Source of the DNA: Escherichia virus TH47
Direction: 5' to 3' (one strand)
Length of the DNA: 64,000 nucleotides
Sequence record: MT446416.1
Shown: positions 1-64,000 of the stretch, in pieces
Position numbering within the stretch: position 1 is the first letter of the stretch
How the letters are laid out: each line of letters starts with the position of its first letter
The notes under the pieces: generated by a model
Databases searched by the model: none
Told to the model about the DNA's origin: nothing
What the model saw: only the letters and a program-made list of their open reading frames with translations
Made by a program: the position numbers and the translations under genes

Positions 1-120
1 TAGTGTATATTTCAGTACTTTTTGTAATGTTTGGTTATCTTTGTTTTGTTCAAGGATAGCTTTTTTACCCAGAGTACTGCTAGTATTTTTAATGCTTTCA
101 AGAATTGCTAAAATGCTCAT
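1..120 (-). CDS. ATP-dependent DNA ligase, N-terminal 40 codons (gene continues beyond window start)
   Basis: Minus-strand translation from ATG at 118-120 gives MSILAILESIKNTSSTLGKKAILEQNKDNQTLQKVLKYTL, colinear with the remembered N-terminus of T4 gp30 ligase (MILKILNEIASIGSTKQKQAILEKNKDNELLKRV). Confidence 0.75.
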   Translation of the reverse strand, partial: MSILAILESIKNTSSTLGKKAILEQNKDNQTLQKVLKYTL

Positions 121-131
121 TGTATATTCCC

Positions 132-1334
132 TTATAGATAATACTTTCCAATGTAAAGTGTATTACTTAGTGATAGCTGGACGTGACAAGGTTTTTCTTG
201 GTAGTAACGAGTTGATGATGTTTTATTTTCTGTTGGTGGGAAGAAAGGAGAACGGTATCCATTCCATGTACCAAATGATACATGTTCGTTTAAATCCACA
301 TCCATTGTCATAATGCCATTAGCATCAATTTCAACTGGATACGCACTGTATCGTTCAAATACATCAGTGTATTGAAGAATATAATCACCATTACGACCAT
401 AATAACTTCTGGTTGTATTGTTCTTTACACCAAAGAAAACACGATATGCCTGTTCATCAACTTTACACATGAACGGTACGTTCTCGTTGAATCGTCCATT
501 ACTCATTATATCATCAGGATTGATTTCTTCGTACTTTACTTTCAAATCTTGTGCTTTAAACGACTTATCACTTATCAGTACTGGAATATTGCTTTCACAT
601 AATGGGTTACTGCGATTTCGTTGGATATTTTGCCAGAATGCATTAGCTTTAACAATTTCATCTTGAACTGTAGTTTTTACATTCAGTGCAGCACTTGGTT
701 CTAACGCATAAGTTTCAAGACGAGCATTAAGAGCATATGTCCCACGAGTAGTATTATATACTAAGTGATACTTGGAACTCTTATCAGAAAATGAAAACTC
801 TTTAGTTTTCTTGATACAAATAGCATTTACTTTACCACAATAATAGTAATCTTCCTTATTGTGTCTAAAACCATCACCCACTTTCAATTTAGAAACAACT
901 TCTTTTTGATGTTCTTTCTTATTCTCCTTCTCAACCAATTTAGCAAAGGTTTTAGTTTTACCGTTAATTAGTTCTAAACTATTATTAAAGAACATAGGTT
1001 CAACAAATACACCCTTAACAATATCATTGTTGATGATAAGGTCGTTCATGTTTTTAGCACTCACCAAGAACTCGAAACCTTCAGGGTGACGTATGGTGAA
1101 GTATGTTTCACGAGCATGAACAGTGAGCTTATGTACCACAGAAAACCCAATTGTAGGCACATTATCAATCCATAGTGACGGTAGATTGTTTTTCTTAGCC
1201 CAGTACTCGGCCTTTTCTTTTTTAGTCTCAAACGCTTTTGTGTGTGATTTTGTGGCATCTATAATATAACCAGTAACTTGGTTATGATTTACATATGAAC
1301 GAGCCACAAATAACTTCTCTGGAAAATCCATCAA
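132..1334 (-). CDS. hypothetical protein, 400 aa
   Basis: Long uninterrupted minus-strand ORF packed between ligase and downstream genes; no motif recognised. Confidence 0.6.
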   Translation of the reverse strand: MMDFPEKLFVARSYVNHNQVTGYIIDATKSHTKAFETKKEKAEYWAKKNNLPSLWIDNVPTIGFSVVHKLTVHARETYFTIRHPEGFEFLVSAKNMNDLIINNDIVKGVFVEPMFFNNSLELINGKTKTFAKLVEKENKKEHQKEVVSKLKVGDGFRHNKEDYYYCGKVNAICIKKTKEFSFSDKSSKYHLVYNTTRGTYALNARLETYALEPSAALNVKTTVQDEIVKANAFWQNIQRNRSNPLCESNIPVLISDKSFKAQDLKVKYEEINPDDIMSNGRFNENVPFMCKVDEQAYRVFFGVKNNTTRSYYGRNGDYILQYTDVFERYSAYPVEIDANGIMTMDVDLNEHVSFGTWNGYRSPFFPPTENKTSSTRYYQEKPCHVQLSLSNTLYIGKYYL

Positions 1335-1750
1335 ACAGTCCTCATTGTACTAATTGCTTTTAATGTGTTAAACAATGCACCATATTTTACTTGCATTAGT
1401 TGATCCCCAGCAGGAAGATTCATACGCATAACAGACATGTCTTCAACCATTTCAGATGTACACAGTACTGCTACACATGTAGTTGCATCATTTAATCCGG
1501 CTTCATTGAATTTAGCGAATGGCACTTTTCCCTGCTTACAAAGGTCATCATAATAAGAATTTAACTTATCATGACCGCCAGCATTTAGTACTACAATAGT
1601 TTCGTGGTCATAATACCATTCATCAATAATAGTACTGAAAGCAGTACCTTCATATTCTTTAATTAGTTTTACGCCAGCATGAAATGCTTGAATTCCTGCT
1701 TGTACACCTTGGCAGTACATGTTTGTTAAGCAATATAATTTCATTTCCAT
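1331..1750 (-). CDS. hypothetical protein, 139 aa
   Basis: ORF with stop/start overlap to neighbours. Confidence 0.55.
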   Translation of the reverse strand: MEMKLYCLTNMYCQGVQAGIQAFHAGVKLIKEYEGTAFSTIIDEWYYDHETIVVLNAGGHDKLNSYYDDLCKQGKVPFAKFNEAGLNDATTCVAVLCTSEMVEDMSVMRMNLPAGDQLMQVKYGALFNTLKAISTMRTV

Positions 1751-1968
1751 ACCTCTTGTTTTTCTACAAACCCTTTACCATCACAATGTGGACAAGCATA
1801 ATAACTGCGATAGTCTTCAGATGGTACTTGTTGTGTTCCATTACATGTAGGGCATACTTTACGTGCACCAGAAATAATACGTTCATGATGTTCAGCTTGT
1901 TTCGCTGAATCAAAAATACGACCATCTTCAGTTTGGTATTTTTCTACCATAACTTGAATTACTTTCAT
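1741..1968 (-). CDS. small zinc-ribbon protein
   Basis: Two Cys pairs CPTC ... CPHC spaced about 20 aa apart. Confidence 0.55.
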   Translation of the reverse strand: MKVIQVMVEKYQTEDGRIFDSAKQAEHHERIISGARKVCPTCNGTQQVPSEDYRSYYACPHCDGKGFVEKQEVWK

Positions 1969-1978
1969 TTCTATTTCC

Positions 1979-2557
1979 TTATAAAAATGTTAAATCTTCA
2001 GTACTTAATTGTGATAATTTGCCATCATATTCAACTTCAACATATATTGTTTGGTCTGAAATTATAACTACTCTTCTAATAACACCATAAACCACGACAT
2101 TTTTGTTGTAATGGAATTTAACCTCTGCACCAATAAGTTTTTTTGATAGGAAGTTACGTACCTGTTTGATCTGGTCGGCAAGTATAGAATTGATGGTTTT
2201 TTTCATAATATATAAATCATACAATGATTTTTTAATATCATCATGCATATTATTAACTTTTGGATCAGTTTCATCAAGTGCATTGTGAACATTCACTTGC
2301 ATTTGAACTTCAACTTTAAGTTCTTCTTGTTCTTCAGGAATAACTTTTTCAGGTTCTGGTGTAACCTGATCACGTTTATCATTAATCATGAAGTTGATAT
2401 TACGTTCACCAAGTACTAATAAAGTAACAATGGTGAGTACTGGGGTCAGTACTAGACTAAGTAGTACATAGCCGATAACACTACGGTTGTAATTGTAGGC
2501 AAGCATACCTGCAATGACTACACCTAGTACACTAATAACTGCTGCGATTGTTAACAT
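1979..2557 (-). CDS. membrane protein, two N-terminal TM helices
   Basis: N-terminal 50 aa strongly hydrophobic (MLTIAAVISVLGVVIAGMLAY ... VLLSLVLTPVLTIVTLLVLG). Confidence 0.55.
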   Translation of the reverse strand: MLTIAAVISVLGVVIAGMLAYNYNRSVIGYVLLSLVLTPVLTIVTLLVLGERNINFMINDKRDQVTPEPEKVIPEEQEELKVEVQMQVNVHNALDETDPKVNNMHDDIKKSLYDLYIMKKTINSILADQIKQVRNFLSKKLIGAEVKFHYNKNVVVYGVIRRVVIISDQTIYVEVEYDGKLSQLSTEDLTFL

Positions 2558-2870
2558 ATTCTACTCCTTTGTATATAAATTTACCAATATCTTCGATGTA
2601 TAAACAGATTCCACCGCGTTCGTTTAACACAAGCCAATCACCAAAACCGCAACGAATGTTTTGTATATTAAATTCTTCAATACCATCCGGTGAATACGCA
2701 ATGAATGGACATATTTCATCTGATATACCATTTACATAGTTATTACATATTAAATCAAATGTATGTGAACTATAAGAATTATCAGTACTGAAAATGTGCA
2801 TTAATGAATTAGATAGAATTACTATTGTTTTTTCCCACATTTTTAAAAAATCGTTATTCACAACAACCAC
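2532..2870 (-). CDS. hypothetical protein
   Basis: Minus-strand ORF in compact gene series. Confidence 0.5.
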   Translation of the reverse strand: MVVVNNDFLKMWEKTIVILSNSLMHIFSTDNSYSSHTFDLICNNYVNGISDEICPFIAYSPDGIEEFNIQNIRCGFGDWLVLNERGGICLYIEDIGKFIYKGVEYVNNRSSY

Positions 2871-2918
2871 TCCATGTCAGTGTCGTAATGAAATTATATC
2901 ACCGAATCAAGATATGTC

Positions 2919-3224
2919 TCATGAGATTCGCATTTCATCCAGATATAAACTACATGCTTCGAAATTGTTGTCAGCACTTAAACCTAAATCAACCATCAGA
3001 CCACAATGCGTTCCACAGAATTTCTTTATGTATAGTTTCTTATTGTTTGTACCTAAGTCATAAACATATTCATTTTCGAAAATAGTTTTTAAATCATTAC
3101 AAATACTTTTTACTATCTTCATTACATCATTATGATACTCATATGGTATTCCATCTAGTTCATTAATGATAATAGCAAAACCATTGTCATAGAGCTTTAA
3201 TTTATTGAATGTATATGTATCCAT
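2919..3224 (-). CDS. hypothetical protein
   Basis: Minus-strand ORF. Confidence 0.5.
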   Translation of the reverse strand: MDTYTFNKLKLYDNGFAIIINELDGIPYEYHNDVMKIVKSICNDLKTIFENEYVYDLGTNNKKLYIKKFCGTHCGLMVDLGLSADNNFEACSLYLDEMRIS

Positions 3225-3530
3225 TTAATATATAATCTCACTAGCTTCTGTTGTGTAAATGCCATTATCAGTCATTACCCTTACTGCAATCTTTATGTTT
3301 TTACCCATTTTGGCAACTATCAAACCAATGATAATACCATCCATCTCAAACTTATTATTTCCAGCAGGATATCTAACTTTAATTTTAATTTTATTATCAA
3401 TCAAGTATCTACGGATGATGTGGATTTCTGTTCTGAATAAATCCAAAAGAACTTCGCTCTGTTCCTTATCAGAACCATCAGCACAGCTATACAATAAATT
3501 TACTTGTTCAAATAATTTTTTTATATTCAT
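3225..3530 (-). CDS. hypothetical protein
   Basis: Minus-strand ORF abutting neighbour. Confidence 0.5.
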   Translation of the reverse strand: MNIKKLFEQVNLLYSCADGSDKEQSEVLLDLFRTEIHIIRRYLIDNKIKIKVRYPAGNNKFEMDGIIIGLIVAKMGKNIKIAVRVMTDNGIYTTEASEIIY

Positions 3531-3886
3531 AAAAAACTCACAGATTTAATATTACTAGTTGTATGTTTAAACACAGTATTATCAAACTTGTAAACAATAG
3601 TATTAAGAGATTTATAAAAATTAACATCAGTTATTACTGCTTTGGAACCATTGATTAAACACGATGATGACGGTAATTTATTTTCTAATATATTCTTTTC
3701 ATCTGAACAAAGTGTTCCAATACAATCATAATATAAAGGTTCACCAACTTTATCAGTACTAAGAAAATCGAAAGCAAGATCATCTATTAGTTTTATGTAT
3801 TTGAATAAATCTTGATAGTACTCATTCATGGTCGATCCTCTTGAATTTAGCATTATTCGAATAAGTATATGAATGTCCAAAATCAT
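3527..3886 (-). CDS. hypothetical protein
   Basis: Minus-strand ORF, 4-nt overlap with neighbour. Confidence 0.5.
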   Translation of the reverse strand: MILDIHILIRIMLNSRGSTMNEYYQDLFKYIKLIDDLAFDFLSTDKVGEPLYYDCIGTLCSDEKNILENKLPSSSCLINGSKAVITDVNFYKSLNTIVYKFDNTVFKHTTSNIKSVSFL

Positions 3887-4082
3887 TTACACCATGCACA
3901 TTCAATACACCGTCGATGAAATAGATTCGGTCGATTGTTAGTTCACGTTTATAATCTGAATTATCATACCAACACAGAACACGAATACCTTTGTACTTTG
4001 TAGTTAGCTCTTTTTCTAAATCAGTAATTAGACTATTGATAAGATTACCTATCTGTGTTATATCTGTGTGAAATTTATCCAT
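3822..4082 (-). CDS. hypothetical protein
   Basis: Minus-strand ORF; start may be internal. Confidence 0.45.
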   Translation of the reverse strand: MDKFHTDITQIGNLINSLITDLEKELTTKYKGIRVLCWYDNSDYKRELTIDRIYFIDGVLNVHGVNDFGHSYTYSNNAKFKRIDHE

Positions 4083-4326
4083 TACAATAATCCTCTCACA
4101 TAAAACATTGATGAAAATAGATAATCATCAGTACTGGAATTTAGTAGTTTATCAAAATTATAATTTTTATGTTTATTTTCATACAAAGACATTCTATAGA
4201 ATCTTTCTATATTTTCTAAGTAGTCTTTTCGCAATAACATCTGTGTTGTTACATTCACTATAATGTACCTTAAAAGAAAAAGGGACCAAATTATGATCCC
4301 TCAAAAATTATAATCCATAAAAATAT

Positions 4327-5067
4327 TCATTCTCTCCACTTTTGACCACGTTGCCAATCTGGATCATTCAAACGTGGGTCATTTTCATTTTGTGTATTAG
4401 TAACTTTACCACTTTTATGAACTAACCAAATTCGTTTTGACGCGACCGAAGAATATTTTTGTTTTTGAACATCAGTTCTCTTTTTACCAGTGTTTGATTT
4501 CTTTATATTGTTGGACCATGATGTTTTTTCTTCATCTGTCATTTTATATGTACAGGGTTTACCATGCATAGGATTTTTATCTCCAGGGAAACAACCTTTC
4601 ATCCTCTGACTCATTTGAATACGTGTTTCTTCTGATACAGATTTACCTTTATTCCAAGCCACAACACCTGAAGAATATCGCTTCTTTTGTGCCGTTGATA
4701 TTTGTTTTTTCCAATTTTCTTTATCAATTACGCCGTAGCCACCTTCTCCACCACGTTTGATGTTATATGTGTCGCTTCTTTGTATAAATTGTTCATTAAC
4801 AATTTCTCTTTCTTTGTTATACATTTCTTCTTTATTATCAAAAATATAAAGTATTTCTTTATTGAATTTTTCAATTCCATATTTCTTAATGGATTTCTTT
4901 ATCAGAACACCTGAACCCATATATTCATCATTTATGTCATCAGTCATATGAGCACCAATATAAATTTTATTATTAATTAAATTGGTTATTTTATATATAA
5001 TATAATAGTGCATATAGAAAGTCCTTTTTGTCATATATGCACTATTTATTTTATCAAAAACGTCCAA
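4327..5067 (-). mobile_element. GIY-YIG homing endonuclease (Seg/I-TevI-like) gene
   Basis: N-terminal GIY-YIG signature YIIYKITNLINNKIYIGAH, basic Lys/Arg-rich C-terminal DNA-binding region; inserted immediately downstream of pseT; true start probably an internal Met. Confidence 0.8.
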
Positions 5068-5986
5068 AATCTACTTGAAATACCTTCAAACCAAGTAGCT
5101 TACGCCACATGAACGTCACGGCTTCGCGGTCATCATATACCTTTTTAACATCGTATTGATTAACCACATTTTTCATGTACAGGTCGAATTTAACAACATC
5201 ATCAGGACGTTTATCATCGATGCCTCGCATAAACAATGCATCGTAAGGAACACCCCAATTCTTAAGCCACTGTTCGGTGTCAGTACGACACCCTTCAGTA
5301 CGCCCACTCATGACGATAATCTTGCGTTTATGAAAAACTGCTTCTGCGATAATAGACAAAATAACTTCTTCGTCTGGTGTATCCTGGAGTACAGTACTTT
5401 CATCGAACGGGTTACGGCCCCATTTATGAGCAAGAGTTCCATCGATATCAACGATGATAGCAGCTTCGCGTGAATTACCATAGTAACCAATGTGTAATGC
5501 CTTACTATAATAGTACGTATCTGCCATTGTGTCAATGATATTATCTTGTACTGAACGCTCACGCTGGAGGTTATATTTCTTACAAAGTTTTACGAACTCT
5601 TTAATCTTAAAGAATTCATGAACATCTGCACCACGGTCTTCATTAGGTACAAAATCATCATAGAAGTTCTTTTCTTTGTAATCATAACCATTATCTTTAG
5701 CCCACATTTTCCATTGATCACGGAAATGTGGTTTAAGGTTCGTATCGGATACGATGATATTCCAACTATTCTCCGCTGCTGAATTTGCTGCACTGAACTG
5801 TAAATTAGTTACGTACTTCTCATTAGCATCATTGAATTTGTAAGCATCATGTGACCCAGCCATAGATTCACGAATATCATCACGGTTGATGTTGATAGTC
5901 TTGGATTTGGCTTTTTTAATCTCTTGCACTGCCCATGTAGTTTTACCACACCCAGGCAATCCAACTGTTAGTGTGATAGTTGGCAT
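5054..5986 (-). CDS. pseT: polynucleotide 5'-kinase/3'-phosphatase
   Basis: N-terminal P-loop GLPGCGKTT, C-terminal DxDGT phosphatase motif IVDIDGTLA, length 310 aa, colinear with remembered T4 Pnk. Confidence 0.9.
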   Translation of the reverse strand: MPTITLTVGLPGCGKTTWAVQEIKKAKSKTININRDDIRESMAGSHDAYKFNDANEKYVTNLQFSAANSAAENSWNIIVSDTNLKPHFRDQWKMWAKDNGYDYKEKNFYDDFVPNEDRGADVHEFFKIKEFVKLCKKYNLQRERSVQDNIIDTMADTYYYSKALHIGYYGNSREAAIIVDIDGTLAHKWGRNPFDESTVLQDTPDEEVILSIIAEAVFHKRKIIVMSGRTEGCRTDTEQWLKNWGVPYDALFMRGIDDKRPDDVVKFDLYMKNVVNQYDVKKVYDDREAVTFMWRKLLGLKVFQVDFGRF

Positions 5987-5989
5987 CCT

Positions 5990-6319
5990 TTAATCCTCTA
6001 AAAATTTAACATGCTCTATATTATGATAGGTGAGCCATTCCTGTGGCGTTCCCTTGCGTATTAAAACACCAACATACGCAATACCATTAATTAGACCATT
6101 ACTATCAGTATTCACATCAACTTTCACAATCTCGGAATCGTACCAGTGTTTGAATGTGTAATCCCAACATCTGACTTTCTTTCCAATAAGATTGCTCTTG
6201 TATTTGTCAATCATTTCATCGACGATAGTTTGTACTGAATTTTTAATTTCAGCTTCTACTGACTTTATATATAGTAAATTACTTTGTGCATTGTTTATCA
6301 TTATATTTTCCAATCCCAA
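5990..6319 (-). CDS. hypothetical protein
   Basis: Minus-strand ORF. Confidence 0.55.
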   Translation of the reverse strand: MGLENIMINNAQSNLLYIKSVEAEIKNSVQTIVDEMIDKYKSNLIGKKVRCWDYTFKHWYDSEIVKVDVNTDSNGLINGIAYVGVLIRKGTPQEWLTYHNIEHVKFLED

Positions 6320-6515
6320 ATCGCTTGGAGATTTTCACAAGTACAGATTCATCACAACGAATACTAGCAGTATCATTGGTTGAACTGTACTTTAATGGGG
6401 TCCACTGTAATTGAGATTCTTCTAGGAACTTGATACATCTGAAATAATCTTTTAAGGAAAGAAATTTAACTACTGACATATCCTGAACAATACTATGCTG
6501 AACTTCAACTTTCAT
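6279..6515 (-). CDS. hypothetical protein
   Basis: Minus-strand ORF; 40-nt overlap suggests internal start. Confidence 0.45.
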   Translation of the reverse strand: MKVEVQHSIVQDMSVVKFLSLKDYFRCIKFLEESQLQWTPLKYSSTNDTASIRCDESVLVKISKRFGIGKYNDKQCTK

Positions 6516-6524
6516 ATGAACTCC

Positions 6525-6782
6525 TTATAGTGGGTCGAATTTATTTTCACGTTTCGATGTATAGCGAGTTACATCATGTATTCTCGGCTTAACATCTTTT
6601 GGTTTCCTTTTCTTCTTGTATTCAGTACTACTACACCCGAAAGTATTCTCGATTCGTTTCTTACTAATCTTCACACCTTTCTTAGAGCGTTTGTGCTGTA
6701 ATTCATCGATTTCTTCTTGTATTTTCCTGAATTCTGTCGGAGAAAGGGAACCGTCATTTTTATACTTAGGTTTAGCCATCAC
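6525..6782 (-). CDS. small basic protein (Lys/Arg-rich)
   Basis: Composition KKGVKISKKR ... KKKRKPKDVKPR. Confidence 0.5.
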   Translation of the reverse strand: MMAKPKYKNDGSLSPTEFRKIQEEIDELQHKRSKKGVKISKKRIENTFGCSSTEYKKKRKPKDVKPRIHDVTRYTSKRENKFDPL

Positions 6783-6808
6783 TTCTCCTTGTGCTAGGCT
6801 AGATAGTA

Positions 6809-7951
6809 CTAAAAATCCTTTAGTACAATTTTCATGTACTTAATAAGAGTCTCTTTGTAATCGACTTTCTTATTGTTGTACATTGCAAAGGCCAAGCCCT
6901 GACGATTCAGTTCATTAGTTAAACACTCCTGAACCTTCTTAGCGAATTCCTTTCGCTCCAAGTGCTTGTGTTCCTTGACGAAGCTTTCAACTTCATCTTG
7001 TAAAGCATTATAGCACGAAAAGACTAGTTGTTCCATTCTTAATATCTTTTGAGTAGCATATTCGTCAGTACTGAACAACTGTTTTAAATCATCACTCGAA
7101 CCATTTAATACAGCTTCATATAAATGGGAATCGAATATAATACTGTCTTTCGTTAAATGCAAAGAACAATACCAGTCGGTTTTGATTTTGCACATTGTAC
7201 CATTATTTAGGATGCACACAAAACCTTCAATGTCAAGCATTTTCTTAACTTCTTCAACACTTTCTTTGAATGTAGTACGAACAGGGAAAGTGTAATGAAT
7301 ATCTTTACCTGTCATATTAGTACTGTACTGTGCAAGGCATGGAAACTTATTACGTAATGCAGAACCACATAATAGTTCACCACTCTTGCGATGGCGAACG
7401 TTTAGTACAAATAATTGTTCAACCTGGTATGGTAATACAATTCGGTACTCTGGACTTGTATACTCCAGATTAACAGTATAGCCCAAACGGTCTGCTTCGT
7501 CAATGTATTGATACAAATTTTGGTTCTCGGTGAGAAGACGAGTGCTGTTAATCGCATGGTCTGAATACAATGCAGTATGTGATTTACAACGAATCTCACC
7601 ATCATTATCACGGTAAGTACTGATCACTGAACCATCCAACTTAGGCATCACTACCGCAATGTCATCGCAGGTGGTATCAGCAGGGAACATTGTAGCAGGA
7701 TTCTCGTAAGCATTGAAGAACTTTTTCATAGTACGAGCAGCACAACGAATCATATTACCTTCTTCATCAATTTCCCACATAGATCCACGGGTTTCTAATG
7801 CATTGGGTTGCATGAAATCAGTATATGATGCTAGACGATAACTGAATACACGATACGTTCCACCAGCAGGACTTTTATGATCCACATAAAAGAAAGCCTC
7901 ACGGGTATTACATAAGTGCATTAAATCTTCATATATTTGTAAAAGGGTCAT
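6809..7951 (-). CDS. rnlA: RNA ligase 1
   Basis: 380 aa; FFYVDHKSPAGGTYRVFSY matches T4 Rnl1 N-terminus, adenylation lysine motif KLDGS (KxDG), KIKTDWY matches T4 KIKSDWY. Confidence 0.9.
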   Translation of the reverse strand: MTLLQIYEDLMHLCNTREAFFYVDHKSPAGGTYRVFSYRLASYTDFMQPNALETRGSMWEIDEEGNMIRCAARTMKKFFNAYENPATMFPADTTCDDIAVVMPKLDGSVISTYRDNDGEIRCKSHTALYSDHAINSTRLLTENQNLYQYIDEADRLGYTVNLEYTSPEYRIVLPYQVEQLFVLNVRHRKSGELLCGSALRNKFPCLAQYSTNMTGKDIHYTFPVRTTFKESVEEVKKMLDIEGFVCILNNGTMCKIKTDWYCSLHLTKDSIIFDSHLYEAVLNGSSDDLKQLFSTDEYATQKILRMEQLVFSCYNALQDEVESFVKEHKHLERKEFAKKVQECLTNELNRQGLAFAMYNNKKVDYKETLIKYMKIVLKDF

Positions 7952-8256
7952 TTTATTACCTCTATATCTACATCTGTGCCATAGTAGGAAACGTAACCAT
8001 TATCTGACTTACATTGAATTGATAACTCTGATTCATAGTATGTTACTTTGATCACTGTTAGTACTTTTTCTTCAATTTCTCCCGTTAAATAATCCATTTC
8101 ACGAACACGAACGTTGGTTCCTTTTGGGAGTTCTTGTGCAATTTTATTAACAAGTTCAAAAGCAGCTTCTTCAAGTGTGTGCAACAATTGCAATCTATCT
8201 TGGATATTCATATTATTTCCACCAAGTTGTATCTCGACCACCAGACAAAGATTCAT
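7948..8256 (-). CDS. hypothetical protein
   Basis: Minus-strand ORF; likely starts at internal MNIQDRL. Confidence 0.5.
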   Translation of the reverse strand: MNLCLVVEIQLGGNNMNIQDRLQLLHTLEEAAFELVNKIAQELPKGTNVRVREMDYLTGEIEEKVLTVIKVTYYESELSIQCKSDNGYVSYYGTDVDIEVIK

Positions 8257-8902
8257 TGTACTGATGCCTGAAATTAGTATTTGGATTATTTGTCATTGTA
8301 CTAATAAAATCAAATTTAACATTCTCTTGAATGTAATTAATAACATTATCTTTAAATTTAATAGTACTGAAGTCTAAATCTAAATGTTCATACAATACCG
8401 GATGACAAAACTCATGTGTACGCAATGATGGCATGGTATCCTTAATGTATTGCACAGTGTTAATCATTGCATTATATTCAGGCATAGCACGCATCATCAT
8501 TAGCTGAAAGTGTTCTTCCTCTGACATTGATTCATCCAAATCAATAACGACTTCATCATTTTTAGAGTCAAATACTTTAATGTCACTCTTTGTTGGATCA
8601 AGCATAGCCCACTCTGGATACAGGCATGTTTTCCAAAAAGGATTATTGCACTGAAACATACTAATGAGATTTTGATCTTTATCAAAAATAGCAAATCCAA
8701 GATCCGAACTTGGCTGTACTTCACATACACAAATATCGTAAGGAGATTCTTCAGTACTGAATGATCCAACTACATTTGATATATGTGAATATGGAGTTTC
8801 TCTTGATTTTAATTCAAAGGCTCTCTCCATACGATTAACCTGTGGTTGTAATGTAATTACACCCCTCAGTACATATAAAATTCTATCTAAATCTTTAATC
8901 AA
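8213..8902 (-). CDS. hypothetical protein carrying family-A-like motif
   Basis: Contains SEEEHFQLMMM, resembling the family-A EExFFQxS motif. Confidence 0.55.
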   Translation of the reverse strand: MIKDLDRILYVLRGVITLQPQVNRMERAFELKSRETPYSHISNVVGSFSTEESPYDICVCEVQPSSDLGFAIFDKDQNLISMFQCNNPFWKTCLYPEWAMLDPTKSDIKVFDSKNDEVVIDLDESMSEEEHFQLMMMRAMPEYNAMINTVQYIKDTMPSLRTHEFCHPVLYEHLDLDFSTIKFKDNVINYIQENVKFDFISTMTNNPNTNFRHQYNESLSGGRDTTWWK

Positions 8903-9477
8903 AATTCTATCCCCGTATCGGTTAATTTCGTTCCGTCCATATACTTAACAATTATTTCAATGCGTCGATCAGTACTCATTTTTTGAAGATCATTGTAGTA
9001 CAATTTAAATTCTTCAAAGAACTCAAGTGGTGGAATATCGTATAAAGTACTAATCTGGAAGTGCTCATGTAATCCAAAATCCAATATATCAATCTTAGGT
9101 ATAAGTCCATCGGCTGCTGCACCTTCTGGTGTACTGCTGTCTGCTACATAAAACATAGAATTACCATGACGCTGGATAACGAATACGCAATCATCTTCAC
9201 TTATATAAATCATATTTCCAAGGCATGGATCGTTATCACACCAATTGTCATGGACGAATTGATCAACTTGAAGTAAATCGTGTATAATTCCTCGACCACT
9301 ATCATCGATTCTAATATGTAAACCAGAATCACTTTTGCTCAACCAGCGGTATTTTGAATCACATCCTGATTCCATAACTGGATATTTTGAAAAATTCATA
9401 TCAGTACCATTATAAAACCAATCGTGCCACTCATTACGCATACTAATCAGCTTAGTACTTAATTCTAATACATTCAT
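8899..9477 (-). CDS. hypothetical protein carrying family-A-like motif
   Basis: Contains HEHFQISTLYD. Confidence 0.55.
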   Translation of the reverse strand: MNVLELSTKLISMRNEWHDWFYNGTDMNFSKYPVMESGCDSKYRWLSKSDSGLHIRIDDSGRGIIHDLLQVDQFVHDNWCDNDPCLGNMIYISEDDCVFVIQRHGNSMFYVADSSTPEGAAADGLIPKIDILDFGLHEHFQISTLYDIPPLEFFEEFKLYYNDLQKMSTDRRIEIIVKYMDGTKLTDTGIEF

Positions 9478-9484
9478 TTTAGTT

Positions 9485-9787
9485 TTATCCTCTTAGTTTA
9501 ATAGTACTGGCTGGATAATCTACCATAGTACTATCTGGTAATCCTATACAGTAATAAGGAAAATATCCCATCTTTATATTAATACCAATTAACATTCCAG
9601 TTTTATATGAAGTATTAATTTCATAGTGGTCGTCTATATCAACTGCCAGTCCATATAAGGATATATTACAATCCTTGATGTATCGTTCAAAGATTTTATA
9701 CATTGATGGGTATAAAGTTCCATTGGATTCTTTTACTACATCAGCCAACAACTTTATAGTACTGTTAATTAAATCTATACTGAGCAT
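9485..9787 (-). CDS. hypothetical protein
   Basis: Minus-strand ORF. Confidence 0.5.
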   Translation of the reverse strand: MLSIDLINSTIKLLADVVKESNGTLYPSMYKIFERYIKDCNISLYGLAVDIDDHYEINTSYKTGMLIGINIKMGYFPYYCIGLPDSTMVDYPASTIKLRG

Positions 9788-9799
9788 CTTTGTACCTGC

Positions 9800-9824
9800 G
9801 AAAAAAGACCAGCAAACGCTGGCC
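9800..9824 (-). terminator. putative intrinsic terminator (bidirectional hairpin)
   Basis: CCAGC-aaac-GCTGG stem-loop flanked by A6 upstream and T-rich run downstream; just after stop of 9832..10116. Confidence 0.45.
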
Positions 9825-9831
9825 TATATTT

Positions 9832-10116
9832 TTATTTTAACTCACTACAAGTGTATATACCGACAGTATCATCAGAAAATGTAATATAGAAATACACACC
9901 ACGGGTATCAAATGAAATTTCATCAATTGTACCTGTTTTATTCATAGTCTTATGTGTAACTTCTTTATTCACATAAAGGTATAAACTATTAAATTCCTTT
10001 GAATATTCATCAATCATATTGCTAAAATAATTGCAGTATGACATATCAGTATTATAAATTTCATTATACAAAGAAATATACTGGTAGAATGTCCAAGCAT
10101 GTGAGTTAAAATCCAT
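9832..10116 (-). CDS. hypothetical protein
   Basis: Minus-strand ORF. Confidence 0.5.
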   Translation of the reverse strand: MDFNSHAWTFYQYISLYNEIYNTDMSYCNYFSNMIDEYSKEFNSLYLYVNKEVTHKTMNKTGTIDEISFDTRGVYFYITFSDDTVGIYTCSELK

Positions 10117-10125
10117 AACAGTTCC

Positions 10126-10854
10126 TTAGAAATATACCATACCCATCAATTCTGAATCTTCAGGGCGAGTATAACCTTGTTTCTTAACTTTAAAGTAGAA
10201 GGATTCATTATCTTCTAAATTATAACGTTTCTTTAAGCAACGGGTGTATGTTTGGCAATTAGGTGAAACCCATTCATAAACATGAACACCATTTTCATCA
10301 TAACCATTAATACTACAACGGTTTCCTTCGTGTTTCTTGAAGTTTTTACTCTTCTCAGTGAATTCTTTTACCGATGTAGTGGATGGTTTTTTATATTCAA
10401 ATGGAACTTCTGTTATACGAAAATAGAAATATTGGTCGTCTTCATCATATCCAACTAGCACTGTGTTAGTTTCACGTACATTGTAATGATTCTTACTTTT
10501 CAATTCATTTTCATATATATCTTTTAATACCTCATCGAATACAATATCACTTGCTGCATTTGGGTCTGAAACCCCACTAATACGGCGTTCAATAATAAAA
10601 TCGGTGAATTTGCGGTCTTCTGAAATATCTTCATTCATATAAAGACTTACGAACTTATCCTTGTATGTCTTTACGCTATATTGTTTGCTTTGAACTTCAC
10701 TATAAACATCAGCTAACATGTTAGCTTGTCCACATTGTATACCGCTAGATGAATATGCCGCAGCATGTTCAGCCATAACAGATGTTAACATTTGGAAATT
10801 TGCAATATTGAGTTGATTCGCCATTTCTGTTGCAAATTTTATATTATCTATCAT
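10126..10854 (-). CDS. hypothetical protein, 242 aa
   Basis: Minus-strand ORF. Confidence 0.55.
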   Translation of the reverse strand: MIDNIKFATEMANQLNIANFQMLTSVMAEHAAAYSSSGIQCGQANMLADVYSEVQSKQYSVKTYKDKFVSLYMNEDISEDRKFTDFIIERRISGVSDPNAASDIVFDEVLKDIYENELKSKNHYNVRETNTVLVGYDEDDQYFYFRITEVPFEYKKPSTTSVKEFTEKSKNFKKHEGNRCSINGYDENGVHVYEWVSPNCQTYTRCLKKRYNLEDNESFYFKVKKQGYTRPEDSELMGMVYF

Positions 10855-10879
10855 TTCACATTCCTTGTGTTTATGATTT

Positions 10880-11812
10880 TCATATTTTTAATTTATTTTC
10901 GAGTAAACATTTACATACATAATCAATAACAAGATTTATGTCTTGTAAATCAAATGTTTCAGTATACCCATCACCAAAATAATCCTTTGGCAATTTACTA
11001 CTATTTTTAAGCAGATTTAAAATATTATATTCTACACTTTTAATAACTTCGGTATTTCCAGTAAAATAATATAATTCCTCTACTATAAAATTAGTTTTTG
11101 ACCTAATACTAATTAGTCTTGATTTATCAATCTTTGTAGAAATACCAACTTTATATTTTATTAAAATATTTTGTTCATATATTCCTAAAATATATAATTT
11201 ACTTTCTTCTGGGATTGGTCTGATACAATTGCAGTTAAGAGATCCACATTTAACTCTACTATAATTAATATATTTGTCAAAATTACACGCTGTACAATAA
11301 AATCTAACCTTATATTGTGTACCACGGTATGTAGATTTATCCATATATATTGTATTTGAGTAATCTTTTATTTTATTCATAATAGTGTTATATGCTTCGT
11401 CGATATCTAACGGCATACAATATGATGAATGACATTTACAATATGAACCTCTAGACTTAACATCATGCACCGTCATATATCTTTCAAACGCACAATCGTC
11501 ACAATAAAATCTAGATTTGTTTTTTGTAGTTGTGAATGTGGAAATATCTAATTTTAATTTTGAATTAATTTCACCCAATTTATTATATAAAGTTTTAAAT
11601 GTGGGACAGTGACAAAATATTCCATTTTTGTACACATTCCTAACTATGATATTTTTACTAAACCCACATTCATCACAGAAAAAAGTTGATTTGTTTGATA
11701 TGGTAGTGTATGTTGTTCTATCCATTTTTACCGATGAACCAATTGAACTCAATTTTTCATCAACCAGTCTGAATACTTCAGAATCTGGCTTTTTACTTGG
11801 CACTTTACACAC
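10880..11812 (-). CDS. protein with three tandem zinc-ribbon-like repeats
   Basis: Three internal repeats of F(F/Y)CD(E/D)C ... C(H/K)C about 35 aa each; C-terminal LGIY...VGIS loosely GIY-YIG-like (speculative). Confidence 0.55.
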   Translation of the reverse strand: MCKVPSKKPDSEVFRLVDEKLSSIGSSVKMDRTTYTTISNKSTFFCDECGFSKNIIVRNVYKNGIFCHCPTFKTLYNKLGEINSKLKLDISTFTTTKNKSRFYCDDCAFERYMTVHDVKSRGSYCKCHSSYCMPLDIDEAYNTIMNKIKDYSNTIYMDKSTYRGTQYKVRFYCTACNFDKYINYSRVKCGSLNCNCIRPIPEESKLYILGIYEQNILIKYKVGISTKIDKSRLISIRSKTNFIVEELYYFTGNTEVIKSVEYNILNLLKNSSKLPKDYFGDGYTETFDLQDINLVIDYVCKCLLENKLKI

Positions 11813-11852
11813 TCCTTGTGTTAGTTATTGTTCCTCATCCAATATTATATCA

Positions 11853-12164
11853 CTACTTGAGCCATTGTCCCGCTTTGTAACAATAAAGATTCTCAAATTT
11901 AAAGTTCTCTATATCACATTCCTCACGTACTCGATTCTTGTTCCAGAATAAAATACGAATCCTTTCATAATCACGATAAACACTAATAATGCTTCTGTGT
12001 TTAGATTTATAATATTCTTTTACAATATCAAGATACATTGACCTAAGTAACGATTTCACTGGATAAGACAAATCCTGTGCCGTAGTAATAAAGTAAATCA
12101 TCTTCATTGTTTCAGCAATAAGAACTTCATTTGTTGTATTTGTCATTGTAATCCTTACATACAC
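11853..12164 (-). CDS. hypothetical protein
   Basis: Minus-strand ORF. Confidence 0.5.
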   Translation of the reverse strand: MYVRITMTNTTNEVLIAETMKMIYFITTAQDLSYPVKSLLRSMYLDIVKEYYKSKHRSIISVYRDYERIRILFWNKNRVREECDIENFKFENLYCYKAGQWLK

Positions 12165-12309
12165 TATGTAAAGTAAATCCTAAACCAACACCAACAATTG
12201 GGAATAGTAAATTAACATACCATGTGTTCATTGTTAAAAAGGAATAAGCACCTGAAGCTGTCAGTACTGCAATAGAAAAAAGACTCCAGATAAAAAATAA
12301 TGCTCTCAT
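12127..12309 (-). CDS. small membrane protein
   Basis: 60 aa with two hydrophobic segments. Confidence 0.45.
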   Translation of the reverse strand: MRALFFIWSLFSIAVLTASGAYSFLTMNTWYVNLLFPIVGVGLGFTLHSVCKDYNDKYNK

Positions 12310-12596
12310 AAAAATGTTACCTCGTTAGATGAGTAGTTACGATATATTTGTGAATTATGTTCCACACCATGAATTGTTATATGCCCGTTGTAGAAAAAAG
12401 TAATATCTACAACTTTGAGTTCTTTACGTTTTTTAGTACTGAAATATCTACCCACTAACGCAGCATATATATAATCCCTGTACTCTTGAGTAATGAATTT
12501 ATACATATTATGATTTGCACTACACTTTTCATCATAAGTATTAGTATATTCTTTCATCAGTAGAGCATATGTTTTTTGTATTAATATGATATTCAT
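12306..12596 (-). CDS. hypothetical protein, possible divergent family-B member
   Basis: Same size and position as the adjacent family-B array; N-terminus MNIILIQKTY. Confidence 0.5.
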   Translation of the reverse strand: MNIILIQKTYALLMKEYTNTYDEKCSANHNMYKFITQEYRDYIYAALVGRYFSTKKRKELKVVDITFFYNGHITIHGVEHNSQIYRNYSSNEVTFL

Positions 12597-12979
12597 CTGT
12601 AGTTTAATATTGAAATGGGAAGACTATATATATGTGCGTAAAGTTTATCAACTCTTTCCATATTCACTTTTAAAGTACTTCCAATACGACTGATGCTATC
12701 TATACGATAAAGCACGTCATTCAGCATCATTACGGTATCGGTGTAATCTTCACTAAGAGATTCAATGTAGATATCTTCAAGTTTCACATCCATGCGTGGT
12801 ATATCTAAATCCCTCAATAAACGCAGTGTTTGCACGATCAGTTCAGCTTTAGTAATGAATACGCTCACATGCCAGACAATAAATGCACTCAATGTCAGGT
12901 CGCCATGATTTATCGAAATCTTTGTGCTGTTCTTCAGTGTATTCCGCATCATCATTGATAGGAAAGAAATCCCCAGCAC
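12593..12979 (-). CDS. hypothetical protein (start probably internal, near 12793)
   Basis: ORF overlaps 12849..13049 by 131 nt; internal ATG (MDVKLEDIY) would remove the overlap. Confidence 0.4.
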   Translation of the reverse strand: MLGISFLSMMMRNTLKNSTKISINHGDLTLSAFIVWHVSVFITKAELIVQTLRLLRDLDIPRMDVKLEDIYIESLSEDYTDTVMMLNDVLYRIDSISRIGSTLKVNMERVDKLYAHIYSLPISILNYR

Positions 12980-13049
12980 CAGAGGCCCAGTCTGAATCTA
13001 AACGGAAACGAGCTAATTGAGTACTGTTGCAATATGGACATTTATTCAA
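12849..13049 (-). CDS. small zinc-ribbon protein
   Basis: CPYC ... CIYCLAC Cys pairs. Confidence 0.45.
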   Translation of the reverse strand: MNKCPYCNSTQLARFRLDSDWASGAGDFFPINDDAEYTEEQHKDFDKSWRPDIECIYCLACERIHY

Positions 13050-13326
13050 AATTTATTCCTTCTAACTGATATACGTTTAATGAAAATGACCCACTATTAT
13101 TATCGCATCTGAAACACAGTGTTAAAGAACCATTATAACTCACGACATCCGTACATATACATTTTTCACCATTGGATATGATAGATTTTCCTATATATAA
13201 ATCTCTTACTATAGTACGGTAATGTTGCCATAAAAAATAATACACACTTTCATAGTACTCATCTTTTACATATGACAAGTATAAGAATTTATAAAATACT
13301 TGTATTTCCTTTAAGTTGTTTTTCAT
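13042..13326 (-). CDS. family-B paralog
   Basis: N-terminus MKNNLKEIQVFYKFLY. Confidence 0.6.
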   Translation of the reverse strand: MKNNLKEIQVFYKFLYLSYVKDEYYESVYYFLWQHYRTIVRDLYIGKSIISNGEKCICTDVVSYNGSLTLCFRCDNNSGSFSLNVYQLEGINFE

Positions 13327-13600
13327 TCTCCAACTCCAGTAAATTTACACCAATCCAATCAACATCACTATCAGTACTTAATTCCAATCGTAGCTTACCG
13401 CTATGACTAACAATATCGCGGAATTTGTATATTTTATTATCACGAACTATACACAAATCATGGTAATATTCATGTAATTCATCCAAAAACTTTATCCATA
13501 CCGAACGATAGATTTCACCGTAGAGATATTCTCCAGCATCAACCGTAGCGTATTGGATATACAAAAATTTGTATGTGAATTGTATATCATTAATATTCAT
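13289..13600 (-). CDS. family-B paralog
   Basis: N-terminus MNINDIQFTYKFLY. Confidence 0.6.
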   Translation of the reverse strand: MNINDIQFTYKFLYIQYATVDAGEYLYGEIYRSVWIKFLDELHEYYHDLCIVRDNKIYKFRDIVSHSGKLRLELSTDSDVDWIGVNLLELENEKQLKGNTSIL

Positions 13601-13610
13601 ATGTCAACTC

Positions 13611-13922
13611 TTATAGGTCCGTTAACTTCAAAACTTTGATCTCCATAAATTCCCTATCAGTTTTTTCAAGAAATTCTACATGGATAATACCTTGATAAGA
13701 TTTTACACCTGAATATTCAAATATGTCATCTCCATCAGTGTAAGTACTGTAATTCTTTTTTATATATTCAGCAATAGAATCTAAGTAATCATAGTAATTA
13801 TTAATAAATGGTGATTCTTTTGATTCGACATGTTCACCAATCTTCCCACTAAAAAGATACATGTCATACAAACCATATATATTTTTATACGTGAATTGAA
13901 CATCATTCAAATTTAATTTCAA
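13611..13922 (-). CDS. family-B paralog
   Basis: N-terminus MKLNLNDVQFTYKNIY. Confidence 0.6.
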   Translation of the reverse strand: MKLNLNDVQFTYKNIYGLYDMYLFSGKIGEHVESKESPFINNYYDYLDSIAEYIKKNYSTYTDGDDIFEYSGVKSYQGIIHVEFLEKTDREFMEIKVLKLTDL

Positions 13923-14179
13923 GGGAATATCTCCAGAGGAACACTCGTAAATCCAAAATCAGTGTAGAACTGTACCTCTACTTTACCATCGAGCTTAATG
14001 ATTATATCTGAAAATTCTGCATGATCGTTGTTGATAATTACAGTACTGAATTTTTCTTTAATCCTCTCACGCACAGTATTAATCATTTCAATACATGTAT
14101 TTTCTAAAAATATACTATTATTTTTATCTGCTAGGTCACGAATGCACTTGAATGTTAATTGGAAATCTTTATAATTCAT
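13919..14179 (-). CDS. family-B paralog
   Basis: N-terminus MNYKDFQLTFKCI. Confidence 0.6.
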   Translation of the reverse strand: MNYKDFQLTFKCIRDLADKNNSIFLENTCIEMINTVRERIKEKFSTVIINNDHAEFSDIIIKLDGKVEVQFYTDFGFTSVPLEIFP

Positions 14180-14445
14180 ATATTCACCAAATCAACAGAG
14201 AATAAGTCGTTATCAAATTTATATGAAAGTACTAATCTACCATCAAAACTATCGACACTAAGTATCTTTCGTTTTTTCCCATTAATGAAAATTTCAGTAT
14301 CAATAAAATACTCACGTAATTCTTCTAGGTAATTTGACCATAATTTATGAGTAAACGCATATTTATTAATTGTGTTAGTACTTCTGTGATTATGGTGTAA
14401 TTTAAATAATTCCATATAAGTGAATTGTATATGTTTGTAATTCAT
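14176..14445 (-). CDS. family-B paralog
   Basis: N-terminus MNYKHIQFTYMELF; SD AAGGGGAAA upstream. Confidence 0.6.
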   Translation of the reverse strand: MNYKHIQFTYMELFKLHHNHRSTNTINKYAFTHKLWSNYLEELREYFIDTEIFINGKKRKILSVDSFDGRLVLSYKFDNDLFSVDLVNI

Positions 14446-14455
14446 ATTTCCCCTT

Positions 14456-14484
14456 ACAAAAATAGCCCGAACTTATGTCGGGCT
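14456..14484 (-). terminator. intrinsic terminator
   Basis: Perfect 7-bp stem AGCCCGA/TCGGGCT with 7-nt loop, followed on the minus strand by TTTTTGT; 8 nt after stop of 14492..15154. Confidence 0.55.
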
Positions 14485-14491
14485 ATATGTG

Positions 14492-15154
14492 TTATTCATC
14501 GTCATCATCATCGTCGTCGAGATCTAGGTAAATGCCATCATCACCATCATCGAAGTACTCAACCACTACACCAGGAATGTTCAGTGCTGTGAACATCGCA
14601 TCATATTTTTCATCAGATGGGATAAGAACAAACTCATCAATACTTTGAATTTCAGGCATACGATCTTCAGGAATACCCATTTGCAACAAGGATTGGATGA
14701 TTTTTTCCTTGTATTCTAGGAACTTCTCTTCTGATTCGAAATCCATAATAAGTTGTGCTACATAACCATCTTCGTTACCAAATGCGATTGACATTTGTGC
14801 ATCAGTACCGACATATGACCATGTACGCTTGCCAGTATTTTTCTCAATGAAGTTCTGAATTTCAAGAACGATTTCATGACGAGAACTATTGGCAATGTTG
14901 TTAAGGTTAGCAACACCAGCAATAATTTCTGAACTATCATTGGATTCTTCGAATGTACCATAGTCACCTAATACATATTGAACACCATCACAATGTAATG
15001 CATATGCATAATCCAAATCAGCAAGTGAATCACACTTACCACGGATTGGGCGTAGGGAAAGCCCTAGGCGAAGATAACGAAAGTATGTATTAGTATTTGT
15101 ATTTGTCAACGTAATGCTCCTTAACAATATAAAAGTAGTTGCTGTTGTTGTCAA
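14492..15154 (-). CDS. hypothetical protein with poly-acidic C-terminal tail
   Basis: C-terminus YLDLDDDDDDDE; annotated N-terminus is low-complexity and overlaps upstream gene, so true start is probably downstream. Confidence 0.5.
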   Translation of the reverse strand: MTTTATTFILLRSITLTNTNTNTYFRYLRLGLSLRPIRGKCDSLADLDYAYALHCDGVQYVLGDYGTFEESNDSSEIIAGVANLNNIANSSRHEIVLEIQNFIEKNTGKRTWSYVGTDAQMSIAFGNEDGYVAQLIMDFESEEKFLEYKEKIIQSLLQMGIPEDRMPEIQSIDEFVLIPSDEKYDAMFTALNIPGVVVEYFDDGDDGIYLDLDDDDDDDE

Positions 15155-15398
15155 AAAAGATGACTAATCCTTTGTAGACATTTACACCAATCTTGATTTG
15201 GCATATTTTATTCGATTTACAAGCCTCAGTCAATAACATCTTGTGCTCTTTACTGAAAGTGTGGAATAGTGGTTTTACATGCCACATCTCCACACCATCT
15301 AGTACTGGAAAATGTTCACTGAATTTGATCATTGATTCTTGTAAAAAATAACCTGTTAGATTCGAATCATCAGACATGTAAGTTCGCCAGGAAGTCAA
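15090..15398 (-). CDS. hypothetical protein
   Basis: Minus-strand ORF. Confidence 0.5.
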   Translation of the reverse strand: MTSWRTYMSDDSNLTGYFLQESMIKFSEHFPVLDGVEMWHVKPLFHTFSKEHKMLLTEACKSNKICQIKIGVNVYKGLVIFFDNNSNYFYIVKEHYVDKYKY

Positions 15399-15663
15399 TT
15401 ACTTCTTCATGTGTTAACTTATCACTACGCTCTAGAACATTGATGATGAATGGTGTTTGACTATATAATTCAGCCAGAAACGCAACTTCATCAGATGTAT
15501 AAGAATATCCCATAGGAACAACTTGTGCAGTCCAGTTTCCTAAAGTTTTGTTTGCAATGATTGCAACCACCGTATTACCTTTGAATTCAACATGGATTGA
15601 ACGGAAACCCGAATCCTCATTCTGATCCCAAAGTACTGGGTTAGTTTTAAACAGTACTGACAT
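15370..15663 (-). CDS. hypothetical protein
   Basis: Minus-strand ORF. Confidence 0.5.
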   Translation of the reverse strand: MSVLFKTNPVLWDQNEDSGFRSIHVEFKGNTVVAIIANKTLGNWTAQVVPMGYSYTSDEVAFLAELYSQTPFIINVLERSDKLTHEEVIDFLANLHV

Positions 15664-15665
15664 AG

Positions 15666-16199
15666 TTATTTCCTCATGTATTTTATTACATCTTCAAATA
15701 GTTTAGTTTTCAGTGCATCATCATTACCAGGTAGAAAAGTACTGAAGCTATTAAAATCTTCATTCTTGGCAAACTCACGCATCTGTGTGGAACTGTAGCG
15801 ACTTACATTTCGGTCAATTCCAGCTTGAACTGCCTTGATTGAACAAAAATTATATAACTTCCCATTGTACGTGTCAAGCGTTTTTTGGAATGGTTCAAGT
15901 CTGTCTGAACCACATATGAAAAGAACATCTAAGTACTTTCCATCCAGTTCTCTCATTATATCAAACAGATTATCTTCTGTATAGATATTTTCTTGTACAG
16001 ATGGGTAAAATCCTTCTGTATAGTACATTTTCAGTTCAGGAGGTAATGGGTTTTTGACGGCATCAGTACTGGTACTAAGGAATATTTTCAAATCAGCATT
16101 GTACTGTTCTTGTAGTGCTTGGGCTTTTTCAAACACTAAACCATGTCCATTGTGGACTGGGTTACATCTCATGAATGTCACTACGCATGTTTCTTTCAT
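15666..16199 (-). CDS. HxGH-motif nucleotidyltransferase (NMN/NaMN adenylyltransferase-like)
   Basis: N-terminal CNPVHNGH (HxGH signature of cytidylyltransferase-like fold) and C-terminal SRYSSTQMR resembling the ISSTxIR motif. Confidence 0.6.
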   Translation of the reverse strand: MKETCVVTFMRCNPVHNGHGLVFEKAQALQEQYNADLKIFLSTSTDAVKNPLPPELKMYYTEGFYPSVQENIYTEDNLFDIMRELDGKYLDVLFICGSDRLEPFQKTLDTYNGKLYNFCSIKAVQAGIDRNVSRYSSTQMREFAKNEDFNSFSTFLPGNDDALKTKLFEDVIKYMRK

Positions 16200-16720
16200 A
16201 TGTTCTTCATCACCTGACCAAGAGATTTAAGATAGTTGATTTTAGCTGGAGTCAAATACTTATCCAGTACTATTAAACAACTAGGGAATGGAGCACTGTC
16301 CGTCTTTTTATCTGGTTCTTCAGGGATACCGAATTTTAAGCGACCTTTTATAAAACAAATACAGTCGCATTCTTTTGATGCATAGTTCTGAAACGCAACC
16401 GTATCGGTACGTGAAGGTACAAGTATCAGTACTGTAGCACCTTTGTTATATGCATCAACTGCCTTAGATAACCACGTTTTCAAATCACTGTACGGTGGGT
16501 TGAGCCACACGATATTGTTTCCCCAGTCCTGTTCAAGTGAATTGTCTTCTGGTGTAAAGAACTTATCACACAATGCTGTTTCTTTAACACATGCTGCATC
16601 TAGTGTAAATTCCCAGAGTTCATCCAAATCTTCAAAGAAATCCTTTGGAGTAGTCCAGTTATCTTTTCCAGTACTGAAATGTACTGATTGTTTTTTCTTC
16701 GAAGCATCCTTCTTCGACAT
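16196..16720 (-). CDS. DNA N6-adenine methyltransferase, phage Dam family
   Basis: FTLDAAC and WLNPPYS motifs in the order typical of phage N-6-adenine-methyltransferases; 174 aa. Confidence 0.8.
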   Translation of the reverse strand: MSKKDASKKKQSVHFSTGKDNWTTPKDFFEDLDELWEFTLDAACVKETALCDKFFTPEDNSLEQDWGNNIVWLNPPYSDLKTWLSKAVDAYNKGATVLILVPSRTDTVAFQNYASKECDCICFIKGRLKFGIPEEPDKKTDSAPFPSCLIVLDKYLTPAKINYLKSLGQVMKNI

Positions 16721-16736
16721 ACATAATTTCCTTTGA

Positions 16737-17282
16737 TTATAGACAGTTAAGTACTATGTCATCAAAAGTACTACTGTCAATGTTGTATTCATATAAAAAT
16801 TTAAAATGTGATCCATAACGCATCATCAGATTAAACTCTTCTTCAGTATTAAATTTGTAATCATGAAGAGTTTCAAGGGTACATGTTAAACCTAAAAACT
16901 CAATAATTTCTGATGTTACATCATTTCCTGAATTGAAGTATTTAACCCAAACACATTTTCCTTGTGGGTTGAATTTTCTATATTCTCCTTCTAGTTCTCC
17001 ATTGACGATATGTGCTTTCGCACTGATTAGATTATTACTATAACGCTCTTCGTAGTAGTTCCCATAACGAGCTTTAAGAATTGTAGGCTTCTTGGTTGGG
17101 AATAACTTAATGGAAGTTAATTCAAAACCGCACTGCAACTCTTTGATGTACGAAATACATCCCTTTTCTTTAATCACAACAAAACCAGTAAAATTCTCCT
17201 GGTCTTGGTTCTGATTGTCTGAATCAACAAATTCTAGTGTTTTATAAGTGACGCTTTTAGATTTTTTAATAAATGACATCAT
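16737..17282 (-). CDS. hypothetical protein with MORN/YwqK-like repeats
   Basis: Repeats like GEYRKFNPQGKCVWVKYFNSGN; track start at 17369 is a TTG that is actually the promoter -35 box, so start trimmed to ATG at 17280-17282 with AGGA upstream. Confidence 0.55.
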   Translation of the reverse strand: MMSFIKKSKSVTYKTLEFVDSDNQNQDQENFTGFVVIKEKGCISYIKELQCGFELTSIKLFPTKKPTILKARYGNYYEERYSNNLISAKAHIVNGELEGEYRKFNPQGKCVWVKYFNSGNDVTSEIIEFLGLTCTLETLHDYKFNTEEEFNLMMRYGSHFKFLYEYNIDSSTFDDIVLNCL

Positions 17283-17340
17283 TATTCCTATGGAAACATC
17301 AATGACTGTCCATGGCGTTGACTTCATCAACACCAGTCGA

Positions 17341-17369
17341 ATTATACACGCTTCGCATGTATAATTCAA
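17341..17369 (-). promoter_or_regulatory. sigma70-like promoter TTGAAT-17-TATAAT
   Basis: Minus strand: AGTACT-ttcg-TTGAAT-N17-TATAAT, then 5' UTR hairpin GGTGTTGA/TCAACGCC at 17314-17334. Confidence 0.55.
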
Positions 17370-17399
17370 CGAAAGTACTATGATTTGTTTTAATTAATA

Positions 17400-17900
17400 T
17401 TGACGGGGTTTGCTTGAGCATATTTCATCCCCCCGCAGGGGAAAGAACAAAAAAGTTTGACGCTGGTGGCCTTCACATAGTTCATATCACGAATTCTCTT
17501 ACGAGGCGAAAGCGGGTTGCTCTGTTTCTCTCTATCGCGGTTCTTGTAGCAACGGTCGTCGGTCTTAAACATCCCGACACATAATACAAATACCATATGA
17601 CCAGTACTTGTATTTGATTTCACGAATTTTGGACGCAACTATTTTGTATAAATTACGACCGCAAATTTCTCATGAAATCTCCCTTAGATAATTGGTAAGG
17701 TGCGATCCTTATATGTCTATCGAGGAACTCTCTTTATCCTATTGGAGTTCTTTATACAGCCGCATTGCCGTGAGTGGTTCAAACTATGCCATCATCTAAC
17801 GGGTTTCATTTGCTGTTCGTACTGAAAGGACTACTCATCTACCCTCTACTTTTCGAGTGGATTAGGCTTCAATCATTTCCATATGGAACCTTTCAGGATT
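17400..17900. other. ORF-free island of elevated GC, function unknown
   Basis: No ORF longer than about 25 codons on either strand except an implausible 82-aa one; GC visibly higher than flanks; contains CCCCCCGCAGGGG hairpin. Confidence 0.4.
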
Positions 17901-17932
17901 AAAAAAAGGTGACAACATATTCTGCTGTCACC
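17901..17932 (-). terminator. intrinsic terminator
   Basis: Perfect 7-bp stem GGTGACA/TGTCACC with 11-nt loop, then T7 on the minus strand; 30 nt after stop of 17963..18826. Confidence 0.65.
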
Positions 17933-17962
17933 TTACATTATATCATAAACTTATGGTATGTC

Positions 17963-18826
17963 TCAGTTGTATTCTGTTTTTTCAGTGAAATTCGTTAAGA
18001 TATCTGCACTTAAGCTTCTCATAACCTCAATCTTACTTGGCATGAACCTGTGCTTGTTTTTTACATACAACTCATCATCTTCAATGAAAGATGTGAACAT
18101 GAATACCATATCTTCACGTGGAATTGAGAGAATATTACAGTTTTCATTTTCAGTAACAGGGGAATCCCCGTAGTACTTAGAGAATGCAGTACTTTGACGA
18201 CCGATTATGATAGAATTTCGGATTAGAAAATTACTACAGTACTGAAAATCTTTGTAGTACTTGTCAAGGATATATGGCATTATCGCTTCTTTCACTTCTT
18301 CATATCCATTTGAACTATCAATTTCAGTACAATAATCTTCTCGGTCTTTTTTCCCTCGATGATTATCAAACTCGTACTCAAAGAATAAATTTTTATTTGA
18401 TGAATCTGAATCATTTAAACCAACTGATCCACTATAGTATGAATTTCGTGAATTTCTATCCTTCATTCGATCATCCGGGCATGATGCATACATAGAAATG
18501 TCATGTGTTGACGTACCGATATAAATTTTCTTAGTAATGTGATTGTACGCGATGTAATCATAATCTTGTACTCCAGTGAGCATTAACTGGAACATCAATT
18601 CATCAGGAACATCAATTAACGGGTACTCAAACTTCGAATATCTACTACGACAGAAATTCTTTTCAAATGCTCGGTGTGCGATGAAATCTTTTAGATTTGT
18701 AATAGATTCATGCTCATGTGTATTACTGGTGCGTACATTGACATTAGTAGACGAGCAATACCCTTCAGATTCTTCTGCGTAGACATAAAAACCCTTACTG
18801 TAGTCAACGATTAGATAAAGTTTCAT
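17963..18826 (-). CDS. hypothetical protein, 287 aa, with internal family-A-like motif
   Basis: Contains VPDELMFQLMLTG; SD TGGAGA upstream. Confidence 0.6.
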   Translation of the reverse strand: MKLYLIVDYSKGFYVYAEESEGYCSSTNVNVRTSNTHEHESITNLKDFIAHRAFEKNFCRSRYSKFEYPLIDVPDELMFQLMLTGVQDYDYIAYNHITKKIYIGTSTHDISMYASCPDDRMKDRNSRNSYYSGSVGLNDSDSSNKNLFFEYEFDNHRGKKDREDYCTEIDSSNGYEEVKEAIMPYILDKYYKDFQYCSNFLIRNSIIIGRQSTAFSKYYGDSPVTENENCNILSIPREDMVFMFTSFIEDDELYVKNKHRFMPSKIEVMRSLSADILTNFTEKTEYN

Positions 18827-18837
18827 ATATCTCCAGA

Positions 18838-18870
18838 CAAAAAAAAGGACGAGATATTATATCCAGTCCT
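18838..18870 (-). terminator. weak putative terminator
   Basis: Short stem GGAC/GTCC with long loop followed by T8 on the minus strand, after stop of 18879..19184. Confidence 0.35.
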
Positions 18871-18878
18871 TTGGTTTA

Positions 18879-19184
18879 TTAGTGGCTTGCCCAGCAGTAA
18901 ACAGGACGTAGATTTTCCATTGGGTTTACTTCAGGCTTCAGTACTGTAACACGAACTTCATACGGAGTACCATCTGCATGATGGAACGTTTCGTAATGAA
19001 TACTCTCAATGAAGGTTTCATATTCTTCTTGAGAACGTGAACGAACTGATGGGGAATATTTCTTTTTGGTATCTGATTTTAGCGTAACACTTACTAGTTC
19101 TGTTTCTTCACCTTCTTCAAGTTTATTGAAATCGAACTCTGGTACACCTTCAAACATATCAAATTTCATTCCGTTGTCTTCCAT
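18879..19184 (-). CDS. hypothetical protein
   Basis: Minus-strand ORF. Confidence 0.5.
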   Translation of the reverse strand: MEDNGMKFDMFEGVPEFDFNKLEEGEETELVSVTLKSDTKKKYSPSVRSRSQEEYETFIESIHYETFHHADGTPYEVRVTVLKPEVNPMENLRPVYCWASH

Positions 19185-19235
19185 TTTAAATTCCTTTTTA
19201 TATAATGTTAGTTAGATAGTTTTTAATAAATCAGA

Positions 19236-19622
19236 TTAGATTACGTCATACGGTAGAGTACCGTGACGGAATTTATCAAGTTGTGCAAGAACTTCTTTAC
19301 GTTCGACAATCTCTGGCACATCTTCTTGCAGTTGGTCACATACTTCAACGATGAAATCCCAATCGCTCTCACAACTCACACGTACTGCTTCAATTGTTTT
19401 CCAATCAGCACTAATTTCACCTTCAGGATTTACATACGAAGGCCATACCTTTCCATAGTCTTGTACTGATTTGTCGTTAAGAACACGAATAGCATTGAAA
19501 ATCTGTCCAGTACTGAAGTGTTTAGTATTCTTCATGTCTTCTAAGCAACATAGCTTAGGTTCACCCTGGACTTCAATCAGAAGTACACCACCAATCGCTT
19601 TTAGAACAGAACTTGTATTCAT
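19236..19622 (-). CDS. hypothetical protein
   Basis: Minus-strand ORF. Confidence 0.5.
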   Translation of the reverse strand: MNTSSVLKAIGGVLLIEVQGEPKLCCLEDMKNTKHFSTGQIFNAIRVLNDKSVQDYGKVWPSYVNPEGEISADWKTIEAVRVSCESDWDFIVEVCDQLQEDVPEIVERKEVLAQLDKFRHGTLPYDVI

Positions 19623-19695
19623 CTATATCTCCATTTATCAAAAAAAAAGATGTGAACATTATATCACAAGGAATTGTTATGTCCACAATATTTTA

Positions 19696-19989
19696 TCAAA
19701 TAGTCAAACTTTCGTGCCAGTTATTGAAATCGTTAATAGCCAGCATAAACATATTCTCATCATTAAATTCTAGAATATGTTCATTGTATAAGTAGCTAAT
19801 GTACTTATTACTACAGTGTTTGCTATTCATAATTAGCATTTCAACTGCACGTTCATACGAACATGGGCTGAGATACAATTTTGTTCCATCAGGATGCTCA
19901 ATCTCCACTGCACCAGGTGGAATAAAACGTTCACCAGTATAAGGGATATACGGTTCTGTTTTGAAAATAAGTTTGAATTTAGTATCCAT
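19696..19989 (-). CDS. hypothetical protein
   Basis: Minus-strand ORF. Confidence 0.5.
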   Translation of the reverse strand: MDTKFKLIFKTEPYIPYTGERFIPPGAVEIEHPDGTKLYLSPCSYERAVEMLIMNSKHCSNKYISYLYNEHILEFNDENMFMLAINDFNNWHESLTI

Positions 19990-20005
19990 ACCAAATCCTC
20001 CATAA

Positions 20006-20863
20006 TTACATTGTTTCTTTTATGTTGCACAACATAGTATTAACTATGTTCATCTTCCCGCCTAACTTGAAGTAATATTCCAATTTATTAATAATATTAC
20101 TTTTTAATATCTCAAATAGTTGATATTCATTTGTTTCGAAACCAAGTTCGAATTGAAAAGTATATAAATTGTTGAATAGATGTACTAAAGATGCATCCGG
20201 TGAATGCATTGTAAATGTGTAGTTGGCACGATAACCAGTACTAATCACTACTTCTGATATATCACCTTTCATGTATATGTCAATATTGTACATCATTGGT
20301 CTGCCTGTTGCAATATCTTTCATGCGAAAGAATGCAGTGCTACGATAAACAACACCTTCTTCTGTAACTTTTTCTTGAATAGTGATATTTGAAACGTCAC
20401 TCTCTTTGAATTTGGACTCGAATGAATGTGTGTAGCTTGTTTTTTCATTATCCGCGTGCATAGTACATGTGTACTTTCCAAAATCATCTCTAGATGTATA
20501 TGATTTATCACTGGCGGTTTTATAGAACGAAACCCCATTGATGTGTTCTTCTTTGTACATCATAGTGTCATTGGATTTGTAGTATGAACAATTAGGTGTT
20601 GAAAGAGATTCAAAAATGTTCACATCATGACAGTAAGAAATAGAAGAATCGCTATACAGTACTACATCACGAATTGCAACTTCTTTTGAAGTACCTTTTT
20701 TGACAGAAATTTGAAAGTCATTGCATGGGAAGATTCTATATCCATCGTATGTATCTGATGTACTGATGCCAAATGGTGTTGGGGAATTTAGAAATTCGTT
20801 GATATGTTCAAGTACTGAATACTTTTTGAAATTGCGAAAGTCAGTGCTATCTAACATATACAA
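20006..20863 (-). CDS. hypothetical protein, 285 aa
   Basis: Minus-strand ORF. Confidence 0.55.
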   Translation of the reverse strand: MYMLDSTDFRNFKKYSVLEHINEFLNSPTPFGISTSDTYDGYRIFPCNDFQISVKKGTSKEVAIRDVVLYSDSSISYCHDVNIFESLSTPNCSYYKSNDTMMYKEEHINGVSFYKTASDKSYTSRDDFGKYTCTMHADNEKTSYTHSFESKFKESDVSNITIQEKVTEEGVVYRSTAFFRMKDIATGRPMMYNIDIYMKGDISEVVISTGYRANYTFTMHSPDASLVHLFNNLYTFQFELGFETNEYQLFEILKSNIINKLEYYFKLGGKMNIVNTMLCNIKETM

Positions 20864-20880
20864 TCTCCATAAATTTGGAC

Positions 20881-20908
20881 AAAAAATTAGTCGAGAATAA
20901 ATCTCGAC
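20881..20908 (-). terminator. intrinsic terminator
   Basis: 7-bp stem GTCGAGA/TCTCGAC with 5-nt loop, then TAATTTTTT on the minus strand. Confidence 0.5.
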
Positions 20909-21018
20909 TTGTGTTTTACTTTACCATTCTTCATTGCTTTCTTACGGTCCACATGTGTTTGAGGTTTATTAAACTCATTCATATGCTTTTGTACAAAGTT
21001 GTTTACATTTTTAGCCAT
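20887..21018 (-). CDS. small Lys-rich protein, 43 aa (below ORF-track cutoff)
   Basis: ATG at 21016-21018 preceded by GGAG; translates to MAKNVNNFVQKHMNEFNKPQTHVDRKKAMKNGKVKHKSRFILD; the overlapping plus-strand ORF 20875..21072 is probably its shadow. Confidence 0.4.
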   Translation of the reverse strand: MAKNVNNFVQKHMNEFNKPQTHVDRKKAMKNGKVKHKSRFILD

Positions 21019-21020
21019 AC

Positions 21021-21494
21021 TTACTCCAAATCGGGATCTTTAACTGTTAGGCTTTCAATATCACTTGCGTAAAGAACTACATTAGTTTGTGTCTCTGATA
21101 CTTTAAAATCATGATAACTATCTTTCACTTTAAAATTATCCAAAATAAACCCTTTACTACAACACATCATGATTTTATCATCTTTGATAGTGTATGTATT
21201 CTTTTTCTTACGCACTTCAGATTGTGGGGTAATATTATCATTATTACGAATAACACAATCAATGTACTCGTCATTTGTACTCATAGGCATACCCATAATA
21301 AACGAATTGCTAGTACTGATTGTTAGTATAAAAACATTAGTATTTGGATTGTGAAAGAAGTCGTGCATAGTTTTACTGCATAAAAACAAACACTGAATTA
21401 TGTCCTTTACATTGAACATTATATCATGAACTTTGAATGCGTCCAACTCTAAAATGTCATCTATCTTTCCATTCTCAACAGTTTTAATCTCCAT
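21021..21494 (-). CDS. hypothetical protein
   Basis: Minus-strand ORF. Confidence 0.5.
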   Translation of the reverse strand: MEIKTVENGKIDDILELDAFKVHDIMFNVKDIIQCLFLCSKTMHDFFHNPNTNVFILTISTSNSFIMGMPMSTNDEYIDCVIRNNDNITPQSEVRKKKNTYTIKDDKIMMCCSKGFILDNFKVKDSYHDFKVSETQTNVVLYASDIESLTVKDPDLE

Positions 21495-21536
21495 GATCTA
21501 TCCTTGATCTTCAAAGGCACTCCATGTGCACATATA

Positions 21537-22037
21537 TTAGGTCACAGCTTTGTATTTCTCCATTGCTTCGGTGATATTCAATACTGCTTGCGGTACGTCA
21601 CTTTTGTTGTATGCAGTGGTTAGTTTTTCCATGTTATTGAGAAGACTAAGAAACAATGGAAGTACTTCTGCATTGTCACTGAAGTTGCAATCATTGACAG
21701 TACTCAATTGGAATAACTCACCCGCATCAACATTGAGTGTGTTGTATTCTTTAACAATGTTTTCTTCAGTATTGAAGATGTAGAATACAGTCCCCATGTG
21801 GTGTAAGTATACACCAGTTTCATTCTGAATATGACATGGGGTGATTACAATTGCTGTGTTATCAATATTATTTACTATTGTCAAACGCAGACTATGTAAC
21901 CCAAAGATTACAGTACAATCCTTTGTACTGTGTTGGATCTGGTCACTAGTAAAGGAAGACCCACTATATATTTTAGATCCATTTAGTATTTCTTTGATAA
22001 TTTTAAATGAATACTTCATCGAATTAGTTAAAAGCAT
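21537..22037 (-). CDS. family-A paralog
   Basis: Motif GELFQLSTV. Confidence 0.65.
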   Translation of the reverse strand: MLLTNSMKYSFKIIKEILNGSKIYSGSSFTSDQIQHSTKDCTVIFGLHSLRLTIVNNIDNTAIVITPCHIQNETGVYLHHMGTVFYIFNTEENIVKEYNTLNVDAGELFQLSTVNDCNFSDNAEVLPLFLSLLNNMEKLTTAYNKSDVPQAVLNITEAMEKYKAVT

Positions 22038-22437
22038 GAACTTTACCTTTAAGTAAATTAATTAATGTTCGCATAGATTCAGTACTGACAGTACCAAAAT
22101 CAACACCTAAGCACTCGTATTGAAAGAACTCAATAGAATCAATTGAGTCCAAAGGAATATCAACAACCTGATTCCCTATACCAGACATAGTAACATTGCT
22201 TTTATTAATCGTCAAGAAGTTTTTTGTATAAGTGTTAAATTTTAGAGAAATCGCGTCGGGGTGCTTTGTAACAATGCAGTACTGGGAACCGTAGACATAT
22301 AGTACTTTACTTTCACTAAGATACGTTTTAAAAAAATGAATCCCATTGAAGTATTTCTCATTGGCGACCATCGCCGCGATTAGTTCATCTGTTGTTGTTA
22401 ACCTTGTTTCGTTCTTCGTTAAACTGTTGAAAAGCAT
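22024..22437 (-). CDS. family-A-like paralog (degenerate motif)
   Basis: Motif IEFFQYECL. Confidence 0.5.
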   Translation of the reverse strand: MLFNSLTKNETRLTTTDELIAAMVANEKYFNGIHFFKTYLSESKVLYVYGSQYCIVTKHPDAISLKFNTYTKNFLTINKSNVTMSGIGNQVVDIPLDSIDSIEFFQYECLGVDFGTVSTESMRTLINLLKGKVHAFN

Positions 22438-22858
22438 AGAATACTACCTTAACCATTTGTAGTGTTTCAGACATTACTTCTGATGAAAATTCAACATCAT
22501 TGAATTTCAGCATAGTGTTCTGTGTAAAGAATGTTGCTTCTAAGTCTTCCAGATTGAAAGGTTCATCAAACAAATTAGTACTGAACATGTCAGTCTTCTT
22601 CTTGTATGTGAACAGGAATTTGGAATTATAACGAAGAACTACTTCATCTTTATTGACCAAAATACGTGCAATGTTCTGACGTGTCAATGTGGTAATGTTT
22701 AAATTGAACACGTTCTTGCGTGTTTCAGTGATATCAACAAAATACCCATCTCCCTGATGGATATTACATCGTACATCCAACCCTTTCTGTACTGTATTGA
22801 ACAGTGCATCTTGAATAAAATAATTTGCTGTATCGATGTTTCCTAAAATGTCTAACAT
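22385..22858 (-). CDS. family-A-like paralog (degenerate motif)
   Basis: Motif EATFFTQNTML. Confidence 0.5.
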   Translation of the reverse strand: MLDILGNIDTANYFIQDALFNTVQKGLDVRCNIHQGDGYFVDITETRKNVFNLNITTLTRQNIARILVNKDEVVLRYNSKFLFTYKKKTDMFSTNLFDEPFNLEDLEATFFTQNTMLKFNDVEFSSEVMSETLQMVKVVFYAFQQFNEERNKVNNNR

Positions 22859-23370
22859 AACTTCTCCTTGATTGCTGTCATATTTAGAAGAAATTCTTCA
22901 AGCAATTCCTCTGTAACATACTCAACATACCAGAATATCATAATATCTTTTGAAAGTCGAGTATTCTTAAAAATATCTACTAACTCTTTGTAGTACTCAA
23001 GATCATATACATCTTTTATAATTAGTGAGTACTGAAATAGTGATTCTTCAGTTAACTTAAATTCTGGATATAGTAAGTCATTAAATTCTAATGATTCTGA
23101 TTGTACTTTTATTTTAGTGAAGTCATTTGTTAATCCACCATTACATCCATATAATGCAGCGTAATTCACGAACTTGGCTTTTGGATTAAAATCAAGAACA
23201 GTTTCACCATTATATGACAATCGGTGGAACGCCGTGAACTTTGTAATTTGCCACGGTAGCTTAATACCTAAGTCATTTATGTCTTTATTATTGTACATAA
23301 GAACAGTGAATATTTCAGCAATCTTCAATAATAATTTAGTACGTGCTAGTACTGTCATAGGTTCAATCAT
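22852..23370 (-). CDS. family-A paralog
   Basis: Motif EESLFQYSLI. Confidence 0.65.
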   Translation of the reverse strand: MIEPMTVLARTKLLLKIAEIFTVLMYNNKDINDLGIKLPWQITKFTAFHRLSYNGETVLDFNPKAKFVNYAALYGCNGGLTNDFTKIKVQSESLEFNDLLYPEFKLTEESLFQYSLIIKDVYDLEYYKELVDIFKNTRLSKDIMIFWYVEYVTEELLEEFLLNMTAIKEKLC

Positions 23371-23783
23371 TATACACCTTCATATTCATCAAGGAAATCT
23401 TCGATGATCATTTCTGCATCATCCATATGCATAGCATCTACTTCAACAATGCGAACCTTAGATGCATCCCAAATCATATAGCTAGGAACTGTATCTGGTT
23501 CGTAATCGTTCTTGTACTGAACAGCATCGTAACCCTTAGAATTACAATGTTCAATCAGCCCACGCCACTCATCATCACTACCTAAATCTTCCCATAGAAG
23601 CACGTTATCAACATCAACTTCTAATGTATGCAAGTATACTGTATTAGCGTCAACAACGTTCAGTGGGCTTCTCAGCTTGCGTAATGCAGCTTCTAAAGCA
23701 CTGTGCTTGCCTCCCATATGAAGGCCACCATACGGGATATAAAAGTTATCAATTTTTACAGTACTCGCATGATACAGTTTCAT
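23370..23783 (-). CDS. hypothetical protein (not family A)
   Basis: Minus-strand ORF without the motif. Confidence 0.5.
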   Translation of the reverse strand: MKLYHASTVKIDNFYIPYGGLHMGGKHSALEAALRKLRSPLNVVDANTVYLHTLEVDVDNVLLWEDLGSDDEWRGLIEHCNSKGYDAVQYKNDYEPDTVPSYMIWDASKVRIVEVDAMHMDDAEMIIEDFLDEYEGV

Positions 23784-23792
23784 AATTCATTC

Positions 23793-24377
23793 CTATTTCA
23801 GTACTTTGACCAGGGCTTTAACCGCTGTTTCAAGTTGTGCAAAGTCGTTGATTGTAAGATAATGAATACCCAATGTACTCATTTCTGAATCTATTTTACT
23901 ATACAAATCGAACATGTCAAGTAGATATTGATATGTATATGACTCCGATGACACGCATGATTCTTGAAATAGACGTTCTTCCATATCATTTACTACTTCG
24001 TCATTCACGTCTCGAATCACACCATCTTTGTATGTGTAGTAAATCTCATCCCATTCATCTGATAAGTGGAATAGTAAAGGCTTACCATTAAACATCTCAA
24101 GGTCATATGCATTGATTTCACTCAATAACATATCATCAGGATCAGGTGTGAAATCGAATTGGGCGAGTGACGAACCATCATAATCTTTAAGGAATACACC
24201 AATAGCATTCAATTTAACTTCGCCATAATTGCCATTCTTGAACTTCACACGAATATTAATATCAATGTTTTGAACAGTATCATCATCTTGGAACTGATAA
24301 TCAATTTTATACTTTTCCCAAAGTTTTTTAATATCTTTGAAGTACTTAATTTTACTTTCTATTTCTTTAAAGTTCAT
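23793..24377 (-). CDS. family-A paralog
   Basis: Motif EERLFQESCV. Confidence 0.65.
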   Translation of the reverse strand: MNFKEIESKIKYFKDIKKLWEKYKIDYQFQDDDTVQNIDINIRVKFKNGNYGEVKLNAIGVFLKDYDGSSLAQFDFTPDPDDMLLSEINAYDLEMFNGKPLLFHLSDEWDEIYYTYKDGVIRDVNDEVVNDMEERLFQESCVSSESYTYQYLLDMFDLYSKIDSEMSTLGIHYLTINDFAQLETAVKALVKVLK

Positions 24378-25005
24378 CTGGAACCACCATCTCTTGTATG
24401 TTCTTGCATTTTTTCATTGCACAATTAGTATTTAAAATGATAGAGTACTTATGTAATGATTTAATTTTATAACACTCATTAAGTACTGAAATGATGCCCC
24501 ATAACTCTTCTACATCAATAGTGATAGGTTCACTAGTACTAAGTTGCATTAGTGCTGCTTCCACATCATCTTTGTTATTGATTTTGAACTGTATGCCACG
24601 TTTCAGTATTTTGGTTTTTGGATTATACTCTGCCATTACATCACCTTCAGGGTAACCCTCGTGTAATAATAATGTTGTCTCATAATCTCCACAATTGAAA
24701 TTAATTTCATCATAGTCAGGAACACAAATCATTCCTTCACCATATTGATTATCTACTGATTCGATTGTTAAAATACGCTGATGTTCATTACTCAGGATAA
24801 TAGAATCGTGCCAGTACTGCGTAGTGAATTTACTACGTTTCTTTTGACAGCACATACTTGACATGGGGCCATACTTTTTATATAGGGACTTCTTGAATGC
24901 TATCGCACCAGGAGCCACCTTAATAACTTCTCGAATTAGGTCAATAGCTTCTTGATAACTTTTTCTCATTTGTCGTACCCATATAAAATATGATCTAGTG
25001 TGCAT
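24367..25005 (-). CDS. family-A-like paralog (degenerate motif)
   Basis: Motif EAALMQLSTS. Confidence 0.5.
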   Translation of the reverse strand: MHTRSYFIWVRQMRKSYQEAIDLIREVIKVAPGAIAFKKSLYKKYGPMSSMCCQKKRSKFTTQYWHDSIILSNEHQRILTIESVDNQYGEGMICVPDYDEINFNCGDYETTLLLHEGYPEGDVMAEYNPKTKILKRGIQFKINNKDDVEAALMQLSTSEPITIDVEELWGIISVLNECYKIKSLHKYSIILNTNCAMKKCKNIQEMVVPDEL

Positions 25006-25517
25006 TGTACTTCTTCATGGAAGAACAACGGGTAAATTTGTATCAATTTTTCTTTAAGTTCAAGTGAATGACATAGTTCCAGTGATTTAATACAATCTTC
25101 GTATTGAACTAAGCTATGTAATGTACTTAACTGAAAATGTTGTTCTTCAGAGTAAGCTAAATCATATACCAAATTATCATTTAATAGATTTGATTTAGTT
25201 GAAGGATCAAGTACTGTGTTGCTATGACCTACCCAGAAAAAAGCATTGGTGTTCATATTATTACAACCCCAACCTGTCCCCATTTTCTGGTGAATAGCAA
25301 AGACACAACTATCATAGAGATTAATACCAAGACGTTCTTCGTTGACATAAATCGTAACACCATCGATTGTCATGGTTATTTGGAAACGCATTGAACCTTC
25401 ACTTCGTGAACGTGCACAGAAGCCAAGATAACGGTTAATAATTGTATTGATTTTATCTGCCCATCCTTCCACATCTTTGGATGCACATAATTTAAAAAGA
25501 TCATGACTTTGGTTCAT
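24966..25517 (-). CDS. family-A paralog
   Basis: Motif EEQHFQLSTL. Confidence 0.65.
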   Translation of the reverse strand: MNQSHDLFKLCASKDVEGWADKINTIINRYLGFCARSRSEGSMRFQITMTIDGVTIYVNEERLGINLYDSCVFAIHQKMGTGWGCNNMNTNAFFWVGHSNTVLDPSTKSNLLNDNLVYDLAYSEEQHFQLSTLHSLVQYEDCIKSLELCHSLELKEKLIQIYPLFFHEEVQCTLDHILYGYDK

Positions 25518-25528
25518 GTAGTTCTCCG

Positions 25529-26110
25529 TTAATCAAGCATAAGTGGCATCATCGCCCATATCTTTTTCATAATCATATCTTCAGTAAAAACAAACGTTTT
25601 AGGTGCAGTATATGATATTGACAACCCAAATGGAAGTACGATTGCATCATCAATTATATTATGAATATCAAACCATGTTTTTACACAATCATATGGTGGA
25701 AGTTCATGTATTGTACTTAACTGAAAGTATTGTTCTTCGCCAAAAGTACTGCAATCAATATCACAAATTTTAGTGAAATGATGATTCCATTTAGATATAA
25801 TACTGTTTTTATTATTGGACATATTAGTTCTATGCATGAAACCATTTCTGCTAATATAATTTGATATTGCGTTTTCTTCAATATCATTGCTTATTTTAAA
25901 ATTCATGTAAAAGTTGTAGTACACACTCGACGATTCTTTGAATTTTAAATGAAAATAACGATTGTTATTAATTTCCATTTCAATACAAAACACATCTGAA
26001 TCAAAACGATTAAACTTGTAATCGTTGTCTTCAGGTAGAGTCTGTAATTTTTTCATAACACCAAGCATAGGGTGCACTAAGCTTCTAATAAAATCATTAG
26101 TTATTTTCAT
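25529..26110 (-). CDS. family-A paralog
   Basis: Motif EEQYFQLSTI. Confidence 0.65.
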   Translation of the reverse strand: MKITNDFIRSLVHPMLGVMKKLQTLPEDNDYKFNRFDSDVFCIEMEINNNRYFHLKFKESSSVYYNFYMNFKISNDIEENAISNYISRNGFMHRTNMSNNKNSIISKWNHHFTKICDIDCSTFGEEQYFQLSTIHELPPYDCVKTWFDIHNIIDDAIVLPFGLSISYTAPKTFVFTEDMIMKKIWAMMPLMLD

Positions 26111-26603
26111 AGTATTCCTTTAGAACTTTAAATGATTCAACAATACTATCTTGTGTGTAATTAGAACTATATACAATTGCATTTGATTTGATTGACCACA
26201 GATATGACATAAAGGTTATAACACTACTGCATGAACTTAATGTATTGTTTTGGAATTCATTTTCTTCAATGTTATCAGTACTGGTATTGATGAATTGGAT
26301 AGTATCTTGTTTCTGATTAGACATTGAAACTAAAGTACAATCAGTATAAGGAGTGTACAAAAACGTCTCATTACTAATTGAACTATCATTAGTATATGAT
26401 GGTTTGGTAATATAAATCAAACGCATGATATCACGCTCAAGACCCGATTTACTACTTTCCACTAAAGAAATCATATCTATATTTTTCATATGATCAACAT
26501 TGACATGGAACTTTTTGTTGAGAATTACATCTTTTGGAGAATTTTTATATGAAGATAAGATCTCATACATCTCAACTAATTCTCGTGCATTTAATAAACT
26601 CAT
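26097..26603 (-). CDS. family-A paralog
   Basis: Motif EENEFQNNTL. Confidence 0.6.
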   Translation of the reverse strand: MSLLNARELVEMYEILSSYKNSPKDVILNKKFHVNVDHMKNIDMISLVESSKSGLERDIMRLIYITKPSYTNDSSISNETFLYTPYTDCTLVSMSNQKQDTIQFINTSTDNIEENEFQNNTLSSCSSVITFMSYLWSIKSNAIVYSSNYTQDSIVESFKVLKEYYENN

Positions 26604-27028
26604 GTTTTGTCTCTTAATGAAAGAATATACTTAGTATAAACTGAAACTGAAATATGATTATATTTCATCATTAATTTATACACATAAGAAGCTAGTACTA
26701 AATCGTAAATTAATTTAGTATCATACAGTACTCCGTATTGTAAAGCAAGTGAATCAATATCATCTTTACTTTCAATATCCAGAAATGTACCGAAAATTGT
26801 AGTACCGTGAAGATGAAAAGTGGAATTAATGCAATCAATGCATTGATTGTCCAACAGTGTAGATGCAGATGCCCTTTGTGAATCCCAAATTGTCAGTACA
26901 TGTTTTTCATCAACAAACAAATCTATCCATGTTTTGTGTCGTTGCTTTTTTTGTGTTTTATAATTTTCTGGATTTGAAAGTGTAGTGTCAATTATATCCC
27001 ATATGTATAAGCATTCATCTCTTGTCAT
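26600..27028 (-). CDS. family-A-like paralog (degenerate motif)
   Basis: Motif DSLALQYGVL. Confidence 0.45.
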   Translation of the reverse strand: MTRDECLYIWDIIDTTLSNPENYKTQKKQRHKTWIDLFVDEKHVLTIWDSQRASASTLLDNQCIDCINSTFHLHGTTIFGTFLDIESKDDIDSLALQYGVLYDTKLIYDLVLASYVYKLMMKYNHISVSVYTKYILSLRDKT

Positions 27029-27606
27029 TATAGCACCTTATCCATTGCTGCATTTAATGCTTTTAAACGATCAACATTCAAAGTATTGAAGATGTACGTT
27101 CCTAAAATGTGGAAATCGAATTGGTTCTTTTTGTATGTGTGATAAATTAAACTACAAAAAACAACAGTACTAAGAACCTCTTCAGGTATAACGGTGCTCA
27201 TCTGAAACAGTTCTTCATCAACTGTACTTGATTCTGGATTGATAGCTTTTAACTCATACTCTTTATCACCGAATAGTACTTTAATATTATATAAAACACC
27301 AACAGTACTAATATGAAATGGATGGTGTGAAAAACTTCCATCATCATTAATTTGGATATCGGATCTAATCTCGCACTCTTCATTACTTTTACTATTATTT
27401 TTTACAATACAAATATTCCTGGCACCAGAAATAGTAAGAATACCGTGATCGTAATATTCTTTGGACAAACATTTAGATGAAAATGACACATCACGAATGA
27501 GGTAATGTTTGTTAATTTCTTTGGCACTACCAACAATGTGTAGCATCTTTGTACTGATATCATATAGCTGTTGGTGTCGGGCTGTCATATAACTATAAGC
27601 GTTCAT
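27028..27606 (-). CDS. family-A paralog
   Basis: Motif DEELFQMSTV. Confidence 0.65.
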   Translation of the reverse strand: MNAYSYMTARHQQLYDISTKMLHIVGSAKEINKHYLIRDVSFSSKCLSKEYYDHGILTISGARNICIVKNNSKSNEECEIRSDIQINDDGSFSHHPFHISTVGVLYNIKVLFGDKEYELKAINPESSTVDEELFQMSTVIPEEVLSTVVFCSLIYHTYKKNQFDFHILGTYIFNTLNVDRLKALNAAMDKVL

Positions 27607-28177
27607 ATGTATCCTTGATGTTTTTGATTGCCGTGTGTAGCTCTTTTAATGTATCGGATTCACAGTTAATGAACTTACTATACATTACCAATTCACCAGT
27701 GTCAATAGCTTTTGCAGTTTCATAGCAAAGCATCATGTACTCAAACTCCTTGAAGTTGTCAAGTACTGATCTCTGGAAAATGTATGCTTCACGAATGTCT
27801 TCACTTTGATCTAGTTCTGGTGGAATTTCCAAATATGTATCATCCTCTACGTCATCAAAATTAGATTCAACAATTCGATTAATATCTTCGTGTAAAGCAT
27901 TGACAAATATCATGTTTGGGGTAATGGAACCGATTTGCTCACCATGCCTTGATGTACGGATATACATTGCCATAGTATCCCATGAACCTTTTTTTGTCGT
28001 TCCATAATCGTAAACTTTATAAGACTCCAGTGTCACTGAACCAAAACGATATGGTAATTTGCTTTCAACTTTAAGACGATAATTTCCAATAGGATCATGA
28101 ACGGTAATGTTGTGCTTATCAGATAGTTCTGCAATGTCATGCATCAATTTCATAATTTGAATGTGTTCAGCTTGCAT
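27593..28177 (-). CDS. family-A paralog
   Basis: Motif EAYIFQRSVL. Confidence 0.65.
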   Translation of the reverse strand: MQAEHIQIMKLMHDIAELSDKHNITVHDPIGNYRLKVESKLPYRFGSVTLESYKVYDYGTTKKGSWDTMAMYIRTSRHGEQIGSITPNMIFVNALHEDINRIVESNFDDVEDDTYLEIPPELDQSEDIREAYIFQRSVLDNFKEFEYMMLCYETAKAIDTGELVMYSKFINCESDTLKELHTAIKNIKDTYERL

Positions 28178-28740
28178 TATAAGTCCTCTAATTTAACAGG
28201 TACATGTTCATTAATGAACTTCTTAAGAGCCAGTACTAGATCTTCTAATTCTTCTGTACTGAATTTTAAAATAGTTTTAAAGAATATCAATTCATTTCTT
28301 TCTATAATCTTTGGAATTTCATATGCTAACATAAGATTGCGAACAGTGTAAGCGTTATGTATGAGGTTCGCATTGAATAAAAGTACATCGTACTCGTCTT
28401 TTTTAATTTTATAATTGTACTCTTCAATTACTTCATGTGTGTATGTATTCTTATAAGCAATTTTATTTTTATGAAAGTTATAACCAACAGTAACACTTTC
28501 ATCATAAAATGTAGAACGATAATCTTGTTTTCTATCACCCGACGAAATGATGTGTAATGCTGTGTATTTGTCCTCAACATCTAACTCAATGTTTGCATAA
28601 CTGTTAACAGTTTCATTCTTTAGGACATTAATGTTATATTTCTCATTAATTTTAATGTGCTGGCGTGAACCATTATCTTCAATGAACTTAAAACAATGCT
28701 TTATCAACAATGTGATTTCTTTAATTAATTCAGTACTCAT
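28177..28740 (-). CDS. family-A-like paralog (degenerate motif)
   Basis: Motif region DVLLFNANLI; preceded by SD AGGAG and promoter. Confidence 0.5.
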   Translation of the reverse strand: MSTELIKEITLLIKHCFKFIEDNGSRQHIKINEKYNINVLKNETVNSYANIELDVEDKYTALHIISSGDRKQDYRSTFYDESVTVGYNFHKNKIAYKNTYTHEVIEEYNYKIKKDEYDVLLFNANLIHNAYTVRNLMLAYEIPKIIERNELIFFKTILKFSTEELEDLVLALKKFINEHVPVKLEDL

Positions 28741-28767
28741 ATCTTCTCCTGTACTCTGTTAAAAGCG

Positions 28768-28796
28768 ATTATAACACACCTGAATGCTCATGTAAA
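28768..28796 (-). promoter_or_regulatory. sigma70-like promoter TTTACA-17-TATAAT inside the family-A array
   Basis: Minus strand TTTACA-N17-TATAAT followed by AGGAG and ATG of 28177..28740. Confidence 0.5.
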
Positions 28797-28806
28797 GCAC
28801 TAAACA

Positions 28807-28828
28807 CAAAAAGACCCATAAGGGTCTT
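28807..28828 (-). terminator. intrinsic terminator (bidirectional hairpin)
   Basis: 6-bp stem AGACCC/GGGTCT with tetraloop, T-run on both strands; overlaps stop of 28828..29412. Confidence 0.55.
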
Positions 28829-29412
28829 TATTTTGGTAAAACGCGGTCAAGGTACGCTAGATCCTCATCTTGGAGGTACGTTCCATCTATTGTTATGTAA
28901 TAGTTCTTAGGGATATCACAACCTATCTTCTCGTAAATTTGCATACATGATATCACATCTTCATCACAAATGGTACTCAATTGAAACAGTACTTCATCAG
29001 TTAGCGGCACAATATCATGTTTAGATATGGGGTTGGTATTTTCATTCAAAACAACATCAAACAAACTGGGAGTATTCTTTGACGAAATGTAACGATGCTT
29101 ACTACGAATTACCATTCTCGATAGTGAAATACTGGAACTCCATCTTGGGTCCACATCTTCGTATGATAGCGAAACTAACATTTCATAATAATCTTGGAAT
29201 TTCATTGATGCATAATATGTTTTTTCCTCACCGTACATTCCAAATGATTTGAATTCAATGTCACCTACATTGTGTGTATCACTCGCACTATTCACGAAAT
29301 TTAACAGACTGTTGATTAGTCTGATTAGAATATCATCTTTATTCATTATCAGATAACTCCCTGTGCATGTCGTATAAATCTCGAAAGTCCTGATAGAAAT
29401 CTTTTTCTTCAA
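28828..29412 (-). CDS. family-A paralog
   Basis: Motif DEVLFQLSTI. Confidence 0.65.
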   Translation of the reverse strand: MKKKISIRTFEIYTTCTGSYLIMNKDDILIRLINSLLNFVNSASDTHNVGDIEFKSFGMYGEEKTYYASMKFQDYYEMLVSLSYEDVDPRWSSSISLSRMVIRSKHRYISSKNTPSLFDVVLNENTNPISKHDIVPLTDEVLFQLSTICDEDVISCMQIYEKIGCDIPKNYYITIDGTYLQDEDLAYLDRVLPK

Positions 29413-29896
29413 GAATATCTTTTAAACTAGGAATCTCAACCATAATCTCATCGATATCAGTTTCAATAGTAAAACCTGATTTATAATTTTGTAAGAGATA
29501 ACTAAAAGCAACAAGATAAAGAATTTCATTTGGTTTATGAATTAACATGTGTTGGAACATAACTGATTCTAAATCAGATTCAGTACTAAGGTCAGCATAA
29601 CATGTATCGTTGGTGTCAATTCGTACTTTACTTGAATTTGGATTCCATGTAAAGCAATGTGTTCCAACTGTTCCCAAACATCCTACTCTTGTACTATCAT
29701 TTGTTCCCAAAAAGATATCAAAATACGTTTCATCTGTATAATCGTATTTTTGTACTTTACCTTTTTTAAGGCATAAATCATTATCCTTTCGAAAAGTTTT
29801 AGATGATAGTGTATCAATGATGCACATTAATGTTTTTGCAAATGCAATACAATGACGTAATTCAAGTCTATGGAAATTATAATTAGTAAAATTCAT
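29339..29896 (-). CDS. family-A paralog
   Basis: Motif ESVMFQHMLI. Confidence 0.6.
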   Translation of the reverse strand: MNFTNYNFHRLELRHCIAFAKTLMCIIDTLSSKTFRKDNDLCLKKGKVQKYDYTDETYFDIFLGTNDSTRVGCLGTVGTHCFTWNPNSSKVRIDTNDTCYADLSTESDLESVMFQHMLIHKPNEILYLVAFSYLLQNYKSGFTIETDIDEIMVEIPSLKDILEEKDFYQDFRDLYDMHRELSDNE

Positions 29897-30435
29897 AATT
29901 GTACCTTCAATATTTTATCAGCAATTGATATAACCTTGTCATTGAATACATTACCAATCTCAATTCTTATATACATCGCAGGTGGAATCTTTCCCTGAAG
30001 TGCATAATATGTTTGTATACCTAAGTACTCATTATTTGATAATGAAAATTTGATTCTCTCCATATCTATGTCTGATGTTGGTAAATCTAGTAGTTCATGG
30101 TTGTAGTCAACATTTTCAGTGTATATCTGTTCGACGTAATTTGAATAGTCACTACTAATGTAGATACTATCATCACGGATAATTACTTTATAATTAGAAG
30201 GTTTAAACTTATCTTTAGGAGAAAAGAAGACATCATCTATCTTCTCTTCTCGGACACCGAATAACAATTTACCATCGTACTTTACATCAAGCATACTATC
30301 TAGAATAGTAATTACACAATGATCATCAATGTTATGACGTAAAGAACGAGTCTTGTATTTTGGGTTAATGAAAATTTTCATTAATTTTATACAAATGTCA
30401 GTAATGCATTTTACATTATCATTTTCTATGTACAT
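29893..30435 (-). CDS. family-A-like paralog (degenerate motif)
   Basis: Motif region ERIKFSLSNN. Confidence 0.45.
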   Translation of the reverse strand: MYIENDNVKCITDICIKLMKIFINPKYKTRSLRHNIDDHCVITILDSMLDVKYDGKLLFGVREEKIDDVFFSPKDKFKPSNYKVIIRDDSIYISSDYSNYVEQIYTENVDYNHELLDLPTSDIDMERIKFSLSNNEYLGIQTYYALQGKIPPAMYIRIEIGNVFNDKVISIADKILKVQL

Positions 30436-30913
30436 CGTAAATCCTCTTTAATTCTTTTACATTTTTAATGAATACTTTCATTGCAGAAATCTCAAAAGCT
30501 AATGATTTAAATTTGCAGTACTTTTTAAAGTACGACATAATGAATAGCATCTTGAGTTCTTTTTCTGTGTAAATTAAAGTATTTTGAAAGTAACTTTCTT
30601 CTGATAAATCATCAATAAAAGGATATATAACTCCATTTGTTCTCAAGAACATGATACCTTCACTCCATGATCTAAATGAAATGTAATCAGTCTTACCACA
30701 TTCATATAAGGAGTTTATCATTCCGTCAATCATTAAGGAGAACTCAATACTGTATCCTAATCGTTGACACTTGTATCTCTTATCTTCTTTCTTTGTAATT
30801 ACGAAGTGGCGACCCAATGAGTCTTTGTTATCGAAAATGAAATCAACTGTCTCTAAACACTCCTTAGCGAACTTCATAGTTTCTCTGTACTTTCTGTTCA
30901 TTAGTCTCTCCAA
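30419..30913 (-). CDS. family-A paralog
   Basis: Motif EESYFQNTLI. Confidence 0.65.
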   Translation of the reverse strand: MERLMNRKYRETMKFAKECLETVDFIFDNKDSLGRHFVITKKEDKRYKCQRLGYSIEFSLMIDGMINSLYECGKTDYISFRSWSEGIMFLRTNGVIYPFIDDLSEESYFQNTLIYTEKELKMLFIMSYFKKYCKFKSLAFEISAMKVFIKNVKELKRIYDVHRK

Positions 30914-31314
30914 ACTTTACCAGGGAAGTGTTTCTCGTAGAACTCATCATCACTTAACATATAATCAGGTGTTTCTACTTCTATGGGTTTGTAGAATGTT
31001 TCTGGGATGTGTGTAATTTTATTTGGTTGTACTTTATGTTCGCGTAAAACCTTCTGTATAGCTCCTAGGCGTTGTAAATCAATACAGGTGGGCAGAACTA
31101 AGCTGTACTGAAATAGCTCGTCAGGGGTCATTATAGACACATCCTTAGCTTGTTTGATTTTATTGTTGGTATCAATGAATATATCAAATCCAAGTACTGC
31201 ATTATAGCTTACATAGGTTGTTTTGTTTTTGTCAATAGCTGCACTTAAACTATATCCATATATTCCGTATCGGTCAACCATGCATCGTTGCATAATTTTA
31301 ATCATTTCGAACAT
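30901..31314 (-). CDS. family-A paralog
   Basis: Motif PDELFQYSLV. Confidence 0.65.
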   Translation of the reverse strand: MFEMIKIMQRCMVDRYGIYGYSLSAAIDKNKTTYVSYNAVLGFDIFIDTNNKIKQAKDVSIMTPDELFQYSLVLPTCIDLQRLGAIQKVLREHKVQPNKITHIPETFYKPIEVETPDYMLSDDEFYEKHFPGKVWRD

Positions 31315-31663
31315 AATTTACCTCGTATGTGTTATAATTCCACGCTTTAACACTATCCATTTGTATATCCTGAACTTCATGGAAATATTTAAGTACCTTC
31401 TGGTATTCCATTAGTTCGTACACATCTTCAGTACTGACAGTACTCTCCTGAAACAATTCCTCTTCTGATAAAGTACTATAATCAGGGATTTTTATTTCAG
31501 AATATATCTCATTTATATATGAATCATTTTGGTAAATCTGTAGATAAAACTGATTATATTCAGGGATATAGGTTACGAAATGGTTCTCGTTGAATTCATA
31601 TCTTGAAGCAAAGTATTCATTGCCATCCGTCATGTACTGAATTGTTGTAGTATTATTATGCAT
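31298..31663 (-). CDS. family-A paralog
   Basis: Motif EEELFQESTV. Confidence 0.65.
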   Translation of the reverse strand: MHNNTTTIQYMTDGNEYFASRYEFNENHFVTYIPEYNQFYLQIYQNDSYINEIYSEIKIPDYSTLSEEELFQESTVSTEDVYELMEYQKVLKYFHEVQDIQMDSVKAWNYNTYEVNYVRND

Positions 31664-32123
31664 TTAAATAATCCACACATTTATAGTATACTGCTAAATC
31701 TAAAAAGAATCGTTGTTTGTATTTGTAATGATGAAGTAGTGCACCATAAAGTAATATAGCATTAAGTACTTTTGCATCATGAATACAAGACCATTGGAAG
31801 TACATTTCTTCAGTCATAAAAACTAACTCACTATAAGGGACAAACATTGCATCTCTAAATGTATCAATGTTAATCTTTAAATCAGACCCTTGGCAATATG
31901 AAATATATTCACCTTTGTAATGAAAGTCATTATCGTCAAAGTACTCAGCATATACTTGATTGCCCCTATTATTTTTAAAGGCAAGTCTTCCTTTGGTTGA
32001 ACTGAACTCGTCATATTGGAACATTCCACCAAAAGGTTTAGGACTTCTAAACTCCTTTGCAATGCGATGAATGTTAGATGCAAATTCTAAAACACCATCG
32101 TAATCATATTCTGTTGTAATCAT
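31656..32123 (-). CDS. family-A paralog
   Basis: Motif EEMYFQWSCI. Confidence 0.65.
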   Translation of the reverse strand: MITTEYDYDGVLEFASNIHRIAKEFRSPKPFGGMFQYDEFSSTKGRLAFKNNRGNQVYAEYFDDNDFHYKGEYISYCQGSDLKINIDTFRDAMFVPYSELVFMTEEMYFQWSCIHDAKVLNAILLYGALLHHYKYKQRFFLDLAVYYKCVDYLNA

Positions 32124-32602
32124 AGACCATTTTTCTCCATGTACTCAATGATTTCATCTACGAAGTTTAAATCCATATAGAATCTATCATCTGCGTTATT
32201 GAGTTCATCTTTAAGTACTGTAAAAATTGTAGAACTAAACACGATTCTCTCATTGTACAAAGTACTGTACTGGAAGAATTCTTCTTCTGATCTAACATTA
32301 AATGTGTCATATTCATATTCATCATCATTAAATCTAGGATGATAGTACTTAAAACTATCAGATGTATGGAAACAATATGAGATAAAATCCCCTGATGGTG
32401 CATCGTCAAGTACACGAATACCACAGAAATTCTCATCTGTAGTATGCAACAAATTGCTATTCATTGACAAATAATTTTTGTACGCATAAAGTGTGCATCG
32501 TGGGAGAATTATATTCTCTTTAACTGTTACAAAGAACTTATGAAGTTTAATGATATTTTGTGCGATTTTTTGTGCATTGCTAAATGATAGGTCTTTGGAC
32601 AT
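32120..32602 (-). CDS. family-A paralog
   Basis: Motif EEEFFQYSTL. Confidence 0.65.
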   Translation of the reverse strand: MSKDLSFSNAQKIAQNIIKLHKFFVTVKENIILPRCTLYAYKNYLSMNSNLLHTTDENFCGIRVLDDAPSGDFISYCFHTSDSFKYYHPRFNDDEYEYDTFNVRSEEEFFQYSTLYNERIVFSSTIFTVLKDELNNADDRFYMDLNFVDEIIEYMEKNGL

Positions 32603-32661
32603 AGTGATATAACCCTTTACAATTAATATAAAGAGATTATATCACAAAGATTTGGAGGGTG

Positions 32662-33252
32662 TCAAGAGTTCTCACGAAGTTCTACCATTTCTTTCCATAC
32701 TAAATGGTAATCTTCTAAGTCCAGATAGAAGTCTTCATTTAAGTGCTCATATAAGTACTTGTACATGAATAGTACACCTAAATTGTATTCAGTAGTAAGC
32801 AATGATTGTTGGAAGTAGTTTTCTGCATTTAGTTCTATATCCATGAACTCGAATCTACCTAGACCTTTTAATGTACGTATCTCAACATGTGAAGTATCTG
32901 TTTTACTGAAGCACATAAATCCACCTCTAAATTCGGGATCATATTCACATTCATACTGTGCACTGTTATTATAGAAATCTCTATTACCATCCTTATCTTT
33001 TGGATTAACAACAGATACGTGAAGGTAGTCATCTTTGTACATTGTACGTTCGGGCGTTTTCACGCATTTTAACTTATTTTCTTTAATGTACTTGATAATA
33101 TCAATTATATCTTGTGCAGTACTGATTGCTGCCTCAAATGTATCCAACTTAAGATGATTGTATAGAGTTCCCTCGTTCTTTATTTTATCTAACATAAAAA
33201 CCTCATAGTTCATACATCTTTGATTTGAATTGCATTGTTCCACCAACTTCAC
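32662..33252 (-). CDS. family-A paralog
   Basis: Motif AENYFQQSLL. Confidence 0.65.
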   Translation of the reverse strand: MKLVEQCNSNQRCMNYEVFMLDKIKNEGTLYNHLKLDTFEAAISTAQDIIDIIKYIKENKLKCVKTPERTMYKDDYLHVSVVNPKDKDGNRDFYNNSAQYECEYDPEFRGGFMCFSKTDTSHVEIRTLKGLGRFEFMDIELNAENYFQQSLLTTEYNLGVLFMYKYLYEHLNEDFYLDLEDYHLVWKEMVELRENS

Positions 33253-33541
33253 ATGGATAATTTTCCATAATACGATTCAAAAGTATCTGGTACTGTTGTA
33301 GTACTTCAATTTCCAAATGTATACTACTATCCAGTACTAATGACTCCTGGAACAATTCACCTGTATCTAAACATGAAAAATCATTTATAGTTAGCATTGG
33401 CTTATCATTGGTACGCAATGTAAATGATTCCTCATTTCGGATTAATGTACAGAATTCATTATGTTTTCTGTTATAATCCATTTTAACCAATAATAACTTG
33501 GTGTGAGTTGCGTACATTATTTTTACTAATTCAGTCTTCAT
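33203..33541 (-). CDS. family-A paralog
   Basis: Motif TGELFQESLV. Confidence 0.65.
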   Translation of the reverse strand: MKTELVKIMYATHTKLLLVKMDYNRKHNEFCTLIRNEESFTLRTNDKPMLTINDFSCLDTGELFQESLVLDSSIHLEIEVLQQYQILLNRIMENYPCEVGGTMQFKSKMYEL

Positions 33542-33890
33542 AACGGAATAAAATTCTCCTGTACTGCTCCGGCTTAGTACTCAATCTCTTCACCGGATAA
33601 TTGTCGAAGATCCTTTTCATTTCTTTCTGGATTAAACAAAGAAAATCAAAATTGCAATAGTATTTTTTATCCCATACTAAACTTTCTTGAAATAACTCAT
33701 CTTCTTGCATTAGCGTAGTATCAATTGTATCTTCACGTGTATTTGAGTACGCTTCATGACATTGAAAACCATCTTCTGATAATTCTAATGTATATGCCGC
33801 CATTTCAAACATATCATCATTTGTCTTTAACGAAAGTAAACAACAAACGTATTTTTTCGTTGTGTAGTACGTAATACTAATGGTATTCAT
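33531..33890 (-). CDS. family-A paralog
   Basis: Motif EDELFQESLVWDKKY. Confidence 0.65.
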   Translation of the reverse strand: MNTISITYYTTKKYVCCLLSLKTNDDMFEMAAYTLELSEDGFQCHEAYSNTREDTIDTTLMQEDELFQESLVWDKKYYCNFDFLCLIQKEMKRIFDNYPVKRLSTKPEQYRRILFRYED

Positions 33891-33895
33891 GGCAT

Positions 33896-34498
33896 TTAAA
33901 CCTCAGTATAAAGCTTACAATAGCTTTCATCGAAATCAAAAATACTTCTCAAGAACTGACAAAGGTCAGTAAAAATATTTACATTTGCTATATACACATT
34001 ATCAAATTCTGTTCTTTCGAAGAATGTATGCATAGAATTTGTAATATATCTCATTGCAGATTCACGCTGCATTGTTATATCATTTGTGAACATTGCATCT
34101 TCATCAGTACTGACCAATTCAATATCAAATGATTTCATATATGGGATGGACCTCCCTAGTGCAAAACTATCACCATATGATGCTTCTACTGCACCTTTAG
34201 AATACACCAATTGATATAAGTCCGAAATAGGGTTATAAAAAGTACGACATATTGATGAACATAATTTATTATCTATCCAAAAGAAAACCCTATTTGAGTT
34301 TCTGTCAAATGCTATACGCAATCCATCACCATCTAACGATATATCACCATCGAGATAAAAAGAGAACTGAACTAATGCTTTTTCTAAGTCCATTCTTTTG
34401 TGATAAATGATTTCTTGCATATAGATAATATCATTTACTAATTTCTTAAAATACAAATGAACCTCAGTACTACAACATTTATTTGCATTTAATAACAT
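33896..34498 (-). CDS. family-A-like paralog (degenerate motif)
   Basis: Motif region EDAMFTNDIT. Confidence 0.45.
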   Translation of the reverse strand: MLLNANKCCSTEVHLYFKKLVNDIIYMQEIIYHKRMDLEKALVQFSFYLDGDISLDGDGLRIAFDRNSNRVFFWIDNKLCSSICRTFYNPISDLYQLVYSKGAVEASYGDSFALGRSIPYMKSFDIELVSTDEDAMFTNDITMQRESAMRYITNSMHTFFERTEFDNVYIANVNIFTDLCQFLRSIFDFDESYCKLYTEV

Positions 34499-35085
34499 AG
34501 TAGATCCTTATACATTGCATGTATTCTTACAATGTCTCTGTAATAACTCATATCTTCACGATTATCATTAAAAACAGTAACACTGAATACAGCAGTACTA
34601 ATTGAACTATCAACAATGTACTCTTTTAATTTATTATAAAGATATATGCACTTGGCAGATGTATCATCCCACATAAGACTATTTTGAAAGATGTTTTCTT
34701 CTGTGTTAGGATATAAGTACTGCTCAATCTTGTACCCCAATGAACTATCACAGTTTTTATATACAGAAATAGATGGGACATTCATATTGCACATAATACT
34801 AATAACATTATCATTGTATGTAGAAATTAAACTGGTACTGGATGCTACACTTTCATCATAATTCAGTACTGAAATTCTTGCATTATCTGTGCAGTACAGA
34901 TGTTTCATTCCACCTCTCATAGCCATAGTAAGAAATTTATCAGTGAACCATATTCCTTTTGTTTTCAGTATAGTTTCATGCATAAGATAAGTTTCAATGA
35001 AGATTTTTACACGCTCAAATGCCAAGTCAAGTTCATTGTACATAACGGATATCCTTCTGTAAAGAATCAATATATTCTTTAACAA
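34489..35085 (-). CDS. family-A paralog
   Basis: Motif EENIFQNSLM. Confidence 0.65.
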   Translation of the reverse strand: MLKNILILYRRISVMYNELDLAFERVKIFIETYLMHETILKTKGIWFTDKFLTMAMRGGMKHLYCTDNARISVLNYDESVASSTSLISTYNDNVISIMCNMNVPSISVYKNCDSSLGYKIEQYLYPNTEENIFQNSLMWDDTSAKCIYLYNKLKEYIVDSSISTAVFSVTVFNDNREDMSYYRDIVRIHAMYKDLLCY

Positions 35086-35224
35086 CTTGTTCCTGATACT
35101 GTGTGCCCAAATACATCAGTACTTTTAATTCTTTGAACTCAGTACTATATGAGTCGGTTTGCATCATTTTAGAAGAATATATATTGAATAGTTTAGCAAT
35201 ATCATCTTGGTCTATTATTTTCAT
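35033..35224 (-). CDS. family-C paralog (outlier inside family-A array)
   Basis: Motif LGTQYQEQ. Confidence 0.6.
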   Translation of the reverse strand: MKIIDQDDIAKLFNIYSSKMMQTDSYSTEFKELKVLMYLGTQYQEQVVKEYIDSLQKDIRYVQ

Positions 35225-35420
35225 ATATTCTCTTCTGGATTAGTTCCTGTAAGTGCTGAATATAACCCTTCATTGCAACATCCTGTTTGTTAGAGCCAAC
35301 GAAGAACAATAGCTTAAAGTCATGGTAATCCATTTTTGGTTTAGTAGTGAACCATATGTCCCACACTGCACTCACAGTTCTCATGTATTCAATTCGATTA
35401 AATGTTTTTGAATACTTCAT
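35202..35420 (-). CDS. family-C paralog (outlier inside family-A array)
   Basis: Motif VGSNKQDV. Confidence 0.55.
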   Translation of the reverse strand: MKYSKTFNRIEYMRTVSAVWDIWFTTKPKMDYHDFKLLFFVGSNKQDVAMKGYIQHLQELIQKRIYENNRPR

Positions 35421-35934
35421 CGATGTTCATCGCCAATAAGTTAATATACAAATTACTGTTAAATGCAATCTGCAATTCCATATAGAACTGAATGATAGCA
35501 TAGTCAGGGTCAGTACACGATAGTTGAAAACACTGTTCGTCAAATGCATTGTAATTGTACTTAGGGATGTGAATTTCACGCTTCAAATCAGGTTGACCCC
35601 ACTTCATCGCATACACACCAATGTTATTGTTCTTTTTCCTTTTCTTAAATGTTAATTGTTGAATATTTCCAGCGTTGTCTAGGAAAATAGTATTATTCGA
35701 CACAGGTGCACCAATAGAAAACAATGATGTATCAATGACGTGTTTCTCACGTATCTCACACTTCTGGAATGCACCATTCCCTTGTAACAGTTTATGGAAA
35801 TCGTACTTCTCACTAATAACTGTACTAGGAACAATTAATCCAGTACTGCATTTTTTCAGTACTGGTACGATAGTGCGAATCTTTTTTGATAAATCTTGTA
35901 ATGCATCATAATCATTAATGTTAATTTTTCTCAA
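35398..35934 (-). CDS. family-A paralog
   Basis: Motif DEQCFQLSCT. Confidence 0.65.
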   Translation of the reverse strand: MRKININDYDALQDLSKKIRTIVPVLKKCSTGLIVPSTVISEKYDFHKLLQGNGAFQKCEIREKHVIDTSLFSIGAPVSNNTIFLDNAGNIQQLTFKKRKKNNNIGVYAMKWGQPDLKREIHIPKYNYNAFDEQCFQLSCTDPDYAIIQFYMELQIAFNSNLYINLLAMNIDEVFKNI

Positions 35935-36377
35935 AAGGATGCCTCTTCTATAGTAACGAAATCAACTAACCTATCAAGTTTTTCAGTGTCTAGATAAAAT
36001 ATATCCAGTACTGACTTCTGATATAGTACACTAAATGTACATAGATTGTCAAGTGTTCCTTCATTATAAACAGTACTTCCCTGGAAGTACCCTTCTTCTG
36101 TACTCAGAGATAAAATATCAGAAATTTTAAAAGATTCTTCATACTCATGACGCTCTATCGTAACTTCATCATATTTTCTGTTCAATGAAATATAATCATA
36201 TGCTATCTCAATAGTACTACAATTATTGCCATCCGTATCAAATAAAGAATCAATTGTAATCTTCGTGCCATTAGAAACTTCTCTTAGTTCATCATCTACA
36301 TAATCAGGATAGTCCTTTAAGAACTGAACAACGCGTAGAATATCATTTGCTTTCTTGATTGCACTTTCGTAACTCAT
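35931..36377 (-). CDS. family-A paralog
   Basis: Motif EEGYFQGSTV. Confidence 0.65.
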   Translation of the reverse strand: MSYESAIKKANDILRVVQFLKDYPDYVDDELREVSNGTKITIDSLFDTDGNNCSTIEIAYDYISLNRKYDEVTIERHEYEESFKISDILSLSTEEGYFQGSTVYNEGTLDNLCTFSVLYQKSVLDIFYLDTEKLDRLVDFVTIEEASF

Positions 36378-36817
36378 TTTTTTCTGGACTCCATATATAT
36401 CACCTGATTTAGTTCATATACATAATTTAAATCAATGAATATAGAATTATTAAAGTTCTCTTTCAGAAATGCATTAAAAACTACTAAAGCTCTTAATGCA
36501 CTATTTGGGTATATAGTACTGTACTGGAAGTAAGCATCTTCTGAATTTAAGAATAGTACGTCTTCTTCGGTGAATTCAAAATATTTACCACTTTCATCGA
36601 TTGAATAGAAAGTTCCAGGATTCCATTCGAAGTACTTGAATTCCAAATCATAATCATGGGACTCGTACTTATATTCATTACCTAATCCTAGAATATCTGT
36701 ACCAACACTTATAGTACTAATATATGCCCCTTTGTCGTCTAAGTACTTTACATTATTTTGAAAGAACTTTACTATATTAACTAATTCCTCAGCGTGCTTA
36801 AGATCACTTTCGTACAT
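36374..36817 (-). CDS. family-A paralog
   Basis: Motif EDAYFQYSTI. Confidence 0.65.
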   Translation of the reverse strand: MYESDLKHAEELVNIVKFFQNNVKYLDDKGAYISTISVGTDILGLGNEYKYESHDYDLEFKYFEWNPGTFYSIDESGKYFEFTEEDVLFLNSEDAYFQYSTIYPNSALRALVVFNAFLKENFNNSIFIDLNYVYELNQVIYMESRKK

Positions 36818-37131
36818 TATATTTCAATCTCTATATATTCTTGGGTAATTAAGTAATCCCAGTAGTACTTCACTTGTTTTTGTATCTCAATTAAGGCATG
36901 AAAATTAATTCTCTTATCCCATATAAGTGATTCCTGAAAAAGAAATGTTTCATGATCATCTCTGTAATCACATTCAAGGAAGTCAGGAATATAATCACAA
37001 TCGTGAAGATATTCAATCATTAAAGATTCATTACATCTTCTAACGGCAAGGTGCTGGAAATTATCATGATCGAAGAAATACATTAAACTAATTATACCTG
37101 GAATGTACTGAATACTGTATAAGAATTTCAT
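36817..37131 (-). CDS. family-A paralog
   Basis: Motif ETFLFQESLIWDKR. Confidence 0.65.
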   Translation of the reverse strand: MKFLYSIQYIPGIISLMYFFDHDNFQHLAVRRCNESLMIEYLHDCDYIPDFLECDYRDDHETFLFQESLIWDKRINFHALIEIQKQVKYYWDYLITQEYIEIEI

Positions 37132-37571
37132 CGTTTACCCTTATATACTTCACATACATATTCATAATCCAAATAAAATCTTGTACTATCAATACTTTTA
37201 AAGTACCACATTATAACTAAAGTATCTAGTACTTCATCATCATACAAAGTACTATTCTGAAAGTAATACTCTTCACTATCCCACGGACCTTTCAGCACTT
37301 CAAAGTTCAATTTTAAAGGTCTGCTGCGATTATAAAAACGGATTTCACCACCATAAGCATAACTGATAAATTCTGCATCTGGATTGTATTGTGAAAAATC
37401 TGCGGGACTTTTGGAATTCAACCCAAGAATAACTGTAGTTGTAGCAAAATCACTATCCTTGTAGTAGTTACCATTCTCGGCTTTGTATACTTCTTCGAAC
37501 TTCCCAGCCTTGATATCTTCAATATATACCTGTAGTTCTTTTGCTTTATCCAGAGCACTTTGTAATGACAT
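37128..37571 (-). CDS. family-A paralog (MSLQSAL subfamily)
   Basis: Motif EEYYFQNSTL; shares N- and C-termini with the next three genes. Confidence 0.7.
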   Translation of the reverse strand: MSLQSALDKAKELQVYIEDIKAGKFEEVYKAENGNYYKDSDFATTTVILGLNSKSPADFSQYNPDAEFISYAYGGEIRFYNRSRPLKLNFEVLKGPWDSEEYYFQNSTLYDDEVLDTLVIMWYFKSIDSTRFYLDYEYVCEVYKGKR

Positions 37572-38037
37572 TATCTTCCCCTACAGTATTCTCTACGTAT
37601 TCATAATCGAAATAGAAACTACCAGAGCCAATACTTTTAAAGTACCACATAATTACAATAACATCTAATGCTTCTTCATTGTACACAGTACTTTGCTGGA
37701 AGTAATATTCTTCACTATCCCACGGGCCTTCCAGTACTGAATACGGAATGATTGTGTCATCATCATCGTAATCATGGCTGTAAATTATAATATCTTCATC
37801 GCTACAATAACTAATGTACTGATTGTACATATGATATTCACAGTCATCTGTATCACCCGTATCAGTGTGCAGTACTAACGTTTCTGCACATATCTCTGAC
37901 TCATCATAATCGTCACGATCTTTTACAAAAAATTCAGTATCAGATGTTTTATACACACCTGGAACTGAACCTTCTTGTACCATAATCATGTACTCATGAA
38001 TCTTCTTTGCTTCTTTCAATGCACTTTGTAACGACAT
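37546..38037 (-). CDS. family-A paralog (MSLQSAL subfamily)
   Basis: Motif EEYYFQQSTV. Confidence 0.7.
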   Translation of the reverse strand: MSLQSALKEAKKIHEYMIMVQEGSVPGVYKTSDTEFFVKDRDDYDESEICAETLVLHTDTGDTDDCEYHMYNQYISYCSDEDIIIYSHDYDDDDTIIPYSVLEGPWDSEEYYFQQSTVYNEEALDVIVIMWYFKSIGSGSFYFDYEYVENTVGEDNVITKCSG

Positions 38038-38480
38038 TACAAATCCCCTGTACTTAAATATTCACATGCTCCCCAGTCAAGAAAGAATGGATCGAAATTC
38101 AATTCCTTAAAGTACCACAACACAACCAAGGAATCAAGCATTTCTTGGTTAAAAATAAGACTCTGTTGGAAGTAATACTCTTCAGTACCCCACGGGCCGT
38201 CAAGTACCCCGAAGTCAATAGGTGTATTTGATGTGTCGAAAGTAATCTTAGTACCTGGAATATATACAAAAAAACTAGTATATTGACTACATGAAGAGTA
38301 CTGTATAGTATTGTCTTTATCATGGCCCATAAGTAAAATATCATCAGAGTATGTCTTTATACCTGATAGATAATACTCATTACCAAATGCACTTACTTTA
38401 TCACCATAGAAACCACTTTTTATGTTATCGTGGAAGTGATGTATTTTGTGGGCCAGTTTAAGTGCACTTGCTAAACTCAT
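38037..38480 (-). CDS. family-A paralog (MSLQSAL subfamily)
   Basis: Motif EEYYFQQSLI. Confidence 0.7.
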   Translation of the reverse strand: MSLASALKLAHKIHHFHDNIKSGFYGDKVSAFGNEYYLSGIKTYSDDILLMGHDKDNTIQYSSCSQYTSFFVYIPGTKITFDTSNTPIDFGVLDGPWGTEEYYFQQSLIFNQEMLDSLVVLWYFKELNFDPFFLDWGACEYLSTGDL

Positions 38481-38947
38481 ATATCCTCTTTAATAACTCG
38501 TAGTAGATCCAAGTCCAGATAGAAGCTAGGACAATCGGTATTATTAAAGTACCACAGAATGACAAGCTTGTCAAGCACATATTCCTCGTAGATAGTATTC
38601 TGCTGGAAGTAGAACTCTTCACTTCCCCAGTCATTATCCAGTACTGAATACGGAAGATGTTTTTCTGCTGCACCAGTTATAATGTCAGTATATTGTATTA
38701 AAATATCAGCATCACGACAGAAGCACATGTAATTATCTTCCAGATTAACATCACACCCAGTGAGTGTTGTTTCAGAAGAATCTAAGTTTTCTTCGTACAT
38801 GTGAATGTACTCACTACTGTCATCGTATATCATTCGACAATAAGCTTTACCTTCCTTGAATAGATACCCATTGAGTCGATTGAGTACTATTTCCTTTTTA
38901 CATAAATCAATTAACTTAGCAATTTCTAATGCTCTTGCAAAACTCAT
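38477..38947 (-). CDS. family-A paralog (MSLQSAL subfamily)
   Basis: Motif EEFYFQQNTI. Confidence 0.7.
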   Translation of the reverse strand: MSFARALEIAKLIDLCKKEIVLNRLNGYLFKEGKAYCRMIYDDSSEYIHMYEENLDSSETTLTGCDVNLEDNYMCFCRDADILIQYTDIITGAAEKHLPYSVLDNDWGSEEFYFQQNTIYEEYVLDKLVILWYFNNTDCPSFYLDLDLLRVIKEDI

Positions 38948-38948
38948 A

Positions 38949-39134
38949 TCAACTCCTGTGTTGTGTCTTGATATAATCTCGGTACACCATGTGAATATTA
39001 GCTATATACAATTCACTAATATCATATGTACCGAAGTACATGTCATTCCTAATGCTGTTGTTATGTCTAATATCAATTACGAATCGTCGAAGTATTGTAT
39101 TCATGAATGATTCCATTTGTTCTTTTTTATTCAT
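38949..39134 (-). CDS. hypothetical small protein
   Basis: 61-aa ORF between family-A genes. Confidence 0.4.
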   Translation of the reverse strand: MNKKEQMESFMNTILRRFVIDIRHNNSIRNDMYFGTYDISELYIANIHMVYRDYIKTQHRS

Positions 39135-39475
39135 AGCTTAAAACAATACCTATCTTTGGAATCAGTCTCTATACAGATTCTTCTATATTCTTTCATCTTC
39201 TGTTGGAGTTCAATTACTTCCTCTAGTGTACACAAGTACTTCTTGTCAAATATTAATGACTCTTGAAATATTTCAGCCTCACCCTGTACTGTTGTATAGT
39301 CTTTCATATTTTCTACAACTGTTCCTTTGGTCTGATAATCAATGAAGCTAAAGTAAGAACCATTAAATTTAATGTACTGATCCATTTTGTGTTCATAATC
39401 ACCTTTGTTAAGATTGCAATACACTTCCAGTGAAGTACTAATCTTAGGTATAAACATAGAAAAATCAAATGTCAT
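39131..39475 (-). CDS. family-A paralog (CNLNKGD subfamily)
   Basis: Motif EAEIFQESLIFDKKY. Confidence 0.7.
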   Translation of the reverse strand: MTFDFSMFIPKISTSLEVYCNLNKGDYEHKMDQYIKFNGSYFSFIDYQTKGTVVENMKDYTTVQGEAEIFQESLIFDKKYLCTLEEVIELQQKMKEYRRICIETDSKDRYCFKL

Positions 39476-39831
39476 TCTGGAATTCCTATATTGAATTTGT
39501 ATTCTTGATTAATACTGACATTGCCTTTATTCAAAGCAGCATACTCTTTTATTTCATTTTGTATAGCAATTACTTCTTCAAATGTACACAAGTACTTCTT
39601 ATCAAATACTAATGACTCCTGGAATAGTTCAGCGGCATCCAGTACTGTATAATCCGGCATATCCTGATGCGGATACTGTAATGAATTGTAATCAATGAAT
39701 GTAAATTTACCCTGAGTGTAATGAATGTACTCATTTGCACTGTGCATTAAATCACCTTTGTTTAAATTACAAAAGTACTGAAAACTGTTCTTAAAAGAAT
39801 GTACTGATATTACAAAATCAAATTCCATCAC
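39472..39831 (-). CDS. family-A paralog (CNLNKGD subfamily)
   Basis: Motif AAELFQESLVFDKKY. Confidence 0.7.
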   Translation of the reverse strand: MMEFDFVISVHSFKNSFQYFCNLNKGDLMHSANEYIHYTQGKFTFIDYNSLQYPHQDMPDYTVLDAAELFQESLVFDKKYLCTFEEVIAIQNEIKEYAALNKGNVSINQEYKFNIGIPE

Positions 39832-49425: not shown

Positions 49426-49690
49426 ATTTCTCTTTATTAGCTTGTTTGGTTTTATAGTGAATGAAATCTATTAATGTAATCAAGTACAACGTCAAATAGT
49501 ACTCTTGTTGATCTGTACCTAATGATACAAAGAACTTGTGCTCATAGATTAAAACCTGTTTCTCTTCAAATGGACATTTAATCCTCTGTATAGGCTTAAG
49601 TAAATGATAGTACTTATTAAATCTATGATACATTTCTAGTTCTGTCAGTACTTTCATATTAAACACATACTCCATTAGCAGTAGCATCAC
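49415..49690 (-). CDS. family-C paralog
   Basis: Motif LGTDQQEY. Confidence 0.6.
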   Translation of the reverse strand: MMLLLMEYVFNMKVLTELEMYHRFNKYYHLLKPIQRIKCPFEEKQVLIYEHKFFVSLGTDQQEYYLTLYLITLIDFIHYKTKQANKEKYEN

Positions 49691-49880
49691 GTAAAGCTGT
49701 CAAATACTTCTGTACGGCTTGCTCTTGCTTATTTGTACCTAAAAGTATATACATCCATAATTCACTGTAATGTACATCTTGTGTATAAGGGTTGTTGTAA
49801 CTTTTTGATACTATAACATCAAATTCAGATGCATGAACCCTTGTGAACTTAAGAATATCTTTTTGTGTTATGATTCTCAT
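49659..49880 (-). CDS. family-C paralog
   Basis: Motif LGTNKQEQ. Confidence 0.65.
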   Translation of the reverse strand: MRIITQKDILKFTRVHASEFDVIVSKSYNNPYTQDVHYSELWMYILLGTNKQEQAVQKYLTALRDATANGVCV

Positions 49881-50092
49881 ATCTTTTCCTGTATAAGCTT
49901 CTTAAGAATCTCAATATGTGAATTAACAGTTCTTTATTGATGTTGTGTTCCTAAGAGTGTCAGTACTATCATCTCTGAACGCAAAAGATTTTTTTCAAGT
50001 TCACTGATATCAGTTCTTGTATCAAGTACTAAAAATTCTTGACTATTTTTTCTGAATAATGCCAAGTACTCTTGGTTTGATATTACCTTCAT
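49877..50092 (-). pseudogene. family-C copy interrupted by an in-frame TAA
   Basis: ATG at 50090-50092 (ATGA overlap with upstream stop) reads MKVISNQEYLALFRKNSQEFLVLDTRTDISELEKNLLRSEMIVLTLLGTQHQ then TAA at 49934-49936, then in frame RTVNSHIEILKKLIQEKI to TGA at 49877; neighbour has QERFVNEHIRALL at the same place. Confidence 0.55.
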
Positions 50093-50319
50093 AGTTTATC
50101 CCTGATGCCATTTAAAAGTGCTCTAATATGCTCATTGACAAAACGCTCTTGGGAATCTGTGTCTAGGGTGAGAAGCATTCTTAAATCTGAACTTTTGATA
50201 TGATATTCTAAATCATTATTTGATTCTTGCATCAGTTTCTGAAAGGATGAGAAGTTTGCTGCCATTAGTTCAATGTATTCTGCTGTTCCTAGGGGTTTGT
50301 GTATGTGCTGTCTGTGCAT
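50089..50319 (-). CDS. family-C paralog
   Basis: Motif LDTDSQER. Confidence 0.6.
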   Translation of the reverse strand: MHRQHIHKPLGTAEYIELMAANFSSFQKLMQESNNDLEYHIKSSDLRMLLTLDTDSQERFVNEHIRALLNGIRDKL

Positions 50320-50531
50320 TTTAATTGTATTACCCTTTTGAGTGTATTAATGTAATTATACACATTGGCTTCTTGATAGTTAGTTCCTAGAGTAGCTTGA
50401 ACGTAGATTTCATTTAACTTAATAATTTTATCCGTATCTGGTAGTTTTGATGTGTTAATGGCAAATAACTTCAAAAACAGTCCATTTATGATTGTTCTGT
50501 ATTCTTCTCCGGTAATGATTCGCATTTGCAT
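50289..50531 (-). CDS. family-C paralog
   Basis: Motif LGTNYQEA. Confidence 0.65.
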   Translation of the reverse strand: MQMRIITGEEYRTIINGLFLKLFAINTSKLPDTDKIIKLNEIYVQATLGTNYQEANVYNYINTLKRVIQLKCTDSTYTNP

Positions 50532-50737
50532 GTTCTCAGTACTGATTCTTTAAGTTCATTGATGTAGCACTCTACATATTCTTCTTGTAGGTTTGTTCCG
50601 ATATGTAACAGTACTCTTAAATCTGCTCTCAGTACTTCTTTGTCATCTTCATCTATATCAGACAGTGTTATGTTTAAGAATTTACTTGAACTCTCTATAA
50701 GTAATATTACTGAATCACCTTTGCTTAAAATTTTCAT
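50486..50737 (-). CDS. family-C paralog
   Basis: Motif IGTNLQEE. Confidence 0.65.
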   Translation of the reverse strand: MKILSKGDSVILLIESSSKFLNITLSDIDEDDKEVLRADLRVLLHIGTNLQEEYVECYINELKESVLRTCKCESLPEKNTEQS

Positions 50738-50945
50738 AATCTCTTTTTGCTTTCCTCGCCAAAAGGTACATATACGATTCTTCGTATTGTGCTTGGTAGT
50801 TTGTGTTTAAGAGTCGAAACAACTTCTGTTCTGCTAGAACGAGTTGCTTATCTTCATAACAACGATAGCGTATCAACTTTTTGTATTCGATGTTGATTAC
50901 ATCCATTACTATAAGCCTATGTTCATCATCAGTCAAGTGTTTCAT
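50715..50945 (-). CDS. family-C paralog
   Basis: Motif LNTNYQAQ. Confidence 0.6.
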   Translation of the reverse strand: MKHLTDDEHRLIVMDVINIEYKKLIRYRCYEDKQLVLAEQKLFRLLNTNYQAQYEESYMYLLARKAKRDYENFKQR

Positions 50946-51183
50946 GCTTTTTTCTTTTCCTGATGTTCTTAGTTAAAAGGTATATTAGTTTTCTATTGTA
51001 TTCTTCCTGATAGTTTGTTCCTAATAGTGCAAGAAGTTTTGCTTCAACTAGAGCTAATTGACGTTCTTCAAATGTGTGTTCCAGTATATACTTTGGGTTT
51101 GATTTTTTAGCGTAAGCACTATTAGTTTTCATTACAATCTTATGATATTCATTAACTGTTAGGATTTTTAAATTCTTGAGCAT
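50929..51183 (-). CDS. family-C paralog
   Basis: Motif LGTNYQEE. Confidence 0.65.
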   Translation of the reverse strand: MLKNLKILTVNEYHKIVMKTNSAYAKKSNPKYILEHTFEERQLALVEAKLLALLGTNYQEEYNRKLIYLLTKNIRKRKKHETLD

Positions 51184-51409
51184 GTATCTTTTCCTTTATA
51201 GAGAATTTAAGATATCGAAGCATACTTTCAATGTAATACTCTTGTCTGTCAGTTCCAAGAAAGTACATGAGTTGAATGTATAAAACTTCTGCACTCCTTT
51301 CGGCATGTGACTTGTTTGTGTCGTTTGGAAGTTGATTTGTAAGTTTTCTGGATTTAATTAATCGTTCTTTTAACTCATCGTCTGTTAAGTATATCATTTC
51401 ACTTTTCAT
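51152..51409 (-). CDS. family-C paralog
   Basis: Motif LGTDRQEY. Confidence 0.65.
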   Translation of the reverse strand: MKSEMIYLTDDELKERLIKSRKLTNQLPNDTNKSHAERSAEVLYIQLMYFLGTDRQEYYIESMLRYLKFSIKEKIHAQEFKNPNS

Positions 51410-51629
51410 TTACTTTTTCCTTAATACTCATTACAAGATGTTCAATCATATTTTGAACCATAAATTCTTGTTTATCAGTTCCAAGAACGTATGGTAGCTT
51501 CTGAAACAATACATTCGCAGACATTTCATATATTGATTGATTTGGAACGAACTTAAGAGTAATGTTATTGGCTTTTAACATCTTCTCTTGAAATTCTTCA
51601 TTCGTTAAGTATATCATTTCATTTTGCAT
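51399..51629 (-). CDS. family-C paralog
   Basis: Motif LGTDKQEF. Confidence 0.65.
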   Translation of the reverse strand: MQNEMIYLTNEEFQEKMLKANNITLKFVPNQSIYEMSANVLFQKLPYVLGTDKQEFMVQNMIEHLVMSIKEKVNEK

Positions 51630-51855
51630 TTACTTTTTCCTTAATAGTAATTTTGAGATATTTAATTATACGTTCAATGTGATACTCTTGTCTATCAGTT
51701 CCCAGAAGATATGGTAGTGATTGGAATAAAACTTCTGCACTCCTTTCTGCTGGGGTTTGGTTTGTGTTGTGAGGAAGTTTATTTGTAAGTCTTTTGGATT
51801 TAGATAGTCTTTCTGATAACTCATCATGTGTTAAGTATATCATTTCCTTTTGCAT
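51619..51855 (-). CDS. family-C paralog
   Basis: Motif LGTDRQEY. Confidence 0.65.
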   Translation of the reverse strand: MQKEMIYLTHDELSERLSKSKRLTNKLPHNTNQTPAERSAEVLFQSLPYLLGTDRQEYHIERIIKYLKITIKEKVNAK

Positions 51856-52083
51856 TTACATTCTCTCATGTGCATTTTGGGTTAAAAGATCAATCCAGAT
51901 TTCCACATATCGTTGTTGGTGTTGCGTCCCTAACAGTACACCTAACTTGGCTTCGGACTCTAATATCATTCTGGTTTTGAACGGTAGACTTTGAAATCCT
52001 ATTGTAGCATCTAATTTGGTAATTGCATATTTGATTCGGATGAATCTTTCTTGTAATGTGATGTTGATCATTTCACAGTACAC
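51856..52083 (-). CDS. family-C paralog
   Basis: Motif LGTQHQQR. Confidence 0.65.
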   Translation of the reverse strand: MYCEMINITLQERFIRIKYAITKLDATIGFQSLPFKTRMILESEAKLGVLLGTQHQQRYVEIWIDLLTQNAHERM

Positions 52084-52346
52084 CTTAGTGGTTGGGTCAT
52101 TTGATAAAAGTACAGCTTACCTTTGATTTCCATTAGTAATTCATTTAATACGCGTTGGACCTCTGGTTCTTGATAGTTTGTCCCTAACAATGCACCCATC
52201 TTTAGCTCACGATACATAATCATCTTCTTACGGTGTTGAATTTCTGGGTTGTGATAGATTTCATTTCGTTTAGTTGAGATTTTAGCCATGCGTTCATGAT
52301 ATTCATCTGAATTTAAATTAATCATTTTTATTCTCCAAAGCATCAC
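52068..52346 (-). CDS. family-C paralog
   Basis: Motif LGTNYQEP. Confidence 0.65.
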   Translation of the reverse strand: MMLWRIKMINLNSDEYHERMAKISTKRNEIYHNPEIQHRKKMIMYRELKMGALLGTNYQEPEVQRVLNELLMEIKGKLYFYQMTQPLRCTVK

Positions 52347-52563
52347 ATTTATTTTCGATACAATTCATGAGTTCTCTAAGATAGTTTTTTACCTTACCTG
52401 ACTGATAGTTCGTCCCTAGGAAGTTGCACAACACGGCTTCTATGATTTTGATTTTCCTGATATCAGGCTTCAATTTTTTGTTATTGAAGATTTGAATCCT
52501 TATATCTCTGGATGCATTTAAACGTTTTTGATATTCATGGTAAGTTAAATTAATCATTTTCAT
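52318..52563 (-). CDS. family-C paralog
   Basis: Motif LGTNYQSG. Confidence 0.65.
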   Translation of the reverse strand: MKMINLTYHEYQKRLNASRDIRIQIFNNKKLKPDIRKIKIIEAVLCNFLGTNYQSGKVKNYLRELMNCIENKCDALENKND

Positions 52564-52778
52564 TTACGTTTAACCTCTCGCTGGAGGGCATCAATTAACA
52601 TCAGTACAGCATTCTCTTGATAGTTTGTTCCTAAGAATGAAAGCATCTTTATATCAGACACTAAAATCAACTTCTTTGAGCGTTCAATAATGTTACTATT
52701 ATAAACGGCGTTACGTGCTGGATAAGTTTTTGCAAGACGAACATAATATTCATCTTTACTTAAATTAATCATTTGCAT
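52560..52778 (-). CDS. family-C paralog
   Basis: Motif LGTNYQEN. Confidence 0.65.
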   Translation of the reverse strand: MQMINLSKDEYYVRLAKTYPARNAVYNSNIIERSKKLILVSDIKMLSFLGTNYQENAVLMLIDALQREVKRK

Positions 52779-52987
52779 TTACTTTTAACCTCTTTAATTA
52801 GTGCATCAACCCATAGGTCTACATACATTTGTTGATAGTTTGTCCCCAATAGTGCACCTACATAGAGTTCAGCTTTCATTGCGTGCTTTAGGTCAATAGG
52901 GATGCTCTTATCGTTTGATATCATTCTCCTTCTGCTGCCACATGTTTTCAGAAGCTTAACATATTCGTAACCTATTAATTTTCTCAT
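52769..52987 (-). CDS. family-C paralog
   Basis: Motif LGTNYQQM. Confidence 0.65.
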   Translation of the reverse strand: MRKLIGYEYVKLLKTCGSRRRMISNDKSIPIDLKHAMKAELYVGALLGTNYQQMYVDLWVDALIKEVKSKCK

Positions 52988-53199
52988 TCTTTTGATATCA
53001 CCTTGTTGCGTAAGGCACTTAACAATACGTCAGTGTAGATGTTTTGATAGTTTGTTCCTACGAATACACCCAACTTCATTTCAGCTATTATAACACATTT
53101 GTCCTCTTGTGCAATAGACTTGTCTAAAGAAATACTAACAACTTTCCTTCTTATAGCTTGTAACCTCCAATGATACTGATACTCATTTAGGGTTATCAT
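52984..53199 (-). CDS. family-C paralog
   Basis: Motif VGTNYQNI. Confidence 0.65.
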   Translation of the reverse strand: MITLNEYQYHWRLQAIRRKVVSISLDKSIAQEDKCVIIAEMKLGVFVGTNYQNIYTDVLLSALRNKVISKE

Positions 53200-53434
53200 T
53201 CTCTCGTCTCCATATCTCGGTTCTAATGTGTTGGCATTGTGCTTCGATGAACATATCTATTGATTTGGCAATTGCTTTTTTATCAGTGCCTGTCATCAGT
53301 ACAAGCATCTCGGCCTCACAGTGAAGTAAACGCATGATATCATAGGGTAATATTTCAGATACCGTGTCATAGTGTTTCTGTGCCAGTGTCTGCAATAGTT
53401 TACAATACATTTTGTGGTTCATTCTTTGTCGCAT
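53183..53434 (-). CDS. family-C paralog (divergent)
   Basis: Motif TGTDKKAI. Confidence 0.55.
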   Translation of the reverse strand: MRQRMNHKMYCKLLQTLAQKHYDTVSEILPYDIMRLLHCEAEMLVLMTGTDKKAIAKSIDMFIEAQCQHIRTEIWRRENDNPK

Positions 53435-53691
53435 TGTTTATTCCATTCTTTTTTGGCCTTGGTGGTTTTATATTGGATTTGGTTTCTTAATGCTGATAAG
53501 TATCGTTGAATGAACAGATCTTGATAGTTTGTCCCAATGAATTTCATAAGATAAACATCACCGTTGATAACATCCACTTCAGGTACACCATGTAATGCAT
53601 TGTTATTTCTAAGGGTTCTAATAAGAGAGAACAGGGCAGTTTGATACTCAACTCCTGATAAAATCTTCATATTTTGCGTGGATGTATTCAT
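53419..53691 (-). CDS. family-C paralog
   Basis: Motif IGTNYQDL. Confidence 0.65.
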   Translation of the reverse strand: MNTSTQNMKILSGVEYQTALFSLIRTLRNNNALHGVPEVDVINGDVYLMKFIGTNYQDLFIQRYLSALRNQIQYKTTKAKKEWNKQCDKE

Positions 53692-53905
53692 CTAGTTTAT
53701 CCTGTATAACATTCGTTAATTGATCGATATATTCTGTGCAAAACTTATCTTGATATTGAGTCCCCATAAAGTACAGCAACCATAGCTCATCAACTTTAGC
53801 TCGCATTTGGTTCCATGTAAGGGTGGGGTCATCGTAGACTATCCTTGCGACTGGGGTTAGTTTACGAACTATAGTTTCATATTCATCTTGTGTTAAGCGT
53901 CTCAT
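53648..53905 (-). CDS. family-C paralog
   Basis: Motif MGTQYQDK. Confidence 0.65.
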   Translation of the reverse strand: MRRLTQDEYETIVRKLTPVARIVYDDPTLTWNQMRAKVDELWLLYFMGTQYQDKFCTEYIDQLTNVIQDKLDEYIHAKYEDFIRS

Positions 53906-54126
53906 TTACCTAAATCCCTGACATGACATTTTAAGGCCGTGATGTGGTTGTCTACCATAACCTCCTGATAGTTTGTCCCTACAAATGGTATTAATGTTGA
54001 GTCTGTTAGTATAACATACTTTTCATTGGATGTTAGTGATTCATCATCGTAAACTTGAAGTCTAAAGTTCTTCCCTTGTTCTAATCGTTTAAGATATTCT
54101 TGAGTGTTTATGTCTTTCATTTGCAT
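53902..54126 (-). CDS. family-C paralog
   Basis: Motif VGTNYQEV. Confidence 0.65.
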   Translation of the reverse strand: MQMKDINTQEYLKRLEQGKNFRLQVYDDESLTSNEKYVILTDSTLIPFVGTNYQEVMVDNHITALKCHVRDLGK

Positions 54127-54335
54127 TTGTCCATAATGTATTTCTTGAGTGCAACTATGTGCTCATGGACATAACTTTCCTGATAGTTTGTCCCCAGTAC
54201 AGCCATCATGCGTACATCGGTGGTGTTTATCTTGTGTTCAAATCGTGTTAAGCCTTTTTTTTGTAAAAGGGTATCGTATTTGTTTAATGCATCAATGATA
54301 ATTCTCATCTTCTCTATATTACTTAAATGTTTCAT
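54117..54335 (-). CDS. family-C paralog
   Basis: Motif LGTNYQES. Confidence 0.65.
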   Translation of the reverse strand: MKHLSNIEKMRIIIDALNKYDTLLQKKGLTRFEHKINTTDVRMMAVLGTNYQESYVHEHIVALKKYIMDKCK

Positions 54336-54547
54336 ATTTTGTTTCTATGGTGCTCCATGAGTGTTTCTGTGTAGTTCTTCATGAATTTATCTTGAAACTG
54401 TGTCCCGATGAATTGTAAGACCCATAGTGCATATATTCGTTCTTCCTTGTCCACCAAAGATAAATGTATATTATTATAAATCCTTTGTTCTTTATCTAGG
54501 GTAGACAGTACACGAGCCTCGTATTCACCTTGTGTTATTTTAATCAT
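54332..54547 (-). CDS. family-C paralog
   Basis: Motif IGTQFQDK. Confidence 0.65.
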   Translation of the reverse strand: MIKITQGEYEARVLSTLDKEQRIYNNIHLSLVDKEERIYALWVLQFIGTQFQDKFMKNYTETLMEHHRNKI

Positions 54548-54759
54548 AGTTTGCTCTTAATGTATTTCTTGAGTGCATTTATATACACATTCAAGAAATG
54601 CTCCTGATAGTCTGTTCCCAAGAATGCACCCAATAGTATATCATTTTCCAATACCTCGGCTAAGTTTAAATCAGAAGTCTCTTCATATACTATGAGGATT
54701 TCAAGTTGTCTGGCAGCAACGCGTTCGGTATATTGATGTGAGTTTGTAATGATATTCAT
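54544..54759 (-). CDS. family-C paralog
   Basis: Motif LGTDYQEH. Confidence 0.65.
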   Translation of the reverse strand: MNIITNSHQYTERVAARQLEILIVYEETSDLNLAEVLENDILLGAFLGTDYQEHFLNVYINALKKYIKSKL

Positions 54760-54967
54760 AGTTTACTCTTAATGTGGTTCTTGAGTGCAAATAAGTATTC
54801 CCCTACATAATACTCCTGAAAGTCTGTATCCAAAAATGCACCCATGAGTAAATCCTTCTCCATTGCCCTTGATAAGTTAAGGTCTACGCTTGAAAGGTAT
54901 ATCAGTAAGATTTCAGCCTGTGCCGAATTGAAACGTATCTTATATTCTTCTGGTGTTAAAAAATCAT
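54756..54967 (-). pseudogene. family-C copy with frameshift in a T6 homopolymer
   Basis: ATG at 54965-54967 reads ATG ATT TTT TAA; shifting one base gives an open family-C frame ...DFLTPEEYKIRF...AFLDTDFQEYYVGEYLFALKNHIKSKL to TGA at 54756; a seventh T would restore MIFLTPEEY. Confidence 0.55.
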
Positions 54968-55170
54968 AGTTTACTCTTTATATCTTTTATTAAATGTAAA
55001 ATCCAATCATTAACAAAACTTTCTTGGAAGTTGGTTCCCAGTCCAGCCATCATCCACCACTCCGATAGAATAAACTTTTTTTCATCCCTAGATAACTCAT
55101 CTGGTATATATATATTCTTTCTATATTCGATCATAAGATTATATAGTTGAAATTGTGTGATAATTTTCAT
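54964..55170 (-). CDS. family-C paralog
   Basis: Motif LGTNFQES. Confidence 0.65.
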   Translation of the reverse strand: MKIITQFQLYNLMIEYRKNIYIPDELSRDEKKFILSEWWMMAGLGTNFQESFVNDWILHLIKDIKSKL

Positions 55171-55364
55171 AGTTTACCCGTTATATCTTCAATTAAATAT
55201 GAAATCCAATCCTTGACATACCTTTCCTGAAAGTTAGTTCCAATGAATAGTGCCATAACCAATTCACGCTTATAGGCCATACCACGTTCATGTGACTTAT
55301 ACATTATCATAGCCATGTTATTGATAAGTCTTTCGTGATGTTCTGCTTGAGTTAAAATACGCAT
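55167..55364 (-). CDS. family-C paralog (first gene of array)
   Basis: Motif IGTNFQER; GGAG SD upstream. Confidence 0.65.
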   Translation of the reverse strand: MRILTQAEHHERLINNMAMIMYKSHERGMAYKRELVMALFIGTNFQERYVKDWISYLIEDITGKL

Positions 55365-55394
55365 AGGGACTCCATTAAAAATAATATCAATCCT

Positions 55395-55422
55395 ATAATA
55401 TACGATTCGTATAAAAAGTCAA
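55395..55422 (-). promoter_or_regulatory. candidate promoter TTGACT-16-TATTAT upstream of the family-C array
   Basis: Minus-strand TTGACT ... TATTAT about 30 nt upstream of the 55364 start. Confidence 0.35.
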
Positions 55423-55613
55423 TAACATTTTATTAGTAATACCCCTTTATCGAAGTCGCTAAGGTTACCCGCAGTTTAGCCCCCTACGCATTTTGCCATA
55501 GTCCAATCCCTTTTTATTCATAAAAGTCAAGGGATTACCTATGCATTTTTTTAACGCTGAAGTTTAAAAATGCCTTGACTTTTTTATGATTCAGTACTAA
55601 ATCCTTTTACGCA

Positions 55614-55823
55614 TTAATCCTTCGTTACGCTTACGATTATCTGTGTATCCCCATAGTCCTGCCATACTTCCACGCCAGCCGCCGACCTGGTTAGTCGTGC
55701 TGTCATCTGCTTAATGGTCTTAGGCTTTAGTGGAACCTGTTGCAGTACTGTACGCATGGCACTATCGACGTTATCATGTACGCCTGCAATAGTACCTAGA
55801 ACGCTGTATACTGTATAGATCAT
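55614..55823 (-). CDS. hypothetical protein
   Basis: ORF with AGGAG SD; higher GC than the arrays. Confidence 0.5.
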   Translation of the reverse strand: MIYTVYSVLGTIAGVHDNVDSAMRTVLQQVPLKPKTIKQMTARLTRSAAGVEVWQDYGDTQIIVSVTKD

Positions 55824-55847
55824 GTGTATGTACTCCTGATATAGTTA

Positions 55848-55867
55848 AGGCCGCTACAAGGCGGCCT
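55848..55867 (-). other. GC-rich stem-loop (AGGCCGC/GCGGCCT) after 55892..56293, no U-tract
   Basis: Perfect 7-bp stem, 6-nt loop; possible attenuator or RNA-stability element. Confidence 0.35.
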
Positions 55868-55891
55868 ATGATGTTTGATGATGTGTAACGC

Positions 55892-56293
55892 TTACAACCC
55901 TAAGATAGTACGTGCTTCGTTACGTTCCTTAGTTTGCTGCATGATGTAAGCTAACTGGTCCTTGCTAATGTATCCCTTGTCCATAGCTTCACGGATAGAT
56001 ACATCATAAGCACCGAACCCCGTGCGAACGATACGCACATCATTCAGGTTAGTGTTATATATACCGCCGAGATCAACGGATTCGAATACTGCATCAACTG
56101 TATATTCGTTGTTACCGTCATTGAAGTTTTCAATCTCAATATTACGGGACACGGCCCAACGTTTACAGCTACCGATAATGCGGCAATATTCCGGTTGCAT
56201 ATGACCATTACTTACAGCGTGCTCAAGGCCAGCTTTACCAAAAGTCCGGGCCAGTACTAAAACGTCAGCGTAAGAAGTGATAGTGAAAGTCAT
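55892..56293 (-). CDS. hypothetical protein, 133 aa (start trimmed)
   Basis: Track ORF runs through the promoter and hairpin; ATG at 56291-56293 (MTFTITSY) has AAGGAG 7 nt upstream. Confidence 0.55.
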   Translation of the reverse strand: MTFTITSYADVLVLARTFGKAGLEHAVSNGHMQPEYCRIIGSCKRWAVSRNIEIENFNDGNNEYTVDAVFESVDLGGIYNTNLNDVRIVRTGFGAYDVSIREAMDKGYISKDQLAYIMQQTKERNEARTILGL

Positions 56294-56347
56294 GATGATA
56301 CTCCTTAAGTTAGGAGGGAGAACCATTTCCCCCTCTCTATGTAAAAC

Positions 56348-56375
56348 ATTATACATGAATCTAAGTACTATGCAA
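56348..56375 (-). promoter_or_regulatory. sigma70-like promoter TTGCAT-16-TATAAT with AGTACT boxes and 5' UTR hairpin
   Basis: Minus strand AGTACT-TTGCAT-AGTACT...TATAAT; hairpin GAGGGGGAA/TTCTCCCTC at 56313-56338 lies between -10 and SD. Confidence 0.55.
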
Positions 56376-56382
56376 GTACTTT

Positions 56383-56715
56383 TTACATTTTAATACCTGG
56401 ATTCAGGTAGCGGTGAGATCCATACTCTGGGTAGGTTTCAGTCCAGTACTGTAAATCTATAGTACCTTTAGCGTTAATCTTGTCTACCAGCTTATTCATC
56501 TTAGCGTATACTACATTAGCATCGATGCGTTTAAAGCCAGTGGCTTTAGTGAAGTAGTAGTGATTTGCTTCACTATCATTAAGGATATACCGAGCACCGT
56601 TTGCCGTTTGTGCAATAATGATTGAGTATTCTACTTCCCGATCCAGTCCGTCAATGAATACAGATGAAACATTAGTACGGATGAAAGCGTTTACGATAGC
56701 GATTGAAGTACTCAT
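56383..56715 (-). CDS. hypothetical protein
   Basis: ORF with GGAG SD. Confidence 0.55.
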   Translation of the reverse strand: MSTSIAIVNAFIRTNVSSVFIDGLDREVEYSIIIAQTANGARYILNDSEANHYYFTKATGFKRIDANVVYAKMNKLVDKINAKGTIDLQYWTETYPEYGSHRYLNPGIKM

Positions 56716-56768
56716 TTTGAATCTCCTAACTTTGTGGGCCGTCGCACCATTGCCGCCCTACGAGATAC

Positions 56769-56797
56769 ATTATTGCAGTACTGCTATACTTTGTCAA
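56769..56797 (-). promoter_or_regulatory. promoter TTGACA-17-AATAAT
   Basis: Perfect -35, weaker -10; AGTACT in the spacer. Confidence 0.4.
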
Positions 56798-56960
56798 TAG
56801 TTTTTTATTAATAGTTTTAGTACTGGCAGTACATCCACCAGCAGATAGTTACTCACCGTTATTAACTATATATTTTAGATACACCTATGCACCCGGTGGG
56901 CTAGTTTTTGTCTATGCGTATATAATAGCAAAGGGACTTACCGGAGTCAATCCCTTTTTT
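56790..56960. repeat. intergenic repeat module, copy 1
   Basis: Shares ...atgcacccggtgggct...gcgtatataatagcaaagggacttaccggagtcaatccctttttt with copies near 58.0 and 60.7 kb. Confidence 0.55.
56922..56950 (-). promoter_or_regulatory. upstream tandem promoter P1, TTGACT-17-TATTAT, inside repeat module
   Basis: Minus strand TTGACT-ccggtaagtccctttgc-TATTAT, conserved in all three long repeat copies. Confidence 0.45.
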
Positions 56961-56967
56961 ATTCTTT

Positions 56968-57225
56968 TTATGAAATATCTTCGATGTAGTCGGCCCATTT
57001 CATTTTTTCAGTACTGTCAATGGCTACCGGATTATTTGGATCAAACCATTCACCATTACCGCAATACATACCCACGGCTACGGTTTTATAGCCATCCTGT
57101 GCCGTATTCCATGACATTGCACGATAGATATGGCCTTTAATTGGTGTTAGTACTGGTAACGTTTTATGGTCTTCTACGTAGGCCATAGCTTGAGGATTTA
57201 CCCGATATTGTGTGAACTGTTCCAT
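56968..57225 (-). CDS. hypothetical protein
   Basis: ORF with AAGGGGAAA SD. Confidence 0.55.
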   Translation of the reverse strand: MEQFTQYRVNPQAMAYVEDHKTLPVLTPIKGHIYRAMSWNTAQDGYKTVAVGMYCGNGEWFDPNNPVAIDSTEKMKWADYIEDIS

Positions 57226-57253
57226 TATGTTTCCCCTTGTAGTTAGTAAAGTT

Positions 57254-57282
57254 ATTACATCAGTACTATCAAGCTATGTCAA
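57254..57282 (-). promoter_or_regulatory. promoter AGTACT-a-TTGACA-N17-TGTAAT
   Basis: Perfect -35 flanked by AGTACT, second AGTACT in spacer. Confidence 0.45.
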
Positions 57283-57301
57283 TAGTACTGAAATAAAACT
57301 T

Positions 57302-57526
57302 TTAGATTAGATTATTGATACCTTCGATGGTAGACTCGCTTTCTTCTTTCTCCCATTGTCGGTAGTACTTCCATGTTTCATGATATGTGGCGATTAGTTC
57401 ATCTTTTTGATCCTGGTTACATGCCAGTACTGAATCACGGTGAGCGGTGTTATAGATAGAATCGAATGATTTCTTCTCTTCTGCCAGGTTAGCTACTTCC
57501 CGCATCAGTTCATCAAAGTTAGCCAT
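57302..57526 (-). CDS. hypothetical protein
   Basis: ORF with AAGGAG SD. Confidence 0.55.
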   Translation of the reverse strand: MANFDELMREVANLAEEKKSFDSIYNTAHRDSVLACNQDQKDELIATYHETWKYYRQWEKEESESTIEGINNLI

Positions 57527-57573
57527 TTTAATACTCCTTTTAGTGGGGGAGGATATCTCCCCCTATGCAAAAC

Positions 57574-57601
57574 ATTATACGCTTTATTCAGTACTATGCA
57601 A
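57574..57601 (-). promoter_or_regulatory. promoter TTGCAT-16-TATAAT with AGTACT boxes and 5' UTR hairpin
   Basis: Hairpin GGGGGAG/CTCCCCC at 57545-57563 between -10 and SD. Confidence 0.55.
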
Positions 57602-57857
57602 GTACTTTTTTCATATAAACATTAAATTCTACACCGCCGTAACCTTCCACGATGATATGTTTTGCGTTATCACGCTTGCACATAGTGAAACCGTTGTTGA
57701 TATGTTCTGCATTTTCCAGGGCTACATCACCGATAGCGGCACATACAGCACTAATAACAGTATTCCGCAAAGTACTGGTATCATTAGCGGTCATAGTAGT
57801 TTGCAGTACTACGTTGTCATATACGTGTGCATTGATAGTGATTTCAATAGCGTTCAT
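57594..57857 (-). CDS. hypothetical protein, 87 aa (start trimmed)
   Basis: Track ORF includes the UTR hairpin; ATG at 57855-57857 (MNAIEITINA) follows AGGAG. Confidence 0.55.
   Translation of the reverse strand: MNAIEITINAHVYDNVVLQTTMTANDTSTLRNTVISAVCAAIGDVALENAEHINNGFTMCKRDNAKHIIVEGYGGVEFNVYMKKVLA

Positions 57858-64000: not shown

What the first reader, a model, noticed from the sequence alone, without database searches (positions are those of the whole stretch)
4327..7951. RNA repair pair (pseT and rnlA) with a GIY-YIG homing endonuclease inserted beside pseT
Polynucleotide kinase/phosphatase and RNA ligase 1 together form the T4 tRNA-repair pathway that counters host anticodon nucleases. 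Here they lie 0.8 kb apart, with a free-standing GIY-YIG endonuclease gene abutting and overlapping the 3' end of pseT, the typical arrangement for a Seg-like element that homes next to a conserved gene.
Basis: partly seen in the sequence, partly recalled or inferred. Interest (0 to 1): 0.45.

Follow-up and report, generated by a model that had tools for sequence, protein, structure and literature searches.

The report
Mobile endonuclease gene beside phage pseT
A jumbo E. coli phage carries the usual T4-type RNA-repair genes, and, unlike all 35 sequenced relatives, has a selfish "homing" endonuclease gene just after the kinase gene pseT, from a lineage that sits at this same spot in very different phages; a clean but ordinary example.

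Summary
All genes are on the minus strand: rnlA (6809-7951), three small ORFs, pseT (5054-5986), and a GIY-YIG Seg-type gene. One correction: the Seg gene really starts at ATG 5013 (228 aa), 40 nt after the pseT stop, so it does not overlap pseT.

The window is an Asteriusvirus (121Q/PBECO4-like jumbo coliphage). All 35 relatives in the phage collection lack the endonuclease; in them the pseT stop is followed after 7 nt by a terminator. Here about 750 nt sit between the two.

The last 100 nt of pseT differ at 21-23 positions from relatives that differ from each other at only 0-3 (p about 4e-14).

All 12 homologues that share the C-terminal domain lie directly 3' of a PNKP-phosphatase gene. They come from three T4-like genera and eight metagenomic contigs, several from jumbo phages. 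Six relatives that share only the catalytic domain do not.

The cassette has a late-promoter-like ATAAATA box and a conserved, covarying hairpin that hides its start codon. This is the known T4 way of controlling homing endonucleases.

Verdict: a recently acquired, probably active, pseT-associated Seg element. It is a new member of a known kind and of moderate interest.

The parts
6809..7951 (-). rnlA, T4-type RNA ligase 1 (380 aa)
   Evidence: Pfam RNA_lig_T4_1 plus T4_Rnl1_C. PHROG 562 at 1.4e-108. PDB 2c5u E 6.5e-57, with the KLDGS motif aligned to the T4 KEDGS adenylylation lysine motif.
5990..6782 (-). Three small conserved ORFs of unknown function between rnlA and pseT (6525-6782, 6279-6515, 5990-6319)
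   Evidence: No Pfam hits. Each matches a PHROG of unknown function (phrog_15306, 14730, 31355). They are annotated as hypothetical in relatives, where their number varies from 2 to 4.
5054..5986 (-). pseT, bifunctional polynucleotide 5'-kinase / 3'-phosphatase (310 aa)
   Evidence: Pfam AAA_33 plus HAD_PNKP. PHROG 505 at 1.2e-92. PDB 1ltq E 1.4e-35, with the P-loop, DxDGT and DDR motifs conserved.
5054..5153 (-). Divergent 3' tract of pseT next to the insertion (last 100 nt; substitutions clustered at 5055-5090 and 5114-5125)
   Evidence: There are 23 mismatches to EC.P1 in these 100 nt, against 136 in the other 4763 aligned nt (Fisher p 4e-14). Seg-less relatives differ from each other by only 0-3 nt here.
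5114..5134 (-). Candidate Seg recognition/immunity patch: codons D-D-R-E-A-V-T (GAT GAC CGC GAA GCC GTG ACG)
   Evidence: This is an inference. In seg-less Asteriusviruses the 21 nt read GATGACCGC(A/G)ATCAAGTTGTA and are nearly invariant. The window changed codons 4-7 and the second seg+ genome (L012) changed codons 2-4, independently, and both keep DDR. The stretch encodes the conserved DDR phosphatase motif and is one of the few pieces of DNA conserved between Asteriusvirus and T4-like pseT.
5043..5050 (-). T4-late-promoter-like box AATAAATA (core ATAAATA 5043-5049), 5' end of the seg cassette
   Evidence: ATAAATA occurs 3 times in 64 kb against 49.8 +/- 6.5 expected, and is the most depleted 7-mer in the window. 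The box is conserved upstream of the homologues as TATAAATA, CATAAATA or CTAAATA. Promoter activity is not tested.
5004..5046 (-). RNA hairpin: left arm 5034-5046 overlaps the promoter box, right arm 5004-5016 contains start codon ATG 5011-5013; the loop holds the AAGGA Shine-Dalgarno (5022-5026)
   Evidence: RNAfold gives -14.7 kcal/mol in the window and -12.6 to -18.8 in homologues. RNAalifold on 10 leaders finds 12 conserved pairs, 2 with compensatory changes. The architecture matches that described for I-TevI, segB and mobE (PMC2988022).
4327..5013 (-). Free-standing GIY-YIG (Seg-type) homing endonuclease gene, 228 aa
   Evidence: PHROG 314 at 6.6e-44. The N-terminal domain is 64.5% identical to T6 SegH. 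The fold matches the I-TevI catalytic domain. Y7, Y18, E68 and N84 are invariant in the family. dN/dS against the 95%-identical copy is 0.084. GC is 30.6%, against 39.2% for pseT.
4302..5053 (-). DNA absent from all 35 relatives (the inserted cassette: promoter box, hairpin, seg ORF and a 26-nt trailer)
   Evidence: Homology to relatives stops at 4301 and resumes in the pseT tail. In relatives the pseT stop and the terminator stem are separated by only TACAAAA.
4280..4302 (-). Intrinsic terminator that directly follows pseT in relatives and here follows seg
   Evidence: The terminator scan finds 9 pairs followed by TTTCTTTT. It is annotated as a terminator in phage G17.
4082..4258 (-). Conserved 58-aa ORF downstream: the left flank of the insertion site
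   Evidence: phrog_38284 at 3.1e-40. It is 96-97% identical to relatives.

Best explanation
The locus is the T4-type RNA-repair pair, rnlA and pseT, of an Asteriusvirus jumbo coliphage. Both genes are conserved and syntenic with T4.

A cassette of about 750 nt has been added between the pseT stop codon and the pseT terminator. It encodes a free-standing GIY-YIG (Seg-type) homing endonuclease.

The endonuclease belongs to a lineage defined by a shared C-terminal, presumably DNA-binding, domain. That lineage is found only directly 3' of genes encoding the PNKP HAD-phosphatase domain, in unrelated phage groups.

Inferred mechanism:
1. During mixed infection the enzyme cuts seg-less pseT alleles in or near the conserved 3' end.
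2. Recombinational repair from the seg+ genome copies in the cassette together with the adjacent pseT tail.
3. The carrier genome is protected by substitutions in the pseT tail, most likely the 21-nt DDR-xQVV patch at 5114-5134.
4. Expression follows the T4 scheme. Read-through transcripts from pseT fold a hairpin that buries the start codon. Transcripts starting at the embedded late-type promoter lack the left arm and can be translated late.

Shown here: gene identities, absence from relatives, the divergence tract, the link between locus and C-terminal domain, the conserved hairpin, and purifying selection on the ORF.

Inferred: nuclease activity, the cut site, immunity, promoter use, and the role of rnlA/pseT against anticodon nucleases.
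For: 1. Identity of the three genes.

2. Absence from relatives. 35 of 35 related genomes lack the cassette and have pseT stop, 7 nt, then the terminator. The best full-length protein match in 50,697 phage records is 46.5%.

3. Divergence tract. The last 100 nt of pseT show 21-23 differences to seg-less genomes that differ by 0-3 among themselves (Fisher p 4e-14).

4. A second seg+ Asteriusvirus contig (L012, seg 95% identical) has a different set of substitutions in the same 21-nt patch and shares the novel extreme tail VDFGxF*.

5. Locus specificity. All 12 members carrying the C-terminal signature lie immediately 3' of a HAD_PNKP gene on the same strand. These are the window, L012, L013, L016, L021, L022, L023, L024, L031 and three T4-like phages. 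In one of them (L023) the phosphatase domain stands alone. Six relatives that share only the catalytic domain (T6 SegH and five IMG/VR loci) are not next to pseT.

6. Footprints of transfer. A non-coding remnant of another pseT tail (..GGTAATTTCTAA, i.e. GNF-stop) lies between the resident pseT stop and the seg promoter in L013, L021 and L031.

7. Seg is more conserved than pseT between lineages: 64 vs 53%, 57 vs 55%, and 45-48 vs 32-35%.

8. The ORF is maintained by selection: dN/dS is 0.084 and the catalytic Tyr, Tyr, Glu and Asn are invariant.

9. Regulation: set against the published T4 scheme (PMC2988022).
Against: - No cleavage assay exists, so activity and target are inferred.
- In the Mosigvirus pair PNJ-9 (seg+) and tp6 (seg-) the divergence tract lies 82-260 nt upstream of the pseT stop, and the DDR-QVV patch is identical in both. 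The T4-like relatives may therefore cut elsewhere, which leaves the 5114-5134 assignment weak.
- The window and L012 share 95%-identical seg genes but differ at 21 of the last 100 nt of pseT. Simple co-conversion from one donor does not explain the whole tract.
- The promoter box here is AATAAATA, not the canonical TATAAATA.
- The Pfam GIY-YIG models score below their gathering thresholds.
- The counterpart of I-TevI Arg27 cannot be placed in the alignment.
Confidence: 0.85

Rival explanations
1. The endonuclease gene is an old, vertically inherited resident of the pseT locus in this phage clade. It has been lost from the cultured E. coli/Salmonella Asteriusviruses rather than gained here.
For: Homologues occupy the same position in more distant jumbo-phage contigs (L013, L016, L021, L022, L031), and Seg divergence roughly tracks pseT divergence.
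Against: The window is about 97% identical to seg-less EC.P1, Turkey3 and vB_Ec-M-J, and is nested among 35 seg-less genomes that span 85-97% identity. All of them have an identical scar-free junction of stop, 7 nt, then terminator. Vertical inheritance would need many independent precise deletions. The local divergence tract, the pseT-tail remnants in three contigs and Seg being more conserved than pseT all point to lateral movement.
Confidence: 0.07
2. The gene is a domesticated or functionally coupled partner of PNKP, for example a nuclease acting in RNA repair or in excluding competitors, kept for the phage's benefit rather than as a selfish mobile element.
For: The adjacency to HAD_PNKP genes is strict across very different phages, including a stand-alone phosphatase (12 of 12). 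Purifying selection is strong (dN/dS 0.084).
Against: The gene is sporadically present among near-identical genomes in both Asteriusvirus and Mosigvirus. Phages without it keep pseT and rnlA intact. The architecture is the standard GIY-YIG plus NUMOD3 plus DNA-binding-tail layout of DNA homing enzymes. Target-specific homing explains the adjacency equally well. Marker exclusion, a known by-product of homing (PMC2988022), would already give a benefit.
Confidence: 0.06
3. The ORF is an inactive relic of a past invasion, with no present nuclease activity.
For: Many phage homing endonuclease genes decay after fixation. The promoter box deviates from TATAAATA at its first base. Pfam scores are sub-threshold.
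Against: The ORF is full length, with all family-invariant residues including the GIY-YIG tyrosines, E68 and N84. There are 24 synonymous against 10 non-synonymous differences to the L012 copy. The regulatory hairpin is intact.
Confidence: 0.05

Closest known systems
T6 SegH (free-standing GIY-YIG homing endonuclease between nrdD and nrdG; Sandegren, Nord and Sjoberg 2005, cited in PMC2988022)
   Same: The N-terminal catalytic domain is 64.5% identical over 92 aa, and about 73% identical at DNA level. Both are free-standing, in the same orientation as their flanking genes, with NUMOD3-type linker motifs.
   Different: The C-terminal domain is unrelated (8 of 40 aligned residues). The genomic site differs (nrdD/nrdG, not pseT). 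SegH lacks the promoter-hairpin leader seen here (-0.5 kcal/mol).
Uncharacterised 'Seg-like / SegD' endonucleases annotated downstream of pseT in T4-like phages (Karamvirus vB_Ent31, Gualtarvirus PSTRCR_127, Mosigvirus PNJ-9)
   Same: They hold the same position and orientation directly after pseT. They are 45-48% identical over the full length, including 54% in the C-terminal 63 aa with the signature NTGK.RT..K..YS..A..R.WL...G....T.D.ND.RL.HPDWQ.G.KW. Each has a TATAAATA-like box and a hairpin upstream. They are sporadic within their genus.
   Different: The host family differs (Straboviridae, pseT only 32-35% identical). Their hairpin hides the Shine-Dalgarno rather than the AUG. Their divergence tract lies further upstream in pseT. 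The 'SegD' label is an annotation only; T4 segD sits between genes 23 and 24 (PMC2988022) and I did not compare it directly.
Late-promoter plus RBS-sequestering-hairpin control of I-TevI, I-TevII, I-TevIII, T4 segB and Aeh1 mobE (PMC2988022)
   Same: The promoter box is embedded in the 5' arm of a hairpin that blocks translation initiation on read-through early or middle transcripts. The gene lies inside an upstream early transcription unit, ahead of that unit's terminator.
   Different: Here the start codon and first codons form the 3' arm, with the Shine-Dalgarno in the loop. The host is an Asteriusvirus, whose late promoters have not been mapped as far as I know. No transcript mapping is available.
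T4 Pnk/Rnl1 tRNA repair pathway against the PrrC anticodon nuclease
   Same: Both enzymes are present with conserved catalytic motifs and the same gene order and strand as in T4: rnlA, small ORFs, then pseT.
   Different: The proteins are only about 32% (Pnk) identical to T4. The intervening genes are unrelated: there is no alc and no spanins. There are no tRNA genes in the window. Neither a host nuclease nor a repair function has been shown for this phage.

Membership tests
GIY-YIG nuclease superfamily | GIY and YIG motifs 10-11 residues apart near the N-terminus | tested here: met
   IIY (residues 5-7) and YIG (18-20). Y7, Y18 and G20 are invariant in 36 family members.
GIY-YIG nuclease superfamily | Catalytic Glu (I-TevI E75) and Asn (N90) equivalents | tested here: met
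   E68 (KEREIV) and N84 (TYNI) align with I-TevI ERENF and GYNI, and are invariant in the family.
GIY-YIG nuclease superfamily | Conserved Arg (I-TevI R27) equivalent | tested here: inconclusive
   The region aligns to a gap. The family instead has an invariant H22 and Y31-x-GSG.
GIY-YIG nuclease superfamily | Alpha/beta GIY-YIG fold | tested here: met
   The AF2 model has pLDDT 90-96 over residues 1-80. The Foldseek top hits are 1mk0 and 1ln0 (I-TevI catalytic domain), probability 1.00, TM 0.67.
GIY-YIG nuclease superfamily | Pfam model score above the gathering threshold | tested here: not met
   PF01541 scores 16.7 bits (cut-off 22.6), PF19835 19.1 (25) and NUMOD3 16.8 (20.4). PHROG 314 at 6.6e-44 and SegH at 1.6e-39 make up for this.
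Free-standing (Seg-type) homing endonuclease gene | Not inside an intron or intein; lies between conserved genes | tested here: met
   It lies between the pseT stop codon and the pseT terminator. pseT is intact at 310 aa.
Free-standing (Seg-type) homing endonuclease gene | Sporadic presence/absence among close relatives at a fixed site | tested here: met
   It is absent in 35 of 35 Asteriusviruses and present in the window and L012. Of the PNJ-9 pseT-seg matches, only 3 records cover at least 80% of the query, against more than 100 at 90-95% identity.
Free-standing (Seg-type) homing endonuclease gene | Flanking-sequence signature of gene conversion or target polymorphism | tested here: met
   Substitution density is about 8-fold higher in the adjacent 100 nt (23% against 2.9%; p 4e-14). 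There are donor-tail remnants in L013, L021 and L031.
Free-standing (Seg-type) homing endonuclease gene | Site-specific double-strand cleavage of the seg-less allele, and preferential inheritance in crosses | not testable with these tools
   This needs protein expression, cleavage mapping and phage crosses.
T4 polynucleotide kinase/phosphatase (PseT) | N-terminal P-loop kinase and C-terminal HAD phosphatase with DxDxT and DD motifs | tested here: met
   GLPGCGKT, NINRDD, DIDGT and DDR align with T4 Pnk 1ltq. Pfam AAA_33 plus HAD_PNKP.
T4 RNA ligase 1 (RnlA/gp63) | Nucleotidyltransferase domain with the KxDG lysine, plus the Rnl1-specific C-terminal domain | tested here: met
   KLDGS aligns with T4 K99 (KEDGS). 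Pfam RNA_lig_T4_1 plus T4_Rnl1_C.
Late-promoter/hairpin translational control of T-even homing endonuclease genes | A hairpin occluding the RBS or AUG, with the late promoter in its 5' arm, conserved with compensatory changes | tested here: met
   12 pairs across 10 leaders, 2 with double changes (for example GTGCAT/ATGCAC to GTACAT/ATGTAC). MFE is -12.6 to -18.8 kcal/mol. Most pairs never vary, so they are uninformative.
Late-promoter/hairpin translational control of T-even homing endonuclease genes | A transcript 5' end inside the hairpin at late times | not testable with these tools
   The only support is indirect: extreme genome-wide depletion of ATAAATA.

The most novel reading that the evidence does not exclude
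This Seg lineage recognises the DNA that encodes the catalytically essential, nearly universal DDR-xQVV-xMWR motif at the 3' end of PNKP phosphatase genes. That would let it jump between phage families that share almost no other DNA: T4-like Straboviridae, Asteriusvirus-type jumbo phages, and phages with a stand-alone phosphatase. Each jump drags pieces of the donor's pseT tail with it. The two independent substitution sets in the window and in L012 would then mark the cleavage/immunity site. On this reading the element drives lateral exchange and local hypervariation of an anti-defence RNA-repair gene.
Probability: 0.4. Interest if true: 0.55.

Novelty: new member of a known kind. Interest (0 to 1): 0.4.

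Why it matters
The RNA-repair genes are ordinary and already annotated in relatives.

The endonuclease is a tidy natural experiment. The seg+ and seg- alleles are 97% identical elsewhere, so the insertion boundaries, a candidate target/immunity patch and the regulatory leader can all be read directly from sequence.

The strict link between one C-terminal domain and the 3' end of PNKP genes across unrelated phage groups shows how a homing endonuclease can persist. It targets DNA that encodes an indispensable catalytic motif.

The lineage also offers an uncharacterised GIY-YIG enzyme with a predictable target for cleavage studies. If confirmed, it would show that homing elements shuttle sequence between T4-like and jumbo phages at an anti-defence locus.

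Tried and rejected
1. IMG/VR scan with peptide patterns from Seg found only two weak, unrelated hits. The large protein search was needed to find the relatives.

2. IMG/VR scan for the 14-mer ATAAATAGTGCATA gave mostly chance matches. After a tblastn filter only L031 was a true pseT-linked member. Five others shared only the catalytic domain.

3. I tested whether the window's divergent pseT tail was copied from a T4-like donor. It was not: 25-30 of 75 nt are identical, which is background. It is not clearly from A4- or Turkey5-like Asteriusviruses either (53-57 of 75).

4. I looked for an I-TevI-style operator, meaning similarity between the seg leader and the pseT 3' end. The score was no better than for shuffled sequence.

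5. The '2'-O-methyltransferase' label in some relatives suggested a Hen1-like repair partner. It traces to a 100-aa ORF (9485-9787) with only a Pfam hit at E 0.11. Rejected.

6. No second copy or other homologue of the endonuclease exists in the 64-kb window. The window has no tRNA genes.

7. Literature searches found no paper describing a pseT-associated Seg or homing endonucleases in Asteriusvirus.

8. The whole-chain Foldseek search gave no confident solved-structure match for the C-terminal domain.

9. The first MAFFT alignment of the junction misplaced the gap. I set the boundaries by in-frame comparison and BLAST instead.

Full report
**What is there.** All genes in 1-10 kb of the window run on the minus strand.

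- rnlA, 6809-7951, 380 aa. It carries Pfam RNA_lig_T4_1 and T4_Rnl1_C. It aligns with T4 Rnl1 (2c5u, E 6.5e-57), including the KxDG lysine motif, KLDGS here.
- Three small ORFs of unknown function follow (6525-6782, 6279-6515, 5990-6319). They are conserved in relatives.
- pseT, 5054-5986, 310 aa. It has AAA_33 plus HAD_PNKP. It aligns with T4 Pnk (1ltq, E 1.4e-35), with the P-loop, NINRDD, DIDGT and DDR motifs conserved.
- T4 has the same order and strand, rnlA ... pseT. So do the T4-like phages inspected.

**The endonuclease gene.** The ORF listed as 4327-5067 is a GIY-YIG protein.

- PHROG 314 'homing endonuclease' scores 6.6e-44.
- The N-terminal 92 aa are 64.5% identical to T6 SegH.
- The AlphaFold model has mean pLDDT 85. 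Its best solved-structure match is the I-TevI catalytic domain, probability 1.0.
- Y7, Y18, E68 and N84 are invariant in 36 family members.
- The Pfam GIY-YIG, SegE and NUMOD3 hits are all below their gathering scores.
- The TTG start at 5067, which creates the overlap with pseT, is an artefact of taking the longest ORF. All homologues begin MHY or MYY, and AAGGA lies 8 nt before ATG 5013. The gene is therefore 4327-5013 and starts 40 nt after the pseT stop.

**Where the window comes from, and the presence/absence test.**

- The region is 96-97% identical to Escherichia phages EC.P1, Turkey3 and vB_Ec-M-J. It is 85-93% identical to 121Q, PBECO4, G17, A4 and others, all genus Asteriusvirus with genomes of 320-386 kb.
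- None of the 35 matching records contains the endonuclease segment.
- The best full-length protein match in the whole phage collection is 46.5%.
- In the relatives the pseT stop codon is followed by TACAAAA and then an intrinsic terminator hairpin.
- In the window, 4302-5053 is inserted between them, and the same terminator (4280-4302) now follows seg.
- There is no second copy in the window.

**Signature in the flank.**

- Against EC.P1, 23 of the 100 nt of pseT nearest the insert differ. Elsewhere 136 of 4763 differ (Fisher p 4e-14).
- Four seg-less genomes that are only 91-97% identical overall differ from each other by 0-3 nt in these 100 nt.
- The changes fall into two clusters. The first covers the last 12 codons, where the tail VAEGNF* becomes VDFGRF*. 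The second is 5114-5125, directly after the catalytic DDR codons, where NQVV becomes EAVT.
- A 3.3-kb metagenomic contig (L012) carries a 95%-identical seg at the same site. It shares the VDFGxF* tail.
- L012 has a different, non-overlapping set of changes at the DDR patch: GAC CGC AAT becomes GAT AGA TCA.
- So two seg+ alleles have been altered independently within 21 nt that are otherwise invariant. This makes the patch the best candidate for the recognition or immunity site. It is an inference, not a result.
- The analogous Mosigvirus pair has its divergence tract further upstream, 82-260 nt before the stop, and the DDR patch there is unchanged.

**The lineage and its locus.** A search of 5.8 billion proteins found relatives at 95, 64, 62, 58, 57 ...% identity.

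- Every member examined whose C-terminal domain matches lies immediately 3' of a HAD_PNKP gene, on the same strand. That is 12 of 12.
- These are the window, L012, L013 (324-kb contig), L016, L021, L022, L023, L024 and L031, plus the T4-like phages vB_Ent31 (Karamvirus), PSTRCR_127 (Gualtarvirus) and PNJ-9 (Mosigvirus).
- In L023 the upstream gene is a stand-alone 150-aa phosphatase. L024 is a 183-kb phage contig with rnlA, pseT, seg and rnl2.
- The C-terminal 63 aa are 54% identical between the window and the T4-like members. They are unrelated to SegH, which sits between nrdD and nrdG.
- Five IMG/VR relatives share only the catalytic domain. None has a pseT homologue in the fetched locus. 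One of these lies near a contig end, so that case is weaker.
- The element is sporadic in Mosigvirus too. Only 3 records cover at least 80% of the PNJ-9 pseT-seg query, against more than 100 at 90-95% identity. The listed ones cover 67% and lack the seg segment.

**Signs of lateral movement.**

- Seg is more conserved than pseT between the same genome pairs: 64 vs 53%, 57 vs 55%, and 45-48 vs 32-35%.
- In L013, L021 and L031 a non-coding remnant of a different pseT tail lies between the resident pseT stop and the seg promoter. The remnant reads ...GGTAATTTCTAA, i.e. G-N-F-stop. In L016 and L022 that same sequence is the true end of pseT.
- Seg GC content is 30.6%, against 39.2% for pseT.
- dN/dS between the window and L012 copies is 0.084, from 24 synonymous and 10 non-synonymous differences. 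The protein is therefore under selection.

**Regulation.**

- Directly after the pseT stop lies AATAAATA (5043-5050).
- It is followed by a hairpin at 5004-5046. The left arm overlaps the box. The right arm is TATATGCACTATT and contains the start codon. The Shine-Dalgarno sits in the loop. The predicted energy is -14.7 kcal/mol.
- Ten leaders give a 12-pair consensus, with compensatory changes at two pairs. Most pairs never vary, so they say nothing either way.
- ATAAATA is the most depleted 7-mer in the window: 3 observed against about 41-50 expected. TATAAATA occurs 0 times against 14 expected. This argues that it is a functional signal that is purged elsewhere.
- This is the arrangement published for I-TevI, I-TevII, I-TevIII, segB and mobE. 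Read-through early transcripts are translationally silent, and late transcripts that start inside the hairpin are translated (PMC2988022).
- Promoter use in an Asteriusvirus is inferred, not shown.

**Comparison and verdict.**

- The element works like a T-even Seg gene. It passes the sequence-level membership tests for a free-standing GIY-YIG homing endonuclease. Cleavage and homing could not be tested.
- I found no paper describing a pseT-associated Seg or homing endonucleases in Asteriusvirus. Homologues next to pseT are already annotated as 'Seg-like' in GenBank records of T4-like phages.
- It is therefore a new member of a known kind.
- The most interesting residue is the hypothesis that the lineage targets DNA encoding the DDR-QVV-MWR phosphatase motif, and so crosses phage families.

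Noticed in passing
whole window; copies at 5043-5049, 14360-14366, 40407-40413 (all minus strand): ATAAATA is the most under-represented heptamer in the 64-kb window: 3 copies against about 41-50 expected. TATAAATA occurs 0 times against 14 expected. The next most depleted 7-mers all contain TAAATA. This suggests that a T4-type late-promoter core is purged from this early-gene region of an Asteriusvirus.
   Followed up: partly
window 3822-4082 (crossover about 4008-4019): This 86-aa ORF is a fusion of two tandem paralogous genes that are separate in all close relatives (EC.P1 L001 1822-2073 and 2073-2333). About 240 nt are missing. The only other seg+ Asteriusvirus contig (L012) has the same fusion, so it may have travelled with the seg conversion tract or may mark shared ancestry.
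   Followed up: partly
L013 about 4950-4975; L021 about 2455-2470; L031 upstream of 5840: Short non-coding remnants of a foreign pseT 3' end (GG[T/A]AA[T/C]TTCTAA, i.e. G-N-F-stop) lie between the resident pseT stop codon and the seg promoter box. They look like footprints of transfer between different pseT lineages.
   Followed up: partly
L007 about 2973-2984, L008 about 2933-2944, L009 about 2963-2974, and also L023 and L024: In T4-like seg+ loci the pseT stop codon is followed immediately by the conserved TTAGAAAT(C/T)NCC. This is the reverse complement of a GDF/GNF-stop pseT tail and forms an imperfect palindrome around the stop codon. Its function is unknown.
   Followed up: no
window 9485-9787: Some relatives annotate a 'SAM-dependent 2'-O-MTase domain' protein in this neighbourhood. 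The only trace here is a 100-aa ORF with a Pfam CoV_Methyltr_2 hit at E 0.11, so the label looks unsupported.
   Followed up: yes
window 5990-6782 and the equivalent regions of L001-L006: The number of small ORFs between rnlA and pseT varies among Asteriusviruses: 3 in the window, EC.P1 and ELP-22; 4 in G17, A4 and Turkey5; 2 in Salmonella phage SD-2_S15. This is a second indel-prone spot within the RNA-repair locus.
   Followed up: no
L024 (JGI 3300047444, 183-kb contig) and L023: L024 clusters rnlA, pseT, seg and an Rnl2-type ligase within 5 kb. L023 has the Seg gene downstream of a stand-alone 150-aa PNKP phosphatase domain with no kinase domain.
   Followed up: no
window 4303-4328 and 5054-5062: The 26-nt trailer after the seg stop ends in AATTTTTGA. 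This echoes the CGTTTTTGA at the end of pseT, a 7-nt direct repeat (TTTTTGA) flanking the cassette. It could be chance or a relic of the joining event.
   Followed up: no

What the first reader, a model, noticed from the sequence alone, without database searches (positions are those of the whole stretch)
17400..17900. ORF-free island of about 500 bp with raised GC between a terminator and a promoter
Both strands are closed by stops in all frames; composition is noticeably more GC-rich than the flanking coding DNA; it contains a CCCCCCGCAGGGG hairpin. It is bracketed by a strong terminator (17901-17932) and the 17341-17369 promoter. Candidates are a structured noncoding RNA, a replication or packaging site, or a degraded intron or mobile-element remnant. 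I could not fit a tRNA cloverleaf by eye.
Basis: seen in the sequence. Interest (0 to 1): 0.5.

Follow-up and report, generated by a model that had tools for sequence, protein, structure and literature searches.

The report
New large structured jumbo-phage RNA
The ORF-free island is a gene for a roughly 500-base, intricately folded non-coding RNA with its own promoter; all RaK2-like giant phages examined carry copies (four or five in most), a few bacterial islands and integrated elements carry one, and no RNA family or paper searched here describes it.

Summary
Window 17286-17962 has no conserved ORF and is GC-richer than its flanks.

It is an RNA gene on the minus strand (core 17900..17397) behind its own conserved promoter (17965..17937). 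Across 28 copies that are 62-98% identical, 82 proposed base pairs are 91.6% paired, against 39-48% when partners are slid. Thirty-nine pairs show compensatory changes, and two pseudoknots are among the best-supported helices. G-U versus A-C counts fix the strand.

Asteriusvirus genomes carry four dispersed copies and most related jumbo genera five; an Alcyoneusvirus copy is more divergent. The window holds one copy.

Complete, structure-preserving copies also lie in Enterobacterales chromosomes. One is in a 10-kb E. coli island that carries a candidate defence system. Others sit beside large serine recombinases or CI-type repressors. Only the RNA body is shared with the phages.

Nothing matches in Rfam 15, ARAGORN or the paper library. 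Function is unknown. My best guess is a stand-alone, trans-acting folded RNA that engages a partner through its invariant loops and two co-evolving 3' modules. Cis-leader, origin-primer and ribozyme readings are not excluded.

The parts
17937..17965 (-). Promoter of the RNA gene: -35-like TGAGAC (17965..17960), 17-nt spacer, extended -10 TGATATAAT (17945..17937).
   Evidence: One search lists it with a TG before the -10. A TGA(A/G)AC-N17-TGnTATAAT(GTA) element stands in front of most copies examined in phages, with looser -35 variants in the BF17 D copy, KP13-7 and the E. coli island. This class occurs only twice in the 64-kb window, against 14 canonical TTGACW-type sites on the same strand.
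17901..17934 (-). 5' leader hairpin (12-bp stem, 17934..17906) followed by a U-run. It has the shape of an intrinsic terminator and sits between the promoter and the RNA body.
   Evidence: It is present in the syntenic 'A' copies of all genera, with different stem sequences, but absent from the B, C and D copies. It probably ends the upstream gene's transcript and/or caps the 5' end of the RNA; this is inference.
17397..17900 (-). Body of the structured RNA, about 500 nt. It runs from just 5' of helix P1 to the second CGUCAA motif.
   Evidence: nhmmer with the family profile hits window 17901..17384 on the minus strand, E = 2.6e-128, and this is the only copy in the window. The similarity between the E. 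coli island copy and the phage copies begins and ends at exactly these borders.
17822..17896 (-). 5' domain: P1 (CUGAAAGG 17896..17889 with CCUUUCAG 17829..17822) encloses hairpins P1a (17888..17877) and P1b (17865..17839, with the conserved loop GAAAAGUA) in a three-way junction.
   Evidence: P1 is 96.7% paired and 4 of its 8 pairs show compensatory changes. The same three-way shape is the minimum-energy fold in 34 of 40 sequences even though the hairpin sequences are unrelated.
17756..17816 (-). P2 (ACAGC 17816..17812 with GCUGU 17760..17756), enclosing P2a (CCGU/ACGG plus a 2-pair extension) and the variable hairpin P2b with conserved loop CAUAGUUUGAA.
   Evidence: P2 is 100% paired with 4 of 5 pairs compensatory. 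P2a is 100% paired. The closing pair of P2b takes four forms: U-A, C-G, A-U and G-C.
17725..17750 (-). Hairpin P3 (GAACUC ... GAGUUC).
   Evidence: 96-100% paired, with 5 of 6 pairs compensatory and up to four pair types per position.
17635..17721 (-). Central region: the invariant GAUAGACAUAUA (17721..17710); P4 (GAUCGCA 17707..17701 with UGCGGUC 17663..17657), which encloses P4a (CCUUA/UAAGG, with the invariant UAAGGGAG) and the lineage-specific hairpin P4b (17678..17665); and P5 (17656..17635).
   Evidence: P4 and P5 are supported by hand inspection (for example GAUACUAC/GUAGUAUC in phage CBB) but score only 66-80% paired on the MAFFT alignment because of register errors. These are the weakest helices in the model.
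17583..17614 (-). Long hairpin P6 (13 bp in the window). Its loop (GUCAUAU, 17601..17595) forms pseudoknot PK2 with AUAUGAA (17487..17481).
   Evidence: A P6 hairpin of about 11-13 bp forms in 35 of 40 sequences from unrelated stem sequences. PK2 was found independently by RNAalifold and is 98.9% paired with 5 of 7 pairs compensatory.
17558..17578 (-). Hairpin P7 (GUCGG ... CCGAC, loop with conserved UAAGAC).
   Evidence: 87% paired, 3 of 5 pairs compensatory.
17488..17553 (-). Pseudoknotted core. PK-A (GUUGC 17553..17549 with GCAAC 17520..17516) crosses PK-B (CGCGA 17539..17535 with UCGUG 17492..17488) and PK-C (GAGAG 17532..17528 with CUUUC 17512..17508). Hairpin P8 (CUC-GUAA-GAG, 17505..17496) has a GNRA-type loop.
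   Evidence: All four helices are 100% paired, with 3, 4, 2 and 3 compensatory pairs respectively. Twelve further copies, including the bacterial ones, add new complementary variants; PK-B alone shows at least nine.
17400..17485 (-). 3' region with an internal direct repeat of about 29 nt: M1 (17485..17457, AUGAAC...CAGCGUCAA) and M2 (17428..17400, AUGAAA...CCCCGUCAA). P10 (GG/CC) closes M2.
   Evidence: M1 and M2 are 71% identical within one RNA against 65.5% between RNAs (0 of 5000 permutations reach this). The terminal motif changes in step at both sites: CGUCAG (27 sequences), CGUCAA (10), UGUCAG, CGACAA and CUUCAA. P9 is 92.5% paired, with one-sided (G-U) changes only.
17336..17370 (-). 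16-bp perfect hairpin (GUUGAAUUAUACAUGC-GAA-GCGUGUAUAAUUCGAC) downstream of the RNA.
   Evidence: The 121Q orthologue keeps the hairpin through a compensatory change (read by eye). At the same position the B and C copies have a canonical TTGACW-N17-TAGAAT promoter. Whether it acts as a promoter, an RNase III-type processing site, or both, is inference.
16737..17285 (-). Downstream gene (182 aa, phrog_16210, function unknown), followed by a Dam-type methyltransferase gene (16196..16720) and a gene with only a weak, sub-threshold cytidylyltransferase-like match (15666..16199). This is context, not part of the RNA.
   Evidence: The synteny is conserved in 121Q, GAP32, Kaldavass, XbC2, 7t3 and fENko-Kae01, whose records annotate the last gene as cytidylyltransferase, nucleotidyltransferase or ribonucleotide reductase.
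17963..18826 (-). Upstream gene (287 aa, phrog_15199, function unknown). This is context, not part of the RNA.

Best explanation
Shown. Window 17900..17397 (minus strand) is a stand-alone gene for a non-coding RNA of about 500 nt. It is one copy of a family carried by RaK2-like jumbo phages of Enterobacterales.

Its fold, as modelled here:
- A 5' three-way junction (P1, P1a, P1b).
- A second domain, P2-P3.
- A central P4-P7 region.
- A core in which helix PK-A crosses PK-B and PK-C.
- A second pseudoknot between the P6 loop and the strand just 3' of PK-B.
- A 3' region made of two similar modules of about 29 nt that each end in CGUCAR.

Peripheral hairpins vary freely in sequence and length, while 8-25-nt unpaired blocks are invariant. 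Each copy examined has a promoter of the same general type in front of it.

Inferred. The RNA is transcribed from that promoter by host-type RNA polymerase. It folds into a compact tertiary structure and acts in trans as the RNA itself, not as a leader for the next gene. It probably works by binding a partner, whether a protein, a nucleic acid or copies of itself. The likely contact surfaces are the invariant loops and the two co-evolving 3' modules. Several dispersed copies would then supply dosage or slightly different isoforms.

The copies in bacterial islands and integrated elements would either do the same job for those elements or mimic the phage RNA, as a decoy or a hijack. The biochemical function is not known.
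For: Conservation: 70 phage records hold the element, with 4 places per Asteriusvirus genome and 5 in most other genera. The window copy is syntenic across genera.

Structure: 82 pairs are 91.6% paired, against 39-48% when 3' partners are slid by 1-3 columns. Thirty-nine pairs and 258 cells carry changes on both sides, and 0 of 500 shuffles reach the observed percentage paired, covariation score or both-sided-change counts (an earlier 73-pair version is). RNAalifold recovers most helices independently, with 31 of its 64 pairs compensatory, and it proposed PK2. Variable hairpins keep their shape in 34-35 of 40 sequences. Twelve further copies add new complementary variants.

Strand: 154 G-U cells against 35 A-C cells.

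Not coding.

Own transcription unit: a promoter of the same type stands before every copy examined, and separate promoter-like sites follow the RNA.

Not a leader: the downstream genes differ between copies. In the Enterobacteriaceae MAG the next gene is convergent.

The unit of conservation is the RNA alone. Similarity between the E. coli island and phage copies starts at P1 and stops at the second CGUCAG. No flanking protein is shared.

Partner contact: M1 and M2 and their CGUCAR ends change in step within each RNA, and no complementary sequence lies within 600 nt.
Against: There are no expression data. Transcription, the 5' and 3' ends and stability are all inferred from sequence.

No intrinsic terminator follows the window copy, so it could be co-transcribed with the downstream operon and act in cis or need processing.

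In the A copies a terminator-shaped hairpin lies between the promoter and the RNA body. That would be expected to abort many transcripts.

The C and D copies and the E. coli island copy carry a terminator-shaped insertion before P9. This fits a riboswitch-like or two-isoform design as well as it fits a trans-acting RNA.

Helices P4, P4a and P5 are poorly supported on the unrefined alignment.

Part of the covariation signal is two-state (two or three paralogue classes), so the number of independent events is smaller than the cell counts suggest.

The in-step change of M1 and M2 could come from short-tract gene conversion and need not reflect a shared partner.
Confidence: 0.6

Rival explanations
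1. Cis-acting leader. The folded RNA is the 5' part of the downstream operon's transcript and controls it. It could act as a very large riboswitch or attenuator, or as a processive antitermination element of the HK022 put or EAR kind that makes the polymerase read through the many terminators of a 350-kb, one-strand genome.
For: The RNA lies directly behind a strong promoter, and no U-run terminator separates the window copy from the next gene. Terminator-shaped hairpins lie just before the RNA (A copies) or inside it before P9 (C and D copies and the E. coli island copy). All copies are on the coding strand and dispersed 44-112 kb apart.
Against: Downstream genes are unrelated between copies. 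The B and C copies are followed by a fresh canonical promoter. In the Enterobacteriaceae MAG the next gene is convergent, so there is nothing downstream to regulate. What phage and island copies share is the RNA body only, without any expression platform or target gene. Known put or EAR elements are much smaller; this last point rests on my own knowledge and was not tested here.
Confidence: 0.13
2. Replication-origin element. Each copy marks an origin where the promoter-driven, folded transcript primes DNA synthesis, as ColE1 RNA II or the T4 oriF/oriG transcripts do. Alternatively the DNA itself is a site for replication or packaging proteins, and the bacterial elements copy it to be replicated or packaged by an infecting jumbo phage.
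For: There are four or five copies per genome, all in one orientation and spread around the genome. In Yersinia phage fHe-Yen9-04 they lie at 24.5, 93.3, 174.3, 260.4 and 334.7 kb of 354 kb. Each has a promoter. Single copies sit in small integrative elements that share nothing else with the phage, which is the pattern expected of a satellite borrowing a cis-acting site. The two short repeats that change in step could be protein-binding sites.
Against: Compensatory changes with many G-U pairs on one strand, together with two pseudoknots, point to a folded RNA and not a duplex DNA site. Known primer RNAs do not need so elaborate and conserved a tertiary core; this is my own knowledge. GC skew across the element is weak. 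The E. coli island shows no recognisable replication gene. One paralogue (L056) changed both repeats while another paralogue in the same genome (L005) did not, which is hard to explain with one shared DNA-binding protein.
Confidence: 0.12
3. Ribozyme or self-assembling RNA machine. The conserved pseudoknotted core is a catalytic centre (self-processing at the two CGUCAR sites, or action on another nucleic acid), or the RNA forms an RNA-only multimer as ROOL and GOLLD do.
For: The size, the two pseudoknots, the invariant unpaired blocks and the freely variable peripheral helices are the pattern seen in large ribozymes and ornate RNAs. The RNA travels between mobile elements without any protein gene. 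The two equivalent end motifs would suit two equivalent processing or contact sites.
Against: No model of a known ribozyme, or of ROOL, GOLLD, OLE, raiA or HEARO, gives a hit even at E up to 10. There is no test of catalysis or assembly. This reading overlaps with the best explanation, since it is also trans-acting and stand-alone, and differs only in the proposed biochemistry.
Confidence: 0.1
4. Not a functional element: decayed coding sequence, an intron remnant, or neutrally conserved spacer.
For: Several GenBank records annotate short hypothetical proteins across it.
Against: No frame is open in all copies and most indels break the frame. The structure is kept through compensatory changes in copies that are only 62-75% identical, including the bacterial ones. 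It is not inserted in a gene, and each copy has its own promoter.
Confidence: 0.01

Closest known systems
GOLLD and ROOL RNAs (large ornate RNAs of phages, prophages and bacteria; Rfam families; RNA-only multimers seen by cryo-EM, PMC12286853)
   Same: A several-hundred-nucleotide RNA with many helices and pseudoknots. It is associated with phages and integrated elements, has no protein gene attached, and its function is unknown. The pattern of invariant unpaired blocks plus variable peripheral hairpins is the same.
   Different: There is no sequence or structure match to their Rfam models, even at E up to 10. This RNA occurs as 4-5 diverged paralogues per genome. No copy examined sat beside a tRNA gene, and the window holds none. 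Its range is confined to RaK2-like jumbo phages and a few Enterobacterales elements. Multimerisation was not tested.
ncRNA001-004 of the related jumbo phage PA5oct (found by RNA-seq; ncRNA002 is 451 nt and about 5% of phage reads; PMC7318152)
   Same: A related jumbo phage lineage with four ORF-free, actively transcribed regions of 236-619 nt. This shows that phages of this wider group do make abundant long non-coding RNAs.
   Different: nhmmer with the family profile finds no similarity in the PA5oct region holding ncRNA001 and ncRNA002 (best E = 1.3). ncRNA003 and ncRNA004 were not fetched. A structural relationship was not tested.
Group I introns of T4-like phages
   Same: A phage RNA of a few hundred nucleotides with a pseudoknotted core and GNRA-type loops.
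   Different: It is not inserted in a gene and has its own promoter. It gives no Rfam Intron_gpI match. Its helix order (PK-A 5', PK-B 5', PK-C 5', PK-A 3', PK-C 3', P8, PK-B 3') leaves no room for a P4-P6 domain between the pseudoknot strands.
ColE1 RNA II and T4 origin transcripts (primer RNAs)
   Same: A promoter-driven, folded RNA of about 0.5 kb. T4 likewise has several origins per genome.
   Different: There is no evidence of R-loop formation or origin activity. The tertiary core is far more conserved than is known for primer RNAs (my own knowledge). The RNA is also present in an island that has no recognisable replication genes.
HK022 put RNA and the EAR element (cis-acting processive antiterminator RNAs)
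   Same: It lies directly downstream of an early-type promoter in a genome full of terminators.
   Different: It is roughly five to seven times larger than put or EAR elements (their sizes are from my own knowledge). Its downstream genes are unrelated between copies and in one case convergent. No Rfam match.

Membership tests
Any Rfam 15 family (4227 models, including RNase P, tmRNA, 6S, SRP, group I and II introns, GOLLD, ROOL, OLE, raiA, HEARO, and the hatchet, twister and pistol ribozymes) | A covariance-model score at or above the family's gathering threshold | tested here: not met
   There were 0 matches in the whole window at gathering thresholds. At E up to 10 on 17200-18050 there were only four chance-level hits of 14-18 bits against cut-offs of 43-56. 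No family matched the copies in seven other loci, while the SRP RNA and TPP riboswitch controls in those loci were found.
tRNA / tmRNA | Cloverleaf or tmRNA architecture detectable by ARAGORN | tested here: not met
   ARAGORN found 0 genes in the window.
Group I intron | Interrupts a host gene, with exons that join into an intact ORF or RNA | tested here: not met
   The upstream gene ends at its own stop codon at 17963. The element is preceded by a promoter and a terminator-like hairpin, and the downstream gene has its own start and ribosome-binding site.
Group I intron | P3-P7 pseudoknot with the P4-P6 domain between P3 5' and P7 5', and a guanosine-binding P7 | tested here: not met
   Only about 9 nt separate the 5' strands of PK-A and PK-B. 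No Intron_gpI match.
Structured non-coding RNA gene (generic) | Base pairs kept by compensatory substitutions, in excess of controls | tested here: met
   91.6% paired against 39-48% when slid; 39 pairs changed on both sides; 0 of 500 shuffles reach the observed percentage paired, covariation score or both-sided-change counts. RNAalifold agrees independently.
Structured non-coding RNA gene (generic) | No conserved reading frame | tested here: met
   The median stop-free run is at most 54 aa in every frame, and 85% of indels are not multiples of 3.
Structured non-coding RNA gene (generic) | Transcribed as a discrete RNA | not testable with these tools
   Only sequence evidence is available: a promoter of the same type before every copy examined. 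No RNA-seq for any phage of this clade was found.
Cis-regulatory leader (riboswitch, attenuator, antiterminator) | A constant relationship to a co-directional downstream gene or gene class | tested here: not met
   Downstream genes differ between copies A, B, D and the island. In locus L193 the next gene is convergent. Separate promoter-like sites follow the RNA.
GOLLD / ROOL class of ornate RNAs | Homology to the GOLLD or ROOL consensus | tested here: not met
   No cmscan hit.
GOLLD / ROOL class of ornate RNAs | Forms RNA-only homo-oligomers | not testable with these tools
   This needs native gels or cryo-EM.
Replication origin with primer RNA (ColE1 RNA II or T4 ori type) | Replication initiates at the site; the RNA stays hybridised to the template | not testable with these tools
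   Only indirect data exist: dispersed copies in one orientation, and weak GC skew.
PA5oct ncRNA001/ncRNA002 | Sequence similarity to the PA5oct ncRNA loci | tested here: not met
   nhmmer --max on PA5oct 7500-23500 gave a best E of 1.3.

The most novel reading that the evidence does not exclude
This is a new class of large, doubly pseudoknotted RNA that works as a protein-free molecular machine (a ribozyme or self-assembling particle) or as a high-affinity decoy at the centre of a three-way conflict. Jumbo phages would depend on four or five dispersed copies of it. Bacterial defence islands, prophages or satellites would have captured the bare RNA gene to mimic, poison or exploit that dependence. 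The two co-evolving 3' modules would be the paired contact or processing sites.
Probability: 0.3. Interest if true: 0.9.

Novelty: categorically new. Interest (0 to 1): 0.8.

Why it matters
Large, elaborately folded bacterial and phage RNAs are rare. Each such class found so far (RNase P, group I and II introns, OLE, GOLLD, ROOL, raiA) has either turned out to be a ribozyme or RNA machine or remains unexplained.

This one has strong covariation support. It has a defined phage clade with culturable E. coli members (121Q, PBECO4, phAPEC6 and others). It has an unusual copy-number pattern. Its bare RNA gene also occurs in a bacterial island that carries a candidate defence system and beside integrases and repressors of integrated elements.

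That makes its function directly testable. One can delete or mutate copies in an E. coli jumbo phage, express the island copy, and ask whether it helps or blocks infection.

It also corrects annotation. Several GenBank records place short 'hypothetical protein' genes on it.

Tried and rejected
1. Known RNA families: Rfam at gathering and at E up to 10, plus ARAGORN. Nothing found.

2. A second copy inside the window: blastn and nhmmer found none. The first 50 kb of phage Turkey3 has none either.

3. Homology to the RNA-seq-defined ncRNAs of phage PA5oct: none.

4. A wide family beyond jumbo phages: a pattern scan gave 120 or more hits, but nearly all were one unrelated, highly sampled protein-coding gene with third-position variation.

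5. An automatic covariation-weighted nested fold of the raw alignment was too noisy to use. I replaced it with hand-curated helices and checked them with the count of structure pairs and RNAalifold.

6. RNAalifold's proposed pairing of GAC (in GAUAGAC) with GUC (in the second CGUCAR): rejected. The Serratia chromosome copy has CGACAA but keeps GAUAGAC.

7. A Watson-Crick partner for the two CGUCAR motifs, either inside the RNA or within 600 nt: none found. An apparent 7-bp match to the 5' hairpin in phage Kaldavass is not conserved in other phages (read by eye).

8. A protein partner encoded next to the RNA in both phages and bacteria: no shared protein by tblastx or tblastn. Pfam and PHROGs say nothing useful about the phage neighbours.

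9. Plasmids: no copy.

10. Similarity to host rRNA or other host DNA: no E. coli hit except the two island copies.

11. Literature: seven full-text searches and several papers on these phages mention no such RNA.
Full report
**1. What is in the window**

The window is 99.7-100% identical across the element and its flanks to Escherichia phage Turkey3, in reverse orientation, and about 93% identical across the 751-bp query (97% across the RNA itself) to phage 121Q. Both are Asteriusvirus, a RaK2-like jumbo phage genus with a genome of about 350 kb.

Genes around the finding lie on the minus strand. Reading along that strand, the layout is:
- A 287-aa gene (18826..17963).
- A promoter-like site, TGAGAC-N17-TGATATAAT (17965..17937).
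- A 12-bp hairpin with a U-run (17934..17901).
- About 500 nt without a conserved ORF (17900..17397).
- A 16-bp perfect hairpin (17370..17336) that overlaps a TTGAAT-N17-TATAAT site.
- A 182-aa gene starting at 17285, then a Dam-type methyltransferase gene and a gene with only a weak cytidylyltransferase-like match.

GC is 0.40-0.465 in the gap, against 0.30-0.36 beside it. The longest ORFs in the gap are 82 and 56 aa, and they are not conserved.

**2. It is conserved and multi-copy**

blastn finds the 530-nt stretch in 70 phage records, all of them jumbo phages. They infect Escherichia, Salmonella, Klebsiella, Cronobacter, Serratia, Yersinia, Erwinia and Pectobacterium, plus two labelled Xanthomonas. 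Identity outside the genus is 66-76%. There are four places per Asteriusvirus genome and five in most other genera.

The window copy ('A') is syntenic everywhere: hypothetical gene, element, hypothetical gene, methyltransferase, then a cytidylyl- or nucleotidyltransferase-annotated gene.

The other Asteriusvirus copies lie outside the window:
- Copy B (121Q about 90.3 kb) lies directly after the phage's sigma-factor-like gene.
- Copy C lies at about 326.7 kb in 121Q.
- Copy D lies about 56 kb downstream of A (BF17 115.4-116.0 kb).

In Yersinia phage fHe-Yen9-04 the five copies lie at 24.5, 93.3, 174.3, 260.4 and 334.7 kb of 354 kb, all on one strand. An Alcyoneusvirus (RaK2-type) phage has a more divergent copy, again directly after its sigma-factor gene. 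The window itself holds one copy only.

**3. It is a folded RNA, read from the minus strand**

Alignments show invariant blocks of 8-25 nt separated by stretches that differ in sequence and length.

I curated helices by hand on 28 non-identical copies that fall into 10 clusters at 80% identity. I then tested them with the pair-counting tool:
- The final model has 82 pairs in 17 helices, and 91.6% of cells are paired.
- When every 3' partner is slid by 1-3 columns, only 39-48% are paired.
- Thirty-nine pairs and 258 cells have changes on both sides.
- None of 500 column shuffles reaches the observed percentage paired, covariation score or counts of both-sided changes. The count of additional pair types is not above the shuffles (the first version is).

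The best-supported helices are 96-100% paired, each with 2-5 compensatory pairs:
- P1, P2, P2a and P3.
- The core pseudoknot, in which PK-A crosses PK-B and PK-C.
- P8.
- PK2, which pairs the P6 hairpin loop with the strand just 3' of PK-B.

RNAalifold, run without my structure, recovered P1, P2, P2a, P3, P4a, P7, PK-B, PK-C, P8 and P9. It also proposed PK2, which I had only glimpsed earlier.

Hairpins that MAFFT cannot keep in register were checked by folding each sequence alone. The 5' three-way junction appears in 34 of 40 sequences. A P6 hairpin of about 11-13 bp appears in 35 of 40, built from unrelated stem sequences.

Twelve copies that were not used to build the model, including four from bacterial chromosomes, add further complementary variants. 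PK-B alone has at least nine.

G-U pairs outnumber A-C juxtapositions 154 to 35, so the folded strand is the minus strand, the same sense as the flanking genes.

P4, P4a and P5 remain weak (66-80% paired) and need a structure-aware alignment. Single-sequence folding energy is unremarkable (z = -1.6). Part of the covariation is two- or three-state between paralogue classes, so the number of independent substitution events is lower than the cell counts suggest.

**4. It looks like a gene of its own**

Most phage copies examined are preceded by TGA(A/G)AC-N17-TGnTATAAT, usually followed by GTA. A few copies have looser -35 variants: the BF17 D copy, the Alcyoneusvirus copy and the E. coli island copy.

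In the 64-kb window this promoter type occurs twice. The second instance (2921..2893) precedes an ordinary protein gene. Canonical TTGACW-N17-TAKART sites occur 14 times on the minus strand and never on the plus strand.

In the A-type copies the promoter is followed at once by the terminator-shaped hairpin. The B, C and D copies lack it. How many transcripts get past it is unknown.

Downstream, the B and C copies have a fresh canonical promoter, and the window copy has the long hairpin with a promoter-like sequence inside it. No clear intrinsic terminator ends the window copy. The 3' end is therefore inferred only from where conservation stops.

**5. An internal repeat that evolves in step**

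The 3' region contains two modules of about 29 nt:
- M1 (17485..17457) follows PK-B.
- M2 (17428..17400) follows P9.

Both begin AUGAA and end CGUCAR. Within one RNA they are 71% identical, against 65.5% between RNAs (0 of 5000 permutations reach this).

Their terminal motif is CGUCAG at both sites in 27 sequences and CGUCAA at both in 10. It is UGUCAG at both in one paralogue whose near-identical relatives have CGUCAG. It is CGACAA at both in the Serratia chromosome copy, and CUUCAA at both in the Alcyoneusvirus copy. One sequence (L079) breaks the pattern, with CGUCAU at site 1 and CGUCAG at site 2.

No complementary sequence exists in the RNA or within 600 nt. I cannot explain this. Possible readings are a shared partner (a dimeric protein, or two equivalent tertiary or intermolecular contacts), two equivalent processing sites, or short-tract conversion.

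**6. Copies in bacterial chromosomes**

Two of 5426 complete E. coli genomes carry a full-length copy (74% identity to the window copy).

In strain LR-29-1 it lies in a 10-kb insertion between ffs and ybaA. That insertion contains:
- A tyrosine integrase split by an IS3-family insertion sequence.
- Several unknown genes.
- The candidate defence system PDC-M45 (DuOB, DUF488 and mSLOG/DUF4326 proteins).
- A resolvase.

The island copy is 86% identical to the 174-kb copy of Serratia phage BF. Similarity to the phage starts at P1 and stops at the second CGUCAG. Neither flanking genes nor the leader are shared.

A second pattern scan of one genome per species found three more copies:
- In Citrobacter amalonaticus and a Serratia species, the RNA lies directly after a large serine recombinase gene at the edge of an inserted element. 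The Citrobacter element has a CI-type repressor nearby.
- In an Enterobacteriaceae MAG, the RNA is convergent with a CI-type repressor gene and lies next to the chromosomal thi operon.

All four bacterial copies keep the helices through new compensatory variants, so they are under selection as RNAs.

No plasmid carries the element. No neighbouring protein is common to phages and islands.

**7. What it most likely does**

Shown: a structured RNA family with two pseudoknots, a promoter of the same type before each copy examined, multiple dispersed copies, and horizontal movement of the bare RNA gene.

Inferred: it acts in trans as a folded RNA. Three observations favour this:
- The unit that is conserved and transferred is the RNA alone.
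- Its downstream neighbours are unrelated and in one case convergent.
- The pattern of invariant loops with free peripheral helices is that of RNAs with a tertiary fold and a binding or catalytic surface.

I put about 0.6 on 'stand-alone, trans-acting RNA'. Within that, I rank binding of a partner through the invariant loops and the M1/M2 modules ahead of catalysis or self-assembly.

The rivals are:
- A cis-acting leader or antiterminator (0.13).
- An origin or primer element (0.12). The dispersed one-strand copies and capture by small integrative elements fit this well, but the elaborate fold does not.
- A ribozyme or RNA-only assembly (0.10). This overlaps with the best explanation.
- A non-functional remnant (0.01).

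**8. Comparison with what is known, and novelty**

No Rfam 15 model matches any copy, while control RNAs in the same loci were found. ARAGORN finds nothing. It is not a group I intron by context, helix order or model score.

The nearest analogues by kind are GOLLD and ROOL, which are large, ornate, phage-associated RNAs of unknown function. There is no homology to them, and the copy-number pattern and host range differ.

The related phage PA5oct makes four long ncRNAs, two of them abundantly (PMC7318152), but the two loci tested here (ncRNA001 and ncRNA002) are not similar in sequence.

Seven literature searches found no description of this RNA. Genome papers on these phages do not mention it, and GenBank records leave it blank or cover it with short hypothetical ORFs.

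I therefore rate it as a new RNA family outside every family tested. Three caveats apply. The paper library is incomplete. Large candidate-motif catalogues (for example PMC10690425) could contain it unnamed. And its function, and hence how 'new' its mechanism is, remains open.

Noticed in passing
L192 7961-18305 (E. coli LR-29-1, NZ_AP027515.1, about 3473.2-3483.6 kb); also E. coli EEC_W5, NZ_CM130020.1, about 245 kb: A 10-kb island is inserted between ffs and ybaA. It holds a tyrosine integrase split by an IS3-family element, the candidate defence system PDC-M45 (DuOB + DUF488 + mSLOG/DUF4326), a small serine recombinase, and the RNA homologue in a 1.4-kb gene-free gap. It is present in only 2 of 5426 complete E. 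coli genomes.
   Followed up: partly
window 17457-17485 and 17400-17428 (minus strand): Two modules of about 29 nt inside the RNA are direct repeats that change in step within each RNA. Their CGUCAR ends take five different states, always the same at both sites, with one exception (L079). No complementary partner was found.
   Followed up: partly
window 2893-2921 (minus strand): This is the only other instance in the window of the TGAGAC-N17-TGATATAAT promoter type that precedes the RNA genes. It overlaps the stop codon of ORF 2919..3224 and precedes a 112-aa ORF (2532..2870). The promoter type is therefore not exclusive to the RNA genes.
   Followed up: partly
whole window: Canonical TTGACW-N16-18-TAKART promoter-like sites occur 14 times on the minus strand and never on the plus strand, matching the one-strand gene layout.
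   Followed up: no
Phage 121Q keeps the hairpin through a compensatory change. It could be an RNase III-type processing site as well as, or instead of, a promoter.
   Followed up: partly
L196 (phage BF17 copy D) and L192 (E. coli island copy), inside helix P8: Both carry an insertion in P8 that repeats the P5-to-CGUCCAAAAUUUGAGA segment found earlier in the same RNA. This suggests that modules are duplicated and shuffled within the family.
   Followed up: no
L050, L057, L196, L192 (C and D copies and the island copy), between M1 and P9: A terminator-shaped hairpin with an A-tract before it and a U-run after it is inserted inside the RNA in some paralogues, while the conserved P9/P10/M2 part follows it. 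This could give two RNA isoforms or be only a structural insertion.
   Followed up: no
L003 2948-3606; L083 1546-2146; L081 1954-2037: GenBank records of phages Kaldavass, 7t3 and XaC1, among others, annotate short hypothetical proteins (27-52 aa) on either strand across the RNA. These are probably spurious gene calls.
   Followed up: no
L030-type hits (for example L086-L096): The pattern GAAACCCGNTAG-N-CGGCAATG also hits, always with 57-nt spacing, a very widely sampled viral gene with third-codon-position variation. It is unrelated to the RNA and is a caution for motif scans.
   Followed up: yes
L047 2768-3733 (121Q gene 167) and L197 276-1172 (KP13-7 'rpoS'): In two genera one RNA copy sits directly downstream of the phage's sigma-factor-like gene. 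This is the only conserved gene-RNA adjacency apart from the window copy's own synteny.
   Followed up: no
L082 (Xanthomonas phage XbC2) versus L003 (Erwinia phage Kaldavass): The XbC2 copy and its flanks are almost identical to those of Erwinia and Cronobacter-type phages, which is odd for a phage reported on Xanthomonas.
   Followed up: no

What the first reader, a model, noticed from the sequence alone, without database searches (positions are those of the whole stretch)
49877..50092. Family-C copy interrupted by a single in-frame TAA
The reading frame is otherwise intact and family-like on both sides of the stop (LLGTQHQ-TAA-RTVNSHIEILKKLIQEKI; the neighbour has QERFVNEHIRALL at the same place), with ATGA coupling to both neighbours. 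It could be a recent nonsense mutation, a sequencing error or stop-codon readthrough. Decay inside the array supports ongoing birth-and-death turnover.
Basis: seen in the sequence. Interest (0 to 1): 0.5.

Follow-up and report, generated by a model that had tools for sequence, protein, structure and literature searches.

The report
Nonsense-mutated copy in phage paralog array
One of about 30 tandem copies of a small gene of unknown function in an E. coli jumbo phage carries a premature TAA stop where every known relative has a glutamate codon; this is an ordinary broken gene (or, less likely, a sequencing error), not a recoding signal.

Summary
On the minus strand, 50092..49877 is a 72-codon frame whose codon 53 (window 49934-49936) is TAA. 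It shares ATGA start/stop overlaps with both neighbours.

The window comes from an Asteriusvirus (PBECO4/121Q-like E. coli jumbo phage). The gene belongs to phrog_4148 (function unknown), which forms a tandem array of about 27 copies at 49418-55418.

All 32 intact orthologous DNA sequences I fetched have Glu at this codon (GAG, or GAA in two). So do all 33 full-length homologues found in a 5.8-billion-protein search. The truncated 52-aa product occurs on a single public contig of 352,450 bp, presumably the source genome.

A confident AlphaFold model (pLDDT 96) shows a four-helix domain, and the stop removes helix 4.

TAA is the commonest normal terminator in the window. The stop is not conserved, and no suppressor tRNA is known in this genus. 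Readthrough is therefore not supported.

The best reading is a lineage-private G-to-T nonsense mutation in a dispensable paralog. A consensus error cannot be excluded without reads. It is disfavoured because all four disrupted genes in the window are 80 aa or shorter, while every orthologue pair above 80 aa is intact.

Copy content of the array differs strongly between relatives, which supports turnover. Interest is low.

The parts
49877..50092 (-). Interrupted copy of the phrog_4148 small-protein family: 71 sense-codon positions plus the terminal TGA, with codon 53 = TAA. Orthologue of 121Q gp339.
   Evidence: Translation. phrog_4148 match at E 2.5e-20 when repaired. Orthologues annotated as intact 71-aa CDS in 121Q, phAPEC6, JP4, SP27, G17, Sharanji and others.
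49934..49936 (-). Premature ochre stop codon TAA (codon 53), followed by A. It replaces the conserved Glu of the family motif G-T-x-x-Q-E.
   Evidence: Sequence. The codon is GAG in 30 and GAA in 2 of the 32 intact orthologue DNA sequences tabulated (codon counts), and GAG in the 3 metagenome contigs. The first-position T is private to the window. The family alignment shows E at this column in most paralogs.
49937..50092 (-). Remaining translatable ORF of 52 codons, covering helices 1-3 of the predicted four-helix domain.
   Evidence: the ORF listing 49934..50092, 52 aa. The identical 52-aa product P0034 is on one NCBI contig of 352,450 bp. AlphaFold2 helices are H6-15, H17-24, H31-45.
49880..49933 (-). 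Untranslated remnant: 18 in-frame codons (RTVNSHIEILKKLIQEKI) that would encode helix 4. It contains no in-frame ATG, GTG or TTG.
   Evidence: HMM positions 55-71, E 0.002. Helix H52-70 in the model. No window-private substitution in this stretch.
50089..50092 (-). ATGA overlap: the TGA stop of the upstream paralog (50089..50319) overlaps the ATG of the interrupted copy.
   Evidence: Sequence 'tcat' on the + strand. ORF coordinates.
49877..49880 (-). ATGA overlap: the original TGA stop of the interrupted copy overlaps the ATG of the downstream paralog (49659..49880).
   Evidence: Sequence 'tcat' on the + strand. ORF coordinates.
49883..49890 (-). Shine-Dalgarno-like AGGAAAAG, with the AGGA core 6 nt upstream of the downstream gene's ATG. 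This should allow independent initiation now that coupling is broken.
   Evidence: Read from the sequence (+ strand 'cttttcct'). Its function is inferred, not tested.
49418..55418 (-). The tandem array of about 27 phrog_4148 paralogs in which the interrupted copy sits. It includes the two disrupted copies. Further copies lie at 47333-47811 and 35036-35426.
   Evidence: HMM six-frame scan. Alignments.

Best explanation
This is a genuine, lineage-private nonsense allele of a dispensable accessory gene. In an ancestor carrying GAA (Glu53), a single G-to-T transversion produced TAA. Ribosomes now terminate after Gln52 and release a 52-residue fragment that lacks the fourth and longest helix of a compact four-helix domain. 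The copy is therefore most likely non-functional, an incipient pseudogene.

The downstream paralog loses termination-reinitiation coupling. It keeps its own AGGA ribosome-binding site 6 nt before its ATG, and only 54 nt become untranslated, so polarity should be slight.

The event is one instance of ongoing decay and replacement in a roughly 30-copy tandem family whose content differs from phage to phage.

Shown: the stop, its absence in all relatives, the family membership, the predicted fold, and the array variability. Inferred: the GAA intermediate, loss of function, weak polarity, and that the base is real rather than a consensus error.
For: (1) TAA sits at codon 53 in an otherwise intact 72-codon frame.

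(2) All 32 intact orthologue DNA sequences carry Glu there: 24 phage records plus 8 Logan/ENA contigs, 20 distinct haplotypes (GAG, or GAA in 121Q and phAPEC6). So do 3 further metagenome contigs. All 33 full-length homologues in the 5.8-billion-protein search read QHQERTV. The 52-aa form occurs on one contig only.

(3) The orthologues are under purifying selection: pN/pS is 0.43 overall and 0.44 for codons 54-71. The lost C-terminus is therefore normally constrained.

(4) The AlphaFold2 model of the closest intact orthologue has pLDDT 96.3 and four helices. The stop removes H52-70.

(5) The window has only three private substitutions in the gene: two synonymous ones upstream and the nonsense change. 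There are no indels and no private change in the 3' remnant.

(6) I compared about 165 EC.P1 CDS with the window, giving 138 clear orthologue pairs. The window shows disruptions in only four genes, all 80 aa or shorter. That size class holds 12% of the compared coding residues, so four uniformly placed errors would all fall there with P about 2e-4. This is the pattern expected if selection filtered real mutations.

(7) The same orthologue is independently frameshifted in BF17 (and in the unverified CMSTMSU record), which is consistent with dispensability.

(8) Array content is highly variable. Each of six relatives has 7-9 copies with no counterpart of at least 70% identity in the window, and three window copies have no counterpart of 50% or more in any of the six.
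Against: No reads are available, so the base call itself is unverified. The source genome could not be retrieved from the searchable collections.

Three of the window's other disruptions are 1-nt indels, two of them in T/A homopolymer runs. That hints at some homopolymer-type assembly error in this record.

A second GAA-to-TAA change occurs in a similar A-rich context at about 58905. This could be coincidence, a mutational signature, or a systematic miscall.

Relative to the nearest available orthologues (GAG), TAA needs two changes in one codon.

'Recent' rests on few sites: about 0.75 private changes would be expected in the 54-nt remnant even under neutrality.
Confidence: 0.72

Rival explanations
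1. Sequencing or assembly (consensus) error: the phage actually carries GAA or GAG and the gene is intact.
For: The T is unique among all orthologues, and the truncated product is seen on one contig only. The same window has 1-nt indels in T6/A7 runs in other small genes, an error-prone context. A second G-to-T change making TAA lies in a similar AA_AAA context.
Against: A G-to-T substitution outside a homopolymer is not a typical consensus error. Every orthologue pair longer than 80 aa (107 of the 138 pairs, 88% of compared coding residues) is free of stops and frameshifts. All four disrupted genes are 80 aa or shorter, with P about 2e-4 if errors fell uniformly. An error-ridden relative looks very different: CMSTMSU has multiple frameshifts in this one gene.
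Confidence: 0.2
2. Programmed stop-codon readthrough or suppression: the TAA is decoded as an amino acid, so a full-length protein is still made.
For: The frame downstream is intact and family-like. The base after the stop is A, a somewhat weaker termination context than U in E. coli (general knowledge, not tested here).
Against: The stop is absent from every orthologue, so it is not a conserved recoding site. TAA is the commonest genuine terminator in this window (75 of 151 ORFs, 29 of them TAA-A). There is no tRNA gene in the window. Published Asteriusvirus tRNA sets (Ser, Met, Asn, Thr, Arg, Gly) contain no suppressor (PMC13070987, PMC11895373). UAA is read by both release factors and has the lowest basal readthrough in E. 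coli (established knowledge).
Confidence: 0.02
3. The truncation is a functional allele: the 52-aa three-helix fragment is stable and has a retained, altered or dominant-negative activity. Alternatively, inactivation of this particular copy was itself selected, for example to escape a host system that senses it.
For: The same orthologue is independently disrupted in BF17, and in CMSTMSU if that record is reliable. The upstream 52 codons show only synonymous private changes.
Against: The fragment loses 19 of about 55 helical residues of a single compact domain. The C-terminus is as constrained as the rest of the protein in relatives. One genome out of more than 35 is what drift in a redundant family would give. 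No function is known for any member.
Confidence: 0.05

Closest known systems
phrog_4148 (PHROGs v4, unknown function), e.g. Escherichia phage 121Q gp339 (AIT14229.1) and its paralogs gp335-342
   Same: End-to-end profile match (E 2.5e-20 with the stop repaired). Same length of about 71 aa, same G-T-x-x-Q-E motif, and the same position and ATGA-coupled arrangement in the tandem array.
   Different: This copy has a premature TAA at the motif's Glu. The encoded product is 52 aa instead of 71 and lacks helix 4.
Spontaneous ochre (UAA) nonsense alleles of non-essential phage genes, as classically seen in T4 and lambda genetics
   Same: A single-base change converts a sense codon (here Glu GAA) to UAA. 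This gives a truncated polypeptide, and the phage stays viable because the gene is dispensable or redundant.
   Different: This is a natural allele in a sequenced isolate, not a selected laboratory mutant. No suppressor host is involved. Whether the base is real has not been verified from reads.
Birth-and-death evolution or 'genomic accordion' behaviour of tandem multigene families in large DNA viruses (poxvirus K3L amplification, ASFV multigene families, paralog sets reported for Rak2-like jumbo phages such as CBB, PMC5259590)
   Same: Many tandem paralogs, strong between-strain differences in which copies are present, and occasional inactivated copies.
   Different: No function, selective agent or recent amplification has been demonstrated. 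The family is restricted to Asteriusvirus-like phages (89 clusters at 50% identity among 1.84 billion representatives). Its fold has no informative structural neighbour.

Membership tests
phrog_4148 small-protein family (Asteriusvirus tandem array) | Significant full-length match to the family profile | tested here: met
   phrog_4148 E 2.5e-20, residues 1-71 against profile 1-71 of 74, with the stop replaced by Glu. The window-derived HMM hits both pieces co-linearly.
phrog_4148 small-protein family (Asteriusvirus tandem array) | Conserved motif L-G-T-x-x-Q-E followed by an amphipathic C-terminal helix | tested here: met
   LLGTQHQ is present and the helix-4 codons are present in frame. T49 is invariant, and G48, Q52 and L63 are at least 90% conserved in the 33-sequence alignment. 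The motif's E is the codon hit by the stop.
phrog_4148 small-protein family (Asteriusvirus tandem array) | Uninterrupted ORF of about 65-90 codons | tested here: not met
   TAA at codon 53. It is a disrupted member, not an intact one.
Pseudogene or null allele by nonsense mutation | In-frame stop at a position that is a sense codon in orthologues | tested here: met
   Glu (GAG or GAA) in 32 intact orthologue DNA sequences and 3 further metagenome contigs.
Pseudogene or null allele by nonsense mutation | Orthologues are real genes under purifying selection, including the part lost | tested here: met
   pN/pS is 0.43 for the whole gene and 0.44 for codons 54-71 across 20 haplotypes. The constraint is moderate.
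Pseudogene or null allele by nonsense mutation | The stop exists in the DNA of the phage (not a consensus error) | not testable with these tools
   No reads. The source record is not in the searchable collections. Indirect support comes from the size distribution of disrupted genes.
Pseudogene or null allele by nonsense mutation | Loss of function of the truncated product | not testable with these tools
   Inferred only from removal of helix H52-70 of a four-helix domain.
Programmed stop-codon readthrough or recoding | Stop codon conserved at the site among relatives | tested here: not met
   None of the 35 orthologous DNA sequences has a stop there.
Programmed stop-codon readthrough or recoding | Cognate suppressor tRNA or genome-wide reassignment of the codon | tested here: not met
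   No tRNA in the window. TAA terminates 75 of 151 ORFs. Relatives' tRNA sets lack suppressors (PMC13070987, PMC11895373). The rest of this phage's genome was not available.
Birth-and-death tandem multigene family | Tandem paralogs with between-genome gain, loss or replacement of copies, plus inactivated copies | tested here: met
   About 27 copies in tandem. There are 27-32 family hits per relative, with 7-9 lacking a counterpart of at least 70% identity in the window. Two copies are disrupted in the window, and the orthologue is frameshifted in BF17.

The most novel reading that the evidence does not exclude
Inactivation of this particular array member is recurrent and adaptive. The phrog_4148 array would be a fast-evolving arsenal of small four-helix host-interaction proteins with a fold not represented among solved structures. 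Individual copies would be knocked out (TAA here, frameshift in BF17) when a host defence comes to recognise them, making the stop a footprint of an arms race rather than neutral decay.
Probability: 0.06. Interest if true: 0.5.

Novelty: new member of a known kind. Interest (0 to 1): 0.12.

Why it matters
On its own it matters little. It is a routine nonsense allele (or a base-call error) in one of about 30 redundant accessory genes, and annotators should flag it as a disrupted or pseudo CDS rather than a 52-aa gene.

Its modest value is as a data point. Together with a second frameshifted copy and the mosaic copy content among relatives, it shows that this Asteriusvirus-specific orphan family evolves by rapid turnover. 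That marks the array as a candidate host-interaction module worth functional study.

Tried and rejected
(1) Finding the source genome or a near-identical independent assembly to check the base. The exact look-up of the 52-aa product and of the neighbouring protein found no encoding contig. DNA pattern scans of IMG/VR, JGI metagenomes and GTDB genomes found only more distant, intact relatives. There was no match in complete E. coli genomes or in plasmids. The product is indexed from one NCBI contig of 352,450 bp, but its DNA was not retrievable.

(2) The 51-aa homologues P0035 and P0036 (35 contigs) first looked like recurrent truncations. Inspection showed intact 71-codon ORFs, so the short products are a gene-caller start choice. 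Rejected.

(3) Gene conversion from a paralog as the source of the stop. The paralog with LGTQHQ-Q (51856..52083) has a Gln codon, not a stop, at that position. The flanking CAA at gene position 149 is shared with the nearest orthologues rather than being private. No support.

(5) Internal restart for the C-terminal piece. There is no in-frame ATG, GTG or TTG in the 18 remnant codons.

(6) The promoter and terminator scan of the array gave counts at chance level and no minus-strand terminator, so it says nothing decisive about polarity.

Full report
WHAT IS THERE

The minus strand of window 50092..49877 is a 72-codon frame reading MKVISNQEYLALFRKNSQEFLVLDTRTDISELEKNLLRSEMIVLTLLGTQHQ*RTVNSHIEILKKLIQEKI*. 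The internal stop is TAA at 49934-49936, followed by A. The start ATG (50092-50090) overlaps the TGA of the upstream gene 50089..50319. The mechanically listed ORF is 49934..50092, 52 aa.

GENOMIC SETTING

The window belongs to an Asteriusvirus, the PBECO4/121Q-like group of roughly 350-kb E. coli jumbo phages. Window 1-25000 is 96-97% identical to phages EC.P1 and vB_Ec-M-J. The region around the finding is only about 86-92% identical to any of 33 deposited genomes. All substantial ORFs lie on the minus strand.

The interrupted frame is one member of a family of proteins about 70 aa long. A profile built from the window's own copies finds about 27 tandem members between 49418 and 55418. It finds two more at 47333-47811 and two weaker ones at 35036-35426. 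The two halves of the interrupted copy hit HMM positions 1-52 (E 3e-13) and 55-71 (E 0.002), co-linear and in one frame. The family is phrog_4148, function unknown. Pfam, NCBIfam, PADLOC and a PDB sequence profile give nothing significant. A profile search of 1.84 billion representatives returns only 89 clusters, nearly all between 52 and 102 aa (two outliers at 122 and 269 aa). This is a narrow orphan family.

COMPARISON WITH RELATIVES

I fetched the orthologous locus from 26 phage records. I also used 3 metagenome contigs found by DNA pattern. Eight Logan/ENA contigs came from exact look-up of homologous proteins.

- In 24 of the 26 phage records the orthologue is an intact 71-codon gene with Glu at codon 53: GAG in 22 and GAA in 121Q and phAPEC6.
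- The other two, BF17 and the 'UNVERIFIED_ORG' record CMSTMSU, carry frameshifts in this gene.
- The metagenome and Logan contigs all have GAG.
- A search of 5.8 billion proteins gave 33 full-length homologues, all reading QHQERTV. It gave exactly one 52-aa form, identical to the window's product and present on one NCBI contig of 352,450 bp, presumably the source genome.
- The 51-aa homologues seen on many contigs are start-codon choices of the gene caller. Their loci hold intact 71-codon ORFs.

The closest orthologues (L032-L036) differ from the window at 9-10 of 216 positions. Across 20 distinct orthologue haplotypes, the window has just three private substitutions: two synonymous ones (gene positions 33 and 86) and the G-to-T at position 156 that creates the stop. 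None lies in the 3' remnant. The most economical path is GAA to TAA. This is an inference, because the nearest relatives have GAG.

WHAT THE STOP DOES

Orthologues show pN/pS of 0.43 overall and 0.44 for codons 54-71, so the lost segment is normally constrained.

I built an AlphaFold2 model of the closest intact orthologue, using the window's paralogs as the alignment. It is very confident (mean pLDDT 96.3, pTM 0.80) and shows four helices: 6-15, 17-24, 31-45 and 52-70. The conserved G-T-x-x-Q sits in the turn before helix 4. The stop replaces the motif's Glu and deletes all of helix 4. I infer that the 52-aa fragment is non-functional.

The remnant has no in-frame start codon. The downstream paralog has AGGAAAAG, with the AGGA core 6 nt before its ATG (49883-49890), and only 54 nt become untranslated. 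I infer little polarity. The simple terminator scan finds no minus-strand terminator in the array.

REAL MUTATION OR ERROR?

Reads are not available. As an indirect test I compared every annotated EC.P1 CDS across the syntenic roughly 69 kb with the window by tblastn. Of 138 clear orthologue pairs, the window shows disruptions in four genes:

- the finding itself;
- another family copy at 54762-54966, where ATGATTTTTTAA replaces the relative's ATGATTATATTA, a 1-nt deletion just after the start;
- an 80-aa gene at 58691-58933, with GAA-to-TAA at codon 10 plus an A6-to-A7 insertion;
- a 71-aa gene at about 40429-40632, with a frameshift.

All four are 80 aa or shorter. That class holds 12% of the compared coding residues. 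Every pair longer than 80 aa (107 of the 138) is free of stops and frameshifts. Four uniformly placed errors would all land in the small class with P about 2e-4. That is the signature of real mutations filtered by selection, not of a noisy assembly.

Against this, the indels in T/A runs are classic error contexts. The two G-to-T changes also share an AA_AAA context. I therefore put a real nonsense allele at about 0.72 and an error at about 0.2.

READTHROUGH

TAA ends 75 of 151 non-overlapping minus-strand ORFs in the window, 29 of them as TAA-A. It is therefore an ordinary terminator here. The stop is not conserved in any relative. The window has no tRNA gene. Published tRNA sets of the Asteriusviruses fEgEco12 and Sharanji (Ser, Met, Asn, Thr, Arg, Gly) contain no suppressor (PMC13070987, PMC11895373). 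From general knowledge, UAA is recognised by both RF1 and RF2 and has the lowest basal readthrough in E. coli. Readthrough is not supported.

TURNOVER OF THE ARRAY

Family hit counts in six relatives range from 27 to 32. For each window copy, the best counterpart in a given relative ranges from about 30% to 100% identity, in a mosaic pattern. Three window copies (54967-55170, 54335-54547, 47587-47784) have no counterpart of 50% or more in any of the six relatives. Each relative has 7-9 copies with no counterpart of at least 70% identity in the window.

VERDICT

This is an ordinary event: a private nonsense allele in a redundant, orphan paralog family of a known phage genus. The truncated product is already present in public protein collections. 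Novelty and interest are low. The only broader point is that the phrog_4148 array is a fast-turnover, genus-restricted family with a confidently predicted but unassigned four-helix fold.

Noticed in passing
window 54762-54966 (-): A second phrog_4148 copy is disrupted. The ATG at 54966-54964 reads ATG ATT TTT TAA, while the family frame continues one base out of register (…FLTPEEYKIRF…KSKL*). The orthologue in metagenome contig L028 reads ATGATTATATTAACACC (MIILTPEEYK…), so the window has a 1-nt deletion in a T-run right after the start codon.
   Followed up: yes
window 58691-58933 (-): An 80-aa hypothetical gene (EC.P1 XOD30678.1, 98.6% identical) carries a second GAA-to-TAA nonsense change at codon 10. 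It also has an extra A in an A6 run near the 3' end that shifts the last roughly 9 codons. Intact 80-aa versions are the norm in public data (clusters of 40 and 11 members).
   Followed up: partly
window ~40429-40632 (-): The counterpart of the EC.P1 71-aa gene XOD30613.1 is split between two frames in the window (MITFEEPEVV…NIYTRRRV* in one frame, then …EKTSLRLCAMKRIEEIKLSRLNK* in another). This is a frameshift relative to EC.P1. It has not been checked in other relatives.
   Followed up: partly
window 1979-2557 (-): The 192-aa ORF looks like a deletion chimera. Its first 102 residues are 100% identical to EC.P1 XOD30531.1, and the rest matches XOD30527.1 at 66%. The four EC.P1 genes between them, including the Ser/Thr protein phosphatase, are absent from the window.
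   Followed up: partly
L007 (phage BF17, MW822008) 724-894, and L026 (CMSTMSU, MH494197) 678-893: The orthologue of the interrupted gene is itself frameshifted in BF17, after ELEK and next to the A-run, and is annotated there as a 56-aa product. It is multiply frameshifted in the unverified CMSTMSU record. This is either independent disruption of the same gene or assembly errors.
   Followed up: partly
L031 (EC.P1) 35885-36090, corresponding to window 50715-50945: EC.P1 has an unannotated gap of about 205 nt in its array exactly where the window has an intact family copy. The copy may be unannotated or decayed in EC.P1.
   Followed up: no
window 55395-55422 (-): A sigma-70-like match (TTGACT, 16 nt spacer, TATTAT; 10 of 12) lies immediately upstream of the first array copy (55364). 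Overall promoter-like counts in the region are at chance level, so this is only a lead for the array's promoter.
   Followed up: no

What the first reader, a model, noticed from the sequence alone, without database searches (positions are those of the whole stretch)
54756..54967. Family-C copy frameshifted in a T6 homopolymer right after its ATG
ATG ATT TTT TAA terminates after three codons, but adding one T restores a full family-C protein (MIFLTPEEYKIRF...AFLDTDFQEYYVGEY...). A homopolymer slip at codons 2-4 could be a sequencing artefact, a pseudogene or a phase-variable switch.
Basis: seen in the sequence. Interest (0 to 1): 0.5.

Follow-up and report, generated by a model that had tools for sequence, protein, structure and literature searches.

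The report
One-base deletion breaks one phage paralog
One of about 30 tandem copies of a small jumbo-phage gene of unknown function has lost a single T from a run of seven just after its start codon; this is an ordinary very recent knockout or an assembly error, not a genetic switch.

Summary
On the minus strand, 54967→54756 reads ATG ATT TTT TAA. The -1 frame then runs open to the normal stop, and adding one T gives a full-length 70-aa protein (PHROG 4148, ortholog of phage 121Q gp322).

The window is an Asteriusvirus-type jumbo coliphage. The gene is one of about 30 translationally coupled tandem paralogs (47330-55364).

T6 is a derived, very recent one-base deletion:
- Of 17 GenBank relatives read directly, 13 have T7 and 3 have ATTATATTA, all intact.
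- An independent contig 99.74% identical over 2.7 kb has T7.
- The only other T6 record, CMSTMSU, is full of one-sided homopolymer under-calls, so its T6 is an artefact.

Nothing supports a phase-variable switch or programmed frameshift:
- The tract is short and dispensable.
- No other array copy has a 5' homopolymer.
- There is no slippery heptamer and no downstream RNA structure.
- No alternative start codon exists.

I cannot separate a real fresh pseudogene (favoured, about 0.55) from an isolated consensus error (about 0.37) without reads. The window shows no systematic homopolymer bias, and it carries other lesions that are not error-like, including a two-substitution nonsense codon in another array copy. 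Interest is low.

The parts
54756..54967 (-). Frameshifted copy of the 70-aa PHROG 4148 paralog (ortholog of 121Q gp322, fEgEco12 g060). It is 212 nt here and 213 nt in intact orthologs.
   Evidence: sequence and frames; ortholog alignment; PHROG 4148, E 1.4e-21.
54958..54963 (-). The T6 homopolymer. It is T7 in 13 of 17 GenBank relatives read and in the 99.74% identical contig L017. It is ATTATATTA in the 121Q/SHEFM2K/slurp01 clade.
54956..54958 (-). Premature TAA stop at codon 4 of the ATG frame, leaving a 3-codon mini-ORF (M-I-F).
54964..54967 (-). ATGA junction: the start codon of this copy overlaps the TGA stop of the upstream paralog (54964-55170). This is the translational-coupling architecture of the array.
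54974..54978 (-). Shine-Dalgarno-like AAGAG, 6 nt upstream of the ATG, lying inside the conserved ...IKSKL codons of the upstream copy. The same AAGAGTAAACTATGA junction recurs at the next boundary (54756-54770).
   Evidence: junction sequences. Function as a ribosome-binding site is inferred.
54756..54863 (-). Longest conventional ORF left in the restored frame: 35 aa from an internal ATG. It lacks helices 1-2 and part of helix 3 of the predicted fold, and its ATG is not conserved in orthologs.
54756..54759 (-). ATGA junction with the downstream paralog (54544-54759). Coupling to it is lost if ribosomes terminate at codon 4.
   Evidence: The consequence for coupling is inferred.
47330..55364 (-). 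Tandem array of about 30 paralogs (65-97 aa, conserved (G/D/N)TxxQ motif) in which the frameshifted copy sits.

Best explanation
The feature is a very recent, lineage-specific loss of one T (T7 to T6) at codons 2-4 of one member of a roughly 30-copy tandem array. The array genes encode small four-helix proteins of unknown function (PHROG 4148) in an Asteriusvirus-type jumbo coliphage. Ribosomes that start at the ATG, which is coupled to the upstream copy through an ATGA overlap, stop after Met-Ile-Phe. No alternative start exists in the restored frame, so this copy is functionally knocked out. It is a fresh pseudogene that has not yet accumulated further damage. It is probably tolerated because many paralogs remain, and the downstream copy keeps its own AAGAG ribosome-binding site. 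What is shown: the lesion itself, its derived state, its recency, and the absence of a rescue signal. What is inferred: that the deletion is in the phage DNA rather than only in the consensus sequence, and that the loss is tolerated through redundancy.
For: Derived and recent:
- Of 17 GenBank relatives found by DNA similarity and read directly, 13 carry T7, 3 carry ATTATATTA and 1 carries T6.
- Every other full-length hit spans one base more than the window.
- Contig L017 was found through the two flanking proteins, so it is unbiased for the middle gene. It is 99.74% identical over 2,682 bp (6 substitutions and 1 gap). The single gap is this tract: T7 and an intact 70-aa gene.
- dN/dS of the restored copy against orthologs is 0.21-0.46, the same range as among intact orthologs (0.15-0.54). 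The gene was therefore under constraint for nearly all of its history.

Real rather than artefact (circumstantial):
- Against fEgEco12 over 47.6 kb, homopolymer ±1 differences run in both directions.
- Other shorter tract states in the window are shared with other records. 17435/17455 are identical to Turkey3. The match lengths around 50954 suggest that the shorter state is shared with 4 of the 12 listed records.
- Only one indel separates the window from L017.
- The same window carries gene-breaking lesions that are not typical read errors. One is an in-frame TAA where fEgEco12 has GAG, which needs two substitutions, in array copy 49934-50092. Another is a (TA) repeat +2 that splits the g110 ortholog at about 40486.
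- Short copies are also annotated in relatives' arrays, for example 121Q gp321 at 49 aa.

No rescue: there is no start codon in the restored frame upstream of M36.
Against: A 7-to-6 homopolymer miscall is the classic assembly error, and the rest of the ORF is flawless, which is also what an error would produce. The sequencing technology and the reads of the source genome are unknown. Window-specific substitutions in the gene (3 synonymous and 3 non-synonymous codon changes) are too few to show relaxed constraint. The only other T6 record, CMSTMSU, is an artefact, so there is no independent biological replicate of the T6 state.
Confidence: 0.55

Rival explanations
1. Consensus or assembly error. 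The phage really has T7 and an intact gene, and one T was dropped in the homopolymer when the genome record was built.
For: The lesion is a single-base contraction of a 7-mer homopolymer, the commonest error type. The remainder of the ORF is intact and under normal constraint. The nearest relative (99.74% identical) has T7. CMSTMSU shows that this very tract can be under-called: it has T6 there, alongside more than 20 one-sided 1-nt homopolymer deletions in 4 kb against SP27. Its restored protein is encoded with T7 in the five contigs read, out of 12 on record.
Against: The window does not behave like an error-prone assembly. Homopolymer differences from fEgEco12 are balanced in direction. Other shorter tract states appear to be shared with independent records. 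Only one internal frameshift candidate was found among the 177 fEgEco12 ORFs with a match in the window, and it is a dinucleotide-repeat change. An isolated error in an otherwise clean 64 kb is possible but a priori rarer than a real indel at this divergence.
Confidence: 0.37
2. Leaky rescue by ribosomal -1 slippage at a 'shifty stop'. With tRNA-Phe on UUU in the P site and UAA in the A site, the tRNA can re-pair perfectly one base back (U UUU UAA). The ribosome then reads UUA-ACA-CCA... and makes the normal protein at a low level. The AAGAG Shine-Dalgarno-like element ends 10 nt before the U-run, the spacing that stimulates -1 shifting in E. coli dnaX. This would be an accidental by-product of the deletion, not an evolved device.
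For: The sequence geometry can be read directly: a U6 run followed by UAA-C, with AAGAG 10 nt upstream. The product would be identical to the T7 protein. The stimulation of frameshifting by slippery runs next to stop codons (Weiss et al. 1987) and by an upstream SD at about 10 nt (Larsen et al. 1994) comes from my own knowledge and was not tested here.
Against: There is no X XXY YYZ heptamer in the zero frame and no downstream stimulatory structure (MFE z-score -0.64). Relatives do not need a frameshift, since T7 is in frame, so nothing is conserved for this purpose. The slip site lies only three codons from the start. Expected efficiency is at most a few percent.
Confidence: 0.05
3. Phase-variable (contingency) switch. 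The T-tract is maintained so that replication slippage toggles this paralog ON (T7) and OFF (T6) in the phage population.
For: The tract sits at codons 2-4, where a length change gives a clean ON/OFF. T7 is retained in many relatives although synonymous codons could break it. Both lengths exist in public records.
Against: At 6-7 nt the tract is shorter than the A/T tracts of known contingency loci (my own knowledge: usually 8-9 or more). The 121Q/SHEFM2K/slurp01 clade has replaced it with ATTATATTA and kept the gene. None of the other 27 array copies examined has a homopolymer of 6 nt or more in its first 24 nt. The window has about 79 A/T6 runs and 20 A/T7 runs, so the tract is compositionally ordinary at 33% GC. 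The only other OFF record is a sequencing artefact.
Confidence: 0.03

Closest known systems
Escherichia phage 121Q gp322 (AIT14212.1) and its orthologs (SP27 EO157G_2960, fEgEco12 g060, Ecwhy1_451); PHROG 4148, function unknown
   Same: Same position in the array. The restored protein is 70 aa like the orthologs, with about 80-99% amino-acid identity to the 21 ortholog clusters found. It shares the DTDFQ variant of the family motif and the same ATGA junctions.
   Different: The window copy lacks one T in the run after the ATG and so cannot be translated conventionally. All orthologs read are intact except the one in the error-rich CMSTMSU record.
Homopolymer-tract phase variation (bacterial contingency loci such as those of Neisseria, Haemophilus and Campylobacter)
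   Same: A mononucleotide run near the 5' end of an ORF, where a length change switches the reading frame.
   Different: The tract is much shorter and is not conserved as a tract across clades. It is not repeated in the paralogs. No accurate record shows the alternative length. The comparison with the known loci rests on my own knowledge.
'Shifty stop' and dnaX-type -1 ribosomal frameshifting in E. coli
   Same: A run of identical bases allows P-site tRNA re-pairing in the -1 frame. It lies next to a stop codon, with an SD-like element about 10 nt upstream.
   Different: There is no canonical heptamer and no downstream hairpin. The arrangement is not conserved, and it is created only by the deletion itself.
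Homopolymer under-calls in the GenBank record MH494197 (phage CMSTMSU, flagged UNVERIFIED_ORG)
   Same: An identical T6 at the identical site.
   Different: CMSTMSU has more than 20 one-sided single-base homopolymer deletions in 4 kb and sparse gene calls. The window has an isolated lesion and balanced tract differences.

Membership tests
PHROG 4148 / 121Q gp322 ortholog group | Full-length sequence match to the family profile | tested here: met
   After adding one T: E 1.4e-21, residues 1-70 on profile positions 1-71 of 74. 99% identity to P0001.
PHROG 4148 / 121Q gp322 ortholog group | Syntenic position inside the tandem array, with ATGA junctions | tested here: met
PHROG 4148 / 121Q gp322 ortholog group | Intact translatable ORF | tested here: not met
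   Stop at codon 4, and no alternative start in the restored frame.
Pseudogene (recent loss-of-function allele) | ORF disrupted relative to intact orthologs, with the derived state confined to this lineage | tested here: met
   T7 or ATTATATTA in 16 of 17 GenBank relatives read, and T7 in the 99.74% identical contig L017.
Pseudogene (recent loss-of-function allele) | Relaxed selective constraint after the lesion | tested here: inconclusive
   Pairwise dN/dS of 0.21-0.46 reflects history before the lesion. Only 7 window-specific nucleotide changes are available.
Pseudogene (recent loss-of-function allele) | The lesion is present in the DNA molecule and not only in the consensus | not testable with these tools
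   No reads are available.
Sequencing or assembly artefact | Systematic one-sided homopolymer length errors elsewhere in the same assembly | tested here: not met
   Directions are balanced against fEgEco12. Other shorter tract states appear to be shared with other records. Contrast CMSTMSU.
Phase-variable contingency locus | Long hypermutable simple-sequence tract conserved as a tract | tested here: not met
   The tract is T6/T7 only and is interrupted in the 121Q clade.
Phase-variable contingency locus | ON and OFF tract lengths among accurately sequenced close relatives, or within a population | tested here: not met
   Among relatives, the only other OFF record is error-rich. Heterogeneity within a population cannot be tested without reads.
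Programmed -1 ribosomal frameshift | Slippery heptamer X XXY YYZ in the zero frame | tested here: not met
   The zero frame reads ATG ATT TTT TAA.
Programmed -1 ribosomal frameshift | Downstream stimulatory RNA structure | tested here: not met
   MFE -11.7 kcal/mol, z-score -0.64 against shuffles.
Programmed -1 ribosomal frameshift | The need for a frameshift is conserved in homologs | tested here: not met
   Homologs are in frame.

The most novel reading that the evidence does not exclude
The T6 allele is real and not fully dead. The U6-UAA 'shifty stop', with the array's own Shine-Dalgarno-like element 10 nt upstream, would let a small fraction of ribosomes slip -1 and make the normal 70-aa protein. 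A single-base deletion would then have turned one copy of a coupled paralog array into a low-expression allele. More generally, T7 tracts at the 5' ends of such genes could act as cheap dosage dials in jumbo-phage accessory arrays.
Probability: 0.05. Interest if true: 0.4.

Novelty: already known. Interest (0 to 1): 0.1.

Why it matters
It matters mainly for annotation. This locus should be labelled as a frameshifted copy of the 121Q gp322 ortholog (pseudogene, or 'sequence to be verified'), not as a regulatory device. It also gives a small data point that the roughly 30-copy PHROG 4148 array of Asteriusvirus jumbo phages evolves by birth and death. Copies are lost by nonsense and frameshift mutations, and copy number differs between relatives. 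The family itself is the more interesting open question: a confidently predicted four-helix domain with no structural or functional relatives outside this phage group. The frameshift adds nothing to that question.

Tried and rejected
1. An exact-pattern scan of IMG/VR for T6-T8 variants of the junction found nothing.
2. The same scan of JGI metagenomes found three AT-rich marine contigs that do not encode the family. These are chance matches.
4. Exact look-ups of three other window proteins found nothing. I therefore could not assemble a long near-identical comparator. The neighbouring contig from the same SRA run is only 97.4% identical.
5. The first tblastn frameshift scan cannot see N-terminal lesions and missed this one. 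I replaced it with a nucleotide indel census.
6. CMSTMSU's T6 cannot count as independent support. Its copy is closest to SP27, which has T7 (6 differences against 17 to the window), and the record is full of homopolymer under-calls.
7. Pfam gave no hit. Foldseek against the PDB gave nothing below E = 2.8. Literature searches found nothing on this family.
8. I tested whether the upstream 68-aa gene is a recombinant of two relatives' genes. It is not clearly so: it is a divergent g059-type copy, and the g058-type copy is absent.

Full report
**The observation**

The finding lies on the minus strand. Reading 54967→54756 gives ATG ATT TTT TAA, with a run of exactly six T (54963-54958) and a stop at codon 4. 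The -1 frame is open from just upstream of the ATG to the stop at 54758-54756. It reads ...DFLTPEEYKIRFNSAQAEILLIYLSSVDLNLSRAMEKDLLMGAFLDTDFQEYYVGEYLFALKNHIKSKL*.

Adding one T gives MIFLTPEEYK..., a 70-aa protein. It matches PHROG 4148 (function unknown) over its whole length with E 1.4e-21. It has no Pfam match. In the restored frame there is no ATG, GTG or TTG before the internal ATG at 54863.

**Context**

The window belongs to an Asteriusvirus-type jumbo coliphage of the 121Q/PBECO4 group. It is about 94% identical to WPEC3, CMSTMSU and fEgEco12 over long stretches, and no record in the phage collection is more than 97% identical to it over long stretches.

The gene is one unit of a tandem array of about 30 paralogs of 65-97 aa on the minus strand, from about 47330 to 55364. 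All carry a (G/D/N)TxxQ motif. Many neighbours are joined by ATGA overlaps, where the stop of one gene overlaps the start of the next. An AAGAG Shine-Dalgarno-like element sits inside the conserved C-terminal ...IKSKL codons. Both junctions of the frameshifted copy have this form.

An AlphaFold2 model of the 99%-identical intact ortholog P0001 is very confident (pLDDT 96.8). It shows four helices plus a β-bridge between residue 2 and the conserved motif at residue 48. The fold has no significant match in the PDB (best E 2.8). In BFVD it matches only paralogs from the same phage group. The 35-aa ORF that remains from the internal ATG lacks helices 1-2 and part of helix 3, so it is unlikely to substitute for the full protein. 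That last point is an inference.

**What relatives carry at the tract**

The ortholog is 121Q gp322. I read the tract directly in 17 GenBank records retrieved by DNA similarity, which is unbiased with respect to gene integrity:
- 13 have T7: SP27, vB_Ec-M-J, EC.P1, Ecwhy_1, fEgEco12, WPEC3, WPEC5, Turkey3, ph0011, PBECO4, UB, SD-2_S15 and BF17.
- 3 have the interrupted ATTATATTA: 121Q, SHEFM2K and slurp01.
- 1 has T6: CMSTMSU.

All other full-length hits span one base more than the window, which is consistent with an intact frame.

The most informative comparator came from an exact look-up of the two flanking proteins. Logan contig SRR13001969_678334 (L017) matches window 55373-52693 at 99.74%, with 6 substitutions and 1 gap. 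The single gap is this tract: L017 has T7 and an intact 70-aa gene.

A protein search found 21 ortholog clusters, all 70-74 aa and full length. Ten further contigs, keyed on those proteins and so biased toward intact genes, show T7 or ATTATATTA.

**The CMSTMSU T6 is not independent support**

That record is flagged UNVERIFIED_ORG and has sparse gene calls. Against SP27 it shows more than 20 one-sided single-base deletions in homopolymers within 4 kb. Its copy is closest to SP27's T7 copy, with 6 differences against 17 to the window. Its restored protein is encoded with T7 in the five contigs read, out of 12 on record. Its T6 is a sequencing artefact.

**Age of the lesion**

Nei-Gojobori dN/dS of the restored window gene against its orthologs is 0.21-0.46. 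This is indistinguishable from the 0.15-0.54 seen among intact orthologs. The ORF downstream of the tract has no further defect. Together with the T7 state in L017, this puts the deletion at the very tip of the lineage. That timing is what both a fresh mutation and a consensus error predict.

**Artefact or real?**

No tool here can decide this, but the circumstantial evidence leans toward a real mutation.
- A census of indels over 47.6 kb aligned to fEgEco12 shows homopolymer ±1 differences in both directions, mostly outside genes or at gene ends.
- Where the window has the shorter state elsewhere, it is not alone. 17435/17455 are identical to Turkey3. The match lengths around 50954 suggest that four of the twelve listed records share the shorter state.
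- The adjacent contig from the same SRA sample differs from the window by intergenic tract changes in both directions.
- The window also carries lesions that are not typical read errors. One is an in-frame TAA replacing GAG (two substitutions) in array copy 49934-50092, whose frame otherwise continues to the usual ATGA junction. Another is a (TA) repeat +2 that splits the ortholog of fEgEco12 g110 near 40486.
- Short copies are also annotated in relatives' arrays, for example 121Q gp321 at 49 aa.

Gene decay in these accessory arrays is therefore real, and a T7→T6 slip fits it. Against this, a 7→6 homopolymer miscall is the commonest consensus error, and I know neither the sequencing platform nor the reads. 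I put a real nascent pseudogene at about 0.55 and an isolated assembly error at about 0.37.

**Functional readings**

A phase-variable switch is not supported, for four reasons:
- The tract is short.
- It is dispensable, since the 121Q clade replaced it and kept the gene.
- None of the other 27 array copies examined has a homopolymer of 6 nt or more in its first 24 nt.
- At 33% GC the window holds about 79 A/T6 runs and 20 A/T7 runs, so the tract is compositionally ordinary.

Programmed -1 frameshifting is not supported either. There is no X XXY YYZ heptamer in frame, no downstream structure (z-score -0.64), and no homolog that needs a shift.

One residual possibility is accidental. With tRNA-Phe on UUU and UAA in the A site, a perfect -1 re-pairing is available, and the AAGAG element ends 10 nt upstream. 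From my own knowledge of 'shifty stops' (Weiss et al. 1987) and dnaX-type SD stimulation (Larsen et al. 1994), that geometry could give percent-level leakiness. This is untested, and I rate it about 0.05.

**Verdict**

This is an ordinary single-base homopolymer deletion that inactivates, on paper at least, one redundant copy of a lineage-restricted gene family of unknown function. It should be annotated as frameshifted or to be verified. Interest is low.

Noticed in passing
window 49877-50092 (minus strand); stop codon at 49934-49936: Another array copy is cut short by an in-frame TAA where fEgEco12 has GAG (two substitutions, no homopolymer). The frame then continues for 18 more codons to the usual ATGA junction with the next copy. 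This is a genuine nonsense pseudogene or truncated allele.
   Followed up: partly
window 40409-40632 (minus strand), around 40486: A (TA) dinucleotide repeat is one unit longer than in fEgEco12. This splits the ortholog of fEgEco12 g110 (71 aa) into two frames.
   Followed up: partly
window 50929-51183 (minus strand), tract at about 50954: There is an A6 here against A7 in fEgEco12, near the 3' end of an array copy. It changes the C-terminal residues and turns the usual ATGA junction into a 17-nt overlap with the next copy. Match lengths suggest that 4 of the 12 listed GenBank records share the shorter state.
   Followed up: partly
window about 58706-58991 (minus strand), tract at about 58720: The plus-strand tract is T7 here and T6 in fEgEco12. 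It alters the last residues of a small gene (ortholog of fEgEco12 g043) that lies just upstream of a gene whose fEgEco12 ortholog is annotated as a serine/threonine protein kinase (58074-58715).
   Followed up: partly
window about 17507-17559: A relatively GC-rich stretch of about 53 nt matches distant jumbo phages (Salmonella 7t3, Munch and SE_PL, Klebsiella fENko-Kae01, Escherichia EJP2) at 92.5%. The listed records have two matching places each. It is mostly unannotated in relatives. ARAGORN found no tRNA here and Rfam found no family. A CCCC-GCA-GGGG hairpin lies nearby at about 17430-17445.
   Followed up: partly
window 54964-55364 compared with L016 9092-9692: The window and the near-identical contig L017 have one copy fewer at this end of the array than most relatives (198, 207, then gp322-type, against 198, 201, 210, then gp322-type). 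The g058-type copy is missing, and the upstream 68-aa gene is a divergent g059-type copy. This is copy-number variation in the array.
   Followed up: partly
L005 (vB_Ec-M-J) 1-28 and 127 onward: In vB_Ec-M-J the annotated direct terminal repeat (record positions 1-21525) ends about 100 bp before the first copy of this paralog array. The array therefore abuts the terminal-repeat boundary.
   Followed up: no
P0025 (Ecwhy1_451 cluster): UniRef names this ortholog cluster 'DUF3885 domain-containing protein'. A direct Pfam scan of the restored window copy and three neighbouring paralogs gave no hit even at E up to 1.
   Followed up: partly
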